Assembly: GCA_043808365.1 (NCBI GenBank)
Contig: JAZDEZ010000001.1
Coordinates: forward strand, 1 to 56,894
DNA: 56,894 nt
Reading direction: 5' to 3'
Origin: Patescibacteria group bacterium
GTDB lineage: Bacteria; Patescibacteriota; Patescibacteriia; UBA10025; JAHIVO01
Notes under the pieces: model-generated
Told to the model about the DNA's origin: nothing
Seen by the model: the letters and a program-made list of their open reading frames with translations, nothing else
Database searches by the model: none
Made by a program: the position numbers and the translations under genes
In this document: positions 1 to 56,894 of the stretch, in pieces
Position numbering within the stretch: position 1 is the stretch's first letter
How the letters are laid out: every line of letters begins with the position of its first letter

Positions 1-2
1 CC

Positions 3-149
3 GAAATCTTCAATCCTAAACTCACCGAGTGGTTGATTGAATACAACTCGGTCAGGCCGCACCAAGCGCTTGGGTACCAGACCCCTTTGGCGTTCGCTGA
101 ATCCACCCTGGGGTTGCACACGATGTGGTCATCACGTACAATCGCTTGA
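3..149 (+). CDS. DDE (integrase-core/rve) transposase, C-terminal fragment; 5' part outside window
   Basis: Frame 3 reads EIFNPKLTEWLIEYNSVRPHQALGYQTPLAFAESTLGLHTMWSSRTIA*; the W..YN..RPH.ALG..TP block is the conserved C-terminal signature of rve-type transposases (IS481/IS3/ISNCY-like). Confidence 0.7.
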   Translation, partial: EIFNPKLTEWLIEYNSVRPHQALGYQTPLAFAESTLGLHTMWSSRTIA

Positions 150-260
150 CAATACAAACATTCTATGCTAATATTGGTCGTTATCTAGCACCTTTAAAAC
201 TACTTACAAAGCACGGTAGTAATCTAGCAATAAACCCTAACAAAGAAGGAGGATGACGCC

Positions 261-917
261 ATGTCAAAAGACGTGTCCCCATCCGAACAGACAATTACAA
301 AAGGCCAATGCGGTAAGCTCATGGATGTGGGCGTAGACGCACTGGTCAAGAGTGGGTTGCCCAGCGAGCCTACCCAGTATGTTCTTGAGCACGAGAGCAT
401 AGAAATCGCTGCAAATCTGGTGGCCGATATCCGCACCCGTGTCGAAGCGCGCATCCGCGCCACCGAACCCCACATACTCAAGCGCCTGCCGTTCGATCCT
501 GAGAAGTTCATCGGGAAAGGCTGGTCGGTTGACGAACAGGTCTCAAAGCGCACTGGGGATAACCTGGATGCCGGTCAGATTACCCGTAAGGATTACCTCA
601 AAAAAGGTGAGCCCTCCATTAACGGAGAAGAGCGTCTTCGGCGTATCAAAGCCTCAGGCGAAGCAGACTTACAGCTCGATGCGTCTGACTGTGTCGCTCT
701 TTACCAAGAGGATGGCCAGAAAACCCTGCGTTGGCTTTACGAGACCAGGGGAGTCACTTGGCTCTCTTGCTGGGGAACTATTCTGCGCGACCCGGATGGC
801 GACCGCAGCGTCCTCTGCCTCTGTCGGCACGAGGACGGTTCCTGGCTCTGGGACTACTTTTGGGTCGACCACGACGGTTGGGACGCCGGCGGTCCTGCGG
901 GTGTGCTCGCAAAGTAG
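261..917 (+). CDS. DGR target-like (variable) protein candidate, 218 aa
   Basis: ORF with AAGGAGG 8 nt before the ATG; no signal peptide; the last ~42 codons (ILRDPDGD...GSWLWDYFWVDHDGWDAGGPAGVLAK) are homologous to the AAC-rich repeat at 1348-1469; visibly more GC-rich than its surroundings. Confidence 0.6.
   Translation: MSKDVSPSEQTITKGQCGKLMDVGVDALVKSGLPSEPTQYVLEHESIEIAANLVADIRTRVEARIRATEPHILKRLPFDPEKFIGKGWSVDEQVSKRTGDNLDAGQITRKDYLKKGEPSINGEERLRRIKASGEADLQLDASDCVALYQEDGQKTLRWLYETRGVTWLSCWGTILRDPDGDRSVLCLCRHEDGSWLWDYFWVDHDGWDAGGPAGVLAK
786..912 (+). repeat. VR-like segment at the 3' end of the target-like gene
   Basis: Hand alignment to 1348-1469: blocks 15/18, 23/33 and 9/9 identical; most mismatches lie opposite TR adenines, but there are also non-A mismatches and indels. 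Confidence 0.5.
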
Positions 918-987
918 CTTTTCGTCCTTGGGACTTATGAACCTTAGATCCTTTGGAGCTTTGGTTTTAGTCCTTGGACCAAATCAC

Positions 988-1030
988 AAAACCCTTACAT
1001 TTTGTCATCAGACACAGGTGTAAGGGTTTT
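988..1030 (+). terminator. Hairpin plus T-run after the target-like gene
   Basis: AAAACCCTTACA (988-999) pairs with TGTAAGGGTTTT (1019-1030), 19-nt loop, followed by T/A-rich sequence. Confidence 0.5.
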
Positions 1031-1347
1031 ATATTTATGCTAAAATCAATGTGGTAGTAGGCGAATATGCCCCGACGTATCGTCGGGGCTGCCGAACCCA
1101 GTATCCATACACTCCTGAATGTCTCTGACTACGGTTTGAGACAGCGTGATGTATGCAGAATCTTCAAAATGAAGCTACTTGGTGCGTAATGCTAGGGCAT
1201 TATATATGCCAAATACGATACAATCCTAAGAGTCCCGACGTTGCGGACTCGTAAGGAATTTTGGTAGGTCGGGATCCCGATTTCCGTCAACAGTGGAACA
1301 TCGGGATATTCGAGGGATGGTGGCACGGACGGCGTGTTATACGCAAT

Positions 1348-1469
1348 CGCAACTCGGATGGCAACCTCTATGTGCGTTACCTCAACTGGGATGGTAGTCA
1401 GTGGAACTGGAACAACAACTGGCTCGACAATGACTGGAACGACAATAACCCGGCTGCGCTTGCTCGCAA
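1348..1469 (+). repeat. DGR template repeat (TR) candidate
   Basis: Intergenic; one frame gives RNRNSDGNLYVRYLNWDGSQWNWNNNWLDNDWNDNNPAALARN, i.e. AAC/AAT codons interspersed with fixed TGG codons as in known TRs; homologous to 786-912; exact TR borders uncertain (may start near 1290). Confidence 0.6.
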
Positions 1470-1481
1470 CTCACTTCATTT

Positions 1482-1515
1482 CTCCTCTAATATCTATTAG
1501 GGGAGTTTTATTTTT
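1482..1515 (+). terminator. Possible intrinsic terminator directly after the TR
   Basis: CTCCTC (1482-1487) pairs with GGGGAG (1500-1505, one G-U pair), followed by TTTTATTTTT; overlaps the 3' end of avd on the other strand. Confidence 0.4.
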
Positions 1516-1895
1516 GAGAGTTGTCCATTCCAGCCCCCGAGCATTTTACCGATTTCATCTATTTTCACCGACAGCACGATGTACTTTTTGTTATCCAGCG
1601 ACTTTGTTTCCCATAATATCATTAGGAGTATTTTCAGGGTGTCAGTTTTCTGAATAGCTCGTCTGACATAGGGCAGTTTTTCAGTTCGTCCTAAGAAACT
1701 CGCAGTTGCAATCGCTTCTATTGTTTCAATGAATAGAGTATCAATGCGCTGGCCAAGCGTGTGCCTGTGCGTTTTGGGTATTGTCTGAAAATAACCAAAC
1801 CAAAGCAGATAGGTGCTTTTTACCTTTTGCAGTACTGGCAAAAGTCTGGGGGGGGGGGTAGAATTAGCGGTATGAGTAAGATTCAACTCGTTCAT
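1497..1895 (-). CDS. avd: Avd-like accessory variability determinant (four-helix-bundle family)
   Basis: FQTIPKTHRHTLGQRIDTLFIETIEAI...KIDEIGKMLGGW matches remembered Bordetella phage BPP-1 Avd blocks (SIPRKHGVAREMF..., IAEVGRILGSW); an alternative TTG start at 1841 would give 114 aa. Confidence 0.75.
   Translation of the reverse strand: MNELNLTHTANSTPPPRLLPVLQKVKSTYLLWFGYFQTIPKTHRHTLGQRIDTLFIETIEAIATASFLGRTEKLPYVRRAIQKTDTLKILLMILWETKSLDNKKYIVLSVKIDEIGKMLGGWNGQLSKIKLP
1848..1858. repeat. G11/C11 homopolymer tract
   Basis: Eleven consecutive G on the + strand; encodes TPPPR in the avd N-terminus if avd starts at 1895; ends 14 nt upstream of the RT ATG at 1872. Confidence 0.95.
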
Positions 1896-2975
1896 GCGTA
1901 TCAGTATATCATTTCCATGGAGAATTTACTTGCCGCGTGGCAGGAATTTTTAGCTGGCAAGCGCTCTCGCCGAGATGTTCAAGAGTATGAGATTAATTTA
2001 ATGTGCAATATTATTTCGCTTCATAATAATCTTGCATCTAAGAAATATACACACTCTCCGTATCAAGCGTTTAATATTTCCGATCCCAAGCCACGCAATA
2101 TCCATAAAGCCAGCGTGCGAGACAGGTTATTACACCATGCGCTGCATCGTGTGTTATATCCGTTTTTTGATCGGACGTTTATTACTGATTCGTATTCGTG
2201 CCGGATTAATAAAGGTACGCATAAAGCCATTAATAGGTTTCATGCGTTTGCGTATAAGGCGTCACACAATAATACTAAAACCCTTTGGGTGTTAAAGTGT
2301 GATATTAAAAAGTTCTTTGCTTCAATAGATCAGTCAATCTTGATTGATATTATTAATGAATACATTCCCGACCAAGATATCCGCTGGCTTATAGGTCAGA
2401 TTGTCGGCAGTTTTCATTTAACCGAAGAAGGCAGGGGATTACCGCTTGGCAACCTGACATCCCAACTGTTTGTAAACGTGTACATGAACGAATTTGATCA
2501 ATTCGTAAAGCATAAGCTCAAAGCAAAGCATTACATACGATACGCGGATGATTTTGTTTTTATGTCAAACAGCAAATCATGGCTGGGATCACTTATTCCC
2601 TCGATTAGTGGTTTTTTGACAGCCAGACTTCAGCTCACACTACACCCGCAGAAATTGTTTCTGAAGACGTTGGCATCAGGCGTTGATTTTCTGGGGTGGA
2701 TACATTTTCCAGATCATCGAGTGTTGCGTACCACGGCTCGACGGCGGATGGCGAGCCGTATTATGGAACATCCAACTAATGAAACAATTCAGTCTTACTT
2801 AGGCTTGCTCAAACATGGGAATACTGAGAAAATAAAGTCGCAAATACTGGACAGCCAATACTATGCTGAAGTAAGCCCCGCCCGCTTCGCCTTGCGAAGC
2901 AAGGCGGGCGCGGCAAATGAGTCTCGGCCGGAGGCTGATCCGCCTTTGGCGGAAAATGTGAGACACCAGGTATGA
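1872..2975 (+). CDS. DGR-type reverse transcriptase
   Basis: MSKIQLVHAY...; RT motifs including GLPLGNLTSQLFVNVY (the [ILV]GxxxSQ signature of DGR RTs) and catalytic YADD (IRYADDFVF); no maturase/endonuclease extension; the ORF track start at 1761 is probably too early. Confidence 0.85.
   Translation: MSKIQLVHAYQYIISMENLLAAWQEFLAGKRSRRDVQEYEINLMCNIISLHNNLASKKYTHSPYQAFNISDPKPRNIHKASVRDRLLHHALHRVLYPFFDRTFITDSYSCRINKGTHKAINRFHAFAYKASHNNTKTLWVLKCDIKKFFASIDQSILIDIINEYIPDQDIRWLIGQIVGSFHLTEEGRGLPLGNLTSQLFVNVYMNEFDQFVKHKLKAKHYIRYADDFVFMSNSKSWLGSLIPSISGFLTARLQLTLHPQKLFLKTLASGVDFLGWIHFPDHRVLRTTARRRMASRIMEHPTNETIQSYLGLLKHGNTEKIKSQILDSQYYAEVSPARFALRSKAGAANESRPEADPPLAENVRHQV
2879..2910. repeat. GC-rich nested hairpin (REP-like) inside the RT 3' tail
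   Basis: Inner stem CTTCGC/GCGAAG (loop CTT) within outer stem GCCCG/CGGGC; same architecture as 24288-24325 upstream of the RAYT gene. Confidence 0.5.
2927..2955 (+). repeat. 29-nt hairpin repeat, copy 1 (RT tail)
   Basis: GCCGGAGGCTGATCCGCCTTTGGCGGAAA equals the reverse complement of 4916-4944 in ileS at 28/29 positions. Confidence 0.8.
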
Positions 2976-3024
2976 CATTTTAACTTCCCTGGAAGTAGGA
3001 CATTTTTAACTTCCCGTTGACAGG
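2968..3024 (+). mobile_element. Terminal inverted repeat (right end) of the putative transposon
   Basis: AGGTATGACATTTTAACTTCCCT..AAGTAGGACATT...GACAGG; the reverse complement of 56752-56806 matches at about 50 of 57 positions, with perfect 23-nt and 12-nt blocks; contains two copies of GACATTTT(T)AACTTCC; outer end reads ...TGACA. Confidence 0.6.
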
Positions 3025-3036
3025 ACAACCAGCCGC

Positions 3037-3065
3037 TTGACAAAAGCGCTGTTTTGGCGTACACT
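3037..3065 (+). promoter_or_regulatory. Sigma70-like promoter
   Basis: TTGACA, 17-nt spacer, TACACT, about 60 nt upstream of the 3125 ORF. Confidence 0.5.
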
Positions 3066-3124
3066 GGCCTGTTCACTTGGAAAACAGTTCTTAACATTCA
3101 AATATAGAAAGGCGGTTCGCAGTT

Positions 3125-3589
3125 ATGGCTACCCGGAATCATAAGCCGCATGGATCGCCCATTATTCGTTTTCTTTTCGAGTTTGGGCGGTATGCTTGGC
3201 TGGACGTGCCGATGCTTGTCTTGATCGGACTTTTTTATCGGCATTTTTCAACCCAGGGCGCGCATCCGGCTCCCGAATGGTTCACTTATTTTTACTGGGC
3301 AGAGCTCGGATTGTATCTCCCAATAAAGGAAGGCGCGCACAAATCTTATCCAAATTTGCGTACTCGCTGGGGCGGCATCAGAGTCGGGATTTGGATAGCT
3401 TTCATTATTGTTTGCGCTTTGATGAATTCTCAGTACCCGTCCAGGTTCAATAACATACCACCGTTGATGCCGCAGACCGTCATCATAGTAATCGGGGTAT
3501 TCATTTTTGGTGCCTGGGTTTCAAAAAAGCGCGTCCTGACGAAATTGACTGGCCAGATCGCCAAATTGGCAGCCAAATACGCCAAGTAA
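3125..3589 (+). CDS. Hypothetical polytopic membrane protein, 154 aa
   Basis: Long ORF with several hydrophobic helices (VPMLVLIGLFY, IRVGIWIAFIIVCALM, TVIIVIGVFIFGAWV). Confidence 0.6.
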   Translation: MATRNHKPHGSPIIRFLFEFGRYAWLDVPMLVLIGLFYRHFSTQGAHPAPEWFTYFYWAELGLYLPIKEGAHKSYPNLRTRWGGIRVGIWIAFIIVCALMNSQYPSRFNNIPPLMPQTVIIVIGVFIFGAWVSKKRVLTKLTGQIAKLAAKYAK

Positions 3590-3726
3590 CCAGTAGCGCC
3601 ACATGGCACATGACGAGCCTTCTGATGAAAATCGGGAGGCTCAATTTTTTATATCAGCAGTTTACAAAGTAATGCAATGTACTGTATACTCTCGGCATCA
3701 GAAATCGCTCTTATCCAAGGAGGAAT

Positions 3727-4068
3727 ATGGGTATATTTCTTTTTCTGGCCATTGCATTTTGCATGGTAGCGCTGGCGTATATCAAGGTTAAGGAGGAAAT
3801 ACTTGACAGTGGCGATAATAGTTCGCTGTTTGGCAGGATATTTCGCGCCAGCCGGAGGATCCAGCCCAAGGAATGTACTGTGGATAATTTGCTGAAAGTC
3901 ATTGCTGATAAGTCGCGGTACAAGGACTCATATGTCAAGACGCTGTCCAGGCAGGTGCCGTATCCAGATTTAATACAGCTCGAGTCGGTTCGTGCGGCAG
4001 TAGCCGAGCATCGACCTGATCTGTTCGGATATATCCAGGCGGCAGACATAGAGAAGCCGATCCTTTGA
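3727..4068 (+). CDS. Hypothetical protein with N-terminal membrane anchor, 113 aa
   Basis: AAGGAGG just upstream of the ATG; N-terminal GIFLFLAIAFCMVALAYI helix. Confidence 0.5.
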   Translation: MGIFLFLAIAFCMVALAYIKVKEEILDSGDNSSLFGRIFRASRRIQPKECTVDNLLKVIADKSRYKDSYVKTLSRQVPYPDLIQLESVRAAVAEHRPDLFGYIQAADIEKPIL

Positions 4069-4164
4069 CGAAAAGCTCCAGGAATATGACACCAGGAGCT
4101 TTTATTTTTTTCGAGTTTACACCTGGACAATACCTACATTTTTTTGTACAATCAGTACTACATT

Positions 4165-7152
4165 ATGCCTGACAATAAACAAAAGGCACCGACACCGAAA
4201 TCAATCTTCCCAGGGCTTGAAAAGGAAGTATTGGCTTTTTGGGAAAAGGAAAATATTTTTCAGAAGACGCTGGACCAGACGAAAACTGGAAAACCGTTTG
4301 TTTTTTTCGAAGGGCCGCCGACGGCTAATGGCAAGCCAGGCATCCACCATGTCTTAGCCCGGGCGTATAAGGACGTTATCGTCCGGTACAAGACCATGCG
4401 CGGTTTTTACGTCGAGCGGAAAGCCGGCTGGGATACGCACGGATTGCCAGTCGAGATTCAAGTCGAAAAAGAGCTGGGCATATCGGGCAAGCCGGAGATC
4501 GAAAAATTCGGCATTGAGGCATTCAACAAAAAATGCCGGGCCAGCGCGTGGAAATACAAGGCTGATTTGGAAGCCATGACCCGCAAAATCGGCTTTTGGC
4601 TGGACATGGAGCATCCGTATGTGACATATGAAAATAAATACATTGAGTCATTGTGGTGGGTGATCAAGCAGATCTGGGACAAAGGCTTATTATACAAAGG
4701 CCATAAAGTCGTGCCGCATTGCCCTCGCTGCGGTACGGCGTTGTCATCGCATGAGGTGGCGCTCGGCTATAAATCTGTTGAGGAGAATTCCGTTTACGTT
4801 AAGTTCAAAGTTGTCGGCCAAGAGAACACTTATATATTATCTTGGACTACGACACCGTGGACCTTACCTGGAAATGTTGCGCTTGCGGTAGGCGAGGATA
4901 TTGTTTATGTAAAGATTTCCGCCAAAGGCGGATCCGCCTCCGGCGGAAAAAATATAAGATATATTGTAGCGGAGGCGGTAGCAGGGAAGCTTTTTCCGGA
5001 AGCTGAAGTCGTGGAAACCCTAGCCGGCGAACAATTGGTTGGTTTGGAGTACGAACCGCTGTATGACATCAAGCCTTTGCAGAAAGAAACCGCGTATAAA
5101 GTTTATGCCGCTGATTTCGTCAATACCGAGGAGGGTACGGGCGTCGTCCATACTGCCGTCATGTACGGCGAGGACGATTTTCAGTTGGGAGAAAAAGTCG
5201 GTTTGCCGAAACACCATACTGTTGATCTGAACGGCAATTTTACGGCAGAAGTGTCCAAATGGGCCGGCCAATTCGTTAAAGATAAGTCAGTGGAAAAGGG
5301 GATTGTCGCTGATTTGCGTGAACGAGGACTGTTGCTGAAAGAGGAAATGTACCGCCATGATTACCCGTTTTGCTGGCGATGCGGGACGCCGCTCTTATAC
5401 TATGCAAAGGATTCATGGTTTATAATGGTTAGTAAAATTAGGGATGAGTTAATTAGGAACAATGAAACGATAAACTGGGTACCTGGGTACATCAAACACG
5501 GGCGGTTCGGCGAATGGCTGAACGAGGTCAAGGACTGGGCGTTTTCCCGCGAACGGTATTGGGGCACGCCGCTCCCGATCTGGGAATGCGAGAAATGCCA
5601 GGCGCGCGAATGCATCGGCTCGGTTGAAGAGCTCGTAGCTCGTAGCAAGGAGCACGTAGCAGGAAGCCACGCGCCACAAGCCACGCGCCACAAGCTGGAT
5701 TTGCACAAGCCATATGTCGATAAAATAACGTTTGTTTGTTCGTGCGGCGGGAACATGCACCGGGTCAAGGAAGTGGCGGATGTCTGGTTTGATTCCGGCG
5801 CCATGCCGTTTGCCCAGTGGCATTATCCGTTTGAGAATAAGGATCGCATTGACGCCGGCGGCAGTTATCCGGCTGATTTCATTGCCGAGGGCATTGACCA
5901 GACTCGGGGCTGGTTTTATACCTTGTTGACCGTCGCCACGCTGCTTGGTCATGGAGCGCCGTACAAGAATGTTATCTGCCTGAATCTGGTTTTTGACGCA
6001 AAAGGTCAAAAGATGTCCAAGTCAAAGGGCAATATCATTGACCCGTTTTATATTATCGACAAGTTCGGCGCCGACACGCTCCGTTGGTTTTTGTTTACCG
6101 TCAACCAGCCCGGGGACGCCAAGCTTTTCGACGAATCTCAATTGGACGAGGTCGTAAAGAAGCAGTGGCTGGTCCTTTGGAATATTTTGTCATTCTGGAA
6201 GATGCATGTCGGCCAGGCTAAAGATTCGTATCTTGATGAAAAGTTTACACAACCGCGAAGCGGGCACGTCCTGGACAAATGGATTCTGGCCAAGACGAAC
6301 GACACTATCGGCCAATGCACTAACCATTTGGAAAATTACAACATGACTGAATCCGGGCGCTTGATCGCTGAATTGATAAAGGAGCTGTCAACGTGGTACG
6401 TACGGAGGTCCCGTAACCGGTTCAAGATTGATGGGCAGGACAAGCAGGATGCCTTGGCGGTCTTGCGTTTTGCGTTGGTTACTATTGCCCGGTTACTGGC
6501 ACCGTATGCGCCGTTCATGGCTGAAGCACTTTACCGTGAAGTCAAGGGCCAGAACGAACCCATGAGCGTGCATCTGGCCGGTTGGCCGTCCGGTGAAGCG
6601 ACGGCAGAAGAAGCCGCGGTCATCCTGAAGCAAATGGTATTGGTCCGCCAGGCGGTTGAGCTTGGCCACAGCCTCCGGAAGGAAAAACAGATCAAGGTCA
6701 GGCAGCCATTGCCGCAATTCATCATTCGCGGCAAGCCACTAGACCCGGCACTGAAAGAGTTGGTCAAGGATGAGGCCAATGTAAAGGAAGTGATCTGCGT
6801 GGAAAAAATGCCCCAAGGCCCGGAATTTGCCGTAAAAGAAGCCGGCAGTCTGGCCGTGGCTCTGGACATGACCATTACGGATGAGCTGAAATATGAAGGC
6901 ATGGTCAGGGAGATGATCCGCCAGATCAATGCCATGCGCAAGGACGCGAAATTGACCATCGGTGACACAGTCGCCTTGTATTATGAAATTCCCGATCAGG
7001 AATTGGAAAAGATGTTCCTCCATTATAAAAATACGATCATCCGCGATGTCATCGCCAGCGGTTGCCTGAAGGGCATCCCTGATAATGTCGACCTGAAGAC
7101 CGTATTTGAAATTGCGGGCGTCCGCGTGACGTTCGGCATCAAAGGGAAATAG
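4165..7152 (+). CDS. ileS: Isoleucyl-tRNA synthetase
   Basis: Class I signatures (PTANGKPGIHHVLAR, KMSKSKGN), WTTTPWTLPGN editing-domain block, zinc CxxC pairs; ATG at 4165 is in frame with the track ORF. Confidence 0.95.
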   Translation: MPDNKQKAPTPKSIFPGLEKEVLAFWEKENIFQKTLDQTKTGKPFVFFEGPPTANGKPGIHHVLARAYKDVIVRYKTMRGFYVERKAGWDTHGLPVEIQVEKELGISGKPEIEKFGIEAFNKKCRASAWKYKADLEAMTRKIGFWLDMEHPYVTYENKYIESLWWVIKQIWDKGLLYKGHKVVPHCPRCGTALSSHEVALGYKSVEENSVYVKFKVVGQENTYILSWTTTPWTLPGNVALAVGEDIVYVKISAKGGSASGGKNIRYIVAEAVAGKLFPEAEVVETLAGEQLVGLEYEPLYDIKPLQKETAYKVYAADFVNTEEGTGVVHTAVMYGEDDFQLGEKVGLPKHHTVDLNGNFTAEVSKWAGQFVKDKSVEKGIVADLRERGLLLKEEMYRHDYPFCWRCGTPLLYYAKDSWFIMVSKIRDELIRNNETINWVPGYIKHGRFGEWLNEVKDWAFSRERYWGTPLPIWECEKCQARECIGSVEELVARSKEHVAGSHAPQATRHKLDLHKPYVDKITFVCSCGGNMHRVKEVADVWFDSGAMPFAQWHYPFENKDRIDAGGSYPADFIAEGIDQTRGWFYTLLTVATLLGHGAPYKNVICLNLVFDAKGQKMSKSKGNIIDPFYIIDKFGADTLRWFLFTVNQPGDAKLFDESQLDEVVKKQWLVLWNILSFWKMHVGQAKDSYLDEKFTQPRSGHVLDKWILAKTNDTIGQCTNHLENYNMTESGRLIAELIKELSTWYVRRSRNRFKIDGQDKQDALAVLRFALVTIARLLAPYAPFMAEALYREVKGQNEPMSVHLAGWPSGEATAEEAAVILKQMVLVRQAVELGHSLRKEKQIKVRQPLPQFIIRGKPLDPALKELVKDEANVKEVICVEKMPQGPEFAVKEAGSLAVALDMTITDELKYEGMVREMIRQINAMRKDAKLTIGDTVALYYEIPDQELEKMFLHYKNTIIRDVIASGCLKGIPDNVDLKTVFEIAGVRVTFGIKGK
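4916..4944 (-). repeat. 29-nt hairpin repeat, copy 2, in frame inside ileS
   Basis: TCCGCCaaaGGCGGA followed by TCCGCCtccGGCGGA (two perfect 6-bp hairpins); translated as SAKGGSASGGK. Confidence 0.8.
5631..5700 (+). repeat. Heptamer-periodic tract inside ileS
   Basis: gctcgta gctcgta gcaagga gcacgta gcaggaa gccacgc gccacaa gccacgc gccacaa gctggat: ten 7-nt units all starting GC; encodes ELVARSKEHVAGSHAPQATRHKLD. Confidence 0.7.
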
Positions 7153-7157
7153 GCCGT

Positions 7158-7910
7158 ATGGGCGTGTTTATGACAGAGGGCATCGTACTGAAGCACAGTC
7201 CGTGGCGTGAAGCTGACCGGATTATCGTTTTATTCTCCCGGGATTACGGGAAGATGAGCGTGGTCGCCCGCAGCGCCAGAAAGATTTCCAGCAAATTAGC
7301 CGGAAGCATTGAGCCGGTCACGCTGCTGCTTGTGTCCGTGGTGCGCGGTAAAAGGTACGACACGCTGGCCGGAGCGGAAGAAATTTATACGTACCCGTTA
7401 TTGCGTCGGAGTTTGCCGGCGACAGCCATGGCCATGCTGATCGGGGAAGTCATCGACCGATCCATGTTTCCGAGCCAGAATGACCGTCAGATTTTTGTCC
7501 TGCTCGACCAGTCCCTGCGCGATCTCGAACAGGCAAGCAAGCGGTCCCGGTCGGACGTTATTTTGGTCGCGTGGCGGTTTGTCTGGCAGTTTTTAGACGT
7601 TGTCGGCTACCGTCCGGAACTGCACCAATGCGTGGAATGCCATGAACGCGTCAAGCAGGAGAAAAATTGGTTTGATTATAAGAAAGGCGGTTTAATCTGC
7701 CCGCGCTGCGGCCGGTCCGCGCCTGACCGGGTGGCCGTGGCGCCGGAGATGATCAAGATTATTCGCTGGTTGGTGTCCACGCCGCCGTCGCACGTCAGAT
7801 TGAAAGTCCCAATATCCCTAATCCTCTCCGTGGGCCGGCTGACCAACGCGTATCTCAATTTTACCCATGAACATGGCATGGATTTTCGGCCATTCCTGAA
7901 GCTGGCCTGA
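7158..7910 (+). CDS. recO: DNA repair protein RecO
   Basis: N-terminal OB-like GIVLKHSPWREADRIIVLFSRDYGK and the zinc motif CVECH...CPRCG typical of RecO. Confidence 0.85.
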   Translation: MGVFMTEGIVLKHSPWREADRIIVLFSRDYGKMSVVARSARKISSKLAGSIEPVTLLLVSVVRGKRYDTLAGAEEIYTYPLLRRSLPATAMAMLIGEVIDRSMFPSQNDRQIFVLLDQSLRDLEQASKRSRSDVILVAWRFVWQFLDVVGYRPELHQCVECHERVKQEKNWFDYKKGGLICPRCGRSAPDRVAVAPEMIKIIRWLVSTPPSHVRLKVPISLILSVGRLTNAYLNFTHEHGMDFRPFLKLA

Positions 7911-7967
7911 TTCTCCTCCGCTTATATACCCCGCAGTTTACTGCGGGAATACAAAATGAGGAGAATC
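7909..7967. other. Nested hairpin at the recO stop codon
   Basis: Outer stem GATTCTCCTC/GAGGAGAATC (10 bp) enclosing inner stem CCCGCAG/CTGCGGG (7 bp, loop TTTA); no T-run follows. Confidence 0.5.
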
Positions 7968-8190
7968 CTCCGTAGCGCACTTGTCCCCTGAAGCTTTAGC
8001 AAAAGGGGAAGCGAAGGAGGATAATTAGCTTCGGAGAATGAACGCGTTGCATTGCTGGCGATGCTTCGTCAGCTTGTTTCGGGGTTGTTCATTTGGTATA
8101 CTGGGCATATAAATTACCAATATCCCCGCCCGCCAGTGGTGCGGGCAGGTGGGCGGGGGCGCGGCAATTTTCAAACAAATTAACAAACAT

Positions 8191-10218
8191 ATGGCGAAAA
8201 AAACAAAGTCAGACAAGAAAAATTCAGCGGTTGAAAACGAGCAAACCAGCCCCCAGGCAGACCGGGAAGCAATCCGGAGAATTTTAGTTTCGGATGAATC
8301 TGAAGAAAATGGCAGCGCTGCAGAATCGGCGACTCCGGACAAGGATTTTGCCGCCATGTATCAGGCCAGAGGCACGGCCCGTTCTGAAATGTTCACTATC
8401 GACCGTCGGGACCCGAATAGACGGAAAAAGATGATCGCCATGATCGTGGGCGGTCTGGTGTTGATTGTCGGCGTGACCCTCGCGGGTTTTTATTATTTTG
8501 TCAGCCGGCAGCCGCAGTTCGCAGGCGAAAATATTTCAATCATCACGACGGCACCGCCCGCAGTGGCCGCGGGCGCTGACAATACATTTTCGATCACCGT
8601 ACGGAATGACGAGCTGGTTGAGATTAAAAACGTTATGGTAACCGTCCAATTTCCCGATGGTTTTATTTATAAATCGTCTTCACCGCCCGCCGAAAATGAC
8701 GCGCATAATGCCTGGGCCCTGGATACTATCGGTAATGGGAAAAGTAGGACGGTAGAAATTATCGGCCAGCCATTCGGCGATATCGGCACCATGCAGTCAT
8801 TTTCCATCCTGGTCAGTTATACGCCGGCGAATTTCAATTCAGAATTTCAGAAGGACAGTTCATTCAACGTGACGCTGAACAAGTCCGCGATCAACTTGAA
8901 TATGGAAGTGCCTCTGAAAGTGGTCAGTGGCCATGCGGCGGATTACCGAATCAAGTTTACGAATACGTCAAAAGACGTATTTAACCGAGTGCGCTTGGCC
9001 ATCGCCTGGCCGGAAGATGTGGTCGTCGGCAGTCTAAATCCAGCGCCGACTGATGCCGGCAAACGTACCTGGGAGATTGACCAGATCGCCGCTGGCGCCA
9101 GCTATGAAGTGTCTTTCAAAGGCACGGTATCCGGCGCAGAAGGAGCGATGCGCGAATTCAAAGCGGAAGTCGGCTATACTGACGCAGCCGGCCAGTATCA
9201 TAAGCAGGCAGAAGGCTCGTCGATCGTCATTGTGGCTAATCCGCAACTCCTGTTGAATTTATCTATTAATGACAGTACTACCAATACTGCCGTTGATTTT
9301 GGCAGTATTTTGGACTATACGTTGAAATACCGGAACGACAGCCAAACAGAAATCAAGGACATGGGATTGCAAATCAAAGCTGACAGCAGCCTGATTGATT
9401 GGAATAAAATCATCAATACGAATAACGGCAAGGTTGTCGGCAGTACGGTGACATGGGATGGCGACGCAGTACCGGCCCTGAAATCAGTCAAACCGGGGGA
9501 TGAGGGAGAGGTGAAAATCCGCGTCAGCGTAAAAGACGCCCCTCAGCCAAAGACAACCAGCGATAAAAATTACGCGATCGTAAGCCAGGCCAAGGCTGTC
9601 TCGACTAACGTCGTTGATCTGGCCGGCGGCTCATTATCCATCGAAAGTAATAGTTTGACTACGAAAATTAACAGTAAAGTCTCATTGCGGGCAGAGGGCC
9701 GGTATTATTCAGACGAAAATGTCGCCGTTGGAGCTGGGCCGTTACCGCCGCAAGTTGGGCAAAAAACTACCTATGTCGCGTATTGGTACCTGACGAACAA
9801 CGGCAATGAGGTTCAGAATGTCACTGTCACGACTGTGTTGCCAGAGTGGGTTGCTTGGGAGAATATTATAAAAGTTACTGCCGGTACAATGAGTTTTGAC
9901 GGCACAACTCGGACTGTCACCTGGTCAATCAATAAATTGCCGGCCCAAATCGGACAGCTCATCCCGGAACTGGCGGCCCAATTTTCCATATCCGTCACCC
10001 CGACCAGCGCTGATGTCGGAAAATTATTAATATTGACCGGGAAAAGCATCGGATCAGGAGTCGATACATTTACCAGCCAAACGCTGTCGCCATCCCAGGA
10101 TATGATCACTTCTGATTTGGCACAAGATCCGCAAGCTTCAGGTAAGGGGGTTGTTGTTGATCAATTTTTAACGAATACAAACACGAATGTGAATGTAAAT
10201 TCATCCGGCAACCAGTAA
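8191..10218 (+). CDS. Large membrane-anchored extracytoplasmic protein with repeated beta-rich modules
   Basis: MAKKTKSDKK... charged N-terminus, single TM helix (MIAMIVGGLVLIVGVTLAGFYYF), then ~550 aa of repetitive T/S/N/V-rich sequence; family not recognised. Confidence 0.65.
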   Translation: MAKKTKSDKKNSAVENEQTSPQADREAIRRILVSDESEENGSAAESATPDKDFAAMYQARGTARSEMFTIDRRDPNRRKKMIAMIVGGLVLIVGVTLAGFYYFVSRQPQFAGENISIITTAPPAVAAGADNTFSITVRNDELVEIKNVMVTVQFPDGFIYKSSSPPAENDAHNAWALDTIGNGKSRTVEIIGQPFGDIGTMQSFSILVSYTPANFNSEFQKDSSFNVTLNKSAINLNMEVPLKVVSGHAADYRIKFTNTSKDVFNRVRLAIAWPEDVVVGSLNPAPTDAGKRTWEIDQIAAGASYEVSFKGTVSGAEGAMREFKAEVGYTDAAGQYHKQAEGSSIVIVANPQLLLNLSINDSTTNTAVDFGSILDYTLKYRNDSQTEIKDMGLQIKADSSLIDWNKIINTNNGKVVGSTVTWDGDAVPALKSVKPGDEGEVKIRVSVKDAPQPKTTSDKNYAIVSQAKAVSTNVVDLAGGSLSIESNSLTTKINSKVSLRAEGRYYSDENVAVGAGPLPPQVGQKTTYVAYWYLTNNGNEVQNVTVTTVLPEWVAWENIIKVTAGTMSFDGTTRTVTWSINKLPAQIGQLIPELAAQFSISVTPTSADVGKLLILTGKSIGSGVDTFTSQTLSPSQDMITSDLAQDPQASGKGVVVDQFLTNTNTNVNVNSSGNQ

Positions 10219-11439
10219 TGTCTATTATTCATGCGAAGCCATACCGTGTCATGGCGTCTTCAAAAAAAAGCAAGGCGCGTCTTGGGTTATTATCAACAGC
10301 GCATGGTCAAGTGACGACGCCTGTGTTTATGCCGATTGCCACGCGTGGCGCCGTAAAGACGCTGAGGCCGGATGAAATACGGGGGACTGGCGCGCAGCTC
10401 ATATTATCAAACACATATCACCTCTGGCAGCGGCCAGGCTTGCCGGTCATAAAAAAAGCCGGCGGTTTGCATGCTTTTATGGGATGGTCCGGATCGATCC
10501 TGACAGATTCGGGCGGGTATCAGGTTTTTTCATTGGCCAGGTCACGGAAAATCACCGAACGCGGCGTCCAGTTCACGTCGGACATTGACGGCCAAAAATA
10601 TTTATTGACTCCGGAGAAGGCGATCGATATTCAGCATGCGCTCGGTTCTGACATTATTATGAGTTTAGATGAATGTCCGCCATATCCCAGTACTCATGCC
10701 TATGCCGAGCGTTCGTTGGCTATGACCACCCGGTGGGCGATTCGATGCAAAACTAGGAACTTGGAATTCAGAACTAGGAACTCTGAACTTGGGACAGGGA
10801 ACTTGGGACAGGGAACTTGGAACTCAGAACTAGGAACAATGAACAGGGGGAAAGATTTAAAGTTTAGTGTTCAAAGTTCACGGTTACTTTTTGGCATCGT
10901 ACAAGGCTCGGTCTATCAGGACTTGCGGGAGCGAAGCGCGCGGCAATTGGTCCAGCTCGAACTTGACGGCTATGCCATCGGCGGACTGGCTGTCGGCGAG
11001 CCGACGGAAAAGATGTACCAGGCGATTGATTGGGTGGAGCCAATATTGCCGGAAAACAAGCCTCGGTACCTGATGGGCGTGGGATACCCGGAACAGATCA
11101 TTGAGGCGGTGAAGCGAGGCATTGATATGTTTGATTGTGTCTTGCCGACGCGGAATGCCAGGCACGGCTCGTTATTCAATTTCAAAAATAAAACATCAAA
11201 AATCAAATTTTGGGGAAAGAAATTTTATGATGAAATGCTGATTAAGCAATCCCGTTATGCAGCCAGTGGACCGGGGTTGCGATTGCTATATGTGCCGGCA
11301 TTTTTCACGCGCGTACCTGCGCCACCTGTTCATGACTGGGGATCCGCTGGGTCAGCGATTAGCGACCATCCATAACGTAACGTTTTATATGAAGTTAATG
11401 GGACAAATCCGTGACCATATCAAAAAAGGAAAATTATAA
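10218..11439 (+). CDS. tgt: Queuine tRNA-ribosyltransferase, reading frame broken near 11255 (frameshift or sequence error)
   Basis: LSNTYHL, LTDSGGYQVFSL, DECP and GGLAVGE in frame 0 (10218-11375); the canonical zinc/C-terminal block PVDRGCDCYMCRHFSRAYLRHL...TIHNVTFYMKLM is in the +1 frame ORF 11257-11439. Confidence 0.85.
10749..10846 (+). repeat. Heptamer-periodic tract inside tgt (14 units)
   Basis: aaaacta ggaactt ggaattc agaacta ggaactc tgaactt gggacag ggaactt gggacag ggaactt ggaactc agaacta ggaacaa tgaacag; translated as KTRNLEFRTRNSELGTGNLGQGTWNSELGTMNRG. Confidence 0.85.
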
Positions 11440-11782
11440 GGAATGGCTGGGGCAAAATGTCACGGTTGCCATTGATCGACCAATCGGTTCTTCGCATCCT
11501 GATTTTAGGGATCTCATGTATCCGGTAAATTATGGTCATATTCCCGGTGTGGTATCAGATATTGACCATGAAGACATCGATGCGTACATCCTTGGGCAGC
11601 CGCAACCGCTTGTTTCTTTTGAGGGGAAAGTAATCGCCGTCATTAATAGGGATAATGATGAAATAAAATTGGTAGTTACCGATGGGCTTGAGGTGGCCAA
11701 GGAAGATATTGAGAAGCAGGTGAATTTCCAGGAAAAGTACTTCAAGCATTCGATCATAACCCCCGGTGATTTGGAAACGTGA
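11411..11782 (+). CDS. Short inorganic-pyrophosphatase-like protein
   Basis: YPVNYGHIPGVVSDIDHEDIDAYILG resembles the family I PPase block YPxNYGxI....DGDPxDVLV; GTG start; overlaps the tgt 3' end. Confidence 0.45.
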   Translation: MTISKKENYKEWLGQNVTVAIDRPIGSSHPDFRDLMYPVNYGHIPGVVSDIDHEDIDAYILGQPQPLVSFEGKVIAVINRDNDEIKLVVTDGLEVAKEDIEKQVNFQEKYFKHSIITPGDLET

Positions 11783-11865
11783 AAATACGCCGGTTGACGG
11801 TTGAATCAGGGGCTTGATTGTTTTATTTTTTTCGTGTAGTATATATCCACAACTAAAAATATTTT

Positions 11866-12588
11866 ATGGATAACCAGAACAACCAACCGATGACCAAGAC
11901 CCAGCGGCGCGATCTTAGGCGCCAGGAAATCATGAACCAGCGCCAGGGTCAGGTAAAAAAGTCCCGTCTGATGACCTGGGTCATCAGTATCGCCATTGTC
12001 GTGGTGGTTGGAGGCTTGATAGCTTGGGCGATCAAAGGTTCAAACAGCCCCGCCGCTCCGCTGACTGGCGCCAGTGAAGTCCCGGTACTCGGCAGCGCGG
12101 CCGCAAAAGCAGTGGTCATGGAGTTTTCGGATCTGTCATGCCCGGCCTGCGCGACAGTCGCCCCGATCGTCAGGCAATTAGCGGATTTTTACCAGGATAA
12201 GATCAGGATAGAATTCAGAAGCTTTAATATCGGGCACCAATGGTCCGGAAAGTCACTGGAGGCGGGCCGATGCGCCCTGGCCCAGGGGAAGTTCTGGGAA
12301 TTTTCAGATAAAGCCTTTGCCAATTTAAGTTCTTGGGAAAGTGCCGATAATGCCGTCGACCTCTTTAAGTCCTACGCCAAGGATATTGGCGTAAATACCG
12401 ACCAGTTCAATTCCTGCCTTGATTCCGGACAGACTGATTCTGCCATCCAGGAAGACATGAAGCTGGGCAAGGACAAGGGCGTGAATTCTACCCCCACTTT
12501 CTTTATCAATGGCCAGAAAAAAGTGGGCGCGCAATCGCTGGACGAGTTCAAGAAGGTAATTGACGAGGAATTAACAAAAACAAATTAA
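11866..12588 (+). CDS. Membrane-anchored DsbA-family thiol:disulfide oxidoreductase
   Basis: N-terminal TM helix (WVISIAIVVVVGGLIAW) and thioredoxin-fold CPAC active site (FSDLSCPACATV); C-terminal VNSTPTFFINGQ block. Confidence 0.8.
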   Translation: MDNQNNQPMTKTQRRDLRRQEIMNQRQGQVKKSRLMTWVISIAIVVVVGGLIAWAIKGSNSPAAPLTGASEVPVLGSAAAKAVVMEFSDLSCPACATVAPIVRQLADFYQDKIRIEFRSFNIGHQWSGKSLEAGRCALAQGKFWEFSDKAFANLSSWESADNAVDLFKSYAKDIGVNTDQFNSCLDSGQTDSAIQEDMKLGKDKGVNSTPTFFINGQKKVGAQSLDEFKKVIDEELTKTN

Positions 12589-12599
12589 CAGGAGGACGT

Positions 12600-13076
12600 A
12601 TGATTACCGTTTATAAGGCCGCGTCCAAGGACAGCCGGATGGTGGCCAGACTTATGAAACAAAAGTACAGCTTCCGTACGCTCGCGGAAGCGCAGGAAGC
12701 GTTTCGAAAGGAGATGCGGCGGCAGCATCATTTCCGGGTGGCTTGGCTTGATAACCAGGCAGTCGGTCTTATCAGCTGGCGCATGCAGGGGGGCGTCCAT
12801 CACGGCGTCGCCGAACTGGTTCGGCTGGCAGTTTCGTCATCCGTACCGGAACCGCGGGAGGTCAAAGAAGCCCTGTTTGACGTCATGCTGGCAGAAGCTG
12901 ACAGTTTTTATCATGAACACGGAGGTCGCATGCGCAAGGTTTTTTCCATGATCCATGCGGACAACCGCCATATCCGAGAGTTTTTCCAGGATAAGGGCAT
13001 GCGTCAGGAGGCCGTCCTGAAAAACCATTTCCATCCGGGGGTGGATGAGTTGGTGTATTCTCTTTTTTTAGCTTAA
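12600..13076 (+). CDS. GNAT-like acetyltransferase (weak)
   Basis: Size and C-terminal pattern ADNRHIREFFQDKGMRQEAVL resemble the GNAT N..A..FY.K.GF block; motif A is atypical. Confidence 0.5.
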   Translation: MITVYKAASKDSRMVARLMKQKYSFRTLAEAQEAFRKEMRRQHHFRVAWLDNQAVGLISWRMQGGVHHGVAELVRLAVSSSVPEPREVKEALFDVMLAEADSFYHEHGGRMRKVFSMIHADNRHIREFFQDKGMRQEAVLKNHFHPGVDELVYSLFLA

Positions 13077-13174
13077 AGACTTGGCATGTAAACCGTTGTC
13101 CGGATGGTTTTTTTGTGGTAGACGAAAACTGAAAGTTTTGGTAAGGTGGTACTATACAAATAAACGTTTTTATC

Positions 13175-14128
13175 ATGAAACTTCTCGTGGCCATCCCGGC
13201 CTTTAACGAGGAAAAATCCATATCTAGCGTGATACGCAGTATCCCGCCGGTGATTTCGGAAATTACCGAAATTAACATTGTGGTGTTCAATGACGGGTCA
13301 ACAGACCGGACGACCGAGCAGGCCCAAACGGCAGGAGCGCGGGTAATCAGTCGCCAGGATAACCGCGGATTGAGTTATACATTTCAGGAGATTGTGCAGG
13401 AATCATTAAAACAGAATGCTGATATATTAGTGAACATTGATGCGGACGGGCAATTTAACGCAAGCGACATCCCGAAATTGGTTCAGCCTATTATTGACGG
13501 ACAGGCGGATGCCGTTACAGCTTCGCGTTTTATCGACCAGCGGATCACGCCCGCCATGCCCGTGATGAAGCGCTGGGGCAATACTATGGTGGCCAGGCTG
13601 GTCAGCTTTTTAACTCAGCAGAGATTCTATGACGTCTCGTGCGGGTTTCGAGCCTATTCCCGTGAAGCGTTTCTTCACCTCAATTTATTCAGCAAGTTCA
13701 CCTATACTCATGAGACTTTTCTTAATATTGCCTTTAAGGGTTTGCGGATTTGGGAAATACCGGTCGTGGTGCGTGGCGAAAGGGAATTTGGGCAGTCAAA
13801 AGTGGCGCATAGCCTGTGGCGGTACGGGTATAACATGGTCAACACGATTTTTCGGACCATGCTGGATTACAAGCCGCTGAAATTTTTCGGGTGGGGAGGA
13901 GGATTCGTGTTTTTAATCGGCGTGGTGTTCGAGATATTTGTTTTAATCCACTGGATCGGAACGGGGGAAATATCGCCGTATAAAAGTTTCGGTTTTGCTG
14001 GTTTATTTTTGAACCTATTTGGCGTCCTAATGCTGATCGTCGGGTTGCTGGCGGATATGATCAATCGCGTTCGCTTGACCCAAGAAAGAATCCTTTATTA
14101 TGAAAAAAAACGCTCTTTCAGATCCTAG
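13175..14128 (+). CDS. Family 2 glycosyltransferase with C-terminal TM helices (polyprenol-phosphate sugar synthase / GtrB-like)
   Basis: AIPAFNEEKSI, NDGSTDRT and NIDADGQ (DxD) motifs; two C-terminal hydrophobic helices. Confidence 0.85.
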   Translation: MKLLVAIPAFNEEKSISSVIRSIPPVISEITEINIVVFNDGSTDRTTEQAQTAGARVISRQDNRGLSYTFQEIVQESLKQNADILVNIDADGQFNASDIPKLVQPIIDGQADAVTASRFIDQRITPAMPVMKRWGNTMVARLVSFLTQQRFYDVSCGFRAYSREAFLHLNLFSKFTYTHETFLNIAFKGLRIWEIPVVVRGEREFGQSKVAHSLWRYGYNMVNTIFRTMLDYKPLKFFGWGGGFVFLIGVVFEIFVLIHWIGTGEISPYKSFGFAGLFLNLFGVLMLIVGLLADMINRVRLTQERILYYEKKRSFRS

Positions 14129-15182
14129 GCGAGTCTTGCTGATTAGCCGGGCATTCCCGCCGCACGTCGGCGGCATGGAGCGTTTGAGCTACAATGTCAT
14201 TACCGGCGTAAGCCGGCGGATGCCGATCCGAACGATTCTTAACCGGCATGGCAAGCTATGGCTGCCGTTTTTTTTGTTATACGCCTTGATCAAGGCGCTC
14301 CTGGTCAGCCCTCGTATTGACATTGTCCATCTCGGAGATCCGGTTTTAGCCATAGTTGGTTTTTTTATAAAGAAAATTTACCACCGGAAAATATTATTAT
14401 GTACCGTTCATGGGCTGGACCTGTTATATCCCAGCAAGCTCTATCAGTGGTATCTGAAATTTTTTTTAAGTCCGGACAGGATTATTTGCATCAGTCATTA
14501 TACGGCCATGCTGGCCAGACGGGCGGGTTATGCAAATGTAGTCGTAATCCCGCCTGGGCTGGATCCCCGTGATTTCACGGTCAGCGGGCTGTCGGACAAG
14601 CAGGAAGCATTTAGTCATTATTTGATTCCGACAGACAAGAAAGTTATCCTGACGGTCGGCCGCCTGGTAAAGAGGAAGGGCGTGGCATGGTTTATTGAGA
14701 ATGTCTTTATGAAATGCCCTGACGACTGCGTGTATATAGTCGTGGGCGCCGGACCGGAAAAATCGATTATTGCCCAGGCTGTTGCGCGGGCAGGCTTCGG
14801 TCATCGAATTTTTTTATTAGGTCGCGTTAGTCAGCAGGTGCTGAACAGCCTGTATGTTCACGCGGATATTTTTGTCATGCCCAACATCAGCGTGCCGAAT
14901 GACGCGGAGGGTTTTGGTTTTGTCGCGCTGGAGGCGGCGGCGTGGGGGCGGCCGGTTGTGGCCGCCCGGATTGAAGGCATCGTGGACGCGATCGTGCCGG
15001 GTGAAAACGGTATCTTGGTGCGCAGCGAAGATGCCGAGGGATTCGCCGGCGCCATAAGGTCGCTGTTGGCCGATCCGAGAAAGATGAAGGAAATCGGTCA
15101 GAGAGCCAGGGAATTTACTCTGCGGAATTACGATTGGAATGTGATTATTGGCGAATATGTCAGGGAATTTAATTCACTGTAG
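14100..15182 (+). CDS. Family 4 (GT-B) glycosyltransferase
   Basis: C-terminal EGFGFVALEAAAWGRPVVA (E-x7-E region) typical of GT4/GT1 enzymes. Confidence 0.8.
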   Translation: MKKNALSDPRRVLLISRAFPPHVGGMERLSYNVITGVSRRMPIRTILNRHGKLWLPFFLLYALIKALLVSPRIDIVHLGDPVLAIVGFFIKKIYHRKILLCTVHGLDLLYPSKLYQWYLKFFLSPDRIICISHYTAMLARRAGYANVVVIPPGLDPRDFTVSGLSDKQEAFSHYLIPTDKKVILTVGRLVKRKGVAWFIENVFMKCPDDCVYIVVGAGPEKSIIAQAVARAGFGHRIFLLGRVSQQVLNSLYVHADIFVMPNISVPNDAEGFGFVALEAAAWGRPVVAARIEGIVDAIVPGENGILVRSEDAEGFAGAIRSLLADPRKMKEIGQRAREFTLRNYDWNVIIGEYVREFNSL

Positions 15183-15191
15183 AACGGGTTC

Positions 15192-16004
15192 ATGAGCACC
15201 AGTGAACGCCTTATACCAAGCCAGGCACAAGCTGGCGGACGGCAATCCGCACTGTTTTTGCGTCATCTATTCGCGTATGAAAATTTTATTCGTTATTGCC
15301 GTTCCGAATCGATCTGCCTGGATTTTGGCTGTGGTGACGGGTATGGCGCTCGGCTTCTCTCCAACCATGCAAAAAAGGTCATTGGCGTTGACATTGATCC
15401 GGACACGGTTCGCGAAGCGGCGGCACGGTACCAAAAAGAGAACCTTTTTTTTCAAAAGATTGGAAAAAGTATCCTGCCTTTTCCGGATGCGAATTTCAAC
15501 ATCGTAGTGTCCGCCCAGGTCTTGGAGCATCTGTCTGACCCGATGGCGTATCTTCGCGAAGCTCGCCGGGTATTGATGCCGGGCGGGTATTTGTTGCTGG
15601 CTACTCCGAATAAGGCGATGAGGTTGAAAGATCGCAAGAAACCCTGGAACAGGTTTCATGTCCAGGAGTTCACAGCCGAAGAATTAAAGGCGTTGTTGCG
15701 GCAGTTGTTCGACCGGGTGATTATTTTTGGTATCTCGACAAACAACGAATCGCTTCTCCGTGAGGAACTGGCCAGGATCAGATGGCGCAGGCGCGTTCAT
15801 TCGTGGGATATCCTGGGGATCAGACGCTGGATACCAGCCGGAGTTGAATATTGGGTGAGCAGAACAATGCGGTCCATTCATGTAAAGCGATTAACAAAAA
15901 AAGACATCCCTGGTGTTCATAAGGATTATTCGTTGACTGATTATTATTTGGCCACTGAAAATGTGGGTGATTCCTTTGATCTATTTGCGGTGGCTCAGAA
16001 ATGA
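15192..16004 (+). CDS. Class I SAM-dependent methyltransferase
   Basis: Motif I LDFGCGDGYG and the post-I acidic residue (GVDID). Confidence 0.8.
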   Translation: MSTSERLIPSQAQAGGRQSALFLRHLFAYENFIRYCRSESICLDFGCGDGYGARLLSNHAKKVIGVDIDPDTVREAAARYQKENLFFQKIGKSILPFPDANFNIVVSAQVLEHLSDPMAYLREARRVLMPGGYLLLATPNKAMRLKDRKKPWNRFHVQEFTAEELKALLRQLFDRVIIFGISTNNESLLREELARIRWRRRVHSWDILGIRRWIPAGVEYWVSRTMRSIHVKRLTKKDIPGVHKDYSLTDYYLATENVGDSFDLFAVAQK

Positions 16005-16937
16005 TTAATGTGGGCGCGGAGAGTCGTGGTCATGCGGCTGTATTTTATTCCTGATAAGGGCGCTTAAAAAAAAGTTGATCAGTTCCGCGGCCACCAAGAC
16101 CAGCCGAAAAAGTACGGCAGAAATGATAGCGATTGGAGCGCCGACCAGCGCTCCAGCCAAAGTAATAAAGAGCGTTTCCCGCACCCCCAAGCCGGAGGGG
16201 ACGACGAGGATAATAAAGCCGATGATCCAGCTCATGGCGTAGTACGCGATGAGCGGAAGAAAGTGCGCGCTCGGCAAACTACCGCCGATACTGCGGATCA
16301 GGCAGAGCAGTGCCAGGCCATTAGCCAGCCATAAAATGATAAAATAACCCGAGAGGTATCCTGCCACCCGCCAGGGGATTTTGGTGATGGCAATCTCTTT
16401 TTTGAAAAACGTACGATATATGGACGTCCAGATGTTTGGCATAGCTAAAGCGACGACGGATGCCAGGATGAGAATAATTGACAGCAAGGTCAATTGGAGC
16501 GAAGCGGTGGTTGTCGGTCTGATAATCAGGAACAGGGCACTGCCCGAGACGACGGTCAGGATTGATTCGGCAATGGTCAGAAAGAGAACCTGGGTTTTGG
16601 CAAAGCCCAATCGGCTGGTCAGGTAGGCGCGTGAAATAAAATTCCATATCCCACCCGGGATGTACCGGGTAATCAGTGACTGAAAATACGTGGCATACGT
16701 ATCGCGGAAACTGATTGTGGCGTTGAAATGTTTCAGGAGCCGGTGCCAAATGAAGCTTTGGAAAGCCAGAGTACCGGTCGCCGCTGTCAATCCCAGTATC
16801 AGCCAGGGCGCATTGACGGTAGACATGGTTGATCCGATGGCCTGCCAGTTTTCCATAACCACTCGGCCGATATAATACAATGACAGGGCCAAGCAGGCTA
16901 GCGTTATTATTCTTTTTCCCGTTGCTTTTAGATTCAT
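16005..16937 (-). CDS. Flippase-like / lysyl-PG-synthase-TM-like polytopic membrane protein
   Basis: 310 aa, about 8 hydrophobic helices; resembles the family often annotated as flippase-like domain protein; assignment from general pattern only. Confidence 0.5.
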   Translation of the reverse strand: MNLKATGKRIITLACLALSLYYIGRVVMENWQAIGSTMSTVNAPWLILGLTAATGTLAFQSFIWHRLLKHFNATISFRDTYATYFQSLITRYIPGGIWNFISRAYLTSRLGFAKTQVLFLTIAESILTVVSGSALFLIIRPTTTASLQLTLLSIILILASVVALAMPNIWTSIYRTFFKKEIAITKIPWRVAGYLSGYFIILWLANGLALLCLIRSIGGSLPSAHFLPLIAYYAMSWIIGFIILVVPSGLGVRETLFITLAGALVGAPIAIISAVLFRLVLVAAELINFFLSALIRNKIQPHDHDSPRPH

Positions 16938-16991
16938 AGGGTTGGGAAGGTGAAACCCGAACTGAATTTTTTAAAAACCTCTACGCGGATA

Positions 16992-18509
16992 TCACAGAAA
17001 AAATCGAGGTATTAATAAGTTCGTGATGAAAAGCGACTGGGTGAGTATCATGCCGGAAAACAGGAGCGCTGCCAGCCATCGTTGCCATCGTTTCGGCATG
17101 ATTTGCCACCACCCCAACATCCAGCATAGCATAACCACGGAAATGACGGGAAAGTAGTAGCGTCCCTCAACGGGGAATGAATACACTCCGTATCCTAACA
17201 AATTATGTAAAAATAGGTACAAGTACAGCGCCTCGAGCAGAATAACGGGCAACACTAAAAAACCATATAACCAATAAAACTGGCAGTTTCCTTTTTTATA
17301 TTGGCGGACAAGCTGGTAAAAGAATAACAACAGTCCGCTAACGATAGTTAAGGTTCCGGGGATGATAATCCAGATCGGCAATCCGGAGGCGTTGGAGAAA
17401 GTCAGGTTAAAGAAAAATGTGACGAAACTGTACGTGTATTTAATGAAAATGAGGTAAGCATAGTGGCCGAACGGCAGATGAAGCATTGACTGGTTAATTG
17501 CCGGTTGCGACGGCGGTCCTATTAAACTCCCGTATTGGATAATATTCCAGATAAACCACCAGCTGCTGACAAGAATGATTACGCCTGCTATTGAAAGTAA
17601 GTGCCGAATAAGTATTTTAATAGGCGTTAAAAGTTTGAAATACTGGTAGGCAAAAGGAATCAATACTAATGGCAGGAAAACGATGAATTGCGGCTTTGAC
17701 AGCAGGCCGAGTCCAAGCGTCAGGCCAAGGAAAACGACATCGCGGAGGCGGATTGAGGAAAACAATTTTAAACAGAAAAAGATCGCCAAGCTAGCGCACA
17801 GGGTGAGGAGGGCGTCGTTATTGACCCCGGAGGCGACACTGGAGAATATCGGCTGGAAACCGATTACGGCGGCGACGGTAAAGGCCAGCCAAAAATTATC
17901 CTTTATTCGTCTGGCGATTTTATAGCATACAAAGACCGTCAGTAAGAAAAAAATTGCGGAAAATATCCGCATGGCGTAGAGGCGGGCGAATATACCTGAG
18001 TCGTAAAATAACAGGTAGGGAATACTTTCCAGCAAATAATAGACAGGAGGGTATATGGCCGCATTATTTTTGTACTCGCCGGACGGGGGGATGGCATACG
18101 GTGAATTATCCGGAGGTGAAACCTGGGCCGGATCAGTGATCGGTAGCCGACCAAGGCCTCTCAATAATTTTGATTCATTTTTTAGGTTGGCAATCGATTC
18201 CCTGAATGAATGATAGGAAATTCTATCTGCTCGTCGATTATAGAGGTATTTGATTCCTTCCCAAGCTTCGATACTGGGAGAGACTTGATAAGCGGAAATG
18301 ACAGATCCTTGGAATACCGGTAATTTTTTTTGTTCCACGATGTATTGCGTATATGAGAAATGGGCTACTTCATCATGGTTGCCAAACGGCAGGGTTAACA
18401 ATGAAAGCCCCACCTGTTTGATGGCCAAAATGACAAACAGCGCCATTATCAAGCCGATCTGGAGATGTCGGGTTGGCGAAGAAATGTTATGTGGTGTGGT
18501 CTGGGTCAT
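16992..18509 (-). CDS. Polytopic GT-C-like (ArnT/PMT-like) membrane glycosyltransferase candidate, paralog 1
   Basis: Start moved to MTQTTPHN (ATG at 18509) to avoid a 197-nt overlap; N-terminal HDEVAHFSYTQYIVEQKKLP, then >10 TM helices. Confidence 0.55.
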   Translation of the reverse strand: MTQTTPHNISSPTRHLQIGLIMALFVILAIKQVGLSLLTLPFGNHDEVAHFSYTQYIVEQKKLPVFQGSVISAYQVSPSIEAWEGIKYLYNRRADRISYHSFRESIANLKNESKLLRGLGRLPITDPAQVSPPDNSPYAIPPSGEYKNNAAIYPPVYYLLESIPYLLFYDSGIFARLYAMRIFSAIFFLLTVFVCYKIARRIKDNFWLAFTVAAVIGFQPIFSSVASGVNNDALLTLCASLAIFFCLKLFSSIRLRDVVFLGLTLGLGLLSKPQFIVFLPLVLIPFAYQYFKLLTPIKILIRHLLSIAGVIILVSSWWFIWNIIQYGSLIGPPSQPAINQSMLHLPFGHYAYLIFIKYTYSFVTFFFNLTFSNASGLPIWIIIPGTLTIVSGLLLFFYQLVRQYKKGNCQFYWLYGFLVLPVILLEALYLYLFLHNLLGYGVYSFPVEGRYYFPVISVVMLCWMLGWWQIMPKRWQRWLAALLFSGMILTQSLFITNLLIPRFFL

Positions 18510-19191
18510 CAGTAATGAAGGTAAAAGTAAGCCAGGCGACAACACCCATAGTGCATATGTACAATATAACAATAAGAATAATGATCGTAGTTTGATGGCC
18601 CCATATTCCAGGCTTGGCATAGGCAAGGCGTTCAATAGCCGTGCGCCAAAAATGAGGCGTGTAATATTGCCAATCAACAACAAGGCGTTGACCTGTCTGC
18701 GGCCCGCCGTTTATTAAAAGTTCGCCTCCGTCATATCTGGCCGGGTCGATCGTGAGGAATTTTTGTACCGTTTCGCCAGTATGCCCGCTCATTTCCAGCC
18801 AATAGTTTTTTCCAGTTGAGTCGTCGAGCGGAGCAAAAGTCCAGGTGATCGGTACCGCAACAGTGGCCTGGGGTATCGGCAAAGTAGTTTCCCTGAGTAT
18901 GGCTTGCCCTGTTTCTGCCGTCAGAGTCAGGCGGATCCTGCTGTTTTTTTGCGACTCGATCGGGATGGTAATGCGGGCCAAGCGTGGTTGGGATGCCACC
19001 AGCAGCTGTTTGATGTCATAATCGCTGTTTGGCTGGATACTGTAGAGCTCGGTACCACGGTAGCCGGATAATCCCGCGCCTTCTACGTCAATGTAGTGTT
19101 GACCATAAAAAGTACTGAAACCAATTATTGCCATTGCAGTCGCGACAACCAGGGTTATGATACTGGCGATAACAATCCTTTTGGTGATCAT
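18487..19191 (-). CDS. Membrane-anchored hypothetical protein
   Basis: MITKRIVIASIITLVVATAMAII anchor, then a beta-rich domain; ATGA start/stop overlap with the upstream gene. Confidence 0.55.
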   Translation of the reverse strand: MITKRIVIASIITLVVATAMAIIGFSTFYGQHYIDVEGAGLSGYRGTELYSIQPNSDYDIKQLLVASQPRLARITIPIESQKNSRIRLTLTAETGQAILRETTLPIPQATVAVPITWTFAPLDDSTGKNYWLEMSGHTGETVQKFLTIDPARYDGGELLINGGPQTGQRLVVDWQYYTPHFWRTAIERLAYAKPGIWGHQTTIIILIVILYICTMGVVAWLTFTFITDDPDHTT

Positions 19192-20690
19192 AGGTAAAAA
19201 TGCGGCCAAATAATATTGACGAGAGCGACGGCGTTAATAGTGACGGCATAGAGCACGATGGTCATGAACGCGATTTTTTTCCATCGGGCTGGCAGCCAGT
19301 GCGTTGCCCCCCATACGAATGCCAAACAAATAGGAAATAGTACCGGGACATAATACCGGCCGTCGATCGGGAAGCGGGCCGTGCCGTTGGCGATCAGTCC
19401 GCGGGTAAACAGGAACAGGAGGAATAATTCCAGAAGCAGGATTGCGCTCGCGCATAGCAGTATGTTATGGCGTGAAGCCGGCAGCATGCGTTTCCATTTA
19501 CGGAGTAGTCCAATAATGAGGCTAGGCATTGTTAGCATCCACAAGATCACGCCGATGGCGAACAGCCAGATCGGGATGACCATTTCCGTGGCAAAGCCGA
19601 AAGCAAAATTGAAACTGACGAAAGCATACATCCAGCGGTAGACAATGAATACTAATGCGGCCCTGAACCCGATATGCGAAACGTCATTCACTCCGGCCGC
19701 TGTAGACACGATTCCATTATCCTGGCTGTAAGCCCAGGCATACCACCAGCCGCCGACTATCAAGGCAATGAGCCCGACCGTCATAAGCATCAGGACAGCG
19801 GTTTTTTTGTTTAAAACTTTTTTTATCCAGACATGGAATGCATAAGGCAAGACTGCCAGCGGCAGGAAAACGATAAACTGCGGTTTTGTCATCAATCCCA
19901 TCCCAAGCGTCAGTCCCAAGAGGACGGTCAGTGGCCAGGAAATTTTTTCATTCAGCCTGACCAGTAAATAGAGAGTGAGAGTGGTCAGTAGGAACAGGAG
20001 AATTTCATTATTTACGCCGGCTGCGAGGTGGCTGAAGACGGGCAATAATCCCGCTAGGAGGACAACGGAGATGCTGATCGAAAAACGTTTAGTCACGCGC
20101 ATGACCATTAGGTATCCGATCCAGAGCGCGACTAGGTAGAGTACCCCCGAAAATAACCGCATGGCCATTAAGCGGGTCAAGATATCGGCTTTATACGCCA
20201 TCAGGTAGGGTATCGCTTCGGCAATATAATACAGCGGCGGGTAGACGGCCGAGGAATTTTGGTACTTATCTTGAGTCGGCAGCCGATAATATATGTCAGT
20301 GAATTCCGATGGCGCGTTTGAGCGTTGCAGGGGGTGCCGTGACAATCCGCTGTATTGGGAGGCCAGCGTCTGGTATTGAAAAAAGGCGGCATTAAAGCGC
20401 TGGTGGATGAGCCGCAGTTGTTTATTATGGGCGTTCATGAGACGGGAAGCGTCTGTCGCGATTTCAGAAGCGGCGTATTCAGCCGAGTAAGAGAGAGTTT
20501 TTGGTTCGATGGCCCCTGTCTGGTTTGGCAGCTTTTTTTCTTCAACAATATATTGGGTGTATGAAAAGTGGGCCGGTTCGTCATGGCCCTGCCAAGGAGG
20601 TATGGAAATGACAAAAAGCAGTTGTTTCACTGCCAAGAAAATAAAGATAGCGACAAGAAGCAACGTCCTTTGATTTTTTTTGTCCAACAC
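19188..20690 (-). CDS. Polytopic GT-C-like membrane glycosyltransferase candidate, paralog 2
   Basis: HDEPAHFSYTQYIVEEKKLP and KPQFIVFLPL blocks shared with 16992-18509; GTG start. Confidence 0.55.
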   Translation of the reverse strand: MLDKKNQRTLLLVAIFIFLAVKQLLFVISIPPWQGHDEPAHFSYTQYIVEEKKLPNQTGAIEPKTLSYSAEYAASEIATDASRLMNAHNKQLRLIHQRFNAAFFQYQTLASQYSGLSRHPLQRSNAPSEFTDIYYRLPTQDKYQNSSAVYPPLYYIAEAIPYLMAYKADILTRLMAMRLFSGVLYLVALWIGYLMVMRVTKRFSISISVVLLAGLLPVFSHLAAGVNNEILLFLLTTLTLYLLVRLNEKISWPLTVLLGLTLGMGLMTKPQFIVFLPLAVLPYAFHVWIKKVLNKKTAVLMLMTVGLIALIVGGWWYAWAYSQDNGIVSTAAGVNDVSHIGFRAALVFIVYRWMYAFVSFNFAFGFATEMVIPIWLFAIGVILWMLTMPSLIIGLLRKWKRMLPASRHNILLCASAILLLELFLLFLFTRGLIANGTARFPIDGRYYVPVLFPICLAFVWGATHWLPARWKKIAFMTIVLYAVTINAVALVNIIWPHFYL

Positions 20691-20810
20691 GAGAGTAATA
20701 GGTAAAGATTAGCCAGTTCATTATATCCTTTTTTATGGATATATTCTAATGCATTGACCTTTACAAAATCAAAAAAATGTGTTACAATTACACTATCGTA
20801 ATAAAAAAAT

Positions 20811-21206
20811 ATGGCAGAAGGAAGAATCATATTAGCCCCGATCAAATATATCGCCATTGAAGTGATCTGGGACATCATCTATTTTCCGATTTGGTGGTAT
20901 TCAAAGGGTCTTGTGCGTGTAGCCAAATACTGCCTGACCAGCGCTTCGATTCATATCAATCGCCGTTTAGCGATAGGCGTTTGGGTGCGCAGCATGTTTA
21001 AGCCGATGTACGGCGATTATACCAAGGAAGGCCGGATCATCAGCTTTTTCATGCGCATCGTTGTCCTGATATATAAATTAATACTACTCGTTGTCTGGCT
21101 GGCCGTATTGCTGGTTATTTTTATATTATGGATTGTCCTGCCGTTATTCATAATCTACTACATGCTGTACCAGGTGTTCGGGATTTCTTTTGTTTTTTTC
21201 AAGTAA
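20811..21206 (+). CDS. Hypothetical small membrane protein
   Basis: 131 aa with hydrophobic helices (VVLIYKLILLVVWLAVLLVIFILWIVLPLFIIYYMLY). Confidence 0.55.
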   Translation: MAEGRIILAPIKYIAIEVIWDIIYFPIWWYSKGLVRVAKYCLTSASIHINRRLAIGVWVRSMFKPMYGDYTKEGRIISFFMRIVVLIYKLILLVVWLAVLLVIFILWIVLPLFIIYYMLYQVFGISFVFFK

Positions 21207-21212
21207 ATTTTC

Positions 21213-23975
21213 ATGAATAAACCAGAGGGAAAAAGTTACGTCAACCTCATCTGCCCGATTTGCCAGGGCAGCGGCCGGGATTCGGGTGGTGCCTGCAAGC
21301 GTTGCGGCGGCCGCGGAGCCTATGCCTGGCTTGAGGGTACGGTATTGTTTTGGGGCCGAACTATTGACCGCCTGCGTCTTTTCGAAGAGGAGATGGAGCG
21401 GGCGGTAAAGGGGATTCTGAACGCGTTTTTGATTTTTTTCGGCATCATCGGCATCGTCGCCCTGATCATGGCTTTTTTGGATTTCGAAGATACGGCTCAT
21501 ATTTGGAATATCTTCAGGGAACAGAACCGCCTGATGGCGATTTTTTCCATCACGTTAGTAGCCGATCTTTATACCTATTATCGGATGCAGCGTGAATCAT
21601 TTATCGATCGGGCGGTAAAAACCAAGCCGTTTGACACGCTATTGACCGAGTCGGAGCCGTCCGTATTGTTTGATCAGGCTGCCGCGACCAATAAAAAAAA
21701 GCTGGTGGACGTTTCAATTGCCTATGCGGTACCGGCGCATCGGGCGATCGGCCAGGCCTGGCAGCTGGCCAAGCGGCTCGGGCATGGCACGACAGAACCG
21801 ATCCATGTGCTGGCGACGCTGATGTCGTATCCCCAAACCGGCGAAGTGCTGGCCCGGCTCGGGGTGGACGGGAAAAAACTGGTGGAAATGATCACCAGAA
21901 GCTTGGCCCGATTGGCCCGCGTCCAGAAACCATCCGCGATAATGTCGCCAGTATTGCGTCCAGTGCTGTTGGCCGCATATGATGAAGCCTACCACGCGCG
22001 ACAGGAGCATGTGGAAGTCCAGCATATTTTCGTGGCTATCATTAAAAATGATGAAATCAGCCGTGAAATTTTTTATGACCTGGAAGTCGAGCAGGAACAG
22101 ATCGTCAATGCCGTCGAGTGGCTGAATATCCAGACTCGCTTGTCAGAAGGGTACCGGCGGTGGCGCAGCAAGGCCGCCTACAAATCAAAGGGCGTCATGA
22201 ACCGCGCCATGACATCGCAGGCCACGCCTCTCCTGGACCGGTTCAGCCATGATTTGACCAGTCAGGCCCGGCAGGGCGCGCTGGCGCCATGCATCGGCCG
22301 CGACCGTGAAATCGAATCAGTGTTGCGGATCATGGAAGGCGGGAAAAATGTTATTTTAACAGGCTTCCCCGGGGTCGGCAAAACGAGCCTTATTGAAGGC
22401 ATTGCCGCGCTGATGGCCGCGGAGGACGTGCCGGACGTTTTGCGGGACCGCCGATTGATAAGTTTATCAGTCGCTTCGCTTGTCGGCGCGGCCGGCCGCC
22501 AGGGAGAGCTCGAGGGATTGATCATGCAACTGATAAATGAAATTGTCCGCTCCGGCAATATTGTGTTATTCATCGATAATATCCAGAACATGGTCGGCGT
22601 GTCCACGCAGGGCGCTGAAAATCTGGATATTGCCGATATACTCGCCAACGCCTTATCAAAGCGGATGTTTTTTGCCATTGCCACGGCCACACCGCTTGAC
22701 TACCGGCGGTATATCGAACCGAGCGGAACTCTCAATTCCGTCTTCCAAAAGGTGGAAGTGACCGAACCGGATATCAACGGCTCAATCCTCATCCTCGAAG
22801 GTAAGTCCGGGTCTGTTGAGGCAAAAAACCAAATATTTTTTTCTTACGCCTCCATCGAGCGCATCGTCAAGCTGGCTGACCGGTACATCCATGACCGGTT
22901 CCAGCCGGAGAAGTCCATCGCCATACTGGATGAAGTGGCCGTTTATGTCCGCCGGAAAAAGGGAAAGAACAGCATGGTGACCGCAGAAGACGTGGCGGAG
23001 ATCGTCTCTACCAAGACAAACGTGCCTGTTACCAAAATCACTGAAAAGGAAACTGAAAAATTGTTAAATTTAGAAGAGCGCATCCATGAACGCATGGTTG
23101 ACCAGGAGGAAGCGGTCAAGGCCGTCGCCACGGCCTTGCGGCGGGCCCGGGCGGAATTGCGCGATATCCGCCGGCCGATCGTAAATTTGCTTTTCCTCGG
23201 GCCGACCGGCGTCGGCAAAACGGAACTGGCCAAGACCGTGGCCGAAGTGTATTTCGGTTCGGAAAAAAACATGATCCGGCTGGATATGTCAGAATACCAG
23301 GAAAAATCCTCTTTAGCCCGCATGATCGGAGCGCCGCCGGGTTATAGCGGTTCATCAGAAGGCGGTTTCTTGACCGAAGCGGTGCGGCGCCAGCCATTCT
23401 CATTAATTCTGCTTGATGAAATTGAAAAAGCCCATCCTGACATCTTGAACATTTTTTTGCAAGTGATGGATGACGGCCGCTTGACCGATACGCTTGGGCG
23501 GACGATTGATTTTACCAATGTGATTTTAATCGCGACCTCAAACGCCGGGACGGCACTGATCCAAAAACGTATGCAGGAGAACGCTTCCCAAGCCGCCATC
23601 AAGGATGAATTGATGAATGAAGAATTGAAACCATATTTCCGGCCGGAATTTTTAAACCGTTTTGACAATATCGTCGTATTCAAGCCGCTGTCGTTTGAAG
23701 ATATCATTAAGATTGTCGGATTGATGCTGAAACAGGTGAACCAGAGATTGAACGCAAAAGGCATCCGTCTTGAGGCGACTGACGAAGCCAAACAGGAACT
23801 GGCTCAGCAGGGTTTTGACCCGATCTTCGGAGCGCGGCCTTTACGGCGGGCTATCCAGGATACCGTGGACAATGCCCTGGCTAATTATTTGCTCCAAGGA
23901 AAACTTAGCCGTCGTGATGTAGCGGTGCTGGAAGCGGGCGGTAAGATTACCGTGCGCGAGGCATCGCCGTTGTAA
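21213..23975 (+). CDS. Clp/Hsp100-type double AAA+ ATPase with N-terminal zinc finger and two TM helices
   Basis: CPICQGSGR...CKRCGGRG, two hydrophobic helices, two Clp_N-like repeats, D1 Walker A GFPGVGKTS, D1 Walker B LFIDNIQ (E replaced by N), D2 GPTGVGKTE and LLDEIEKAH; no long M-domain and no IGF/IGL loop seen. Confidence 0.85.
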   Translation: MNKPEGKSYVNLICPICQGSGRDSGGACKRCGGRGAYAWLEGTVLFWGRTIDRLRLFEEEMERAVKGILNAFLIFFGIIGIVALIMAFLDFEDTAHIWNIFREQNRLMAIFSITLVADLYTYYRMQRESFIDRAVKTKPFDTLLTESEPSVLFDQAAATNKKKLVDVSIAYAVPAHRAIGQAWQLAKRLGHGTTEPIHVLATLMSYPQTGEVLARLGVDGKKLVEMITRSLARLARVQKPSAIMSPVLRPVLLAAYDEAYHARQEHVEVQHIFVAIIKNDEISREIFYDLEVEQEQIVNAVEWLNIQTRLSEGYRRWRSKAAYKSKGVMNRAMTSQATPLLDRFSHDLTSQARQGALAPCIGRDREIESVLRIMEGGKNVILTGFPGVGKTSLIEGIAALMAAEDVPDVLRDRRLISLSVASLVGAAGRQGELEGLIMQLINEIVRSGNIVLFIDNIQNMVGVSTQGAENLDIADILANALSKRMFFAIATATPLDYRRYIEPSGTLNSVFQKVEVTEPDINGSILILEGKSGSVEAKNQIFFSYASIERIVKLADRYIHDRFQPEKSIAILDEVAVYVRRKKGKNSMVTAEDVAEIVSTKTNVPVTKITEKETEKLLNLEERIHERMVDQEEAVKAVATALRRARAELRDIRRPIVNLLFLGPTGVGKTELAKTVAEVYFGSEKNMIRLDMSEYQEKSSLARMIGAPPGYSGSSEGGFLTEAVRRQPFSLILLDEIEKAHPDILNIFLQVMDDGRLTDTLGRTIDFTNVILIATSNAGTALIQKRMQENASQAAIKDELMNEELKPYFRPEFLNRFDNIVVFKPLSFEDIIKIVGLMLKQVNQRLNAKGIRLEATDEAKQELAQQGFDPIFGARPLRRAIQDTVDNALANYLLQGKLSRRDVAVLEAGGKITVREASPL

Positions 23976-24167
23976 TAAATAAAAAATAAATAAGGACAGA
24001 ATATGAGAGAATCATTTGAATCGTATGACCCATCGAGAGAAAAGGCTTATACGCTGTTGACTGAACAGGATATGTCGTGATGGTATGAGCTTGAGTCAGC
24101 GCGATTTCGAGGTGCGATGAGGGGGAAATTGGATTCTCTAACTCCGGATGATCAGCAAAAAAAAGAT

Positions 24168-24234
24168 GACCCGACTGAAGTCGGTAAGAAGGGAGAAACA
24201 GTGTTATTATTCTTAGCTACTTTTGTGGCGTCAC
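24168..24234 (+). repeat. REP-like module A upstream of the RAYT gene
   Basis: GACCCGACTGAAGTCGGTAAGAA (palindrome CCGACTGAAGTCGG) ... TTCTTAGCTACTTTTGTGGCGTCAC; related to 24911-24933 and 25030-25076. Confidence 0.6.
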
Positions 24235-24287
24235 TTTATAACAATGATCGAGCTGAAGCCGGTAAGAAATTCATAGCCACTTTCCTG

Positions 24288-24325
24288 TCCGCCATTGGCT
24301 TCGCCAAAGGCGAAGGCAGGCGGGA
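24288..24325. repeat. GC-rich nested hairpin (REP-like)
   Basis: TCCGCC attgg CTTCGCC aaa GGCGAAG gca GGCGGA; same design as 2879-2910. Confidence 0.5.
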
Positions 24326-24357
24326 GTGGCGTAGTTCAAGACGGCAAGTAAAGGTGT

Positions 24358-24888
24358 ATGTCCAGATATTTTCTCGATGGAGCGTATTATTTCATTACCG
24401 TACCAACGATTGGGCATCGGCGTTTTTTTGATACTTCGGAAAAAAAACAGTGCGTTCTAGCCAAATTCCATGAGGCTGCGCAAAAGTATCATCTACGAGA
24501 TTTTGATTTCAGTATCGTTTCCGATCATTATCATGTAGTTTCGTTTTTTGAAAAAGGTTTGTTCATTCCGAAATTTCTCCAATACGTAAATGGTGGTAGC
24601 GCGTATGTCTTCAACAAGTTGACTGGTAATAGCATACAGGTTTGGGATGAATACCATGTTTATGTCGTTGAGGATGATGCCGTTTTAGCACGAGTGTGTG
24701 GGTATGTAGTTGGGAATCCTTTAAAACATGGAGAGGTTAAGAATTTCGAAGAATTGGCACATTATCCATTCTCTAGTTATCAGCTTCTGGCGGAGCGGCT
24801 AGGTGACGAAACAGCACTAGAATATGTAAGGTCAGTGGTTCTACTGGATGATGCAAGATTGGCCAGTGACCTAACTAAAGTTTATTAG
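24358..24888 (+). CDS. REP-associated tyrosine transposase (RAYT / IS200-like HUH Y1 transposase)
   Basis: YYFITV, HUH motif SDHYHVV and C-terminal YVVGNPLKHGEVKNFEELAHYPFSSY align to remembered E. coli RayT blocks (TWFFTV, PEHMHCIW, YIYINPVKHGWVKQVSDWPFSTF). Confidence 0.8.
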   Translation: MSRYFLDGAYYFITVPTIGHRRFFDTSEKKQCVLAKFHEAAQKYHLRDFDFSIVSDHYHVVSFFEKGLFIPKFLQYVNGGSAYVFNKLTGNSIQVWDEYHVYVVEDDAVLARVCGYVVGNPLKHGEVKNFEELAHYPFSSYQLLAERLGDETALEYVRSVVLLDDARLASDLTKVY

Positions 24889-24910
24889 ATTGATTCGACT
24901 GTTTTGCAGT

Positions 24911-24933
24911 GACCCGACTGAAGTCGATAGGAA
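24911..24933 (+). repeat. REP-like module B downstream of the RAYT gene
   Basis: GACCCGACTGAAGTCGATAGGAA, near-identical to the start of module A. Confidence 0.6.
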
Positions 24934-25029
24934 AATAGACGCTCCAGGCTGGCAGTGAGCGGAAAAATTGGCTCAGTAAGAATAAAATAAAGTCGTCTTG
25001 AAATAGGGGGTGGTTTTTTATTAGGTCTT

Positions 25030-25076
25030 AACCCAACTGAAGTCAGTAAGAATTCTTAGCCACTTAAGTGGCGTCA
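25030..25076 (+). repeat. REP-like module C downstream of the RAYT gene
   Basis: AACCCAACTGAAGTCAGTAAGAATTCTTAGCCACTTAAGTGGCGTCAT; contains the perfect palindrome GCCACTTAAGTGGC. Confidence 0.6.
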
Positions 25077-25103
25077 TTGGTTGCTGGTGGAAAAATTGGT
25101 AGA

Positions 25104-25130
25104 ATAAAAAAGCACCCGCATGTCGGGGTG
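25104..25130 (-). terminator. Intrinsic terminator of the pilin-like gene
   Basis: On the minus strand CACCCCG acat GCGGGTG followed by CTTTTTTATT. Confidence 0.55.
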
Positions 25131-25150
25131 TTTTATAAAATGTTAGGTTT

Positions 25151-25552
25151 TTATGTGGTGACGTTGTTGACGCGGCCAATGACGAATGTGATCAACGCCC
25201 AGGACAGCATAATGATAATCATGCCGATGACGGCCGAAGTCAGGATGGTCTTGGCTTTTTTAACGCGTTCTTCGTTGCCGGCCGCCGTCATCCACATGAA
25301 GCCGCCAATGATAATCATGACGACTGCCGCCAAGCCGAGAAATCCCAACACCCATTGAATTGTCCTGATGGTAATGTCCACTGGGCTCGCGGACGGTAAT
25401 TTTAGTTCTTGCTTGATTGTCCCTCCCGGATCAAACTGGATGCTGTCCACGGCCAGGGCAGGAAGGCTGAAAAGGGCGAACAGCGAAAAACTGACAGCCA
25501 ATGCAAAACCAAATAGGGCGATTTTTTTGTTGGTCAATCCTTTTCTATTCAT
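25151..25552 (-). CDS. TrbC/VirB2-like small pilin-type membrane protein (tentative)
   Basis: Start moved to MNRKGLTNKK; signal/anchor helix, then two TM helices flanking MTAAGNEERVKKAK, the layout of VirB2/TrbC-type pilins. Confidence 0.45.
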   Translation of the reverse strand: MNRKGLTNKKIALFGFALAVSFSLFALFSLPALAVDSIQFDPGGTIKQELKLPSASPVDITIRTIQWVLGFLGLAAVVMIIIGGFMWMTAAGNEERVKKAKTILTSAVIGMIIIMLSWALITFVIGRVNNVTT

Positions 25553-25675
25553 GCCATTAGTATAAACCCCCAGCGAGCTTACTGTCAAAAGCAGTCCCTT
25601 GACTTTGATGGTGTTTTTGGCATAAGATGGAGCATTGAACATTGACAATTAACATTCTGAAATAGGAGCATTAAT

Positions 25676-26884
25676 ATGGCTAGAGATCCATTCGGCGGCG
25701 GCCAGGAACGGATGATTATTGTGCCGTCGGTACGCCAACATCGTCAACAAGCACGTATTGGATTGGCCGGGAGCACGATCGGAGTCGCTTTGGGCGGCCG
25801 ACATCAGGGTAAGGTGGCAATCCCTTGCTGGCGTGGGAGCAAATCCGCGGATTTGCTTAATGCCGCTGTCCGAGTCACTCAGTACCGTTTGGTCAGCGAC
25901 ATATATACTGCCCTGCGCCAGGTAGATCATGTGCTATCCGGCTATAATGATCAAGGGCTGATTGCTGAAAAAGAGAGGCTGTACCAGGCTGTCTCAGTTG
26001 CCCGCCAATTGTATGATGAGTTGCTTGGCCTGAAAGTCGAGACGCTCGATGCAAAAGCCGGGGCAATCAGGGAGTGCGCCAGACAAGTGATCGACCATGT
26101 CGGCAGGAAATCAAGCGACTCATTTAAAAAAGCTATCCGTGGTTCCGCGGTTTCTATCCTGAGCGTCCTTGACAGCAGGAAGCGGGTAAACCAATCGGCC
26201 AAGCTGGCCCAAGTGGTCCGTATCCGGCAGGGACTCTATCGCCGCTTGGTGACCATACAAGCAATGGAGCCAAACCTGTTCCGTCGCCTGCATTCATTCC
26301 GCCTGCTTATTGAAGAAGCGGAACGGCTGTTTGGCAATGTGTCGGGATATTTATCTGATAATCTCGGGTGCCTCTATTGCCGGCAAAAGCTGACGCAAGT
26401 GGAGCAGGGACAATTGGTAACGGCATTGCAAGAATATGCGTATGAGCTGGAGCGGCTGGACATCCGGCCGTTTCTCAACCCGTGCCGGCGCCTGGCCAAT
26501 GAACTCCGCAAAGGGGCGTATTACATTTCCGTGGGCCGCAACCATGCCGCCCAGACGGTCCTGCACCGCGCGGAAGAGTCGCTCAAAATACGCGGAATCC
26601 GTTCGGACATAGAACGGTTCATCAGTTATCTCACGGAACTGCTTTACCGGCCTCACCGCCTAATTCCTTCCAAGGACTTAGGCAGGATCAAGCGGGGCCT
26701 GAACGATCTGCGCTGCCGGATCGGGAGAATAGATGAGTATCGCTTCATTCATCCCGTTTGTTCACGGGCATTGATGCAATTGATTGAGGCGATTTCCATC
26801 GCGAAAAACTTGACGTTCAGCAGCCAGATCGGCGATCTCGCGCACCTCAAAGGTAAGCTTAAAGAGACTGCCCGTGGGCTGTAA
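25676..26884 (+). CDS. Hypothetical Arg-rich, probably all-helical protein, 402 aa
   Basis: AGGAG 7 nt upstream of the ATG; no motif recognised. Confidence 0.6.
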   Translation: MARDPFGGGQERMIIVPSVRQHRQQARIGLAGSTIGVALGGRHQGKVAIPCWRGSKSADLLNAAVRVTQYRLVSDIYTALRQVDHVLSGYNDQGLIAEKERLYQAVSVARQLYDELLGLKVETLDAKAGAIRECARQVIDHVGRKSSDSFKKAIRGSAVSILSVLDSRKRVNQSAKLAQVVRIRQGLYRRLVTIQAMEPNLFRRLHSFRLLIEEAERLFGNVSGYLSDNLGCLYCRQKLTQVEQGQLVTALQEYAYELERLDIRPFLNPCRRLANELRKGAYYISVGRNHAAQTVLHRAEESLKIRGIRSDIERFISYLTELLYRPHRLIPSKDLGRIKRGLNDLRCRIGRIDEYRFIHPVCSRALMQLIEAISIAKNLTFSSQIGDLAHLKGKLKETARGL

Positions 26885-26906
26885 CCATTAACCCAGAGGA
26901 GGTTGC

Positions 26907-28130
26907 ATGGCCTTACCGTTTTGGATCCGCCGTCCGCTCCTCTGGTGCCGTTTGGCATTTGAGGGGCTGACCCGGTGGAAAGAGAGAATGCTATACGCGT
27001 TCTTCAAGTTGCCGCTGGTGGCACCCCTGTTCCGCTATATCACGCCGAATGACCTGTGCTATCTGCGCATGTTCGCCGGCGTGATTATCATCTTCTTGTA
27101 CTTGCGCGGTTTCTACTCAGCGCTGTTGCCGGTTTTCGCCGTGGCCGTTACCCTCGATTTTATTGACGGACCGTTAGCCCGTTATAGCAACCTTGTGTCG
27201 GAAGAGGGAAAAGTGCTTGATGCTAATGCTGACAAAGTGCTGGTACTCATCCCGCTCCTGCTGATCGGATTCGACCGACTGAACGGCCAATTAGTGACCT
27301 GGCTGATGGTGGTAGAATTTTTTCTCTTTTTGGTTGCCAATTACCTGAAGCCGATCCTGCGCGGTCGCTATGGGATTCCATTGGTTTCTGGTTCAAATTC
27401 GTTTGGCCAGATAAAGATGGCGATCGAGTCCGTGGCTATCGGCATCGTCCTCTATGATCCAACCAGTACTACGGTAATTGTGTGGGGGCAATGGCTTATT
27501 TTTTTCGGCATTTGTTTTGGCATTTTGAGCCTGTTGCGGCATCTTGGTCGGGTGGAACGCGGCGCGCATTTGGATCCGCACAAGCGGCTTATTACCGTCC
27601 CAAACTTGATTACATTAGGCAGTCTGTTCCTGTTCATCCCGGCCGGATTCGCCATTGCTCATGGACAATGGGTGATTGCGGCAGTATACATCGGCTTGGT
27701 TTTTATTTCCGATTGGTTGGATGGATTCATTGCTCGGAAGTTTCACCAGGAAACTTATTTTGGCGCCGCCTTGGATCCTTTCCGGGATTTCTTGGCCCGC
27801 GGCTTTTTGACCGGCTGGATGATCGCGTTGCTTCCCCCGGCCGCCAAGGCGTTTCTGGCAGCGATCGTCATTACCGAAATTTTTACGGCAGTGATGAATA
27901 TCCGCACGTCGATCCAAATCCGTCAGTTGTTCGGAGTGACCTTCGCCGGAAAAGTTCGGGGTTTTGTCCATTATCTGGCCATTGGCGCGCTGTTTCTGTA
28001 TTTGGCTGACGCGTATCAATTGCCGCTGATGGGCATCATGGCGATTTTATCGGTGATGCTGTTAGCTTCTTTGGCGGGCCTGATTTCGTACGTCAATAAT
28101 CGCTCGCGTTTGTTGGAGGAAAAACGCTAA
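26907..28130 (+). CDS. Tandem-fused CDP-alcohol phosphatidyltransferase (two catalytic modules)
   Basis: Two copies of the D-x2-D-G-x2-A-R...G-x3-D-x3-D signature: DFIDGPLARYSNLVSEEGKVLDANADK and SDWLDGFIARKFHQETYFGAALDPFRD. Confidence 0.8.
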   Translation: MALPFWIRRPLLWCRLAFEGLTRWKERMLYAFFKLPLVAPLFRYITPNDLCYLRMFAGVIIIFLYLRGFYSALLPVFAVAVTLDFIDGPLARYSNLVSEEGKVLDANADKVLVLIPLLLIGFDRLNGQLVTWLMVVEFFLFLVANYLKPILRGRYGIPLVSGSNSFGQIKMAIESVAIGIVLYDPTSTTVIVWGQWLIFFGICFGILSLLRHLGRVERGAHLDPHKRLITVPNLITLGSLFLFIPAGFAIAHGQWVIAAVYIGLVFISDWLDGFIARKFHQETYFGAALDPFRDFLARGFLTGWMIALLPPAAKAFLAAIVITEIFTAVMNIRTSIQIRQLFGVTFAGKVRGFVHYLAIGALFLYLADAYQLPLMGIMAILSVMLLASLAGLISYVNNRSRLLEEKR

Positions 28131-28146
28131 CGCTGTTCTTTGATAG

Positions 28147-28179
28147 CCGTCTGCTCAACATCAAGCAGACGGTTTTTTT
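28147..28179 (+). terminator. Intrinsic terminator
   Basis: CCGTCTGCT caacatca AGCAGACGG followed by TTTTTTT. Confidence 0.8.
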
Positions 28180-28306
28180 ATTCCCCCACACCATTCCTAC
28201 TTTTTTCATATTACATAAATTAAGCTTTCTCTTATATTTTTTAATTTATTGGAATGGTGTGGGGAATTTGCGAAAATCGAGGGAAATCGTTATAATAGCC
28301 ATTACT

Positions 28307-29650
28307 ATGCCGAACCAAGTTTCCATGGAAAAAATCACTTCCTTCGCCAAAAGGCGCGGTTTCATTTTCCAATCCGGAGAGAAGTACGGAGGTTTGCAGG
28401 GCTTCTGGGATTTCGGACCGCTGGGAGTTGAATTGAAAAATAATATCAAGAAAGCCTGGTGGAAGCGGTTTGTGCAAGAGCGTGACGATGTGGTCGGATT
28501 GGATTCGGCTATCATCACTAATCCGACGGTGTGGGAGAAGAGTGGGCATGTGGCTGGTTTTTCAGATGTTCTGCTTGAGTGTAAAGAATGTCATCAGCGT
28601 TTTAAAAAAGAGGATATTTCAGCAGCTGATGGGAGCGGTGGAAGTTGCCCGAGTTGTAGTAGTAGAAATTTTGCACCAGAGCGTAAATTTAACACTATGT
28701 TCAAGACGTTTGTCGGTCCAGCCGAGGATTCTGCGTCAGTCGCATATTTACGTCCAGAAACGGCACAGAACATTTTCGTTAACTTTGACAACGTACGGCA
28801 GTCCATGCGCTTGCGAGCGCCATTCGGCATTGCCCAGATCGGCAAAGCATTCCGCAACGAGATTACGCCGGGCAATTTCATATTCCGGTCGCGCGAATTC
28901 GAACAGATGGAGCTGGAGTATTTCGTCAATCCAAAAGAAGATTCGAAATGGTTTAAGAAATGGGTGGAGGACAGTTATGATTGGTTTATCGATTTGGGAT
29001 TGAAGAAGGAGAATTTACGGAAGTACGAGCAGAAAAAAGCCGAGTTAGCCCACTATGCCAAAGAAACGGTGGATCTGGAATACCATTTCGGGTTCGAGAA
29101 GGGCTGGGCCGAGCTGATGGGCATTGCCAACCGGACAGACTTTGACTTGAAAGCGCACGGGTTCGACAAGTATAAGGACGATATTACAAAAGAAGAATAC
29201 TGGCCTCACGTCATTGAACCGTCGGCCGGCGTTGACCGGGCGGCATTGGCATTTTTATTGGACGCGTACCATGAGGTTGAGGGTGGCCGGACGACGACTA
29301 CGGAAAGCAACAAAGAAATTGAAGTTGTTTTGCGTCTGCACAAAGACTTAGCGCCGTTTAAGGCGGCCGTACTACCGCTATCAAAAAAAGAACAGGTCAG
29401 TAAACCGGCTTTAGATATTTATCATGACCTGCAAAAGCATTTCATGGTGGCTTATGATGACGTCTCGTCAATCGGCCGGCGGTATCGGAGGCAGGACGAG
29501 ATCGGCACGCCATATTGCATCACTTTTGATTTCGACAGTTTGGAAGACAAGAAAGTCACTGTCCGCGACCGCGATACCATGAAGCAGGAGAGAATCGGGA
29601 TAGGAGAACTGGTTGGGTATTTGGGCAAGTTTTTAGGTTTTGATTGCTAG
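28307..29650 (+). CDS. glyQS: Glycyl-tRNA synthetase (alpha2 type)
   Basis: KRRGFIFQSGEKYGGLQGFWDFGPLG and class II motif 2 FRNEITPGNFIFRSREFEQMELEYF; start could also be the ATG at 28325. Confidence 0.9.
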   Translation: MPNQVSMEKITSFAKRRGFIFQSGEKYGGLQGFWDFGPLGVELKNNIKKAWWKRFVQERDDVVGLDSAIITNPTVWEKSGHVAGFSDVLLECKECHQRFKKEDISAADGSGGSCPSCSSRNFAPERKFNTMFKTFVGPAEDSASVAYLRPETAQNIFVNFDNVRQSMRLRAPFGIAQIGKAFRNEITPGNFIFRSREFEQMELEYFVNPKEDSKWFKKWVEDSYDWFIDLGLKKENLRKYEQKKAELAHYAKETVDLEYHFGFEKGWAELMGIANRTDFDLKAHGFDKYKDDITKEEYWPHVIEPSAGVDRAALAFLLDAYHEVEGGRTTTTESNKEIEVVLRLHKDLAPFKAAVLPLSKKEQVSKPALDIYHDLQKHFMVAYDDVSSIGRRYRRQDEIGTPYCITFDFDSLEDKKVTVRDRDTMKQERIGIGELVGYLGKFLGFDC

Positions 29651-29660
29651 AGGTTTGATA

Positions 29661-29709
29661 GGAAGTTAGAAGTTAGTTTATGGGGTGGGAGGTGGGCAGT
29701 GGGGCCATT
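29661..29709 (+). repeat. Purine/T-rich heptamer-periodic tract
   Basis: ggaagtt agaagtt agtttat ggggtgg gaggtgg gcagtgg ggccatt, immediately after glyQS. Confidence 0.5.
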
Positions 29710-29769
29710 CCTCACCGCTCTAATTTTACTACGATTATTTCGAGGTGGCGTTATTAAAAAATATCATAT

Positions 29770-30207
29770 ATGAAATATTTAATTAAAAATTTACAAAGTA
29801 TCCACCTTACTCCGGAGTTTTTTACGACGCTGGAGCATTTGTCAAAAACCGTAGAGCCGAACATTCCCAAGGCGAAAAAGACCTGGAAACTTATCAGGAA
29901 GAACCCCAGCCACAAGATTTTCGTGGCCGTGGATGAACGCAACAAGGTTGTCGGATTGGCAACGCTGGTCATCGAGCAGAAGTTCGTGCATCGGTTTGGC
30001 AGGATGTCGCACCTTGAGGATGTGGCAGTCCGATTGGGCTTCGAAGGGCAAGGAATTGGTCGTGCGCTTGTGAGGCGGGCGATCAAAGAAGCGAAGAAAG
30101 CTGGGTGTTACCGGATACGTCTGTTCTGCCTTGATAGTAACATCCGTTTCTATAAGAAATCAGGTTTTCGACTCAATGAAAACGGGATGCAGTTGGATTT
30201 GAAATAA
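29770..30207 (+). CDS. GNAT family N-acetyltransferase
   Basis: Motif A region VAVRLGFEGQGIGRALV and C-terminal FYKKSGF. Confidence 0.8.
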   Translation: MKYLIKNLQSIHLTPEFFTTLEHLSKTVEPNIPKAKKTWKLIRKNPSHKIFVAVDERNKVVGLATLVIEQKFVHRFGRMSHLEDVAVRLGFEGQGIGRALVRRAIKEAKKAGCYRIRLFCLDSNIRFYKKSGFRLNENGMQLDLK

Positions 30208-30375
30208 GTCGCCCCCTTCATTATCATCCTGAGGAACCCGAGCGAAGGCGAGGGTGACGTGAGGATCTCCTTGGTTATTCCAAACCGAGATTGCCACGTC
30301 GCACACTGCGCTGGCTCCTCGCAATGACAGAGGTGGGGGGCGGTCTGAAGGTTAATTTAACAATAACAATAAAAT

Positions 30376-31644
30376 ATGTTCAAAAAGTACGTATTGCCGA
30401 ACAAGCTGAAAGTGCTGATCGCGCCGATGAAGGAGACGAAAGCGGTGACCGCGCTCATGCTCGTCAAAGTAGGGTCAAGATATGAGCAGAAAAAAATCAA
30501 CGGGTCCTCGCATTTTGTCGAGCACCTCATGTTCAAAGGCACGCCGCGCCGGCCGACAACGCAGATATTGTCCCAGGAATTGGACAGTATCGGCGCTGAC
30601 TATAACGCGTTCACGTCAAAAGACCACACCGGATATTACATCAAAGCCGCGGTGACGCATCTGCCGCTGCTCTTGGACATGCTGTCCGATATGCTGTTCA
30701 ATTCAAAATTTGAAGGCTCGGAAATTGAAAAGGAACGGGGAGTCATCATTGAGGAAATAAACATGTATGAGGACAACCCGCTGATGTACATGGAGGATTT
30801 ATTTGAGGAAACGGTGTATGGCGACCATCCGCTGGGCTGGAACATCGCCGGACCGCGCGACGTGATCCGCAAAGTGTCGCGGGACGACCTGGTCGGATAT
30901 TACAAACGCCATTACCAGCCCGCCAACATGCTGCTGGTCCTGGCCGGCAATATCCCCGCAAAGGCTCGGGCTTTGATAAAAAAATATTTCAGTATCGCGC
31001 CCCGCGGAAAGTTCACGGCTGAAAAATTTGTCGTGGCCGCGGAGACGCAGCATCATTCGCATACCCGCATTAAGCATAAAGACACGGAGCAGGTCCAGAT
31101 AGCACTTGGGTTCCCGGCATATTCATTGTTCGACAAACGCACGTACCCCTTGTCTTTATTATCAGTGATCATGGGCGGTAATATGAGCTCGCGGCTTTTC
31201 ATTAATATCCGTGAACGGCAGGGTTTGTGCTATTTTATCAGGGCGTCGGTTAATGTATTTGAGGATACCGGCAGCCTGGTAGTACAGGCTGGCCTGGACA
31301 AGAAACGGATCAAGGAGGCAATCACGGCCATTCTCAATGAATTGACGGCCGTCCGTGATAATGGCGTAACAGCCAAGGAATTACGCAAGGCGAAAGATTA
31401 CCTGAAAGGCAAGCTTATTCTGGATCTGGAATCGTCAGAAAATGTCGCCGGATGGATCGGCAAGCAGGAATTACTGCGTAAGAGAATCATTTCACCAGCC
31501 GAACAGATGAAGCGATTGGAAAAAGTGACGGTGGCCGATATTTCAAAAGTAGCGCGCGAACTGTTGCGTTCTGACCGGGCGAACCTGGCGTTGATCGGGC
31601 CATATCAAGATGCTGGTGAGTTTTCCCCACTTTTAAAACTGTAA
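30376..31644 (+). CDS. M16 (pitrilysin) family zinc peptidase
   Basis: Inverted zinc motif HFVEHLMFKGT (HxxEH) and downstream EREVI-like ERGVIIEE. Confidence 0.85.
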   Translation: MFKKYVLPNKLKVLIAPMKETKAVTALMLVKVGSRYEQKKINGSSHFVEHLMFKGTPRRPTTQILSQELDSIGADYNAFTSKDHTGYYIKAAVTHLPLLLDMLSDMLFNSKFEGSEIEKERGVIIEEINMYEDNPLMYMEDLFEETVYGDHPLGWNIAGPRDVIRKVSRDDLVGYYKRHYQPANMLLVLAGNIPAKARALIKKYFSIAPRGKFTAEKFVVAAETQHHSHTRIKHKDTEQVQIALGFPAYSLFDKRTYPLSLLSVIMGGNMSSRLFINIRERQGLCYFIRASVNVFEDTGSLVVQAGLDKKRIKEAITAILNELTAVRDNGVTAKELRKAKDYLKGKLILDLESSENVAGWIGKQELLRKRIISPAEQMKRLEKVTVADISKVARELLRSDRANLALIGPYQDAGEFSPLLKL

Positions 31645-31688
31645 GAAATGGTGTATTATGGAGGTGGCGTTTAACGTTATCGCGGCCT

Positions 31689-31756
31689 GTATCGTCTCAC
31701 GGTATCGTTCAATGGGATAGTGTAGAAGAAACGATACCCTCTGACGCAAACGATAC
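31689..31756 (+). other. Nested inverted repeats in the leader of the permease gene
   Basis: Outer GTATCGT/ACGATAC and inner GGTATCGTT/AACGATACC around a 20-nt loop. Confidence 0.4.
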
Positions 31757-31798
31757 GAGCAGCGACACCGAAGCCGATAATCGTTACCTTCAGTGAGT

Positions 31799-32857
31799 AT
31801 GACCGAAGACAACCGCCATCTGACTATCAATATTTCAACCTCAGCCATTTTTAAAGTGATTGCGGTACTGGTTTTATTGGCGTTAATTTACCTGTTGCGC
31901 GATGTCATTCTCATCATTCTCGTGTCATTCATCCTGGCGAGCGCGCTTAACCCGTGGGTCAATGCCCTGCAGCGGCGGCGCATTCCGAGAGTGCTGGCCA
32001 CGGTCATCATTTTCCTGGCGTTTTTCGGGACATTCGTATTGATCCTCGTGCTCCTCATCCCGCCGATTGCCACGCAGATTACCGACATCTCGAAAAATTT
32101 ACCGTCATATTATAACCGGATCATGACGGATTTCGAGAAATTCAAGGATTTTTCATTGCAGCAGAACATCCTGAATTCACTGCAGAATTCCCTGCAATCG
32201 CTCCAGTCAAACCTCGGCCAGACAGCAGCCGGCGTATTCAGCACTGTCGCCAGCGTATTCGGCGGTTTCGTATCCTTCATTTTCATGGTGGTCATTACTT
32301 TCTATATGCTGCTGGAAGAAAATGCCTTGAAAAAATTCATCAAATCAGTCACCCCGTCAAAATACCAGCCCTATATTTTCCAGCTGATTAACCGCGCGCA
32401 AGACCGCCTCCGTTTGTGGCTGCGTGGCCAGCTGATTTTATGCCTTATTATCGGTTTTCTGGCCTGGCTTGGCCTGACCATTTTAGGCGTAAAATATTCC
32501 CTAGTGCTTGGGCTGTGGGCGGGTCTGACGGAATTTATCCCATACCTCGGGCCATTCTTGGGAGGTATCCCGGCGGTGTTCATCGCCCTTACGACCGGCA
32601 GTTTCATAAAAGCGGTTTTAGTCCTGGGCTGGTATATCGTCATCCAGCAGCTTGAGAACCATCTGATCGTGCCGAAAGTCATGGAAAAAACCGTCGGGCT
32701 GAACCCGCTCGTGGTGATCATCATCATGCTCATTGGCGGCAAGCTGGCCGGCATGGTCGGAATATTATTGGCCGTGCCGCTGGCGCTGGTCATAAAAGTT
32801 TTCGCTGAGGATTTTTTCGCCCTGAAAGAGTCGGAAGAGAATACGCTGGAAGCGTAA
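31799..32857 (+). CDS. AI-2E family (PerM/YhhT-like) transporter
   Basis: ~350 aa, 7-8 TM helices, conserved EFIPYLGP and LVIQQLENHLIVPKVM blocks. Confidence 0.85.
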   Translation: MTEDNRHLTINISTSAIFKVIAVLVLLALIYLLRDVILIILVSFILASALNPWVNALQRRRIPRVLATVIIFLAFFGTFVLILVLLIPPIATQITDISKNLPSYYNRIMTDFEKFKDFSLQQNILNSLQNSLQSLQSNLGQTAAGVFSTVASVFGGFVSFIFMVVITFYMLLEENALKKFIKSVTPSKYQPYIFQLINRAQDRLRLWLRGQLILCLIIGFLAWLGLTILGVKYSLVLGLWAGLTEFIPYLGPFLGGIPAVFIALTTGSFIKAVLVLGWYIVIQQLENHLIVPKVMEKTVGLNPLVVIIIMLIGGKLAGMVGILLAVPLALVIKVFAEDFFALKESEENTLEA

Positions 32858-32891
32858 ATGGAAAAAGCCGTGTACGAGAAGTGGTTCAGGT

Positions 32892-33098
32892 TCACGGCTT
32901 TTTTTGTTTTTTCAGGCGTTTGTTCTGGCGGCGGATGTGCAAATTGTGCTTGGCCCGCCGTTCGGATGGGGAAGTGAATTGCAAATGCCGGTTGATGTCT
33001 TGCTTGGTGCCGGTTTTCCAAAAGAGCCTAGAAAATATCCTGATGGCCTTTTCGATCGACATGCCTGGCGTGAGTTTGACCTCGAAATTGGTGGCCAT
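32892..33098 (-). CDS. rpsU: 30S ribosomal protein S21
   Basis: 68-aa basic ORF MATNFEVKLTPGMSIEKAIRIFSRLFWKTGTKQDINRHLQFTSPSERRAKHN...; GGAGGG 4 nt upstream of the ATG at 33098. Confidence 0.7.
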   Translation of the reverse strand: MATNFEVKLTPGMSIEKAIRIFSRLFWKTGTKQDINRHLQFTSPSERRAKHNLHIRRQNKRLKKQKKP

Positions 33099-33185
33099 AT
33101 GCCCTCCAGTTCTGTATTTGATTTTCAATTCAGTATAGGCGTGAACCCGTTTAACGTCAAGTGGATTAGTTGGTATACTGGGAGC

Positions 33186-33863
33186 ATGCCAAAACTCTAC
33201 GTGGTCGCCACCCCAATCGGAAATCTGGAGGACATTACCCAGCGCGCCTTGCGCATCCTGGGTGAAGTTGATTTCATCGTGTGCGAGGACACGCGGCACA
33301 CGTTGGCCATGCTTAATCATTTCAATATCAAGAAATCGCTCATCAGTTACCACCAGCATTCTCAGGTGCAAAAGGTGGATCATATTATTGATTTGTTGAA
33401 ACAGGGCAAGAACATTGCGATGGTTTCTGACGCGGGAACACCGGGATTGTCAGATCCGGGAGGAGTGTTGGTGCAGGAGGTAATTAGGGAATTAGGGACC
33501 CAAGTGCAAATTGTGCCAATCCCAGGTTCGACAGCTTTAACTGCAATCATTTCAATAGCCGGTGTTCCGACTGACCGGTTTTTATTCCTGGGTTTCTTGC
33601 CCCACAAGAAAGGCAGGCAGACATTATTTCAGGAGATAAAGAATTCCGAACGCACGGTGATTTTTTATGAATCAACGCATCGAATTATAAAAACTCTGAC
33701 AAGTTTGGCTGAAATACTGGAGCCCGAACGTAGGGTAGTGGTTGGCCGAGAATTAACAAAGAAGTTTGAAACCATCTACCGTGGTTCAGCGCAGGAAGTT
33801 TTGAAGCAGCTGGAAACAGGGGAGACGAGAGGAGAGTTTGTGGTGGTTGTAGCGGGGAAATGA
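33186..33863 (+). CDS. rsmI: 16S rRNA (cytidine1402-2'-O)-methyltransferase
   Basis: LYVVATPIGNLEDITQRALRILGEVDFIVCEDTRHT and SDAGTPGLSDPG blocks. Confidence 0.9.
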   Translation: MPKLYVVATPIGNLEDITQRALRILGEVDFIVCEDTRHTLAMLNHFNIKKSLISYHQHSQVQKVDHIIDLLKQGKNIAMVSDAGTPGLSDPGGVLVQEVIRELGTQVQIVPIPGSTALTAIISIAGVPTDRFLFLGFLPHKKGRQTLFQEIKNSERTVIFYESTHRIIKTLTSLAEILEPERRVVVGRELTKKFETIYRGSAQEVLKQLETGETRGEFVVVVAGK

Positions 33864-33947
33864 GGGTGAGGGTGGGAAGTGAGTCGGGAAGAGGGAAGTT
33901 GGGTATTAGATGTTGGAGGTTGGATAGGATGGTGGAAGTTGGCCGTT
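33864..33947 (+). repeat. Purine/T-rich heptamer-periodic tract
   Basis: ...ttgggta ttagatg ttggagg ttggata ggatggt ggaagtt ggccgtt; shares the GGAAGTT unit with 29661-29709. Confidence 0.45.
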
Positions 33948-34015
33948 AGTTTCGAAAGTGAGAAGGTAATGATGAGCGCTGGGAATTTATTAGAAGTTAA
34001 TGACATTTTTCCTTC

Positions 34016-34807
34016 ATGAAGAAAATTGCATTAATTACTCGTACAAAAATAAATGAATTATCAGAGTGCCTTGTTTTTACACGGAAGTGTCTTAGTGAAT
34101 TTAAAATAAAACAGGGATATATTTGCGTTACTGGATTAATTACTGCTAGTCCTACTATTTCATCTAGTGATGGAGAAATACAATATCTATATACTAGGTC
34201 AGAAGGACCATCTGCTGTATTAAATGAAGTAATTAATAAAATCGGTAACAAATTTGATTATTTTATCATATCGAAAGAAGTTAAAATTAAAAAAGCTGAC
34301 TTTCAAAAGATGCGCGAAATTATTAATCGGAAGAATCATAAGGTTTTAGTTATTGGATATAAATTACAGGATAAAATTAAAGAAACTGGAGAAGAAATTA
34401 CAGAAAAGAAGGATCAAAAAGGTATCGCCTTTAAGGTTCCTTGGAATACTTGTGCATTATGGAATTCAAAATTATTTACTACCTATGTGGAAAAATTTGA
34501 TGAAATTTGTGATGGGAAGTTGGGAGAGATTGTGTTATCACAATTTAGGCCACCTCGGATTACTAAAATTGAAGGTATGGAGGATGGCTTAGGAATTGCG
34601 AAAGTCGCAAATATTCCCAAGAGTTTAGGCGTAAAAGTAATATTAATTGATAAATATCTCGATTGGGTATTTAGCCAGGAAAAGCCTGATCGTATTTGGA
34701 AACAAGAGACTAAGATGGCTAGGAAATCAATAGTATTAAGTGAACTGATGAGAATACGGAATTATTGCGAAGGGAAATTGAGAAATTTATTAGCAGTAGT
34801 TAAATAA
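34016..34807 (+). CDS. Hypothetical protein encoded by a markedly AT-rich gene
   Basis: 263-aa ORF, K/I/N-rich; composition clearly differs from both neighbours. Confidence 0.65.
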   Translation: MKKIALITRTKINELSECLVFTRKCLSEFKIKQGYICVTGLITASPTISSSDGEIQYLYTRSEGPSAVLNEVINKIGNKFDYFIISKEVKIKKADFQKMREIINRKNHKVLVIGYKLQDKIKETGEEITEKKDQKGIAFKVPWNTCALWNSKLFTTYVEKFDEICDGKLGEIVLSQFRPPRITKIEGMEDGLGIAKVANIPKSLGVKVILIDKYLDWVFSQEKPDRIWKQETKMARKSIVLSELMRIRNYCEGKLRNLLAVVK

Positions 34808-34850
34808 ATGCACATCGGCAAAGTACATTATTTCATGAAGTAATAAAAAA

Positions 34851-34882
34851 CCCCCGGTACAGAAGTCCGGGGCGGTTTTTTT
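34851..34882 (+). terminator. Intrinsic terminator
   Basis: CCCCGG tacagaagt CCGGGG, then CGGTTTTTTT. Confidence 0.6.
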
Positions 34883-34955
34883 ATCGTTTCAATTGACGGT
34901 GTACGTGCATAGTCATATACTGACTGTAGATAACCTCCCCAGAAAGGGAGGTTTT

Positions 34956-35258
34956 ATGCACAAGACGTATTGCGTATACATAATGACTAATAGGGGAAAC
35001 GTGGTGCTGTATACCGGTGTTACCGGTAATTTGGTAGGGCGGGTGTTGCAGCATAAACAGCGACTCGTACCGGGTTTTACCAGCCGGTACCGCGCGTGCA
35101 AGCTGGTATATTTTGAAGAGTATCAGTATGTGAATGACGCTATTACGAGGGAGAAGCGAATAAAGAACTGGCATCGTCAATGGAAGATCAACCTGATAAC
35201 GAAGAATAATCCGAAGTGGGAAGACTTGGCGGCGGGTTGGCATGAGACCCTGAAATAA
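34956..35258 (+). CDS. GIY-YIG nuclease family protein (UPF0213-like), paralog 1
   Basis: YCVYIMTNRGNVVLYTGVTGNLVGRVLQHK...REKRIKNWHRQWKINL; GGGAGG upstream of the ATG at 34956. Confidence 0.85.
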   Translation: MHKTYCVYIMTNRGNVVLYTGVTGNLVGRVLQHKQRLVPGFTSRYRACKLVYFEEYQYVNDAITREKRIKNWHRQWKINLITKNNPKWEDLAAGWHETLK

Positions 35259-35306
35259 ATTCAGGGTGACAAGGGGGATATAGTAATAGATGCTTTTAAT
35301 TTTGTC

Positions 35307-35327
35307 ATGCTGAACTTGTTTCAGCAT
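35307..35327. repeat. 21-nt hairpin ATGCTGAA-cttgt-TTCAGCAT
   Basis: 8-bp stem, 5-nt loop; same element at 43702-43722 and 43766-43786 with compensatory stem changes. Confidence 0.65.
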
Positions 35328-35392
35328 CTTGAAGTTCCTGTACATTGGGTCTCCTCGCCATGACAAAGATTTGATGGAGATTGCATGGTAAT

Positions 35393-35420
35393 AAAAAACC
35401 CCGGTACGGATGTACCGAGG
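35393..35420 (-). terminator. Intrinsic terminator of purL
   Basis: On the minus strand CGGTAC atcc GTACCG, then GGGGTTTTTT. Confidence 0.65.
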
Positions 35421-35446
35421 TAGTATTGAGATAAGAACAAATCCTC

Positions 35447-38400
35447 CTATTGATTTTGCATACACCAGGTGTATGCGTTCTGGAAGAGCCGGAGCCAGGG
35501 ACTGGCCTGAAGGTTTTTCCAGTCTTCCGGTTGCCATGGCCATTGCCAGTTCAGGAACGCGCGTTCCGGATGCGGCATCATAGCCAGGTGCCGGCCGTCG
35601 GGCGAACAAAGAGCGGTGACACCGCCGGGGCTGCCGTTCGGGTTGAACGGGTAGCGTTCATTCATCCCGCCATCGGGATCCGTGAAACAGATCGGTATCA
35701 GGCCGATAAGGTTCCTGAGATACGGATCTGACGGTACGTGCAGTCGTCCTTCGCCGTGCGCCACCCAGATGCCGAGTGTCGAGCCGGCCATGCCTTTCAG
35801 CATGATGGCAGGACTGCTCATTATGGTGACAGTCGAGAACCGCGATTCGAACCGGCCTGATACATTTCTGATGAAACGCGGTTGGAGCGCAGGATCAGTG
35901 ATAGTACCGGGCACCCAGCCGAGCATGGCCATGAGCTGGCACCCGTTGCAGACGCCGAGGGAGAAGGTGTCCGGCCGGTTCCTGAACTGTTCGAACATCT
36001 CTGCCAGGCGTTCGTTGAAGCAGATGACGCCGGCCCAGCCCTTGCCCGCATCGAGCACGTCGGCGAATGAGAACCCACCAACAAACGCCACACCACGGAA
36101 ATTGTCCAGGGTAGCTCGTCCTTCGAGAAGGTCCGTCATAGTGACATCGAATGTCTCGAAGCCGGCCAGGTAAAAGGCCGCGTTCATTTCCCGGTCGCCA
36201 TTACTGCCGCGCTCGCGGATAATGGCTACCTTCGGTTTGTGGGCATTCATTATCACGCATTCAGAGGTCGGTTCAGGCGAAAAGGTCAGGTCGTACGGCG
36301 GCGGCTCGATCAGATCTCGGATGTTGGCGGCTTCTTCTGCCACACAGTCTGGATTAGCCTGCAGACGGTCGATCTGACTGGACGTCTCCTCCCAAACCGC
36401 GCGCAGGTCGACCATCGGAGCATCGAGGACGATATCGTCGTTGAAATGGACTGTAACGCCCAGTTCATCAGTTGCCCACCCTAGATGTTCGTATGGGACA
36501 TGGTGGATATCCAATATTGTCCTGACCGCGTCGCCATCCGCACAGGCAATAACCAGCCCAGCTTCTTGATTGAATAGGAAGGAGAGCGGGTCATGCTCAG
36601 ACTGGATGGACAGGCAGATGCCGAGATTACCGGCAAAGGCCATTTCCAGGACGGTGGTAATGAGCCCACCGTCGCTTTTGTCATGTACTGATGCGATCAT
36701 TCCTTCTTTGACCAGTGACTGGATGGCACTGAATGCGCTGTGGAGCATCTGGGCATGTTCCAGGTCTGGACAATCGTCGCCGACCTGTCCGTATACCTGG
36801 GCCAGGGCCGATCCGCCAAGACGACATTTGTCTTTTGCCAGATCGATGAATAGGAGTTCATGGCCAGCTCGTTTCAGGTCAGGCGTTACCTTCATGGTAA
36901 TGTCATCCATAAACGCGTAGGCGGCCAATACTAGTTCACCGGGCGCTTTGATGACGTGCTGGCAACCGTCAGGACCGATGGACTTGGCGGCCATGGACAG
37001 TGAATCCTTACCACCATCAATTGCGATATGCAGTTCGAGCAGTATATCGCGGAGTGCGCAGGCAGCGTCATACAGCCACGCGCCTTCGCCCGGTTCCTTG
37101 GCAGCCAGCATCCAGTTGGCGGACATTCTGATATCCTGCCATACGGAGACTTTGGCACCAGCCAGATTCAGTATCATTTCCGTCACGGCCATGCGGGACA
37201 TGGCCGAGGGAGAGATTAGTCCGATCATGGGTTGCTCGCCGAGGCTTTTCGCCGTTCCGGTCAGGCCGAAATAGCTGTGGGCTTCGACGGCATAATCGCA
37301 CAGGGTGATCTGGTTCGGGCCGACGCACTGCTGCTGAGCTACCAGGCCGGTCACGCTCCTGTCCACTTTCGTGGTCAGAAAACGTTTGGACCCGACAGAC
37401 AGAAGTCGCAGTACGCGGTCAAGCGCATCATGAACGGTTAATCCTTCCGGCAATTTCAACGGTACGCGTTTCGGTTGCCAGGGCTCGAGATGGAACGTCT
37501 TCTGCGGCAGCTGGCCGAGAATACGGTCAAGTGGTAGGTTCACCGGCGTCGTCCCGTCGTTGTCATCGTGGAGTATCAGGTAACCGTCGCCGGTCACCTG
37601 GCCTACGATGGCGCAAGGCACGTCCTCGCGTTTGCAAATGGCGATGATCATGTCGATGTGCTCGGGCCAGACCAGGAACGCATTGCGCTCCTGGGACTCG
37701 TTGCCCCAGATTTCGAGCGTCGAGAGCGTCTGGTCTCCCACAGGCAGGGCACGGAGTTTGATTACCGCGCCAGCCGGTTCGACCAGTTCAGTCAGGGCAT
37801 TGCAGTCGCCGCCAGCACCGAGATCGTGGATGGTGATGATGGGATTGTCGTCTCCCATTTCCACGCACGCCCGGACCACGCGGTTCATCCGCTGTTCCAT
37901 TTGCGGGGCGCCGCGCTGAACCGCGTTGAAATCCAGTTCAGCCGCGTTGTCGCCCTGGATCATGGAACTGGCTGCGCCACCGCCCATGCCGATGCGGTAG
38001 GCGGGGCCGCCGATTTGGACGATCAGCATGCCCTTCGCCGACTTTCCTTTCTTCGTATGGCGGTCGTCGATCAGGCCGGTGCCGACAGAGTACATGATCG
38101 GTTTGTACCAACCTCTGCGCTCATCGGGCAGATCAATTCCGCACGAACGTACGAAACCATAGATGACCGGTTCACCGAAACAGTTGCCGTAGTCGGATGC
38201 GCCGTTTGATGCCTGGATCAGGATGTCGATCGGCGAGGCTAGGTTCGCGGGATGGCGCCAGCCATCCTGTTCCCATGGCAGATCGTAGCCGGGGATAAGC
38301 AGGTTGTCGACACAATAGGCAGCGCCGGCAGTGACGACCAATCCACCGCGGCCGACTGCTTGATTGTCGCGGATGCGGCCGCCGGTACCGGTGGCCGCGC

Positions 38401-39286
38401 CGGGATAAGGTGCGACGCCGGAAGGGAAGTTATGCGTTTCTGCGGTCAGGGTCGGATGGAGCGTGTAGTTTTCAACAGTAAATCTGCAAGGATGACCGGG
38501 AAAGATTGGTACTAGGACTTGGATTTCATCTCCTTTGACGGCAGAGCTGTCGTCGCAAAAGGCGATGATTGAATTGCCTGGATGTTTTCGCCATGGATCT
38601 TTGACGATGTTCATCAACGTTTCCGGAAGCGGTTGCCCGTTAATGACCAGTCGGCCATTGAAAAATCCGTGTCTCGAATGCTCGGAATTCGCCTGGCCGA
38701 GCTGGAATGGCTCCACGTCGGTTGAGTTGCGCTTCAGATAGTTCATGAATAGGTCATAGTTCATGTCTATGTCCTGCTCATCCATGCCCAGGCCCAGCCG
38801 TTTGTTGGTGGCCCGGAGCGCGTCCTTACCCTCTTCGATCAGGGGGATGACGTGCACCGGCTCCACGGCCTTGACGAGTGCGAAACTGTCAGGTTGGACA
38901 GAATAGCGCATCTCGGTCATCCGGTCGTGGTGTGCGGCCAGGAATTCATCAGCCTGTTGCGCGGTGATGAGTCGGGTAAAACCGTATCGCCGAGAGCGTT
39001 CCAGGCGGACGATTTTATTCAGGCCACAGGCGTGGCAGATTGATACGGCGGTGGTTGACCAGGCCGTCTCAAAATTCGGCCGCGGGCCGATCTCAATGAT
39101 GCTCGGGCAGTCCGATAAAAAAGACTCAAGATTGAGTCCATCTGGATCGAATGTCTCGCCGAGAAGCCAACGCAAGCGTTGGAACTCACTAACGGTAAGT
39201 CCGGCAGTGAGCACGATGTAGTAACACCATTCGGCCAGCAGTCCTGAAGGAGTGTCGGGAATCGGTGTACGGTAAAATCGAAGCAT
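35447..39286 (-). CDS. purL: Phosphoribosylformylglycinamidine synthase, single-chain large type
   Basis: 1279 aa; QANSEHSRHGFFNG, glutaminase nucleophile GVCNGCQLM and VAHGEGR catalytic His/Glu block are all present. Confidence 0.95.
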   Translation of the reverse strand: MLRFYRTPIPDTPSGLLAEWCYYIVLTAGLTVSEFQRLRWLLGETFDPDGLNLESFLSDCPSIIEIGPRPNFETAWSTTAVSICHACGLNKIVRLERSRRYGFTRLITAQQADEFLAAHHDRMTEMRYSVQPDSFALVKAVEPVHVIPLIEEGKDALRATNKRLGLGMDEQDIDMNYDLFMNYLKRNSTDVEPFQLGQANSEHSRHGFFNGRLVINGQPLPETLMNIVKDPWRKHPGNSIIAFCDDSSAVKGDEIQVLVPIFPGHPCRFTVENYTLHPTLTAETHNFPSGVAPYPGAATGTGGRIRDNQAVGRGGLVVTAGAAYCVDNLLIPGYDLPWEQDGWRHPANLASPIDILIQASNGASDYGNCFGEPVIYGFVRSCGIDLPDERRGWYKPIMYSVGTGLIDDRHTKKGKSAKGMLIVQIGGPAYRIGMGGGAASSMIQGDNAAELDFNAVQRGAPQMEQRMNRVVRACVEMGDDNPIITIHDLGAGGDCNALTELVEPAGAVIKLRALPVGDQTLSTLEIWGNESQERNAFLVWPEHIDMIIAICKREDVPCAIVGQVTGDGYLILHDDNDGTTPVNLPLDRILGQLPQKTFHLEPWQPKRVPLKLPEGLTVHDALDRVLRLLSVGSKRFLTTKVDRSVTGLVAQQQCVGPNQITLCDYAVEAHSYFGLTGTAKSLGEQPMIGLISPSAMSRMAVTEMILNLAGAKVSVWQDIRMSANWMLAAKEPGEGAWLYDAACALRDILLELHIAIDGGKDSLSMAAKSIGPDGCQHVIKAPGELVLAAYAFMDDITMKVTPDLKRAGHELLFIDLAKDKCRLGGSALAQVYGQVGDDCPDLEHAQMLHSAFSAIQSLVKEGMIASVHDKSDGGLITTVLEMAFAGNLGICLSIQSEHDPLSFLFNQEAGLVIACADGDAVRTILDIHHVPYEHLGWATDELGVTVHFNDDIVLDAPMVDLRAVWEETSSQIDRLQANPDCVAEEAANIRDLIEPPPYDLTFSPEPTSECVIMNAHKPKVAIIRERGSNGDREMNAAFYLAGFETFDVTMTDLLEGRATLDNFRGVAFVGGFSFADVLDAGKGWAGVICFNERLAEMFEQFRNRPDTFSLGVCNGCQLMAMLGWVPGTITDPALQPRFIRNVSGRFESRFSTVTIMSSPAIMLKGMAGSTLGIWVAHGEGRLHVPSDPYLRNLIGLIPICFTDPDGGMNERYPFNPNGSPGGVTALCSPDGRHLAMMPHPERAFLNWQWPWQPEDWKNLQASPWLRLFQNAYTWCMQNQ

Positions 39287-39424
39287 TGGAATCCTCCAAT
39301 TCTTGTTATTAAATTGCTATTTTTGTTATTATTTAGTCGGTAATCTTAACACTTGCGCTGATATACTGTCAAACCCGGATTTTTGTTTGTTTTTATGGCG
39401 TTTTTAGGTTATAATTCAATAACT

Positions 39425-40858
39425 ATGTCCAAGAAATTCTATATAACTACGCCAATTTATTACGTCAACGACAAGCCGCATATCGGCCATGCGTATACGA
39501 CCATCGCGGCTGATGTTTTAGCGCGCTATCACCGGCAAAAAGGGGATGACGTTTTCTTTTTGACCGGCACGGATGAGCACGGCGCCAAGGTGGCCGAGAG
39601 CGCGCAAAAAGCGGGACTTCCGCCGCAAGTATTTTGCGACCAGAACAGCGCCCTGTTCAAGGATGCGTTTAAAACTTTGGATATTTCCTTTGACCAGTTC
39701 ATCCGCACGACTGACAAGCGCCACGAGCTGGCAGTACGGAAGTTCTTGCAGAAAATTTACGATCACGAAGATATATATGAAGGCGTGTATGAGGGGCTGT
39801 ACTGCGTCGGATGTGAAAAGTTCTTGACGGAGAAAGAGCTGGTTGACGGCAAGTGCCCGGACCATAAGGTAGCGCCTCAGCACCTGAAGGAAAAAAATTA
39901 TTTTTTCAAGCTGAAGAAGTACCTGCCGAAAATCCAGGAGTTGATCACGGAAGATATCATCCGCATCCTGCCAGTTAATAAGAAAAATGAAGTGCTGGGA
40001 TTGTTCAAACAGGGTTTGGAGGATTTTTCCGTTTCACGCGAAAAAGTGACCTGGGGCATCCCATTGCCATTCGATAAAAAGCAAAATACTTACGTGTGGG
40101 TAGATGCTTTGCAAAATTACATTTCCGCAGTCGGTTACGGTGATGACGACGAGTCGTTCAATAAATGGTGGCCGGCAGATGTCCATCTGATGGCCCGTGA
40201 AATAATCAAGTTCCATGCCATCTACTGGCCAGCGTTATTATTGGCGGCCGGATTAGAAGTGCCGAAAATAATTTACGCCCACGGCTTTTTTTCATTAGAC
40301 GGGAAGAAGATGTCCAAATCCCTTGGTAATGTCATTGATCCAAACGACTTGGTGAAAAAGTTCGGCGTGGACGCGACGCGGTATTTGCTGTTGACGCAAT
40401 TTCCGTTCGGCCAGGACGGGGACATCAAAGAATCGCTTTTCGCGGAAAAATACAATGCCGACCTGGCCAACAACCTCGGCAACTTGGTCAGCCGCGTGCT
40501 GAACATGGTGGAAAAATATTGTGATGGCCGGGTTGACCGCGAAGTGGCTTCGCCGATTTTATTGGACGGCATTGGCCAATCAATTGAGGCGCTCCGGTTT
40601 GAACAAGCTTTAAAACAAGTGCGTGAAGCGTTGACGTCGGCGAATCTGCTTATTGACCATGCCAAGCCGTGGGACATGGCAAAAGATGCGGAAAAAAAGA
40701 AGGAACTCGACAAATTATTATTTGGCTTAGTCTCCTTTTTGTATGATATAGCATCAGCATTATTACCCTTCATACCCTCGACGGCTGAAAAAATTATGGG
40801 TAATCTGGCCGCTGAAAAAATTACGAAAGGCGAGCCGTTATTTAAAAGAATTACATAA
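39425..40858 (+). CDS. metG: Methionyl-tRNA synthetase (short form)
   Basis: PHIGHAYT (HIGH), KMSKSLGN, zinc knuckle CVGCEKF...CPDH. Confidence 0.95.
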   Translation: MSKKFYITTPIYYVNDKPHIGHAYTTIAADVLARYHRQKGDDVFFLTGTDEHGAKVAESAQKAGLPPQVFCDQNSALFKDAFKTLDISFDQFIRTTDKRHELAVRKFLQKIYDHEDIYEGVYEGLYCVGCEKFLTEKELVDGKCPDHKVAPQHLKEKNYFFKLKKYLPKIQELITEDIIRILPVNKKNEVLGLFKQGLEDFSVSREKVTWGIPLPFDKKQNTYVWVDALQNYISAVGYGDDDESFNKWWPADVHLMAREIIKFHAIYWPALLLAAGLEVPKIIYAHGFFSLDGKKMSKSLGNVIDPNDLVKKFGVDATRYLLLTQFPFGQDGDIKESLFAEKYNADLANNLGNLVSRVLNMVEKYCDGRVDREVASPILLDGIGQSIEALRFEQALKQVREALTSANLLIDHAKPWDMAKDAEKKKELDKLLFGLVSFLYDIASALLPFIPSTAEKIMGNLAAEKITKGEPLFKRIT

Positions 40859-40868
40859 TTATATAAAT

Positions 40869-41387
40869 ATGGGCACACTTACCATTATCCTTCTCATTAT
40901 TTTCTTCGGCTTCATCGTCGCCGGATTTTTTTTCGGACTGATCCACACCATCGGCGCAGTGCTAGGCGCAGTGGCCGGCGTATGGATTGCCAGCCATTTT
41001 TACGAGCAGATATCGCCATTTATCCAGTTTTTCATGATCAAGGGTCCCGTGGCTGACGTGATCGCGTTCATTGCCATTTTACTGGTAGTCAGCCGGCTGA
41101 TCGGATTCATGGTGCACATGCTTGATCAGGGGTTCAAGATTATCTCCATCGTTCCGTTCGCGTCATCCATCAATCGTCTGGGCGGCGCGTTATTTGGTTT
41201 TATTGAGGCGGCGTTCGTCATCGGGACGATATTGTATGTGACGAGCCAGTTTAACGTATCACCGGCAGTCACGGATGCCATCAATAACGCGCCATTTGCC
41301 GGATTGCTGATGACCATCGCTCAAGTATTACTGCCATTGATTCCGGCCGCATTGAAAACCGAGCCGTTGGACGTGATAAACCTGTAA
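40869..41387 (+). CDS. cvpA: CvpA family membrane protein
   Basis: 172 aa, four TM helices with the typical N-terminal layout of colicin V production protein homologs. Confidence 0.65.
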   Translation: MGTLTIILLIIFFGFIVAGFFFGLIHTIGAVLGAVAGVWIASHFYEQISPFIQFFMIKGPVADVIAFIAILLVVSRLIGFMVHMLDQGFKIISIVPFASSINRLGGALFGFIEAAFVIGTILYVTSQFNVSPAVTDAINNAPFAGLLMTIAQVLLPLIPAALKTEPLDVINL

Positions 41388-41497
41388 TCATATTATGGCA
41401 CTTAACCTCATCGACCCCGTCATCCGACGGGGCGAGACGAGCCAGTAAGAGAATCAATTGTATATAATGCAATGTTCTATAATTGTGGAATTTTTTT

Positions 41498-42325
41498 ATG
41501 ATGTTAATTGATACGCATGCCCACCTGGATTTTGGCGAATATATCGAAGACCAGCCTGACGTCATTCGTCGGGCGGTGGCGGCTGGCGTAAAAAAAATAA
41601 TAACTGTCGGCTGTGATGCCGGGCATTTTTTATCTTCCCTGGAATTAGCAAGGGAAAACCCGGAAATATATGCGGCCATCGGGTACCATCCGCATGAAGC
41701 CGTCAGTATGATGTCCCATGACAGCACGGTCATCGAGAAAAATATTAGGGAGGCGATGGCATTGTTGGAAGAACGTGTCCGGAGCACGAAACTCGTGGCT
41801 ATCGGCGAAATTGGACTTGATTATTATCGACTGGCGCCGGTCGGGCACCAGGATCATATAACCGTGAAAAATGTGCAGACGATGTTATTTGCCGAGCAAT
41901 GCAATCTGGCTGTAAAAAACGGTTTGCCGGTCATTATCCATTGTCGCGAGGCTTATGATGATGTTTTTTCCGTTTTGTCGTCATTGCCGAAGGAACGGAT
42001 CAGGGGAGTCATCCATTGTTTTGAGGGAGGCTGGGCTGACGCACAAAAATTTCTGTCATTAGGTTTCAAGATTTCTTTTACCGGCAATCTGACTTATGAG
42101 CGCGCGTCGGATACGATTGAGGCGGCCAGGCTGATACCGGCGGCTGACCTGATGGTAGAAACTGATTGCCCGTACCTGACGCCGGTGCCGTTGCGCGGCC
42201 AGCGGAATGAGCCCGCGTACGTAGAATACGTTTGCCGGCGTCTGGCGGAGATACGAGAGGTGACGCCAGAAGAGATGGCTGACCAAACGACGCGGAATGC
42301 CGTAGATTTTTTTAAACTCACCTAA
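41498..42325 (+). CDS. tatD: TatD family metal-dependent hydrolase, copy 1
   Basis: IDTHAHLDF, IGEIGLDY, IIHCREA and ETDCPYLTPVPLRGQRNEP. Confidence 0.9.
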   Translation: MMLIDTHAHLDFGEYIEDQPDVIRRAVAAGVKKIITVGCDAGHFLSSLELARENPEIYAAIGYHPHEAVSMMSHDSTVIEKNIREAMALLEERVRSTKLVAIGEIGLDYYRLAPVGHQDHITVKNVQTMLFAEQCNLAVKNGLPVIIHCREAYDDVFSVLSSLPKERIRGVIHCFEGGWADAQKFLSLGFKISFTGNLTYERASDTIEAARLIPAADLMVETDCPYLTPVPLRGQRNEPAYVEYVCRRLAEIREVTPEEMADQTTRNAVDFFKLT

Positions 42326-42494
42326 ACGTATGTTGATTGATCCCGCGCCACTCACACAACGCCCGTGGATGCGGGGCAAGACCCCGTATCAAGTTCCTCT
42401 TCGTCAAGCTCAGAGTAACTATTACGGGGCAAGACGAGCCAGTAATTTGCGATAGTGCGTTTAAAGTGATATCCATTTATAAGACCTTATTACT

Positions 42495-43334
42495 ATGTTA
42501 ATTGATACCCATGCTCATCTGAATTTTTCCGCCTTTAAGGATGACTTGGACGAAGTAGTGGGCCGGGCGAGCAATGCGGGAATGAAAGTGATCAACGTCG
42601 GTTCGCAATATTCAACGAGCCAGCGGGCCGTAGAACTGGCAAAAAAATATCCTGGAGTCTGTTATGCGGCCATCGGACTGCATCCGATCCACCTTTTTGA
42701 ATTGCACGTCGATGTCGAGGAAATGCCGTTTAATTCCCGGCGGGAGGAGTACCAGGCGGAAGCGTATCGGACGCTGGCAAAAAATCCGGGGGTGGTCGCG
42801 ATCGGCGAAGTCGGCCTGGATTATTTCCAGATTCCTGCCGGGGTGACAAAGACAGATTTCAAGATTAAGCAGAAGTGGGTTTTCCTGAAGCAATTACAAT
42901 TGGCAAAAGAATTAGCATTGCCTGTGATTTTGCATTGTCGAGGCGAGAAAGACGAAATGGAGCATGCGTATCTCGATATGCTCCATGTTCTTAAAGAAGT
43001 GGATTACCAGCGAGTCGTTATCCATTGTTATACTGCAGATTTTGATATCGCTAAAAAATTCCTGGAATTCGGAGCGATGATTTCATTTACCGGCATCATC
43101 ACGTATCCAAAGACCGAAAAACTGGCCACAGTCGTGAAGCGCGTACCTTTAGACAGGATCATGGTCGAGACTGACTGCCCGTATCTGGCGCCGCAAATCG
43201 TGCGCGGCCAGCGCAATGAGCCGCGGTTTGTCCAGTACGTGGCCGGCAGGATTGCCGATATCAAGGGATTACCGTACAATGAAGTCGAGGAGCAGACCAC
43301 GAAAAATGCTTTGAGTTTCTTTAGCCTGAAATAA
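42495..43334 (+). CDS. tatD: TatD family metal-dependent hydrolase, copy 2
   Basis: IDTHAHLNF, IGEVGLDY, ILHCRGE and ETDCPYLAPQIVRGQRNEP. Confidence 0.9.
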   Translation: MLIDTHAHLNFSAFKDDLDEVVGRASNAGMKVINVGSQYSTSQRAVELAKKYPGVCYAAIGLHPIHLFELHVDVEEMPFNSRREEYQAEAYRTLAKNPGVVAIGEVGLDYFQIPAGVTKTDFKIKQKWVFLKQLQLAKELALPVILHCRGEKDEMEHAYLDMLHVLKEVDYQRVVIHCYTADFDIAKKFLEFGAMISFTGIITYPKTEKLATVVKRVPLDRIMVETDCPYLAPQIVRGQRNEPRFVQYVAGRIADIKGLPYNEVEEQTTKNALSFFSLK

Positions 43335-43411
43335 TAGCCGATTGACATACTATCTATTTGAGGTAAGATGGCCTCAGACGAACCTTCCCCATAACACAGG
43401 GGAATTTTTGT

Positions 43412-43699
43412 ATGACGTATTACGTGTATATTCTTACCAACAAGTCCAATACAGTACTGTATATCGGGACTACTCGTAATCTTGAATATCGGGTTTGGCA
43501 ACATAAACATAAAGAAGTGCCTGGATTCACTAGTCGTTATAATGTAGTGAAGTTAGTTTATTATGAGGAATATGATTTGGCGATTGACGCGTTTACTAGG
43601 GAGAAACGTCTGAAAAATTGGCATCGGGATTGGAAAATTAATTTAGTCACTGGTGTTAACCCAACTTTCGTTGACCTGTCAGCTGCGTGGTATAGATAG
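43412..43699 (+). CDS. GIY-YIG nuclease family protein, paralog 2
   Basis: YYVYILTNKSNTVLYIGTTRNLEYRVWQHK...REKRLKNWHRDWKINL; clearly paralogous to 34956-35258. Confidence 0.85.
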   Translation: MTYYVYILTNKSNTVLYIGTTRNLEYRVWQHKHKEVPGFTSRYNVVKLVYYEEYDLAIDAFTREKRLKNWHRDWKINLVTGVNPTFVDLSAAWYR

Positions 43700-43701
43700 A
43701 G

Positions 43702-43722
43702 ATGCCGAAACAAGTTCGGCAT
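43702..43722. repeat. 21-nt hairpin ATGCCGAA-acaag-TTCGGCAT
   Basis: Same element as 35307-35327 in the opposite orientation (loop is the reverse complement of cttgt). Confidence 0.65.
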
Positions 43723-43765
43723 GATGGTTTTATTATTTTGCATGAGGGAATTGTTATATTTCCTC

Positions 43766-43786
43766 ATCCTGAACTTGTTTCAGGAT
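43766..43786. repeat. 21-nt hairpin ATCCTGAA-cttgt-TTCAGGAT
   Basis: Third copy; stem position 3 changes G:C to C:G. Confidence 0.65.
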
Positions 43787-43855
43787 CCCGAGCATCCCGC
43801 AGGCTGTTTTTTACTGCTGATTGTTTTTAATGAATATTTACGCTACAATATACCC

Positions 43856-44923
43856 ATGCAAACAGCGGTTGTAATATTATCCATCCTGATACTCGCCGGC
43901 ATTATTGCCTTATTTTTCAATTTACGAAAAAAAGACAAAGAACCGGCCGACCAAAAGGACCTAACTGAAAAAATGGTCCGGCTGGAAGAGCGTATCGGCC
44001 AGCTGAATGAGAAAAGCACGGAGATTACCCGTACGCTGGACAGCAAATTAAGCGAATCAACCCGCGCTTTGCAGGACCAGTTCGGGCAGTCAGCTAAGAT
44101 CGTCCGCGATGTCACCGAGCGTCTGACTAAGCTTGACGAGACGAACAAGCAGGTGTTGAATTTTTCCGACCAGCTGCGGAATTTACAAGATATTTTACAG
44201 AATCCAAAACAGCGGGGGATACTGGGTGAATATTTTCTTGACGGCCTCCTAAAAAATGTCTTGCCGCCCGGCTCGTACCAGATGCAATACAAATTCAAGG
44301 ACGGTGAAATTGTCGACGCGGTGGTCAAGATCAAGGATCGGCTGGTGCCGATTGACTCGAAGTTCAGTCTGGAAAACTACAATCGGCTGGCGGCCACGCA
44401 TATCGAAGAAGAAAGAAAAATTTTAGAAAAGGCGTTCGTGAATGACCTGAAAGTCCGGATCCAGGAAACCGCGAAATACATCCGGCCGAGTGAAAATACC
44501 CTGGACTTTGCCTTCATGTTTATTCCCTCGGAAGCGATTTATTACGACCTGCTGGTTAACAAAGTCGGGGCGATCACCGAGGATACGGAGAATTTAATAC
44601 AGCGCGCCGCGAACAAGTACCATGTCATTATTGTTTCGCCGACGTCATTTTTAGCTTACTTGCAGACAGTCTTAGAGGGGTTGCGCGCCATGCAGATCGA
44701 GGAGTCGGCAAAAGAGATTAGGAAAAACGTGGAACAGCTGGCCAAGCATATTTCCAGTTATGACGTTTATATGCAGAAATTAGGCCAGCATTTGGGAACG
44801 ACTGTCAACACATACAACACCGCGTATAAAGAATTCAAAAAGGTAGATAAGGACGTGTTGAAAATCGCCGAGGTCGGCGGGGGAGTGGAGCCGCTGGAGA
44901 TTGAGAAACCGAAAGAGGAGTAG
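43856..44923 (+). CDS. rmuC: DNA recombination protein RmuC
   Basis: N-terminal TM helix, coiled-coil, then RGILGEYFL, VDAVVK...PIDSKF and FIPSEAIY blocks; start set at MQTAVVIL. Confidence 0.85.
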   Translation: MQTAVVILSILILAGIIALFFNLRKKDKEPADQKDLTEKMVRLEERIGQLNEKSTEITRTLDSKLSESTRALQDQFGQSAKIVRDVTERLTKLDETNKQVLNFSDQLRNLQDILQNPKQRGILGEYFLDGLLKNVLPPGSYQMQYKFKDGEIVDAVVKIKDRLVPIDSKFSLENYNRLAATHIEEERKILEKAFVNDLKVRIQETAKYIRPSENTLDFAFMFIPSEAIYYDLLVNKVGAITEDTENLIQRAANKYHVIIVSPTSFLAYLQTVLEGLRAMQIEESAKEIRKNVEQLAKHISSYDVYMQKLGQHLGTTVNTYNTAYKEFKKVDKDVLKIAEVGGGVEPLEIEKPKEE

Positions 44924-44957
44924 CGGAATTCATTCTGCCCTGGATAATATTAATCAT

Positions 44958-45905
44958 ATGAGGCAAACTCTAGAAAGTGTTCCAGGTACGGATCCAACGA
45001 TGGAGCGCGTATCTGTCAGCGCGTCTCCTGAACAGGAAGTTGACGATTTTACGCGTTCGTTCGAGAGGCTGCCGGACCGGGTCAGAGAAACACTTGGTGC
45101 CGAGGAGCGGCAAATGTTGAGGCGAATATTCGATAAAGATCCGTTTACATTCAAACATTCAGTGGCAGTTACGGAAATTATTAATAAGGTATGGGGAGAA
45201 TTTTCCGGAGAATTGGAACGGGAAGGCATTAATTATAAAAATATGGTTGATGCCGCCGCCCTGCACGACGTCGGGAAGCTGGCTCTGCCTGACTGCATCC
45301 TGAAAAGCTCGATACAGAAAGATCAATTCGCTGATTTGTTCATGGATTTCGTCCGTGAACAGCCGGACCGCGCCACAGACATCTTGAGGAGCAAGGGGAT
45401 ATTGTCCGGCAAACGGACCGCTCAGGATGTAACTGAAAAAAATTTACGGCGCCTGGATCACCGTGACGTGGTGCCGCTCGAATTTTGTTTCCGTGACCAG
45501 CCGGCAGCCATGGCGGAAATAATACACAGCGGGTTGGATGCGCAGGGGTCATTTCTGGACGCGATAAAGATTCACGAAGGTAAATCAAGAGAGATAATCA
45601 GCCAATCGCAATTACCGCATAGAGAACTTGTCGCCGCGCTGGCCGGTTCGCATCATAATTACGATGCAAAGGCGGAGGTGCGATATTCAAACGGAAATGA
45701 AGCGGTTAAACTGCCAGTTAACGCGAGTGAAGTTTTGCATATCAGCGATGTTTTCCAGGCCATGACCGGGCATCGTAAGTACCAGGATGCCATGACAGAA
45801 TCAGCCGCCATTGATCGCATTGCCGAAATGGCCAGGCAGGGCGTATTGAGTAATGATATCGCGGAGCGGTGGGTAGCCGCCTATAAACGCTCATCTGGAA
45901 TTTAA
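44958..45905 (+). CDS. HD-domain phosphohydrolase (HD-GYP-like, degenerate)
   Basis: AAALHDVGKLALPD and downstream SHHNYD; start uncertain (44901 or 44958). Confidence 0.65.
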   Translation: MRQTLESVPGTDPTMERVSVSASPEQEVDDFTRSFERLPDRVRETLGAEERQMLRRIFDKDPFTFKHSVAVTEIINKVWGEFSGELEREGINYKNMVDAAALHDVGKLALPDCILKSSIQKDQFADLFMDFVREQPDRATDILRSKGILSGKRTAQDVTEKNLRRLDHRDVVPLEFCFRDQPAAMAEIIHSGLDAQGSFLDAIKIHEGKSREIISQSQLPHRELVAALAGSHHNYDAKAEVRYSNGNEAVKLPVNASEVLHISDVFQAMTGHRKYQDAMTESAAIDRIAEMARQGVLSNDIAERWVAAYKRSSGI

Positions 45906-45922
45906 AGTCCCAACAAATAAAA

Positions 45923-45961
45923 AATCGCTTTCCTTATCAGGAAAGCGATTCTAGTTTTTTA
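45923..45961. terminator. Bidirectional intrinsic terminator
   Basis: AATCGCTTTCC ttatca GGAAAGCGATT (11 bp), flanked by an A-run upstream and a T-run downstream, between convergent genes. Confidence 0.8.
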
Positions 45962-46004
45962 GAAAAGGGCGAGGTGAGCTGTCAGTGAGGCTCGCGGCCG
46001 GCCT

Positions 46005-46607
46005 TTATTGATGGTAGGCGGACGGAATCACTGGGTAGGGTGAAGCGGTCATTGTGTCGTACGGGCTAAGCGGCGGTACGGACCAGATGATATAGCGATG
46101 TTTCTCCACTCCATTATATGTCTGCAATTTCATGTATTGTCCGGCTTGGCTGTATTCCAGCATGCCCGTTTCGGTCAGGAATTGATAGGTCGTCTGTCCA
46201 GTTGCTAGACAGCGCTGGGCGATCACCATCGGCATATTAGTCACGCGCGTCGTGACATAGATGCTCGTATTGAGTGTCGGGCAGGTGTCCGGCTGCATTG
46301 AGTGTGGCGCATAGGCGAAATAAATCCGGCAATCGGGATCGGCGGTGATCGGGGTCTGCGGCAACCGAACATCGTGGATGCGGTTGAATTCACTAACTGT
46401 CGTTCCTAGGTTTCTGAGGGAGGCATGAGAATCATAGTCAGGCGCTTTCCGTTGTTCCGTAGCCAGGATGGAATCCAGCACGGCGAAGGCGCTGATGATG
46501 TTTTCAGGAGTTATGTTTTCCTGCGCGCACCAGTCAGTTAGATTCGTGTCGGCGATCCATGATGTTGGCCATGATAAAATGCAAACGGCTATAATGGTAA
46601 GGAACAT
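46005..46607 (-). CDS. Hypothetical secreted protein, 200 aa
   Basis: N-terminal hydrophobic signal-like segment MFLTIIAVCILSWP; several Cys; no family recognised. Confidence 0.6.
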   Translation of the reverse strand: MFLTIIAVCILSWPTSWIADTNLTDWCAQENITPENIISAFAVLDSILATEQRKAPDYDSHASLRNLGTTVSEFNRIHDVRLPQTPITADPDCRIYFAYAPHSMQPDTCPTLNTSIYVTTRVTNMPMVIAQRCLATGQTTYQFLTETGMLEYSQAGQYMKLQTYNGVEKHRYIIWSVPPLSPYDTMTASPYPVIPSAYHQ

Positions 46608-46837
46608 GGGGACCCTCCTTGGTCGGTGAAGTGTTTGTTTTTACTTTTCAGATAATTCTACTTGAATTGGGTTGGCTTGTCAATGCCAATGATTGTTATA
46701 AAAAATTTGGTAACTTAATAGTCATTTTCAAAAAAACATTTTTCCACGCAGTTAACGGAAAAGCGTCTGGATATTATGGCTCGGTGTGATTTTTTTAGCT
46801 AATATTAGCCATTAAGTATTAAGATGAAAAATCCCCC

Positions 46838-46866
46838 TTGATTAATAGGCGAAAATGCATTAGAAT
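46838..46866 (+). promoter_or_regulatory. Candidate promoter ahead of the atp operon
   Basis: TTGATT, 17-nt spacer, TAGAAT, about 180 nt upstream of 47046. Confidence 0.4.
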
Positions 46867-47045
46867 AGAGCCGCATTGTGGATATTTTTGCAAGGAATTG
46901 ACCATTTGGGCCAGTCCTGAAAAATCTGTAAAAGAACAGGAAAACGCGCCTAATATTCACGCAAGGCCGATGACGTCTTTCTAAAGATTTTTTGGCCTTG
47001 GGGGTACGACCCCTCCCGGAACATTTTTATAGTAGATTATATTTT

Positions 47046-47336
47046 ATGGCAGAAAAGCCAAACACAGCCTGGTGGCAGCCGGCCCTGACCATTTTTTCGC
47101 AAGTAACCGGCTGGATAGTGGTGCCAATCGTGGCGTCGCTGTTTATCGGCCGGGCGCTGGATCGGAAATTCGGGACTGAACCGTGGTGGTTTCTGGGCAT
47201 GACCGCGATGGCAGTGGTAATCAGCACCATCGGCATTGTGCGGATTGCCGGCAAGTATTTACGGCAGGTCGAATCAGAGGGAAAGAAGAAACAAGAGAAC
47301 CAAAAGAATAATGAGCGAAACAACCAGCACAATTAA
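47046..47336 (+). CDS. AtpZ/AtpI-like small membrane protein
   Basis: Two TM helices, first gene of the atp operon, basic/N-rich tail; overlaps the atpB start. Confidence 0.6.
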   Translation: MAEKPNTAWWQPALTIFSQVTGWIVVPIVASLFIGRALDRKFGTEPWWFLGMTAMAVVISTIGIVRIAGKYLRQVESEGKKKQENQKNNERNNQHN

Positions 47337-48162
47337 TAGTGGAGAACAGTCACCGCAAGAAGTAACTCACGAGGTAACGTTGTATGCTGAGCCGGTTTTT
47401 TCTATCGGAAAATTTACTGTCACAAACACCCTGATCAATACGTGGGCGGTCGTACTCATTATTGCGCTGGCATCGTTAGTGATCAGGAAAAAGATCGCAA
47501 AAGTCCCGCGTGGCATCCAGAATGCTTTTGAAATTATTGTTGAAGGCGCCATGAATATGGCCGACTCAGTGACCGGCGACCGCCGCAAGACTGAAAAAAT
47601 ATTCCCATTCGCCCTGTCGGCGTTTTTATTCATCTTGTTGAACAATTGGCTGGGTTTATTGCCCGGTATCGGGTCTATCGGCTGGCTGGAGCAGGGACAT
47701 GGGGGGTCGGTGTTCGTCCCGTGGTTTCGCGGCGGCACGGCTGACTTGAATACCACCTTGGCATTGGCGTTATTCGCCGTAATCGGATCAAACATTTTCG
47801 GCTTGGTCACTGTCGGGATCATGCGCCATCTGAATAAGTACGTGAATGTGAAGGTGCTGGCTGACATTCCGCGCAAACTGCGCCAAGAGCCGACCATTTT
47901 GATCGTGAACCCAATCAAGTTTTTCGTGGGGATCATCGAGATCATCGGTGAAATTGCCAAAGTAGCCTCGTTATCGTTCCGGTTGTTCGGGAATATTTTC
48001 GCCGGTGAAGTGCTGCTGACCTCGATTGCCGTCATTTTCGCATTTGTCCTGCCGATCCCATTCATGTTTTTGGAAGTAATTGTCGGCATCATCCAGGCGC
48101 TTATTTTTTCCATGTTATTGCTGGTATATTTCACTATCGCTTCGACAGCCGAAGAACACTAG
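47311..48162 (+). CDS. atpB: F0 ATP synthase subunit a
   Basis: Conserved C-terminal SLSFRLFGNIFAGEVL with the essential Arg. Confidence 0.9.
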   Translation: MSETTSTINSGEQSPQEVTHEVTLYAEPVFSIGKFTVTNTLINTWAVVLIIALASLVIRKKIAKVPRGIQNAFEIIVEGAMNMADSVTGDRRKTEKIFPFALSAFLFILLNNWLGLLPGIGSIGWLEQGHGGSVFVPWFRGGTADLNTTLALALFAVIGSNIFGLVTVGIMRHLNKYVNVKVLADIPRKLRQEPTILIVNPIKFFVGIIEIIGEIAKVASLSFRLFGNIFAGEVLLTSIAVIFAFVLPIPFMFLEVIVGIIQALIFSMLLLVYFTIASTAEEH

Positions 48163-48189
48163 GAATAATGCAAAATTAATAATTTATAA

Positions 48190-48432
<243 letters not shown>

Positions 48433-48469
48433 TCTTTTTACATGCAGGACAGCCCACCCCCTTTATGTT

Positions 48470-48492
48470 CCCCCTCCCTCGTAGGGAGGGGG
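48470..48492 (+). other. Perfect 10-bp GC-rich hairpin between atpE and atpF
   Basis: CCCCCTCCCT cgt AGGGAGGGGG, followed by a further G-rich run and no T-run. Confidence 0.7.
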
Positions 48493-48546
48493 AAAGGGGG
48501 AGGGGAAGCTCTGAAGCAAGAGGATTACAATTAGCTTTTTTATCTT

Positions 48547-49044
48547 ATGGACGAATTAGTAAAGACATTTCATATTGACTGGAAGCTGCTGGTCGCCCAG
48601 CTGATCAATTTCGGCATCGTGCTTGGCGTGCTCTGGTATTTCGCCCTGCGGCCGCTCATGAAAATGATGAGCAAGCGTACCTCGGCCATCGACCAGAGCC
48701 TGAAGGACGCGAAGGAAATCGAGAAGAAATTGCATGAAGCCCAGCACAGCAAGGAGTCGATCATTACTGAGGCGAAAAAAGAGTCAGCCATCATCATCGA
48801 GCAGGCCTATGGCGAAGGGGAAAAGGTCCGAGAGCAGAAAATAAAAGAAACACGGGAAGAAATGGAAAAAATGGCCGCGAAGGTCAAGTCCGAGCTGCTT
48901 GATGAAAAAGAGAAAATGGTTGCCTCGGCCAAGCAGGAAGTGGCAGGTCTCGTAATTGCGGTGGCGGGGAAGATACTGGAGAAGAATATTGATACTGAAA
49001 CGAACCGGCATTTAGCCCAGGAAACGATTAAGCAGGCCAAATAA
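48547..49044 (+). CDS. atpF: F0 ATP synthase subunit b
   Basis: N-terminal TM helix followed by a long charged helix; operon position. Confidence 0.85.
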   Translation: MDELVKTFHIDWKLLVAQLINFGIVLGVLWYFALRPLMKMMSKRTSAIDQSLKDAKEIEKKLHEAQHSKESIITEAKKESAIIIEQAYGEGEKVREQKIKETREEMEKMAAKVKSELLDEKEKMVASAKQEVAGLVIAVAGKILEKNIDTETNRHLAQETIKQAK

Positions 49045-49049
49045 GAATT

Positions 49050-49451
49050 ATGCAGAAAATCAGCCCTAAAAAATACGCCGTCATCCTGCACCAGGTCCTG
49101 TCCGGACTTCCGGAAAAAGACATGCCTCAGGCTATGAAGTTGTTCGTGAAAATGGTGGCTAGGAACAAAAACCTGTCAAAAACGGATCGGATCATCAGGT
49201 CATATCAACATATAGCCGATCAAGAATCCGGAGTAACCGAAGTGACGGTGGTGACCGCCGCAGAACCTGATCAGCACCAGCATGCACTCATTGTACAGGA
49301 CTTGAAAAAAATATTCGGCGAGGCCCTGCGGGTGAAGCAGGAGACCGAGCCGAGCATGATCGGCGGAGTAAAGTTGAAGTACGGCGATACCATCGTGGAT
49401 GGAAGCATTCGCCAGCGACTTCAAACATTAGCCACATCATTTACAAAATAA
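49050..49451 (+). CDS. atpH: F1 ATP synthase subunit delta (short, 133 aa)
   Basis: Operon position and C-terminal IGGVKLKYGDTIVDGSIRQRL block typical of delta/OSCP. Confidence 0.7.
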   Translation: MQKISPKKYAVILHQVLSGLPEKDMPQAMKLFVKMVARNKNLSKTDRIIRSYQHIADQESGVTEVTVVTAAEPDQHQHALIVQDLKKIFGEALRVKQETEPSMIGGVKLKYGDTIVDGSIRQRLQTLATSFTK

Positions 49452-49473
49452 TTCATAATTTTTAGAAATTTAT

Positions 49474-51006
49474 ATGCCAACCACAGATTACATTGTTGGA
49501 GAGCTAAAAAAGCAGATTGCAGATTTTAAATCAACCATTGCGCACGCCAAGGTCGGCACTGTCGAAGAAGTCGGCGACGGTATCGCCCGTCTGTCCGGAC
49601 TGTCAAACGTCATGGCTTCGGAAATGCTGGAGTTTTCCGATGGGGTGTACGGCGTCGTCCTCAACCTTGAGGAAGATTCCGTCGGTGCCATCATCCTCGG
49701 CGACTATACCGGCATCAAGGTGGGCGACCAGGTGAAAAGTACCGGCAAGGTGCTACAGGTGCCTGTCGGGAAAAATTTAGTCGGCCGTGTCGTGAATCCG
49801 CTTGGCCAACCTTTGGACGGCAAGGGCGAGATAAAATCTGACGCATTTTATCCGGTGGAGAAAATCGCGCCCCGCGTCATCACCCGTGAATCGGTAAAGA
49901 CGCCGTTGCAGACCGGCATCAAAGCCATTGATTCCATGATCCCGATCGGCCGGGGCCAGCGCGAATTGATCATCGGCGACCGCCAGACCGGCAAGACCGC
50001 TCTGACGCTGGATGCCATTATCAACCAAAAGGGTAAAGGCGTGATTTGTATTTATGTCGCCATTGGCCAGAAAGAATCAAAAATTGCCAAGATCGTGACT
50101 GAATTCGAGAAGCATGGTGCCATGGAGCATACGATCGTGGTGGTAGCTGGCGCATCTGATCCGGCTTCATTGTCCTACATTGCCCCGTATGCCGGCTGTG
50201 CCATGGGCGAATATTTTATGGACCAGGGCGGGGATGCGCTGGTGATCTATGACGACTTGTCTAAGCACGCCTGGGCTTATCGTGAAATATCATTGCTGTT
50301 GCGCCGTCCGCCGGGCCGTGAAGCGTATCCAGGGGACGTGTTTTATCTGCACTCCCGTTTGCTCGAGCGGGCCGCAAAACTGAACAAGAATTACGGCGGC
50401 GGCTCGTTGACCGCATTGCCGATCATTGAAACGCAGGCCGGCGATATCTCGGCTTATATCCCGACCAACGTCATTTCCATCACAGACGGACAGATTTATC
50501 TGGAATCAGATTTATTTTACCAGGGCATCCGGCCGGCTTTGAACGTCGGCTTGTCAGTATCACGCGTCGGCTCGTCCGCCCAAACTAAGGCCATGAAAAA
50601 AGTGGCTGGCAAGCTTCGCCTCGACCTGGCGCAATATCGCGAGTTAGCGGGTTTTGCCCAATTCGGTTCCGACTTGGACGAATCGACACGCAAACAATTG
50701 GAACGCGGCAAGCGTCTGACTGAAATGCTGAAGCAGATCCAATTCCAGCCCATGCCCGTTGAAAACCAAATTACGATCATCTACGCGGCAGTGAACGGAT
50801 ACCTGGATGACGTTGAGGCGAGCCGAGTGCAGGAATTTGAGGCCGCATTCCATAAGTATTTCAACGCCAGTAAGGCAGATTTGCTGAAAAAGATCCTCAG
50901 TGTCGGGGAATTAACTCCTGAGGTTGATGATTTGCTGAAAGTAGCTATTGAAGATTTCAGGAAGACTACGGACTACGGACTACGGACTACCGCGGCTGGA
51001 AAATAG
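49474..51006 (+). CDS. atpA: F1 ATP synthase subunit alpha
   Basis: Walker [10 protein letters not shown]; the last 14 codons are encoded by the heptamer tract at 50964-50991. Confidence 0.95.
50964..50991 (+). repeat. Heptamer tandem repeat (GACTACG x3 + GACTACC), left arm of the cassette
   Basis: Read directly; translated as TTDYGLRTT at the atpA C-terminus. Confidence 0.9.
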
Positions 51007-51010
51007 GGAT

Positions 51011-51370
51011 ATGTATTTCAGATTTGAAAAATTGGAGGTATGGAAATTAGCAAAAGATTTTGCGAGCAAGATTTACGGTTTGACAAAAAGTTTTCCTGAT
51101 TCAGAACGATTTGGAATGGTGTCTCAGTTACGAAGAGCAGCCATTTCAATCTCGATGAATATTGCCGAAGGATTTGATAGAAAATCTGATGCAGATTTTA
51201 TAAGATTCTTGCGGATGTCAATCGGTTCTCTTGAGGAAGTTATTACCGTCTTATATATCGCCATTGACCAAAAGTACATCAAGTCGGACGATTTCAAGTC
51301 AGCCTATCAAGACACTAATTTATTAGCAGCAAAAATTAACGCTTTAATAAAAAGTCTTCAGACGAAATAA
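51011..51370 (+). CDS. Four-helix-bundle protein (23S rRNA intervening-sequence protein family)
   Basis: MYFRFEKLEVWKLAKDFASKIYGLTKSFPDSERFGMVSQLRRAAISISMNIAEG is the classical family signature. Confidence 0.85.
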   Translation: MYFRFEKLEVWKLAKDFASKIYGLTKSFPDSERFGMVSQLRRAAISISMNIAEGFDRKSDADFIRFLRMSIGSLEEVITVLYIAIDQKYIKSDDFKSAYQDTNLLAAKINALIKSLQTK

Positions 51371-51382
51371 CCATACTGTGGT

Positions 51383-51402
51383 CGGTAGTCTGTGGACCGT
51401 AG
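51383..51402 (+). repeat. Right arm of the cassette (inverted partner of 50964-50992)
   Basis: CGGTAGTC pairs with GACTACCG (50985-50992) and CCGTAG with an upstream CTACGG. Confidence 0.65.
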
Positions 51403-51411
51403 ACAAGCCTT

Positions 51412-52320
51412 ATGGCTATAATGACACGAGAAATTAAGCGTCGGATCCGATCCGTCACCAGCACGCGCAAGATCACTAAAGCGATGGAGCTGGTGGCGGC
51501 CGCGAAAATGAGACGCGCGGTCAAAGCTGTCTTGGCAACGCGCGCGTATTCGCACGCGGCCTGGCAAATCGTTCAGGAGCTGGCTAGCCTGACCGATCCG
51601 GCGTCGCATCAACTCTTACAAAAGCGAACTACGGTAAGAAAAGTCGGCGTGATTATGATGACTTCAAACCGCGGATTATGCGGCGGGTTTAACCATGAAA
51701 TCATCGATATGGTCGCTGAATACGTCAGGAATTATCCGAAGGAAAATAGTCAGGTTGACACTGAGGTATTATTGATGGGCAAGCGCGGCCGTGACATCAT
51801 GTACAAACATGGACATGAGATTGTGGCGGAGTTTGACAAGGTTGACGTAGCGCTACGCGTTACGGAAGTTACGCCTCTCGCGCAAATGGCCATTGCTGAT
51901 TATATTTCCGGTAAATATGACAAAGTCGTAATCGCATACACTGATTATTTTTCAGCCATGAAACAGAAACCCCGCATCAAACGGTTATTGCCGATCAGCC
52001 ACGAGGATGACGAACTGGGCAGTATTGGCGGAGCTGCTCATAAAAAAAATAATGAAAAAGATCACGAATACCTTTTTGAGCCCTCAACAGATATAGTGCT
52101 AGACCAAATGTTAGCCAGGCTCATAGAAGTGCAGCTGTACCAGGCCTTACTGGAATCAAACGCGTCAGAACATTCAGCGCGGATGATGGCCATGCGTAAT
52201 GCCTCGGATGCGGCATCGGACATGATCAGCGACCTGACGCTGACGTTCAACCAAGCTCGCCAACAGATGATCACCTCTGAACTGGCCGATATTTCCTCTG
52301 GCAGCGCCGCAGTTTCATAA
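51412..52320 (+). CDS. atpG: F1 ATP synthase subunit gamma
   Basis: N-terminal IKRRIRSVTSTRKITKAMELVAAAKMRRA and C-terminal ITSELADISSGSAA. Confidence 0.9.
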   Translation: MAIMTREIKRRIRSVTSTRKITKAMELVAAAKMRRAVKAVLATRAYSHAAWQIVQELASLTDPASHQLLQKRTTVRKVGVIMMTSNRGLCGGFNHEIIDMVAEYVRNYPKENSQVDTEVLLMGKRGRDIMYKHGHEIVAEFDKVDVALRVTEVTPLAQMAIADYISGKYDKVVIAYTDYFSAMKQKPRIKRLLPISHEDDELGSIGGAAHKKNNEKDHEYLFEPSTDIVLDQMLARLIEVQLYQALLESNASEHSARMMAMRNASDAASDMISDLTLTFNQARQQMITSELADISSGSAAVS

Positions 52321-52336
52321 ATTTTTTTTAATTTTT

Positions 52337-52405
52337 AATTACTAATTCCTAATCAAACCCCAATGATTTAATGACCAATTAGACATTGATTAGAAATTAG
52401 AAATT
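52337..52405. repeat. ORF-less inverted heptamer-periodic arms in the atpG-atpD spacer
   Basis: AATTACTAATTCCTAATC (52337-52354) vs the reverse complement of GATTAGAAATTAGAAATT (52388-52405): 16/18; AAACCCCAAT directly follows the left arm. Confidence 0.7.
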
Positions 52406-52428
52406 CGTCATTAGTAATTAAATAATAG

Positions 52429-53823
<1,395 letters not shown>

Positions 53824-53875
53824 ATAGACTCGTACTCGTCGAGAGGTTTGATGCCAGCACTATGAAGGGTCGATA

Positions 53876-53999
53876 AATTACCAATAACCAATATCCAATT
53901 TCCAATGAAACCCCAATTTTCAATAAACCAATGACTGATATAATTTTACATTGTGGCATTGGACATTCATTGGATATTGGAATTTGGTAATTGGATATT
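53876..53999. repeat. ORF-less inverted heptamer-periodic arms in the atpD-atpC spacer
   Basis: 34-nt arms (53876-53909 and 53966-53999) match 28/34 as an inverted repeat; units aattacc aataacc aatatcc aatttcc; AAACCCCAAT at 53908-53917. Confidence 0.7.
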
Positions 54000-54008
54000 A
54001 ACAAACAT

Positions 54009-54452
54009 ATGCCTGACAAAATTAAATTCCAAATTACCACTCCCGAACGCGTCGTTTTTGAGGACGAGGTGGATGAAATTACCCTGCCGACCCAGCAGGG
54101 TGAGATTGGTATTTTGCCGCACCATATTCCGCTGGTGTCGTTGCTGTCAGCCGGGGAGATCAGAATCAAGAAAGGTGATGAGATTATTTTTATGGCCGTA
54201 TCCGGCGGTTTTATCCAGGTGAAGCCGACCCAGGTGACAGTGCTGGCTGACACTGCGGAGCGGGAGGAGGAAATCGACGAACAGCGGGCAGAAGAGGCCC
54301 GGCAGGCAGCGCGGGATCTTTTGACCACAAAACACGCCGATGCCGCTGATTTTGCGGCAGTGTCGGCAAAACTGGAAAAGGAATTGGCTCGGCTGAAAGT
54401 CGTGCGCCGGCGCCGGCGTGAACCGCGGCGAAACCCGTCAGAGGGCGTTTAA
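54009..54452 (+). CDS. atpC: F1 ATP synthase subunit epsilon
   Basis: KFQITTPERVVFEDEVDEITLPTQQGEIGILPHHIPLVS; start set at MPDKIK; Arg-rich C-terminal tail. Confidence 0.85.
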   Translation: MPDKIKFQITTPERVVFEDEVDEITLPTQQGEIGILPHHIPLVSLLSAGEIRIKKGDEIIFMAVSGGFIQVKPTQVTVLADTAEREEEIDEQRAEEARQAARDLLTTKHADAADFAAVSAKLEKELARLKVVRRRRREPRRNPSEGV

Positions 54453-54472
54453 AAAATTAACTATAAAAACGA

Positions 54473-54901
54473 ATGCCACATCAGTGTAAAGCCTTAGTCA
54501 TTAATTGCATGGATTTCCGGTTCCATTCCGCCATTCGTGAATTTGCTATTTCCCTCGGGCTGAAAGACCAATACGACCTCGTCAGTCTGGCCGGCGCTTC
54601 GAAATATATTGTTGATAAGGATCCCATCGGTTCCGCTGTTTTATTCAAGCAGGTCGAGCTTTCCCAGAAATTACACGGCATTTCCGAAATGTATTTGATC
54701 CATCATATGGACTGCGGCGCGTATGGCGGTCATAAGGCTTTTGCTACTGAACAAGCCGAGCATGATAAGCAGGTACAGGACATGAGAGCGACGCAGGCGG
54801 TATTGACTCAAAAATTTCCCCAATTGCAGGTGAAGAAAGTGTTAGCCAGGATAACTGAAAAGGGTGAAGAAAACCTAATTGATTTCGAGGTAGTTTCTTA
54901 A
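54473..54901 (+). CDS. Small protein with a beta-carbonic-anhydrase-like C-x-D-x-R ... H-x-x-C-G pattern
   Basis: NCMDFRF and HHMDCGAYG, spaced about 60 aa apart; only 142 aa; assignment tentative. Confidence 0.45.
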   Translation: MPHQCKALVINCMDFRFHSAIREFAISLGLKDQYDLVSLAGASKYIVDKDPIGSAVLFKQVELSQKLHGISEMYLIHHMDCGAYGGHKAFATEQAEHDKQVQDMRATQAVLTQKFPQLQVKKVLARITEKGEENLIDFEVVS

Positions 54902-54912
54902 ACTTAAAATGG

Positions 54913-54941
54913 AAAAATGCCTAATCTTGGGCATTTTTTTA
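54913..54941 (+). terminator. Intrinsic terminator ending the atp-linked transcription unit
   Basis: ATGCC taatcttg GGCAT flanked by A-run/T-run (TTTTTTT). Confidence 0.65.
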
Positions 54942-54950
54942 TTTCTGGTA

Positions 54951-54979
54951 TTGACATTTTATCATTAATAGTGTAATCT
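54951..54979 (+). promoter_or_regulatory. Sigma70-like promoter
   Basis: TTGACA, 17-nt spacer, TAATCT; about 105 nt before the 55086 ATG. Confidence 0.5.
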
Positions 54980-55085
54980 CACTCTTCAATTTAGAGCAAT
55001 GACTCATTGAGTCAGAGTCTTAAAAGTTGAAAAGTACATTTACTCTGAAATTATCGGCCTTTAACATTGCACAACTGGAGGTACA

Positions 55086-55640
55086 ATGGCGAAAGTTTCC
55101 AAGGAAGATTTGGACAAGATCAGATGGTATCACCGTAAGGGCCTACTTGTTCATGTTGATCCGACTATAATGGTGGATCGGTGTGAGGATGGGTATATCC
55201 TGTTCGGCTGTGGGGACGGCGATCAATCAGTTGACCTGCTGGTCGATCATCTCATGAAACAGCTCGGGCTCAAGAAGCGTCCCCATTTGGAGATGCTTAA
55301 TGGTGGTGCGCTTCGTCTGGTTGCTGAAGCGCCGATACCTGCGCGGTTGCGGGTTCATGAGCAGATGGTTGCTGAGTTATTGACGTCACGCCATCTGAAG
55401 AGAATCCCTACATTATTGCTGTATGCGCATTACCCATGCGGTATGGCCGGCGAGTGCAACATTACACTGCCAGAAGTGCTGCACTTTCTATTTTTGGCCG
55501 GGCAGAAGCTCATTGAGCAAGGTTGGGATCCGAAACGGATAATACTGCTTTTCCACGTTGACCATGATGGTCAACGCAAACGGACTTATTATGTCGAGAG
55601 GACTAAGTCTGAGCTTATTTTTTCTGCACCTGAAGGTTGA
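55086..55640 (+). CDS. Hypothetical protein, 184 aa, distantly resembling the preceding gene
   Basis: GGAGG upstream; FGCGDGD ... YAHYPCGMAG mirrors the C-x-D ... H-x-x-C-G pattern of 54473-54901. Confidence 0.55.
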   Translation: MAKVSKEDLDKIRWYHRKGLLVHVDPTIMVDRCEDGYILFGCGDGDQSVDLLVDHLMKQLGLKKRPHLEMLNGGALRLVAEAPIPARLRVHEQMVAELLTSRHLKRIPTLLLYAHYPCGMAGECNITLPEVLHFLFLAGQKLIEQGWDPKRIILLFHVDHDGQRKRTYYVERTKSELIFSAPEG

Positions 55641-55666
55641 AGTCATTTGATTTTGTACATGTATGG

Positions 55667-55693
55667 GGCGACTCGTATGAGCCGCCTTTTTTT
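55667..55693 (+). terminator. Intrinsic terminator
   Basis: GGCGACTC gtat GAGCCGCC (one mismatch) followed by TTTTTTT. Confidence 0.7.
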
Positions 55694-55695
55694 AT

Positions 55696-55724
55696 TTGAC
55701 GGTTTTTTGAGCCTGTTGTACACT
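55696..55724 (+). promoter_or_regulatory. Sigma70-like promoter with no downstream ORF
   Basis: TTGACG, 17-nt spacer, TACACT (same hexamer style as 3037-3065). Confidence 0.45.
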
Positions 55725-55730
55725 ATAAAT

Positions 55731-55918
55731 GCTGCAAGCGCATCTGCGCACGCAGCGTCAGTAACATTTCGTAAGGTACTATGCCTTAACCCGGGAGAGC
55801 GGTCTGTACTTTTTGACTTATTTCACAATCTGCCCTCGTGGTGGATGCGGCAACTGCCGTTGATTTCCAATTGTACATACAGGCCCAGAGCCCGCGCTCT
55901 CCCGGCCTTTTTATTTTT
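55731..55918 (+). ncRNA. Candidate small RNA (~185 nt), family unknown
   Basis: Bounded by the promoter at 55696-55724 and by an 11-bp clamp CCGGGAGAGCG (55791-55801) / CGCTCTCCCGG (55895-55905) followed by CCTTTTTATTTTT; no credible ORF. Confidence 0.3.
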
Positions 55919-55919
55919 G

Positions 55920-55950
55920 AAAAAAAGAGAGCTCATTTTTTAGAGCTCTC
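55920..55950 (-). terminator. Intrinsic terminator of the Cys-rich gene
   Basis: GAGAGCTC / GAGCTCTC 8-bp stem; on the minus strand followed by TTTTTTT. Confidence 0.7.
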
Positions 55951-55960
55951 ATGCTTTGCG

Positions 55961-56188
55961 CTAGGTCCAGGACAGCCACTGGTGGCAGCTCGGGCATTCT
56001 ACCATCTGCGCTTGGTACGGAGCCGTGATAGCGCAGAGCCCGCAGAAGTGATAATTGCAGTGAGGGCACTTGAAGTACTTGCGGTTATGGTCGCTCGCGC
56101 CGCATTTCTTGCAGCCGTCATGGTTAGTCAGTTCGATCACCGCACCCTGTGTTAAAATGATCGTTTTAAGCAAATGGGCTTGGCTCAC
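55961..56188 (-). CDS. Small four-CxxC zinc-ribbon-type protein, 75 aa
   Basis: CKKC, CPHC, CGLC and CPSC pairs; AAGGAGG 5 nt upstream of a GTG start. Confidence 0.65.
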   Translation of the reverse strand: MSQAHLLKTIILTQGAVIELTNHDGCKKCGASDHNRKYFKCPHCNYHFCGLCAITAPYQAQMVECPSCHQWLSWT

Positions 56189-56333
56189 ATACCCCTCCTT
56201 TATTTAATCGTGAGTTTTCAGGCTATTGTAGTACAGCGCGAGGCCGCTGTCAAGATTCTAAGGATTGCCTGGAATATTTATTGAGATTGATAGTTTTTTT
56301 AAATTAATTACACAAGCTTCCGGAGGAAACGGT

Positions 56334-56666
56334 ATGGCAAACATTAATGATGGCGTATATTCCGACAAGGGGAAACTTGTTCGAATTAGAGGCGGTTTTT
56401 TGGTGTTTCCAAATAAAAAAAAGTCCGTGCAGCAGCCAGTACGTATGTACCTCACGGACTTTTGGTTTGCGCAGCTTGCTAGCGCCATCACACGCAAAGG
56501 AGGCTTTCGTGGAATAAGGCGCCCCAGCACCCTCACAGACCACAAGCTACGTACGCATAGTACCTTCTCCCTCAAAAAAGAAGGTACTACCCAAGCCTGT
56601 TCGCATGCCATCGCGGACCAAGCCTTGCCGCTGCACGGTCAAGAATCGCAAAGTACTGTTTCGTAG
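56334..56666 (+). CDS. Doubtful hypothetical ORF, 110 aa
   Basis: GGAGG 7 nt before the ATG, but the ORF runs through an 11-bp and a 9-bp perfect hairpin and competes with minus-strand promoter/terminator signals. Confidence 0.3.
   Translation: MANINDGVYSDKGKLVRIRGGFLVFPNKKKSVQQPVRMYLTDFWFAQLASAITRKGGFRGIRRPSTLTDHKLRTHSTFSLKKEGTTQACSHAIADQALPLHGQESQSTVS
56412..56664 (-). ncRNA. Candidate minus-strand RNA (~250 nt), family unknown
   Basis: Minus-strand TTGACG (56694-56699), 17-nt spacer, TACGGT (56671-56676); ends at the 11-bp hairpin 56419-56463, followed on the minus strand by TTTTTTTTATTT. Confidence 0.25.
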
Positions 56667-56751
56667 CCTCACCGTAGCGTAGCGCGGTGTTTTCGTCAAG
56701 TGGGTATCGCCATTTCCGGCAAAAAATGGCAGCGCTAAGTTTTTTCGTTTC

Positions 56752-56806
56752 CCTGTCGCACGGAAGTGATAATGTCCTACTTGAGGGAAGTTAAAATGTC
56801 ATACCT
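56752..56806 (+). mobile_element. Terminal inverted repeat (left end) of an IS/transposon copy
   Basis: Reverse complement matches 2968-3024; lies 14 nt upstream of the transposase ORF start. Confidence 0.6.
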
Positions 56807-56819
56807 CAAGTAGAATGAA

Positions 56820-56894
56820 ATGGCTGATTCATTAACCATTTCGTCTATGACATTAATCACTATGTCAACCAAAGAACTGGATCGGTTTCAAATT
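56820..56894 (+). CDS. Transposase N-terminal fragment (helix-turn-helix region); continues beyond the window
   Basis: MADSLTISSMTLITMSTKELDRFQI; the MSxKEL.R..I start resembles the N-termini of rve-type IS transposases; the true start may be 56847 or 56862. Confidence 0.5.
   Translation, partial: MADSLTISSMTLITMSTKELDRFQI

Follow-up and report, generated by a model that had tools for sequence, protein, structure and literature searches.

The DGRs (diversity-generating retroelements) of Patescibacteria (CPR) form 'DGR clade 2' in Roux et al. 2021 (PMC8144416) and a 'CPR set' with the unknown VR classes UVR1-6 in Wu et al. 2018 (PMC5758913). The largest published count of non-adenine differences per target is 11 (PMC5758913), and non-adjacent or multiple targets occur in 45 of 372 DGRs, in Treponema, Legionella and others (PMC5758913). 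Conserved RNAs next to RT (reverse transcriptase) genes have been collected as the Rfam RT motifs (Weinberg et al. 2017, PMC5737381), among which RT-10 is the RNA of the BPP-1 DGR and RT-7 (RF03028) is unassigned. The locus described here, on a stretch of 56,894 nt that we analysed as a whole (the window), is an authentic DGR of the Patescibacteria (CPR) clade, its cassette being uncoupled and mosaic. The kind of element is already known, and the locus refines the DGR paradigm for a poorly studied clade and does not overturn it.

All four parts (RT, Avd, TR and target gene) were found within 2.7 kb, at or near the places where a sequence-only reading had first put them (Table 1). Their order (target, TR, avd on the opposite strand, RT) is the standard one in the clade. 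The resemblance is well above what chance would give, and over 15 related loci show this layout again.

Table 1. Features of the cassette, in window coordinates.
Feature	Position (nt)	Strand	Remarks
Promoter-like site TTGACA-17-TAATAT	146..174	+	Upstream of target gene; 10/12 matches, consensus match only
Ribosome-binding site AAGGAGGA	247-254	+	Read from sequence, ahead of target gene
'Type-A' DGR target-family gene, 218 aa	261..917	+	Conserved core residues ~70-217
VR of target gene	786..912	+	In register with type-A TRs elsewhere, not with local TR
Perfect 12-bp hairpin, then T-rich run	988..1030	+	Probable terminator of target gene
Extended -10-like box TATGCTAAAAT (TGnTAnAAT)	1036..1046	+	Kept in 15/15 aligned loci; putative DGR RNA promoter
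DGR RNA structured 5' domain	1060..1231	+	Covariation
P1 hairpin	1060-1093	+	5' domain
P2 hairpin	1112-1150	+	5' domain
P6 5' arm	1167-1174	+	Pairs with 1474-1481
P3 5' arm	1182-1193	+	5' domain
P4 hairpin	1196-1210	+	5' domain
P5 5' arm	1223-1231	+	5' domain
74-nt insertion, two small hairpins, P5 terminal loop	1241..1314	+	Window only; boundaries ambiguous by few nt
P5 3' arm	1310-1318	+	Alignment pairing
P3 3' arm	1331-1342	+	Alignment pairing
TR, 'type-B' lineage, ...RNSDGNLYVRYLNWDGSQWNWNNNWLDNDWNDNNPAAL...	1345..1470	+	Span set by cognate pairs elsewhere
P6 3' arm	1474-1481	+	Alignment pairing
Intrinsic terminator hairpin and T run	1482-1505, T run to 1515	+	Putative DGR RNA 3' end; compensatory changes in relatives
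Avd accessory gene, ORF 132 aa	1497..1895	-	Pfam bAvd
G11 homopolymer	1848..1858	.	Within 30-nt gap between divergent Avd/RT starts
DGR-type RT, 367 aa, core intact	1872..2975	+	GLPLGNLTSQLFVN + YADD; bRT similarity

The RT carries motif 4 as LGNLTSQ (pattern [I/V/L]GxxxSQ) together with a catalytic YADD, as expected of a DGR-clade enzyme, and its best solved relative is BPP-1 bRT (8ub7; E 1.7e-44, 156 bits), to which residues 12-311 align, IGSLTSQLFAN and YMDD included. Group II RTs follow at E 1e-20, and group II and 'retron-type' RTs score at most 77 bits, so that among solved relatives the enzyme sides with bRT and not with retron, Abi or group II RTs; the DGR-type RT that had been read at this ORF is thereby confirmed. 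NCBIfam holds no DGR RT model, and every NCBIfam RT match on this protein lies under the cut-off of the model concerned. The C-terminal tail of 36 aa is absent from relatives (311-333 aa) and arises from read-through into a hairpin and a repeat element. The minus-strand ORF proposed as Avd is indeed one, with a match to Pfam bAvd above the cut-off (1.3e-12, 48.6 bits; cut-off 40) and a further match to NCBIfam DivGenRetAVD that stays under that model's cut-off of 80 (2.8e-18, 66 bits); a direct sequence search of Avd against solved structures did not retrieve BPP-1 Avd. Because of its homology with the 114-aa Avd ORF of the related locus L001 (91% amino acid identity), the true start is probably the TTG at 1841, which would give 114 aa. 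Runs of G8-G13 are found at the place of the G11 homopolymer in each related locus examined.

The AAC-rich template repeat reported at 1348-1469 is present and, by comparison with relatives, slightly longer (126 nt); it holds 35 adenines (28% of the TR), and 13 of its 42 in-frame codons are AAC or AAT. Likewise, the 218-aa ORF ends in a Trp-scaffolded segment homologous to the TR and belongs to a family of true DGR targets, in which the VR occupies the extreme C terminus. The claim that this TR is the template of the VR at 786-912 did not survive: the best alignment of the two has 21 mismatches at adenines, 23 at other bases and 7 gap columns, with three indels (+3, +3 and -1 nt), and within the window we found no TR/VR pair that differs (almost) only at adenines and without indels, as a complete DGR would require. 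At the candidate IMH region, the homology in cognate relatives stops at the GC-rich ...GCTCGCAA at the stop codon, and in the window TR and VR share only TGCTCGCAA (9 nt), 1 nt off the register of the upstream sequence. An adenine-tolerant scan and blastn of the TR on both strands of the whole 56.9-kb window returned no other candidate VR, the sole matches being a partial, out-of-register one at 786-888 and one chance match, and tblastn of type-B targets against the window detected no type-B target gene. A protein search with the TR 'ORF' retrieved only other spurious TR-ORFs (37) and no VR-bearing proteins. The A-to-N IUPAC pattern of the 3' 67 nt of the TR had 0 matches in JGI metagenome contigs; as it missed the window's own TR too, the source sample is absent from that collection and the search is uninformative on the source genome.

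Comparison with related loci reveals where the VR and the TR belong. Cognate TR/VR pairs in relatives show 14-19 mismatches at adenines, 0-2 at other bases and no gaps: L017 has 19, 0 and 0, respectively, L031 has 14, 2 and 0, and L011-L014 have 16 at adenines and only 2 others, both within the final 4 bases of the alignment, beyond the VR. The pairs of L020, L001 and L006 are near-clean, and L034-L037 all possess an adjacent cognate type-B target; TR and VR thus differ (almost) only at adenines in L017, L011, L031, L020, L001, L006 and L034-L037. The window VR is a better fit to TRs from foreign genomes than to the local one, with mismatches at 19 of 33 adenine positions and 7 of 93 other positions of the L020 TR and no gaps. 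Since it is in register with foreign type-A TRs and not with the local TR, we read it as a legacy (frozen) VR. The window TR aligns ungapped with the L017 and L015a TR regions at 84% identity, versus 69-71% identity with many gaps to type-A TRs, and the cognate targets of type-B TRs elsewhere form a distantly homologous family of 187-225 aa, distinct from type A. The combination of a type-A target with a type-B TR has precedents in L015, L017 and L002: in L015, two cassettes with near-identical type-B TRs lie 6 kb from each other and one of them adjoins a type-A target; in L017, A-target, B-target and type-B TR follow one another in tandem; and in L002 the VR is a hybrid, with 75 nt at its 3' end in clean adenine-only register with a type-B TR. 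No VR differences were seen across samples of the same population: within L011-L014, within L015/L016 and within L003/L022, the assembled VRs were all identical.

The target family numbers 1062 cluster representatives at E<=1e-3 and at least 1000 clusters at 50% identity, and the labels on its members are mostly Patescibacteria. Neither a signal peptide nor a TM segment nor a Pfam domain is present in the window protein, and Pfam and NCBIfam searches place it in no family. Column entropy in the family is 2.58 bits at codons where type-A TRs carry an adenine in the first or second position, as against 0.54 bits at the remaining codons (Mann-Whitney p = 2.4e-8); the family is thus hypervariable at TR-adenine codons, and the window VR shares this relative to type-A TRs, not to the local TR. 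AF2 models of the target reach a pLDDT of 91.5 (whole protein) and 95.1 (residues 102-218), and Foldseek found no neighbour at E<0.1 for the full model against PDB and BFVD or for the domain model against PDB, with zero CLec entries in the top 50. A search of PDB with the target sequence alone yielded no significant match, and a profile search against PDB sequences was empty. The C-type-lectin or Ig fold anticipated for the target was therefore not detected, a second respect in which the window departs from the complete DGR first envisaged, although the order of secondary structure in the model (strand, helix, helix, five strands) does not conflict with a minimal CLec fold. The hairpin behind the target gene also forms at the homologous position of L001.

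As judged from aligned sequences, the predicted DGR RNA is about 460 nt long (about 1050-1515) and its TR is bracketed by a covarying, conserved structure, in which P3 and P6 clamp both ends of the adenine-rich TR. In this structure, derived from a 15-sequence alignment, 93.4% of cells are paired (slid controls: 38-47%), compensatory changes occur in 39 of the 57 pairs, and the covariation score is 0.54 versus 0.27 in shuffles, 0 of 500 of which reached it; 1150-1520 folded as a single sequence fell short of significance (z = -1.6). G4, T6, A7 and T11 of the -10-like box are invariant in alignment A6. In the window, 9 of the 12 P3 positions are paired, versus 97% across the family, because its 5' arm is L020-like and its 3' arm L017-like; by our own pairing of the A6 sequences, the window 5' arm would pair at 12 of 12 positions with the L020 3' arm. 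With P3 mismatched, the DGR RNA may be sub-optimal. The 74-nt insertion marks the left edge of the type-B-like patch, and L036 has a smaller one at the same loop; a repeat or MITE was rejected as its source, no second copy being found in the window or any locus. Rfam gave no match in the window at gathering thresholds, and no Rfam family covers the DGR RNA. The P2 hairpin matches RT-7 weakly (22 bits, E 0.003-0.007; gathering score 116.8), and as this match was not reproduced in L011, L035 or eight related loci, we do not assign the RNA to RT-7.

The mosaic is thus apparent along the cassette: the spacer at 1090-1240 and Avd are nearest to L020/L001 (0.80-0.95 identity), 1328-1460 is nearest to L017 (0.84-0.95), and the flanks of the patch are type-A-like, 1315-1490 is type-B-like, and one covarying helix, P3, is broken across the junction. 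Together these features suggest recombination or, with lower probability, a chimeric assembly. The mismatch between the TR and the adjacent VR apparently stems from replacement of the TR by that of a sister element, and we consider it reasonably probable that this is a genuine CPR DGR whose type-A cassette received a type-B TR by recombination. By analogy with BPP-1, RT-Avd would copy the TR RNA into cDNA with misincorporation opposite adenines, and this cDNA would go on to replace a homologous VR. The VR of the 218-aa gene would originally have been written by a type-A TR; most likely, intragenomic recombination or gene conversion would then have exchanged ~1240-1490 of the type-A cassette for the paralogous type-B piece (P5 loop, P3 3' arm, TR and P6 3' arm). 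The adjacent VR would not have been rewritten since the swap and would be effectively frozen relative to the local TR, and any substrate that the cassette now has would be a type-B target beyond the 57-kb contig.

The same arrangement could mark a decaying orphan that has lost its type-B target, for instance by deletion from an L017-like arrangement, so that nothing is diversified and the intact ORFs merely reflect a recent loss. L017 does have that ancestral arrangement (A-target, B-target, TR, Avd, RT), and the other A-target/B-TR cases, L015b and L002, have a decayed RT or Avd, so that the A-target/B-TR state may be a stage of decay; the lack of a cognate VR within 57 kb, the weakened P3 and the odd read-through tail of the RT fit as well. 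We nonetheless regard an orphan as unlikely, because spacer and Avd are nearer to the type-A loci L020/L001 than to L017, which favours TR replacement over deletion of a B-target, and because the catalytic motifs of the RT, the Avd gene, the adenines of the TR, the promoter box and the terminator are all intact; intact RT, Avd and TR argue against a long-standing loss of function. A chimeric metagenome assembly would give the same mosaic, which is a point against a swap. Here, co-occurring type-A and type-B cassettes would have been joined at conserved k-mers flanking the TR: the patch flanks are highly conserved among cassettes (AAATACGATACAAYCC upstream, the terminator and Avd downstream), genomes with both cassette types exist (L015, L017), and the broken covariation of P3 is also expected from a chimera. 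Such an artefact would need two crossovers within ~250 nt, its junction holds a 74-nt insertion seen in no other locus, and similar A-target/B-TR pairings occur in independent assemblies (L015/L016 from two samples; L002), so we judge it quite improbable. A canonical, self-contained DGR, in which the local TR templates the VR and actively diversifies the 218-aa protein, has the standard order of the four components within 2.7 kb, the 21 of 44 substitutions at adenines and the reported excess of non-adenine differences in CPR DGRs (PMC5758913) in its favour, yet it is very improbable, as the adenine enrichment arises because the two TR types are homologous with Asn codons at the same scaffold positions, a single retrohoming event would erase all three indels and the 23 non-adenine mismatches, that number exceeds the published maximum (PMC5758913), and foreign type-A TRs fit the VR far better.

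TR replacement in a type-A cassette thus being the preferred reading, TR segments appear mobile between paralogous cassettes, which bears on the evolution of the DGR target range, and a target may be left behind with a frozen repertoire or receive a new template in part, as in L002. A bolder reading, less likely than not, is that the clade combines a VR scaffold that is neither CLec nor Ig, a 5' RNA domain in the role of the 3' spacer and TR exchange between paralogous cassettes. If so, a VR on a compact alpha/beta domain of ~145 aa would be a third scaffold for DGR hypervariation, on small, apparently cytoplasmic proteins; a covarying multi-helix domain 5' of the TR, clamping via P3 and P6, would replace the BPP-1 3' spacer; and TR exchange would re-program a target's repertoire, with the window as an intermediate and the hybrid VR of L002 as a product. 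For a whole clade of CPR DGRs, the RNA structure around the TR offers a hypothesis for template recognition by RT-Avd in the absence of a 3' spacer. The large family of small targets, with a confidently predicted fold that lacks a known neighbour, would be a good candidate for structure determination.

Set against the BPP-1 DGR (mtd-VR, avd, TR, brt), which has the closest solved relative of its RT, the window shares the [I/L]GxxxSQ and Y[A/M]DD motifs, an Avd-family accessory protein and an AAC-rich TR with homology to the target ORF's 3' end. It differs in gene order and orientation, in its small target, in which neither a signal peptide nor a CLec fold is detectable, in a local TR and VR forming a non-cognate pair, and in a structured RNA that lies mainly 5' of the TR and has only ~45 nt on the 3' side (helix arm and terminator), whereas BPP-1 has a functional spacer 3' of the TR. 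Like the Rfam RT motifs, this is a conserved structured RNA adjoining an RT gene. The cassette resembles other CPR DGRs in that it is chromosomal, with a single adjacent target-family gene, in that target homologues are mostly labelled Patescibacteria, and in that targets are devoid of transmembrane or recognisable domains (PMC8144416, PMC5758913). The surveys of CPR DGRs select loci by adenine-biased TR/VR pairs, by which the window locus would fail; mosaic loci are therefore filtered out or mis-paired. Multi-target DGRs offer a further parallel, as L017 and L015 carry two target-family genes near one cassette and the window would be of the trans-acting kind if its type-B TR acts on a target at another place in the genome; the assigned targets of those DGRs differ from the TR only at adenines, unlike the target-family gene nearest to the TR in the window.

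The four parts of a compact diversity-generating retroelement (DGR) proposed in the sequence-only reading, namely a target gene, a template repeat (TR), the accessory protein Avd and a reverse transcriptase (RT), were all present within 3 kb of the window start (see table). The Avd assignment was borne out by a Pfam bAvd match of the minus-strand ORF over the gathering score (1.3e-12), and this ORF also matched NCBIfam DivGenRetAVD at 2.8e-18, under that model's strict cut-off. The RT ORF is RVT_1 in Pfam, and its NCBIfam matches (group II, Drt and retron models) are all sub-threshold. When compared with all solved structures, its top match by a wide margin was the RT of the BPP-1 DGR (8ub7, at 156 bits and E 1.7e-44), in an alignment spanning residues 12-311 that includes IGSLTSQLFAN/YMDD, whereas group II and 'retron-type' RTs reached at most 77 bits. 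Since the BPP-1 enzyme outscores these other classes by far, the RT is DGR-type, as had been claimed.

Features of the DGR locus and of two loci fetched for comparison (window positions unless stated)
Feature	Position	Strand	Details
IS3-type transposase fragment	3-149	+	C-terminal 48 codons; Pfam rve_3, 1.6e-08
Target ORF	261-917	+	218 aa, C-terminal end ...GSWLWDYFWVDHDGWDAGGPAGVLAK
Extended -10-like box	1038-1046		TGnTAnAAT
P1	1060-1093		covarying helix
P2	1112-1150		covarying helix
P6	1167-1174 with 1474-1481		covarying helix
P3	1182-1193 with 1331-1342		covarying helix
P4	1196-1210		covarying helix
P5	1223-1231 with 1310-1318		covarying helix
Insertion	1241-1314		74 nt
Asn/Trp-rich segment (TR)	~1345-1470		type-B TR, 35 adenines
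Terminator hairpin and T run	1482-1515
Avd ORF	1497-1895	-	Pfam bAvd
G run	1848-1858		G11
RT ORF	1872-2975	+	367 aa, with GLPLGNLTSQLFVN and YADD
RT tail	2866-2975		GC-rich inverted repeat at ~2866-2904
27-nt repeat, copy in RT tail	2930-2956	+	GGAGGCTGATCCGCCTTTGGCGGAAAA
27-nt repeat, copy in ileS	4915-4941	-	in-frame AKGGSASGGK
L017, tandem arrangement	160-2381 of L017		A-target, B-target, type-B TR
L015, full type-B DGR	1263-3698 of L015
L015, A-target/TR/Avd-remnant cluster	7122-8454 of L015

Among 37 related loci fetched for comparison (handles L001-L037), Avd is 91-92% identical in amino acids to those of L020 and L001, and the RT is 72% identical to that of L001. Comparison with its homologue in L001, an ORF of 114 aa, suggests that Avd probably starts at TTG 1841, with 30 nt separating this start from that of the RT. 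Between these divergent starts lies a run of 8 to 13 G residues, present in 100% of the related loci examined (L001, L006, L011, L015, L017, L036, L037), that could be a strong ribosome-binding site, a promoter spacer or a slippage-prone switch. The RT extends 36 codons beyond the stop position of its relatives, and this tail, which crosses the inverted repeat and then one copy of a hairpin-forming 27-nt repeat (two copies versus 0 expected by chance), looks like a small insertion that has displaced the stop codon. The locus is chromosomal and is bordered by a mobile element, as the IS3-type fragment lies directly upstream of the target promoter; a small membrane protein, ileS, recO, tgt and glycosyltransferases follow downstream.

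Adenine-specific misincorporation by RT-Avd and replacement of the variable region (VR) by the cDNA are the established mechanism of BPP-1; by analogy, RT-Avd would here reverse-transcribe the TR RNA with errors specifically at adenines, and the cDNA would then replace a homologous VR. Alignment of 1300-1500 with 740-930 revealed clear homology along with many non-adenine differences: across the VR, 21 mismatches fall on TR adenines and 23 on other bases, and 7 columns contain gaps, the indels being two of 3 nt and a 1-nt shift close to the 3' end. In a survey of 372 DGRs, non-A differences reached at most 11 per target and indels occurred in ~7% of DGRs (PMC5758913). With such counts the pairing put forward earlier is not cognate, and the DGR as found lacks the TR/VR relationship that defines these elements; when the full 56.9-kb window was scanned on both strands with tolerance for adenine differences, no second candidate VR appeared. 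The canonical reading, in which the local TR templates the local VR, has the homology in its favour and the non-adenine differences and gaps against it, and is highly improbable.

The TRs of the relatives fall into two lineages. Type-A TRs (...RNPNGNRNVLYLYRNEDGSWNWNYNWVDNDNWNASNPAAVLA) adjoin 218-aa-family genes (A-targets) in L001, L020, L031 and L006 and differ from their VRs almost exclusively at adenines (L031: 14 A, 2 non-A, 0 gaps). Type-B TRs (...RNSDGNLYVRYLNWNGDRWNWNYNWLDNDWNDNNPAAL) adjoin another, distantly homologous 187-225-aa family (B-targets, ...NPHLIPEEWK..FFWGTIYR..., 25-38% identity to the window 218-aa protein), and their TR/VR pairs are clean in L017 (19 A, 0 non-A, 0 gaps), L015a and L034-L037, with L011-L014 showing 16 A mismatches and 2 non-A, both in the final 4 aligned bases, beyond the VR. 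Judged by sequence, the window TR is type B and the window VR is type A. Against the TR regions of L017 and L015a, the TR aligns gaplessly at 84% identity, versus 69-71% and numerous gaps against the TR regions of L020 and L001, and its translation used as a protein query matched type-B TR pseudo-ORFs exclusively; the VR aligns with the L020 TR without gaps and differs at 19 of 33 adenine positions and 7 of 93 others. Assembled VRs are identical between samples of one population in L011-L014 (four samples), L015/L016 and L003/L022, and therefore no turnover is visible there at the consensus level. In some MAG records, contigs with this typically Patescibacteria-type locus (L001, L003, L007 and entry P0012) bear the label 'uncultured Gammaproteobacteria', 'Woesearchaeota archaeon' or 'Zixiibacteriota', probably through binning errors.

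The 218-aa protein has ~50 close homologues, labelled mainly Patescibacteria. At E<=1e-3 a family profile search returned 1062 cluster representatives, among which residues ~70-217 form the conserved core. The C-terminal 45 residues of the family alignment read LSFWGTILRxPxGxRxVLxLxRxxxGSWxWxxxWVxxxxWxxxxPAxVLAS (x, hypervariable), and codons that carry A at position 1 or 2 in type-A TRs have a column entropy of 2.58 bits, versus 0.54 elsewhere (Mann-Whitney p = 2.4e-8). Because the VR fits the L020 TR and family entropy follows type-A adenines, the neighbour gene is a true DGR target with a C-terminal VR, as first proposed, and this VR was written by a type-A template rather than by the local TR. 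For many genes of the 218-aa family, no TR, Avd or RT lies within 3.5-6 kb (L003, L004, L008, L010, L018, L019, L021-L030, L032, L033); two of them sit 17 kb apart on a single 697-kb contig (L029 and L032) and two are in tandem (L030). Such genes are orphan or trans-served targets. We detected no signal peptide, TM segment or Pfam/NCBIfam domain in the target protein, an absence also reported for CPR-clade DGR targets (PMC8144416). AlphaFold2 modelled the full protein at pLDDT 91.5 and pTM 0.80 (residues 102-218, pLDDT 95.1), predicting a helical N-terminal region and a core in which one strand and three helices precede a five-strand meander carrying the VR. The expected CLec or Ig fold was not confirmed, since Foldseek of the models against PDB and BFVD, which may overlook folds as divergent as minimal CLec, found no neighbour (best E 0.14-0.29, TM ~0.2) and a family profile search of PDB sequences was empty; the predicted element order is not incompatible with minimal CLec.

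A structured DGR RNA emerged when 15 loci were aligned over a stretch that starts upstream of the TR and ends at the stop codon of Avd (alignment A6). The extended -10-like box is invariant, and six predicted helices (P1-P6) show abundant compensatory changes: 93.4% of cells are paired versus 38-47% with partners slid, double changes occur in 39 of 57 helix pairs, and the covariation score is 0.54 versus 0.27 shuffled (0 of 500 shuffles reach 0.54). The TR starts 2 nt past P3 and ends 3 nt ahead of P6, so both its ends would be clamped by the 5' domain, and the terminator, which covaries in relatives, directly follows P6. No Rfam family covers this RNA; a weak RT-7 (RF03028) match on P2 (1113-1179, plus strand; 22 bits versus a gathering score of 116.8; E 0.003-0.007) is absent from L011, L035 and eight other related loci, and the relationship is thus unconfirmed. 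Of the RT motifs described by Weinberg et al., RT-10 was attributed to the BPP-1 DGR, and the authors speculated that others likewise function in DGRs (PMC5737381).

Between the target stop codon and the RT start, the window is collinear with both L001 and L020. Sliding identity is highest with these two at 1090-1240 (0.80-0.95) and through Avd, and at 1328-1460 the best relative becomes L017 (0.84-0.95). At the left edge of this L017-like patch, in the P5 loop, sits the 74-nt insertion, which disrupts no helix, forms two small hairpins (one a perfect 8-bp stem, ATCCCGAT...ATCGGGAT) and has no further copy in the window or any fetched locus. P3 pairs at 9 of 12 positions versus 97% family-wide; the 5' arm resembles that of L020 and the 3' arm that of L017, and manual pairing of the A6 sequences gave 12/12 pairs between the window 5' arm and the L020 3' arm. 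This mismatch between arms of different affinity is independent evidence for a junction between them. The best explanation, and in our judgement the probable one, is TR replacement by recombination or gene conversion with a paralogous type-B cassette, whereby ~1240-1490 of a type-A cassette would have been exchanged for the matching type-B segment. As the VR differs from the TR in length and sequence type, it has gone without rewriting since the locus acquired its present TR, and the cassette looks competent, with RT motifs, Avd, 35 TR adenines, promoter box and terminator intact. A-targets neighbour type-B TRs in other assemblies too: the L017 TR is cognate to the B-target only; L015/L016 hold a complete type-B cassette and, 6 kb off, an A-target and then a near-duplicate of that TR and a remnant of Avd; and in L002, which has lost Avd and most of the RT by deletion, the A-target VR has a clean A-only register with a type-B TR restricted to the 3' 75 nt. 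Among the cases seen, only the window combines this arrangement with intact Avd and RT. That the cassette is a decaying orphan descended from an arrangement like that of L017 is unlikely, and a chimeric assembly, set beside these recurrences, is more doubtful still.

The element falls within the CPR DGRs, a known clade, and, lacking the defining TR/VR relationship as found, is a variant state of a known kind. To this clade it adds evidence of TR exchange between paralogous cassettes, a covarying RNA architecture surrounding the TR, and a large family of targets with a fold for which no neighbour is known.

Follow-up and report, generated by a model that had tools for sequence, protein, structure and literature searches.

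A dispersed 30-nucleotide double-hairpin repeat, probably an insertion element, lies in frame within the isoleucyl-tRNA synthetase gene of a Patescibacteria bacterium

We found that two copies of a 30-nt double-hairpin (DH) sequence in the stretch of Patescibacteria DNA analyzed here (the window, 56,894 nt) probably belong to one family of insertion elements, one member of which inserted in frame into ileS, the isoleucyl-tRNA synthetase (IleRS) gene. The first-pass annotation had described a 29-nt element shared in opposite orientation between ileS and the 3' tail of a reverse transcriptase (RT) gene. This sharing was borne out, as the reverse complement of 4916-4944 recurs on the plus strand at 2927-2955 (GCCGGAGGCTGATCCGCCTTTGGCGGAAA) with 28/29 identity, while none of 100 shuffles yielded any such match and none is expected by chance. 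The length required correction: a full unit spans 30 nt (2924-2953 and 4918-4947) and is built from two 15-nt hairpins placed end to end, each with a 3-nt loop and a 6-bp GC stem that is TCCGCC/GGCGGA or a compensated variant, for example TCAGCC/GGCTGA or CCCGCC/GGCGGG. The ileS copy (4918-4947, no strand assigned), which we call subtype B, reads TCCGCC-AAA-GGCGGA plus TCCGCC-TCC-GGCGGA, encodes SAKGGSASGG and is flanked by TT at 4916-4917 and AA at 4948-4949. The RT-side copy (2924-2953) is a variant of subtype A on the minus strand, TCCGCC-AAA-GGCGGA plus TCAGCC-TCC-GGCCGA, in a non-conserved 3' extension of the RT open reading frame (ORF).

Compared along their full length, the copies show two differences, which together make up a single base pair (C-G in the ileS copy, G.T on the plus strand of the RT-side copy). 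The original description counted one change, kept as a wobble, since its 29-nt frame had cut off one of the two differences. The RT-side copy is one step from the subtype with a TCAGCC/GGCTGA second stem and not from the ileS subtype. Two adjacent perfect hairpins had also been proposed in ileS, and both stems are perfect, but together with its flanks (TTTCCGCC...GGCGGAAA) this copy is a near-perfect palindrome whose best fold as single-stranded DNA is a single extended hairpin (-14 to -15 kcal/mol, z about -5); the fold of the RT-side copy is two hairpins. Scans of the window for tRNAs and against Rfam at gathering thresholds returned no match, and the lack of an Rfam match indicates that DH is not a known RNA family. 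An intrinsic (rho-independent) terminator was considered and rejected, because no T run follows the hairpin and A predominates in the 3' flank whichever strand of the palindrome is read.

Copies were then counted in the whole host genome (1.03 Mb), which holds many more: 17 double hairpins on 12 contigs as well as 32 single hairpins of the form TCCGCC-N3-GGCGGA, which no other perfect hairpin of that genome matches in over-representation, with almost all double and single hairpins lying between genes, outside long ORFs. Congeners carry 0, 1 and 0 double hairpins and genomes elsewhere in the class up to 9, so that the repeat has undergone a lineage-specific expansion in the host. Relatives contain 10 fully paired stem variants, and among units with two changes 16 are compensated compared with 3 that are not. 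Among other assembled genomes, at least 119 stretches contain the identical 30-mer (~0.02 expected), under labels that span many phyla, though nearly all of these carriers are metagenome bins and some phylum labels may reflect mis-binning; it is also present on 12 viral contigs. The two copies in the window lie 2 kb apart, which would suit a local duplication or a gene conversion between nearby sites; we regard these, or chance, with no element family involved, as vanishingly unlikely given the genome-wide and cross-genome copy numbers, the chance expectation and the assignment of the two copies to different subtypes. A sequencing or assembly artefact, such as a synthetic linker or an amplification chimera, would be consistent with the BamHI site (GGATCC) in the core of subtype B and with the origin of all carriers in metagenome-derived assemblies. 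It is nonetheless extremely improbable, since many unrelated projects produced assemblies with DH, loop sequences differ among copies, stem variants are compensated, GGATCC is missing from subtype A, and copies keep the frame of genes that are otherwise intact or recur at the same place in conserved arrangements of tRNA and GIY-YIG genes.

The gene that received the subtype B copy (4165-7152, plus strand; 995 aa from ATG at 4165, or 1002 aa for the ORF from TTG at 4144) encodes a class I isoleucyl-tRNA synthetase with its core, anticodon-binding domain and CP1 editing motif (Pfam PF00133 at 2e-125 and PF08264; KMSKS intact, WTTTPWT present; PDB homologues 8c8w and 1ile at E < 1e-250). No second IleRS-grade match was found in the genome, which makes it the sole IleRS gene. 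The insert, residues 259-268 of the 1002-aa ORF or 252-261 counted from ATG, lies in the CP1 editing domain, ~20 residues past the WTTTPWT motif, and its in-frame translation as SAKGGSASGG(K) had been given correctly. In an alignment of IleRS from 29 relatives (3 congeners and 26 others), 20 sequences, including all 3 congeners, have a short six-residue turn at the insert site and 4 have a longer turn of unrelated sequence, with other length differences falling elsewhere; the SAKGGSASGG peptide was found in none of the 29. The inserted segment is thus missing from the congeners and most of the other relatives, and the earlier estimate that other IleRS are about 10 residues shorter held in direction but not in size, the 10 element-derived codons amounting to a net gain of 8 codons over orthologues. 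Congener proteins, which are 80-85% identical to the window IleRS over an aligned 235-residue segment, do not have the insert; judged from these alignments, the ileS copy appears to have arrived after the host lineage split from its congeners. A search for a closer IleRS with an empty site gave a nearest protein 82% identical over residues 150-450, the window protein being a singleton cluster, and no target-site duplication was found at the insert.

In an AlphaFold2 (AF2) model of the CP1 segment (mean pLDDT 91), the insert falls between strands 63-70 and 79-85 with a local pLDDT of 76, compared with >95 in its surroundings, and a short turn occupies this position in the solved structure of homologue 8c8w. 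Mapping onto the confident model, which the first-pass annotation had proposed, thus puts the insert at the tip of a β-hairpin of the editing domain, where it is predicted to form a Ser/Ala/Gly extension at the protein surface. We also considered that the Ser/Ala/Gly stretch is native to IleRS and selected there, with the repeats being secondary, for example derived from the gene. The length of this turn does vary in distant lineages, as in the four unrelated longer turns, but the absence from the three congeners, the nucleotide identity with a dispersed repeat down to both perfect stems, and the recurrence of the 30-mer both within unrelated genes and at two further places in IleRS make a native loop a most improbable origin.

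The second copy lies in the ORF of a group-II-intron-like RT (1872-2975, plus strand), of which the conserved protein ends near 2873-2880. RT homologues stop ~31 residues before the end of the window ORF, upstream of the DH copy, and the residues beyond ...YYAEVS are read-through of two palindromic elements. Exactly at the conserved RT end, a nested palindrome (2875-2911, no strand assigned; -17 kcal/mol, z -3.4), with an inner hairpin GCTTCGC-CTT-GCGAAGC within an outer CCCGCC/GGCGGG stem, has displaced the stop codon; CCCGCC-N4-GGCGGG hairpins number 15 in the genome. The RT-side copy is thus an ordinary intergenic insertion that is read through because the neighboring palindrome displaced the RT stop codon. 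Its placement in an RT 3' tail did not hold, as the tail is lineage-specific read-through rather than part of the RT and the link between the two is coincidental. Spread of DH by the neighboring RT through an RNA intermediate would account for one copy in the RT ORF extension and another in ileS 2 kb away, and passage through RNA was at one time suggested for the double-hairpin elements of mitochondria on the ground that they have no flanking duplications (PMC2800124, citing Paquin et al. 2000). However, the copy sits beyond the conserved RT end, the RT is single-copy in the host and missing from all three congeners, and the host copies of DH are spread over 12 contigs. Moreover, 14 genomes have DH but no such RT and 3 have the RT but no DH (RT presence vs DH counts, Spearman's ρ = 0.05, Fisher P = 1.0), and a peptide of the SAKGGSASGG type was found in none of 120 RT homologues. 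A role of the RT as mobilizer is therefore very unlikely and largely refuted.

Insertion sites were characterized from the flanks of DH copies and from empty and filled versions of one host palindrome. Across 82 sites, T occupies position -2 in 72 and A occupies +2 in 59, compared with T at +2 in 2, and the 5' flank consensus is (T)TT with G and A nearly absent at -1 and -2. The host palindrome is empty at 25057-25074 (plus strand, TAGCCACTT-A-AGTGGCGT) and again at 24214-24231, and at C3 31268 and C9 3431 the same palindrome holds a 30-nt DH precisely at its center. Filled and empty versions differ by exactly 30 nt, with no duplication of the flanking bases. A further version at 24274-24332 (plus strand, TAGCCACTT...AGTGGCGT; -21.7 kcal/mol, z -6.5) is filled by a 42-nt nested hairpin with the related stem TTCGCC-AAA-GGCGAA, ~25 nt upstream of a RAYT-like gene. 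From the distribution of copies and the comparison of empty with filled sites we infer that DH moves, or did so until recently, as DNA folded in a single strand or a cruciform, and that it inserts between T and A at exposed sites resembling loops. The orientation of type A copies relative to local GC skew (8/12 in the host and 22/35 elsewhere) was not significantly biased, and there was no significant bias relative to gene strand, so orientation lends no support to a strand-specific single-strand mechanism. The idea that a mobile palindromic element can enter an essential gene in frame, put forward in the first reading of the window, is supported by the multiple copies, the empty and filled sites and the orthologues without the insert.

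Copies within long ORFs of other genomes were strongly phased, with 15 of 16 in the Ser-Ala-x-Gly-Gly (SAxGG) phase (P = 8 × 10−7). The 30-nt unit has no stop codon in this TCC-GCC phase, where it reads as a flexible Ser/Ala/Gly stretch, which is why the only IleRS gene of the host stays intact. In-gene copies are of subtype B because subtype A has a TGA in the SAxGG phase. The other two phases of DH read as poly-Arg or Pro-rich peptides, and selection would remove in-gene copies that landed in them. Two other CPR IleRS genes carry the same 30-mer in frame as independent insertions at two different, non-homologous positions, confirmed at the DNA level, and the 30-mer also occurs within unrelated genes elsewhere. 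In one of these two IleRS genes DH appears to have taken the place of a segment about as long as itself, which together with the net gain of 8 codons in the window ileS indicates that insertions are not always exact or that small deletions followed. Other coding regions of the host, which it had been suggested to examine, yielded a decayed in-frame copy in an FtsX-like permease (25/30, SAKDRSASDG), within a lineage-specific segment whose insertion size is uncertain since the putative orthologues are just 46-50% identical. A copy at C16 15927 in a 350-aa ORF was dropped as an in-gene case and counted as intergenic, being upstream of the likely Met start.

DH encodes no transposase, and its mobilizer would act in trans. 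Our leading candidate, put forward tentatively, is a family of small (~85 aa) GIY-YIG nucleases, one of which is encoded at 68028-68285 of contig C21. At 7 of 105 sites DH has a small GIY-YIG ORF no more than 180 nt away (P about 3 × 10−6 to 5 × 10−5), and the adjacency recurs in relatives G015, G016, G020, G011 and G007, where DH comes after the D-loop TT of a tRNA 5' fragment in a conserved layout of tRNA 5' fragment, DH, GIY-YIG and tRNA. More than 85% of DH copies have no GIY-YIG neighbor. Counts of GIY-YIG genes rise with DH counts (ρ = 0.54, with no correction for phylogeny), as do those of Y1 transposases (ρ = 0.42, P = 0.017, 31 genomes, likewise uncorrected), and a RAYT/IS200-type Y1 transposase is the second candidate, to which we give distinctly lower odds.

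In the corresponding alternative, DH would be a repeat of the REP/REPIN type moved on single-stranded hairpins by a host RAYT-like Y1 (HUH) transposase. REP/REPIN elements with RAYT (TnpA-REP) Y1 transposases were reportedly described by Bertels and Rainey in 2011; they have a GTAG head, and the cognate RAYT gene is bordered by REPs that belong to its own family. DH resembles them as a short GC-rich palindrome with many, mostly extragenic copies and a lineage-specific expansion. The host genome has six PF01797 matches, namely five RAYT-like genes (~200 aa) and one IS200/IS605 TnpA, and one of the five is in the window (24358-24888, plus strand; PF01797 23.8 bits; NF047646 REP_Tyr_transpos 63 bits, below the 80-bit cut-off). 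DH is nested in the REP-like palindrome of the repeat family that flanks this gene, and insertion without duplication by a short T-rich motif suits the IS200/IS605 style. The window gene is nevertheless flanked by repeats of its own, CCGACT-GA-AGTCGG and GCCACTT/AAGTGGC, and none of the five RAYT-like genes in the host, each with different hairpins, has a canonical TCCGCC DH beside it, nor did any Y1 match adjoin DH in 30 relatives. No Y1 match was found in genome G026, with 9 DH, or in G015 and G016, two complete genomes with 3-4; the association of Y1 and DH by presence and absence was not significant (Fisher P = 0.13), the strand bias was not significant, and DH has no GTAG head and does have in-gene copies. 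A REP/REPIN origin is accordingly an unlikely explanation of the family.

MITEs and IS200/IS605 derivatives share with DH a non-autonomous, protein-less and structured nature and presumed mobilization in trans. MITEs are several-fold longer than 30 nt, and DH differs from them in having no target-site duplication. Unlike IS200/IS605 derivatives, DH has no parent IS with DH-like ends, and the host IS200/IS605 copy on C13 has other hairpins, with ends of the CTGCCGACT...GTCGGCAG type (7 copies) unlike DH.

By analogy, DH probably works like Rickettsia palindromic elements (RPE) and mitochondrial double-hairpin elements. RPE, which Ogata and colleagues are said to have described in 2000 as 'selfish DNA in protein-coding genes', are likewise dispersed palindromic repeats that occur in frame in genes, essential ones included, add a surface segment without destroying the protein and encode no transposase. 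DH matches this pattern in the intact ileS with its net gain and the single open phase of nearly all in-gene copies elsewhere. It differs in its length and two-hairpin architecture, in its presence in Patescibacteria and genomes labeled as other uncultured phyla, and in having no sequence relation to RPE, which measure about 100-150 bp and are restricted to Rickettsia and its close relatives (PMC10969869). The passages of PMC2800124 on mitochondrial repeats cite Allomyces double-hairpin elements (Paquin, Laforest and Lang 2000) and yeast mtDNA GC clusters (Wenzlau and Perlman 1990), and state that the Allomyces elements have no flanking duplication and that their mobility was deduced from a patchy distribution among close relatives. 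As described there, these elements resemble DH in having two adjacent short GC-rich hairpins dispersed between genes and at times within them. They are organellar, whereas DH carriers are free-living or episymbiotic bacteria and the host is a bacterial genome with ileS, recO and tRNAs; compared with that account, the DH stem is also nearly invariant across very distant genomes and tied to small GIY-YIG genes at tRNA loci. A search of the literature for a published description of a DH family in CPR genomes found just these mitochondrial and Rickettsia analogues.

On a speculative reading, which we consider possible but doubtful, DH would be the smallest known self-contained mobile DNA module, forming the integration end of GIY-YIG/tRNA cassettes and also traveling alone. 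A minimal (~85 aa), structure-specific GIY-YIG nuclease would insert it between T and A at hairpin apices or other exposed, loop-like sites, with no duplication and by a mechanism unlike that of any described transposase, and it may have spread across phyla among co-occurring uncultured bacteria, possibly helped by phages given the viral contigs. The insertion mechanism lends itself to direct tests in vitro, given stems that hardly vary, loops that are free to do so, the T|A insertion point and the association with minimal GIY-YIG genes at tRNA loci. Should the family prove truly undescribed, the notion of 'selfish DNA inside protein-coding genes' would reach from Rickettsia and organelles into the candidate phyla radiation and beyond it, at a length of 30 nt that is below the size of any known bacterial mobile element. 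The in-gene copies provide a natural catalogue of positions in essential enzymes that tolerate a flexible 10-residue insert, with three sites in IleRS alone. For annotation, this means that a Ser/Ala/Gly loop or an ORF extension specific to one lineage, of which the RT 'tail' is an example, can be the scar of an insertion in a CPR protein and not an adaptation.

The sequence at 2927–2955 (+ strand) is the reverse complement of 4916–4944 with one mismatch, and these are the only two matches in the window at up to three mismatches. The first-pass annotation had described it as a 29-nt double hairpin shared between the tail of a reverse transcriptase (RT) ORF and ileS; the sharing is confirmed, with matches in none of 100 shuffled windows, and the two-hairpin make-up stands, but the natural unit is 30 nt (2924–2953 and 4918–4947), each copy comprising two adjoining 15-nt hairpins (6-bp stem, 3-nt loop). 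Over these 30 nt the copies differ at two positions, which are the two sides of a single base pair, C-G in ileS and, in the RT-side copy, G.T (+ strand) or A.C (− strand), leaving the latter one step from a common subtype with second stem TCAGCC/GGCTGA. As single-stranded DNA, the RT-side copy folds into two hairpins (−9.6 kcal/mol), while the ileS copy, which with its TT/AA flanks is a near-perfect palindrome, favours one long hairpin (−14 to −15 kcal/mol, z about −5).

At ileS, the element is inserted in the editing domain of isoleucyl-tRNA synthetase (IleRS), and no second IleRS-grade match exists in the genome. We drew the IleRS segment from 30 related genomes, and among the 29 in which it could be aligned, 20, including all three congeners (80–85% identity across the 235 aligned residues), join two conserved strands by a turn of six residues (...Y-V-K-[IV] xxxxxx [YFL]-I-[LV]-A...). 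The same turn here has 14 residues, 10 of them from the element, and the net gain is therefore 8 codons, not 10, despite the 30-nt unit; the orthologues are shorter, as had been proposed, but not by the ~10 residues given there. The peptide SAKGGSASGG occurs at that turn in none of the 29 aligned relatives, and four more distant lineages have longer turns of unrelated sequence at the same point, so length change is tolerated in the loop. An AlphaFold2 model of the segment (mean pLDDT 91, pTM 0.88) places the peptide at the tip of a β-hairpin, between segment strands 63–70 and 79–85, with pLDDT 76 for the insert vs >95 on both sides; among solved structures the best homologue, 8c8w chain A, has a short turn there. 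The insert lies ~20 residues past the Thr-rich WTTTPWT editing motif, and the rest of ileS is intact, with KMSKS present. Some CPR IleRS (P0156, P0168, P0170, P0192, P0197, P0199, P0204 and others) are 1120–1190 aa long with an extra PF00300 (histidine phosphatase) domain, a fusion absent from this genome.

Among the 120 nearest IleRS, SA[KQ]GGSASGG was found in two further proteins from other CPR genomes, at different, non-homologous positions: residue 528 of P0200 (locus L229), within the insertion region of the catalytic domain, and residue 860 of P0223 (locus L228), in the C-terminal domain. The DNA at both sites is the same 30-mer, in frame, between ...ATC and AAA and between ...TTT and TAT. 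One of the two sites gains ~10 residues; at residue 860 the element appears to have taken the place of a similarly long stretch rather than to have added residues. With ileS here, these are three separate arrivals in one essential gene across CPR genomes, which is hard to explain other than by recurrent insertion.

Further copies were abundant in the genome (1.03 Mb, 24 contigs, 49% GC, 88% complete; the window is contig C1), as the proposal of a mobile element had called for: TCCGCC-N3-GGCGGA is by far the most frequent perfect 6-bp hairpin (32 copies; runner-up 15), and double hairpins occupy 17 sites over 12 contigs. Twelve combine a TCCGCC unit with a TCAGCC/GGCTGA unit (subtype A), three, including the ileS copy, have two TCCGCC units (subtype B), and two pair a TCCGCC unit with a CCCGCC/GGCGGG unit (subtype C), of which a third, degenerate copy falls outside that count. 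Almost all copies avoid long ORFs. The search of other coding regions yielded one decayed in-frame copy, TCCGCCAAAGACCGGTCCGCCTCTGACGGA (contig C11, 2964–2993, − strand; 25/30), within a 429-aa FtsX-like permease ORF, where it has the same phase as the ileS copy, encodes SAKDRSASDG and sits in a ~31-residue low-complexity, lineage-specific stretch that related permeases lack. This is probably an older in-gene insertion whose stems have since been lost.

Beyond this genome, the pattern TCCGCCNNNGGCGGATCMGCCNNNGGCKGA (24 specified bases) occurs in at least 119 stretches in species-representative genomes, against ~0.02 expected by chance. Carriers among the matches listed are mostly Patescibacteria, the others being, by bin label, Omnitrophota, Ignavibacteria, Kiritimatiellae, Lentisphaerae, Verrucomicrobiota, Elusimicrobia, Gammaproteobacteria, Desulfotomaculaceae and more; some carrier contigs exceed 1 Mb, and 12 predicted viral contigs (L206–L217, IMG/VR) have an exact match. 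In 84 elements from 80 fetched loci, stems hardly varied, and the loops were almost without exception RRA (first hairpin) and TYY (second hairpin), which derive from AAA and TTT by transitions. In relatives, the stem occurs in ten fully paired variants, and units with two stem changes were compensated in 16 cases and uncompensated in three, which argues that hairpin formation within each 15-nt unit is under constraint. Flanks were strongly biased to T at −2 (72/82) and A at +2 (59/82). Sixteen of the 84 elements lie deep within long ORFs, 15 of them in the TCC-GCC phase encoding Ser-Ala-x-Gly-Gly (P = 8 × 10−7 under equal phases); in-gene copies are of subtype B because subtype A contains TGA in this phase.

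The RT-side copy is a different case. The RT (ORF 1761–2975) is group-II-intron-like (RVT_1), with a TIGR04416 score of 140 bits, under its cut-off. It has more than 8,000 homologues, the closest 65–84% identical and mostly 320–345 aa long (a few ~400 aa), and 14 of the 15 closest aligned ones stop at or within ~10 residues of a conserved ...DSQYYAE(VS), the remaining one having an unrelated longer tail. The homologues have nothing corresponding to the final 31 residues here (PARFALRSKAGAANESRPEADPPLAENVRHQV); these translate a nested palindrome (2875–2911) plus the double hairpin, which argues that this copy is in effect intergenic; it appears to lie in the RT because stop-free palindromes took the place of the natural stop. 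The link to the RT drawn in the first-pass annotation consequently did not hold, since the copy lies outside the conserved RT and RT presence is unrelated to element presence. We rejected the RT as mobiliser: it is single-copy here, absent from the three congeners and present in 8 of 30 relatives, and the element is found in 14 relatives that have no such RT (Spearman 0.05, Fisher P = 1).

The CPR RT family is itself very abundant, 65–84% conserved and patchy (9/31 genomes). An in-frame stretch (1761–1871) before the RT ATG at 1872 (...KPKQIGAFYLLQYWQKSGGGGRISG-M) is kept in three distant homologues (P0012, P0014 and P0083), which points to a conserved leader or non-coding RNA, possibly structured. 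The RT gene and RT-side double hairpin lie just inside one end formed by GACATTTT(T)AACTTCC, the genome's top 13–16-mer family (21 copies), found in the window at 2974–3022 and ~56800 (− strand) and at the ends of contigs C15, C16, C17, C19, C20, C21 and C24. Two or three direct subterminal repeats ~25 nt apart finish in ...CGTTGACA or ...CACTTCCGTG(C/G)GACA, beyond which flanking sequences differ; with so many copies at contig ends, the repeats resemble the two termini of a transposon present in many copies, at which the assembly breaks.

Empty copies of a REP-like host palindrome, TAGCCACTT-A-AGTGGCGT, occur in the window at 25057 and 24214, and on two other contigs an insert of exactly 30 nt occupies the palindrome's centre, without duplication. 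Comparison of these sites thus shows, at sequence level, a 30-nt structured repeat that would arrive as a unit without target duplication. Hairpins nested in hairpins also occur at 2875–2911 and 24274–24332, and no significant strand bias of element orientation was found. We infer that the element may travel as DNA in a folded single-stranded or cruciform state, moved by a structure-specific enzyme acting in trans, and that it would enter between a T and an A, in many cases at another hairpin's apex, the copies then being kept or lost by selection. As the unit is 30 nt and subtype B is open in all phases, any such insertion keeps the frame; inside proteins only the Ser/Ala/Gly phase would be tolerated, mainly in surface loops.

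For the enzyme, all ORFs lying no more than 2 kb from any of 105 elements were clustered without supervision, which gave a single recurrent neighbour family, an 80–90-aa GIY-YIG protein, whose gene lies ≤180 nt from the element at 7 of the 105 sites (P = 3 × 10−8 to 5 × 10−5, depending on gene density). The adjacency also occurs in relatives G015, G016, G020, G011 and G007. Five loci were inspected, and in the clearest ones a tRNA 5′ fragment that stops at the D-loop TT is followed by the double hairpin, the GIY-YIG gene and then a complete tRNA. GIY-YIG and element counts are correlated (rho 0.54; 31 genomes, kinship ignored), and this genome is highest in both. We tentatively regard this small nuclease as the leading candidate mobiliser, and one of an unrecognised kind is quite possible. 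RAYT-like Y1 enzymes, ranked second, seem improbable in this role: their counts also correlate with element counts (rho 0.42; 31 genomes, kinship ignored) and the genome has six PF01797 matches, one in the window at 24358–24888 (NF047646, 63 bits), but no Y1/RAYT gene is flanked by the element here or in relatives, and relative G026, with nine elements, lacks any Y1 match.

The genome has 15 PF01541 matches, the top count among the 31, and the window holds two small GIY-YIG genes (34968–35192 and 43418–43642), with no TCCGCC hairpin and no tRNA gene beside them (ARAGORN: none in the window). The RAYT-like gene at 24358–24888 is bracketed by modules of its own, CCGACT-GA-AGTCGG + TAAGAA + TAGCCACTT/AAGTGGCGT, giving 24200–25080 a REP/RAYT-style layout in a CPR genome; other contigs hold a further four RAYT-like genes. 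A genuine IS200/IS605 TnpA on contig C13 (74–523; PF01797, 139 bits) has an end sequence (GCCGACTTCCAGTCGGCAG...) that occurs seven times, on C13 and at six other places, and hairpins unlike the double hairpin.

In function, the element resembles the Rickettsia palindromic elements, which are selfish DNA residing in frame within genes (PMC10969869), as well as the double-hairpin elements and GC clusters of mitochondria (PMC2800124 and references therein). It lacks the GTAG head and cognate flanked RAYT of REP/RAYT systems, the target-site duplication of classical MITEs and the parent with matching ends of IS200/IS605 derivatives; an intrinsic terminator is ruled out by its A-rich 3′ flank. Full-text literature searches gave no paper describing such an element, whether from CPR or from other bacteria. 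With the RT link excepted, the interpretation as a palindromic insertion element is supported by the genome copies, the orthologues lacking the segment, the other IleRS sites and the stretches elsewhere, and this is a further clear case of a recurrent miniature insertion element, apparently unpublished so far. Specific to this case are the editing-domain insertion in the sole IleRS and three independent IleRS sites across CPR genomes.

Follow-up and report, generated by a model that had tools for sequence, protein, structure and literature searches.

A probable intervening-sequence-type cassette, a four-helix-bundle gene within an inverted-heptamer stem, at the atpA-atpG junction of a Patescibacteria ATP synthase operon

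ORF-bearing intervening sequences (IVSs) of the 23S rRNA gene are known from Leptospira, Brucella, and Haemophilus. Other small inverted-repeat elements include Correia/NEMIS of Neisseria, which are co-transcribed and processed by RNase III, and the RPE of Rickettsia, which are palindromic and lie in frame; both have termini conserved within a genome and are not known to carry an ORF or to show heptamer periodicity. Tandem heptamers also form intergenic arrays, such as the cyanobacterial STRR heptamers. Comparable arrays of the heptamer TAACTGA have been described in Beggiatoaceae, Cyanobacteria, and Bacteroidetes (PMC4679880). The 23S IVS of Coxiella burnetii is 428 nt long with a 28-bp terminal stem, and carries three tandem GACAGAT heptamers and a degenerate GACAGAA just upstream of the start of its S23p gene; RNase III cuts it at the first repeat (PMC4990558). 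ORFs of this family (23S_rRNA_IVP) have also been found in CPR rRNA insertions (10.1101/2024.02.27.582315). So far, IVS elements have been regarded as an oddity of rRNA genes with a dispensable ORF, and in the literature we searched, IVS-type cassettes in mRNA operons are not described and four-helix-bundle genes are linked to heptamer arrays nowhere except in the Coxiella IVS.

We analyzed a 56,894-nt stretch of Patescibacteria DNA (the window) in which the original prediction had placed a 119-aa gene of the 23S-rRNA-IVS family, flanked by inverted heptamers, between atpA and atpG. The ORF matched both PF05635 and TIGR02436, and the upstream repeats were found exactly where they had been predicted, within the last 14 codons of atpA (Table 1). 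The GACTACG units start at 50964, 50971, and 50978, and a GACTACC unit occupies 50985-50991; Tandem Repeats Finder (TRF) scored this arm as period 7 with 3.9 copies and 100% matches. The arm is read through as the C-terminal tail of AtpA (codons at 50965-51006), and the TIGR00962 match to AtpA covers residues 7-498 only, of 510. The GACTACC unit ends 19 nt upstream of the inserted ORF's ATG, which is at 51011 rather than 51012 and lies 4 nt past the atpA stop. The 3' arm is an imperfect reverse complement of the 5' heptamers, and 9 nt separate its end from the atpG ATG.

Table 1. Features of the atp operon and of the second superfamily locus in the window
Feature	Coordinates	Strand	Remarks
atpA, F1 alpha, 510 aa	49474..51006	+	TIGR00962 E 4e-248; PF00006, PF00306, PF02874 also matched
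5' arm, GACTACG x3 + GACTACC	50964..50991	+	paired stretch in fold ~50973-50998
IVP / four-helix-bundle gene, 119 aa	51011..51370	+	PF05635 E 8e-37; TIGR02436 E 4e-36
3' arm, CTGTGGT CGGTAGT CTGTGGA CCGTAG	51376..51402	+	TRF period 14, 1.9 copies
atpG, F1 gamma, 302 aa	51412..52320	+	PF00231 E 8e-90
ORF-less inverted heptamer-array hairpin, atpG-atpD spacer	52322..52420	+	TNCTAAT facing ATTAGAA units
ORF-less inverted heptamer-array hairpin, atpD-atpC spacer	53872..53999	+	NCCAATN facing ATTGGAN units
bAvd-like ORF	1497-1895	-	PF22296 E 1.3e-12, 48.6 bits (cutoff 40)
Reverse transcriptase	1761-2975		RVT_1 E 5e-21; adjoins bAvd-like ORF

The predicted pairing of the two arms around the ORF was supported by the sequence and by folding. 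The arms at 50973-50992 and 51383-51402 are 85% complementary over 20 nt, and a longer pair (50966-50990 with 51378-51402) is 80% complementary over 25 nt. Folding of RNA 50940-51425 gave -130.8 kcal/mol against a shuffle mean of -107.9 (sd 4.6; z = -4.95), a value equaled by 0/100 shuffles, and the long-range stem was closed in the minimum free energy (MFE) and centroid structures alike. The 13-mer GACTACGGACTAC, allowing at most 2 mismatches, occurs four times in the window, all within the two arms (0.34 expected; four occurrences were reached by 0/100 shuffles). GC content falls to 0.35-0.39 over 51000-51400 from ~0.5-0.57 on both sides, and is 0.35 for the cassette as compared with 0.50-0.53 for atpA and atpG. 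A consensus scan found no promoter or terminator belonging to the inserted gene, and there were no terminator-like sites in 50716-52665; a promoter-like match at 51393-51422 was discounted because its -10 box overlaps the atpG start codon. Rfam at its gathering threshold returned no rRNA or other RNA family in the whole window, and the cassette is not inside a 23S gene.

Our preferred reading, to which we give a probability of roughly 0.7, is that this is an IVS-type cassette, in which a promoterless gene for a pentamer-type four-helix bundle (23S_rRNA_IVP, or S23p) sits in the loop of an inverted-heptamer stem, and that it belongs to the class of ORF-bearing 23S rRNA IVSs while residing in a Patescibacteria atp operon. 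The geometry is that of an rRNA IVS, as originally proposed, and agrees with the Coxiella element in heptamers, stem, and size: both encode a PF05635 protein, the whole insert is ~430 nt here and 428 nt there, the ORF lies within a stem of terminal inverted repeats, its start codon is directly preceded by three tandem heptamers and one degenerate unit, and heptamer copy number differs among lineages. The host is different. Whereas 23S IVSs reside in helix 45 or 25 of 23S rRNA, this cassette lies at an operon junction in mRNA, where its 5' arm is translated as the AtpA tail, so that the element overlaps the end of an essential gene and holds that gene's stop codon. In annotation, the unusual C-terminus of AtpA and the long, GC-poor spacers of this atp operon should be read as element-derived and not as errors of assembly.

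The inserted protein is a full-length member of its family. PF05635 scored 126.1 bits (cutoff 33.8), aligning protein residues 6-110 to profile positions 1-105 of 106, and TIGR02436 scored 123.6 bits (cutoff 24). Residues 5-117 matched PDB entry 2gsc (XCC0516) with E 1.5e-24, and 2rld matched with E 3.4e-6; the protein thus has a relative whose structure has been solved as a homopentameric four-helix bundle, the pentamer being the state of the relative. At the family motif GxxRxxxSxxxNxxE (PMC3936711) it reads QLRRAAISISMNIAEG. Across a 39-sequence alignment RxxxSxxxNxxE is invariant (R42, S46, N50, E53), and in the clade of the inserted protein Q replaces the leading G of the motif. A search against the PADLOC-DB defense models gave 0 families at E <= 0.01.

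We compared this junction in 80 species-representative atpA relatives, 78 of which also had an atpG match, and in none of the 80 was the inserted gene present between the two genes. In the nearest relative (L001; atpA 86% and atpG 74% identical) the atpA-atpG spacer is 4 nt and there is no cassette. The absence of the gene from the nearest and other species-representative relatives supports the original view of the cassette as an insertion. The accompanying premise that the operon normally runs uninterrupted from A to G was too strong for the phylum, since the atpA-atpG gap exceeds 300 nt in 10/75 relatives in which it was measured. The examined gaps of this size contain unrelated ORFs. The flanks of such ORFs (L009, L011, L027, L043, L051, L054, L069) form no obvious heptamer-array stem, their duplex energies being -15 to -38 kcal/mol, figures that have no matched null. 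In this small sample the stem accompanies IVP genes and not inserted genes in general.

The cassette is not unique to the window genome. The three closest homologues of its protein (L161, L162, L163), all on other metagenome contigs, occupy the same atpA-atpG site and have heptamer arms of their own; their identities to the window are 70-73% for IVP, 74-79% for atpA, and 63-65% for atpG. The long-range stem appeared in the MFE and centroid folds of all three alike, and their arms have diverged yet are still self-complementary. A syntenic gene lacking repeats in all relatives, as an ancient operon member, would have spoken against the original view; the syntenic copies that we found carry repeats. 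Lineages with and without the cassette are interleaved in trees of atpA and of atpG, which implies clean losses or repeated gains.

Among the four syntenic copies, including that in the window, dN/dS was 0.09-0.13, a ratio by which the inserted protein is under strong purifying selection. The Coxiella ORF differs in being reported as decaying and probably untranslated. Such selection means that the protein does something, and we considered that it might serve the ATP synthase of this lineage specifically, as an accessory subunit or a chaperone, the repeats being incidental slippage of native atpA codons. That four lineages retain it at one junction, under purifying selection, agrees with this, as does the fact that the first two heptamer units fall on the codons for K-T-T-D-Y, resembling the native AtpA tails of relatives (KKTTNF in L001; DY or DF in L003, L007, and L013). 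We nevertheless regard this explanation as highly improbable: the nearest relative lacks the gene, slippage alone does not yield a 3' arm complementary to the 5' arm, the family displays its heptamer design in rRNA, in tRNA arrays, and in operons of dozens of unrelated kinds, and the same GWCTACR heptamers accompany related proteins located elsewhere (L081, L084, L085).

By our preferred reading, the cassette would be transcribed within the atp polycistron. The IVP start codon, 1-14 nt past the atpA stop, would make IVP translation dependent on ribosomes completing atpA. Arms free of ribosomes would pair into a stem of ~20-26 bp, which by analogy with rRNA is a plausible RNase III substrate; cleavage has been demonstrated in Coxiella, whereas here it is suggested by the rRNA precedent. 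A cut would free the cassette RNA and divide the atp mRNA in two, an atpA-proximal and an atpG-proximal half. Since the 5' arm has the atpA stop on its loop side, an atpA message cut before it was translated would lack its stop codon, and cleavage would therefore probably be partial or compete with translation. A stem cut that removes the atpA stop should be costly, and this counts against the cleavage reading. A motif search of the 57-kb window found no RNase III signature; the gene may be elsewhere in the genome.

The same operon contains two further heptamer hairpins that enclose no ORF (Table 1). The one between atpG and atpD has z = -3.26 (0/200 shuffles equal) and ends 14 nt from the atpD ATG, and the one between atpD and atpC folds at -36.6 kcal/mol (z = -3.28), ending ~10 nt upstream of the ATG at 54009. 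ORF-less heptamer hairpins were also found at the atpA-atpG junction of other CPR genomes (L008, L010, L018, L019, L046, L056), so the gene is not needed for the stem, a point against our preferred reading. These observations raise the alternative that the stems are host-beneficial intercistronic regulators, serving as operon punctuation for segmental mRNA stability or translational coupling, with the IVP gene merely lodged in one. Such a role would suit the hairpins at three successive atp junctions, where the distance from the 3' arm to the next start codon (atpG, atpD, or atpC) is 9-14 nt, and the hairpins that other CPR genomes have at the same junction; in L001, atpG starts 4 nt past the atpA stop with no obvious Shine-Dalgarno sequence, which makes coupling the ancestral state. 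Against this, close relatives cope with 4-40 nt spacers and no hairpin, indicating that the hairpins are dispensable, and arrays are tied to IVP genes whatever the flanking operon (72% of flanks versus 11% of control segments, see below). We consider such a regulatory role improbable.

Period-7 arrays proved to be a general property of IVP loci. The best period was 7 in 52/72 upstream (72%) and 41/72 downstream (57%) flanks of further homologue loci, compared with 154/1439 control segments (11%; Fisher 7e-32 upstream and 5e-20 downstream). At the threshold used, arrays were detectable on both sides in only 27/77 loci. Since tandem units leave the register of the four syntenic stems ambiguous for formal covariation, we used statistics comparing locus-matched with mismatched arms. 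The upstream heptamer consensus agreed with the reverse-complemented downstream consensus at >=6/7 positions in 16/27 loci versus 5.6% of mismatched loci, and a locus's own arm was the best duplex partner in 12-18/78 loci, where ~1 was expected. Heptamer similarity follows protein identity (Mantel rho 0.29, 0/2000 permutations), and this indicates that arms and ORF travel together. Both neighbors were co-directional in 48/60 homologue loci. The contexts include nusG->IVP->rplK (8 loci have NusG upstream and 5 have L11 downstream), pheS->pheT, ABC permease->ATPase, LemA->M48, Cas6b->Cas1, and one position after atpG; other copies lie in tRNA arrays or beside an archaeal 23S gene. The gene with its inverted heptamers was thus shown to be a family-wide trait, found in many co-directional operons and stable-RNA gene arrays. 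The reported "associations" of the family with cas loci and other operons may accordingly have a non-functional explanation, the genes simply lodging there. Some homologue loci had no clear stem or no clear period-7 arrays, which tells against our preferred reading.

We were concerned that the RNA stem might be a by-product of an element acting at the DNA level, that is, a MITE-like or palindromic element, small and either mobile or recombinogenic, whose inverted arrays form hairpins or cruciforms in replicating DNA and use slippage or template switching to spread or expand, with the IVP gene as cargo or a trans-acting factor. Several results point in this direction. The sense stem is favored in the window (-49.2 vs -32.9 kcal/mol) and in L161 (-45.4 vs -37.1 kcal/mol), but over 78 loci the sense strand was better in 34 and the antisense in 43 (Wilcoxon p = 0.29), so that G.U pairing gives an RNA-level role no family-level support. 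The ORF-less hairpins at atpG-atpD, at atpD-atpC, and at atpA-atpG in other CPR genomes, together with the interleaved lineages in the atpA and atpG trees, fit a DNA element as well. Arrays also occur inside genes, where tgt carries an in-frame array of 105 nt (15 x 7) and ileS contains another, and period 7 was the sole short period forming arrays in the window (7 arrays, as against none at periods 5, 6, and 8-11 or in shuffled sequence). Other results argue the opposite: each hairpin of a genome uses a different heptamer (GACTACG, TNCTAAT, NCCAATN, and AACTTGG in the window), leaving no shared terminus for a transposase; no direct target-site duplication was seen on comparing filled and empty sites; cassettes have no linked transposase; and the one relative whose stem has been studied experimentally, that of Coxiella, has an RNA processing site there (PMC4990558). 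On balance we find this explanation unlikely, though less so than the regulatory one.

A wider proposal, which we put forward tentatively and with more doubt than conviction, is that a four-helix-bundle (Avd-like) gene within a locus-specific inverted-heptamer stem constitutes a broad, so far undescribed element class whose best-known habitat is the 23S IVS. Such elements, in archaea and in Patescibacteria and other bacteria, would colonize junctions where transcription is heavy (atp, nusG-rplK, pheST, ABC transporters, cas operons, tRNA arrays, rRNA), and the ORF-less hairpins would be derivatives, even in frame as in tgt. The protein may act on the arrays, binding, maintaining, or spreading them, and by analogy with Avd a reverse transcriptase might assist in trans; if the protein does so act, the covariation of heptamer type with protein would be explained. 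The link between four-helix bundles and inverted heptamers offers a handle on two puzzles, the role of S23p/IVP proteins and why bacteria accumulate intergenic heptamers.

Described heptamer arrays and hairpin elements resemble this class in part. TAACTGA arrays are likewise tandem 7-nt units in operon spacers, often close to a start codon and patchy in phylogenetic distribution; they differ in being direct repeats of one conserved heptamer, with only one inverted set reported, and their description has 0 mentions of four-helix-bundle genes (PMC4679880). Our loci, in contrast, have heptamers of their own in inverted pairs around a gene or short loop. Correia/NEMIS and RPE are also small hairpin-forming operon insertions, some in frame in genes like the 105-nt tgt array, but have no known sequence relationship to the cassette. 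Assignment to a transposon or MITE class was rejected on the unshared termini and the missing target-site duplication already described.

bAvd proteins (PF22296) belong to the same four-helix-bundle superfamily as the cassette protein, whose gene, unlike theirs, has neither a reverse transcriptase nor a template or variable repeat next to it. We rejected the cassette protein as an Avd, as PF05635 was its sole Pfam match at E <= 0.01, with no PF22296 match, and the reverse transcriptase is 48 kb off; profile comparison with the window's Avd was not significant, and phmmer with IVP as the query gave no paralogue among the six-frame ORFs of the entire window. The ORF at 1334-1654 was likewise rejected as Avd (hhalign probability 0.3%); it reads through an N-rich, template-repeat-like stretch. 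A search with seeds of 7-10 nt did not recover a template/variable repeat pair of the diversity-generating retroelement (DGR). The window nonetheless holds two superfamily members, as had been predicted: besides the atp cassette protein there is the bAvd of the DGR, which was recovered through Pfam only.

The original prediction described tandem heptamers, an ORF and a pairing downstream arm at the atpA/atpG junction, and assigned the ORF to the family of intervening-sequence proteins (IVP) of 23S rRNA. The observation was confirmed on re-reading the region, and the interpretation of the cassette was supported by our analyses. Two family models match the ORF well over cutoff, PF05635 (23S_rRNA_IVP) with E 8e-37 and the four helix bundle protein model TIGR02436 with E 4e-36, and XCC0516, a pentameric protein of solved structure (2gsc), matches it at E 1.5e-24. 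The final 14 codons of atpA are read through the four tandem heptamers of the 5' arm; because the atpA family model match ends at residue 498 of the 510-aa AtpA, this tail lies outside the conserved protein. The 3' arm stops 9 nt short of atpG, which begins at 51412. As proposed, the flanking repeats can enclose the ORF in a stem: the 20-nt stretches 50973-50992 and 51383-51402 show 85% complementarity, the long-range stem is closed in both the MFE and centroid structures of the RNA from 50940 to 51425, and the fold energy of that segment was 4.95 sd better than dinucleotide shuffles, with 0 of 100 shuffles equalling it. A 13-mer from the arms does not occur outside the two arms in the 57-kb window, and the GC content of the cassette is 0.35-0.39 versus ~0.5-0.57 for the surrounding sequence. 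A consensus scan found no terminator-like site inside the cassette; the sole promoter-like match was discounted because its -10 box overlaps the atpG start codon.

Coordinates and repeat units of features in the window and in homologous loci
Feature	Position	Strand	Details
DGR target-like ORF	261-917
DGR N-rich, TR-like stretch	~1261-1500
bAvd-like gene	1497-1895	minus	opposite to RT; PF22296 E 1.3e-12
DGR reverse transcriptase (RT)	1761-2975
atpA	49474-51006	+	510 aa; TIGR00962 E 4e-248
5' arm	50964-50991	+	GACTACG x3 then GACTACC; TRF: period 7, 3.9 copies, 100% matches
atpA stop codon	51004-51006	+	loop side of 5' arm
IVP ORF	51011-51370	+	119 aa; ATG 51011, 4 nt past atpA stop
3' arm	51376-51402	+	CTGTGGT CGGTAGT CTGTGGA CCGTAG; imperfect reverse complement of 5' heptamers
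ORF-less inverted hairpin, atpG/atpD spacer	52322-52420		TNCTAAT facing ATTAGAA; fold z = -3.26
ORF-less inverted hairpin, atpD/atpC spacer	53872-53999		NCCAATN facing ATTGGAN; -36.6 kcal/mol, z = -3.28
L161 upstream heptamers			GACCACA GACTACA GTCGACA GTCTACG
L162 upstream heptamers			GACAACA GACTACA GTCTACA GACTACC
L163 upstream heptamers			GACTACG x3 GACTACA GATGACG GTCAACA GACTACA
L084 IVP gene	2998-3351		between tRNA genes; 7-unit GTCTACR arrays both sides
L104 IVP gene	1574-1954		tRNA gene array; directly after a tRNA
L120 IVP gene	2989-3420		~110 nt after archaeal 23S rRNA gene

We compared the junction across 80 species-representative genomes with close AtpA relatives, drawn from Patescibacteria/CPR or neighbouring MAGs. 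No IVP gene lies between atpA and atpG in any of the 78 that also had an atpG match, and in the nearest relative (L001; atpA 86% and atpG 74% identical) the two genes are 4 nt apart. The median spacer is 24 nt, but the spacer exceeds 300 nt in 10 of 75 measured loci and all seven of these gaps that we examined contain ORFs (e.g., deaminase-like in L009), so the expectation that atp operons always run from A to G uninterrupted overstates the case for this phylum. None of the ORFs in these seven gaps had detectable similarity to the IVP by tblastn. Unrelated small ORFs were present at atpA/atpG or atpG/atpD in CPR loci L009, L011, L027, L043, L045, L051, and L054, most with GC below the surrounding locus; those checked at atpA/atpG had no obvious heptamer stem.

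By these sequence comparisons the window cassette is an insertion, yet one that is not private to this genome. The three closest IVP homologues (P0002, P0004, and P0005; 70-73% identical) are all encoded at the atpA/atpG junction, on metagenome contigs L161, L162, and L163. Each has its own heptamer arm translated as the AtpA tail, complementary units downstream of the IVP gene, and a long-range stem in both the MFE and centroid fold, and in the syntenic copies the IVP gene starts 1-14 nt past the atpA stop. Among the four copies dN/dS is 0.09-0.13 (dS being saturated in two pairs), indicating that the protein is maintained by selection. In all four genomes the IVP gene has a lower GC (0.30-0.35) than the flanking atpG (0.39-0.50), and in three of them also a lower GC than atpA (0.41-0.53); in L163 the values are 0.33 for atpA, from a 160-nt fragment only, and 0.30 for the IVP. 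Neighbour-joining trees built from atpG and from the C-terminus of atpA intersperse the cassette-bearing lineages among the cassette-less L001-L004. This suggests either that the cassette was gained once, long ago, and then cleanly lost two or three times, or that it was gained repeatedly at a single site; since the trees rest on short alignments, this reading is only indicative.

The left boundary of the foreign sequence is blurred. The AtpA codons K-T-T-D-Y (AAG ACT ACG GAC TAC) by themselves encode two heptamer units, and they resemble native tails of relatives without a cassette (KKTTNF in L001; DY or DF in L003, L007, and L013). Either native codons supplied part of the 5' arm, or became homogenised with it, or the site that the element entered was arm-like. 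The same GWCTACR heptamers occur with related IVP genes elsewhere, namely those of L081, of L084 (tRNA array), and of L085 (nusG/rplK junction), which favours the arms belonging to the element.

The most interesting outcome extends beyond the coordinates of the original prediction: by flanking sequence, the combination of gene and inverted heptamers is general and characterises the gene family as a whole, and heptamer hairpins lacking an ORF occupy further spacers of this atp operon. A profile built from 39 homologues yielded 80 further metagenome loci encoding proteins 37-63% identical. We tested periods 4-12 in the 100-nt flanks of 72 usable genes against 1439 control segments from the same loci; period 7 was best in 72% of upstream flanks (Fisher 7e-32) and 57% of downstream flanks (Fisher 5e-20), versus 11% of controls for either. 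Where period-7 arrays were present on both sides, the upstream consensus heptamer agreed with the reverse-complemented downstream consensus at no fewer than 6 of 7 positions in 16 of 27 loci, versus 5.6% of mismatched locus pairs. True upstream-downstream pairs had a mean duplex energy of -30.3 kcal/mol, compared with -20.1 when loci were mismatched, and the locus's own arm was the single best duplex partner in 12-18 of 78 loci (~1 expected). The heptamer is locus-specific, often of the form GAC/GTC-N-A-N-N, and loci with more identical proteins have more similar heptamers (Mantel rho 0.29; 0 of 2000 permutations), locus pairs above 70% protein identity having on average 6 of 7 positions in common; arms and ORF are therefore inherited together. 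The stem is missing from some IVP loci, so the design is a strong tendency and no rule.

Neighbours on both sides were co-directional in 48 of 60 IVP loci, with spacers of only ~30-100 nt. NusG lay upstream in 8 loci and L11 downstream in 5; the nusG/rplK cassettes are on metagenome contigs including L083, L085, L086, L089, L092, L093, and L128. This junction may be another site, conserved or hot, at which the cassette inserts, or the insertion here may be an old one in a different clade. Other functionally linked neighbour pairs were pheS and pheT, ABC permease and ATPase, LemA and M48 peptidase, Cas6b and Cas1, and complex I subunits, and one copy followed atpG.

Heptamer hairpins also occur on their own. 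Among short periods, arrays in the window are confined to period 7 (seven arrays; none at periods 5, 6, or 8-11, and none in shuffles). Two of the seven make up the hairpins in the atpG/atpD and atpD/atpC spacers, which are built from different heptamers and, like the cassette 3' arm, end just before the next start codon (10-14 nt). The atpG/atpD spacers of L001 (38 nt) and L161 (27-40 nt) are short, which indicates that the window hairpins are lineage-specific too. The atpA/atpG spacers of six CPR relatives (L008, L010, L018, L019, L046, and L056) hold ORF-less arrays, each of its own heptamer, and several are inverted pairs folding as hairpins (in L056, TCGTGTA/TACACGA, -43 kcal/mol). A distant IVP-like gene is also present in L056, downstream of atpD. 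ORF-less and ORF-bearing heptamer hairpins thus coexist, as do ORF-less and ORF-bearing intervening sequences (IVSs) in rRNA; the basic unit may be the hairpin, with the gene as an optional passenger, or the bare hairpins may be remnants after ORF loss.

Within coding sequence, tgt (10218-11375) carries ~14-15 AACTTGG-like heptamers at 10751-10890, then complementary AAAGTTY units, as a 35-aa in-frame insertion (105 nt = 15 x 7) in queuine tRNA-ribosyltransferase; query residues 182-216 are without counterpart in solved Tgt structures. About ten in-frame tandem heptamers (GCTCGTA / GCACGTA / GCCACGC / GCCACAA) lie at 5629-5695 in ileS (4144-7152), and a single array (25627-25654; ATGGAGC ATTGAAC ATTGACA ATTAACA) lies just upstream of an ORF without a Pfam match that begins at 25676. 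For neither array did we find a partner arm.

The cassette is a promoterless, selected gene in a stem loop within a polycistron, and its start codon sits where termination-reinitiation after atpA could serve it. The arms would pair while free of ribosomes and, if the rRNA elements are a guide, their stem would be an RNase III substrate; a cut would release the cassette RNA and part the atpA half of the message from the atpG half. In all four syntenic copies the atpA stop falls on the loop side of the 5' arm, so cutting ahead of translation would give a non-stop atpA mRNA; cleavage would therefore have to be partial or compete with translation. We give RNase III excision, as a reasoned inference, roughly even odds. 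That the arrays instead act at the DNA level is a live rival: across 78 loci the sense-strand stem was no more stable than the antisense (34 vs 43; p = 0.29), so G.U pairing offers no family-level evidence for selection on RNA, although the window and L161 stems individually favour the sense strand.

The 23S IVS of Coxiella burnetii is 428 nt with a 28-bp terminal stem that RNase III cuts where the first repeat begins; three tandem heptamers (GACAGAT) and a degenerate fourth (GACAGAA) precede its S23p ORF, and that ORF is, in its authors' view, untranslated and decaying (PMC4990558). The window element is like it in every structural respect except host transcript and ORF state; since it lies in an atp operon and lacks the defining rRNA location, we class it as a variant of the rRNA IVS, not as one of its members. 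Earlier reports place 23S_rRNA_IVP ORFs within CPR rRNA insertions (10.1101/2024.02.27.582315) and describe them as "associated" with cas loci (PMC3936711; PMC10910872). Intergenic heptamer direct repeats are known from Beggiatoaceae, Cyanobacteria, and Bacteroidetes, without any link to the IVP gene family (PMC4679880). Neither IVS-type cassettes in mRNA operons nor a general association of IVP genes with heptamers turned up in the searchable full-text literature, where absence is no proof of novelty.

The window does hold two members of the superfamily, as originally suggested, the second being the bAvd-like gene of a locus resembling a diversity-generating retroelement (DGR; 261-2975) at its start. 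The two proteins have no detectable sequence similarity, we found no functional link between their genes, and a repeat finder (seeds of 7-10 nt) recovered no TR/VR pair at the DGR locus. Elsewhere in the window, a 176-aa ORF (24358-24885) weakly matches the IS200-like Y1 transposase, with a score at the very cutoff of Pfam (E 7.7e-5), and a TatD DNase gene and rmuC flank a stand-alone 95-aa GIY-YIG nuclease-domain ORF (43412-43696). Tandem TatD-family DNase paralogues (41483-42322 and 42495-43331) have in common a 40-nt direct repeat of 78% identity.
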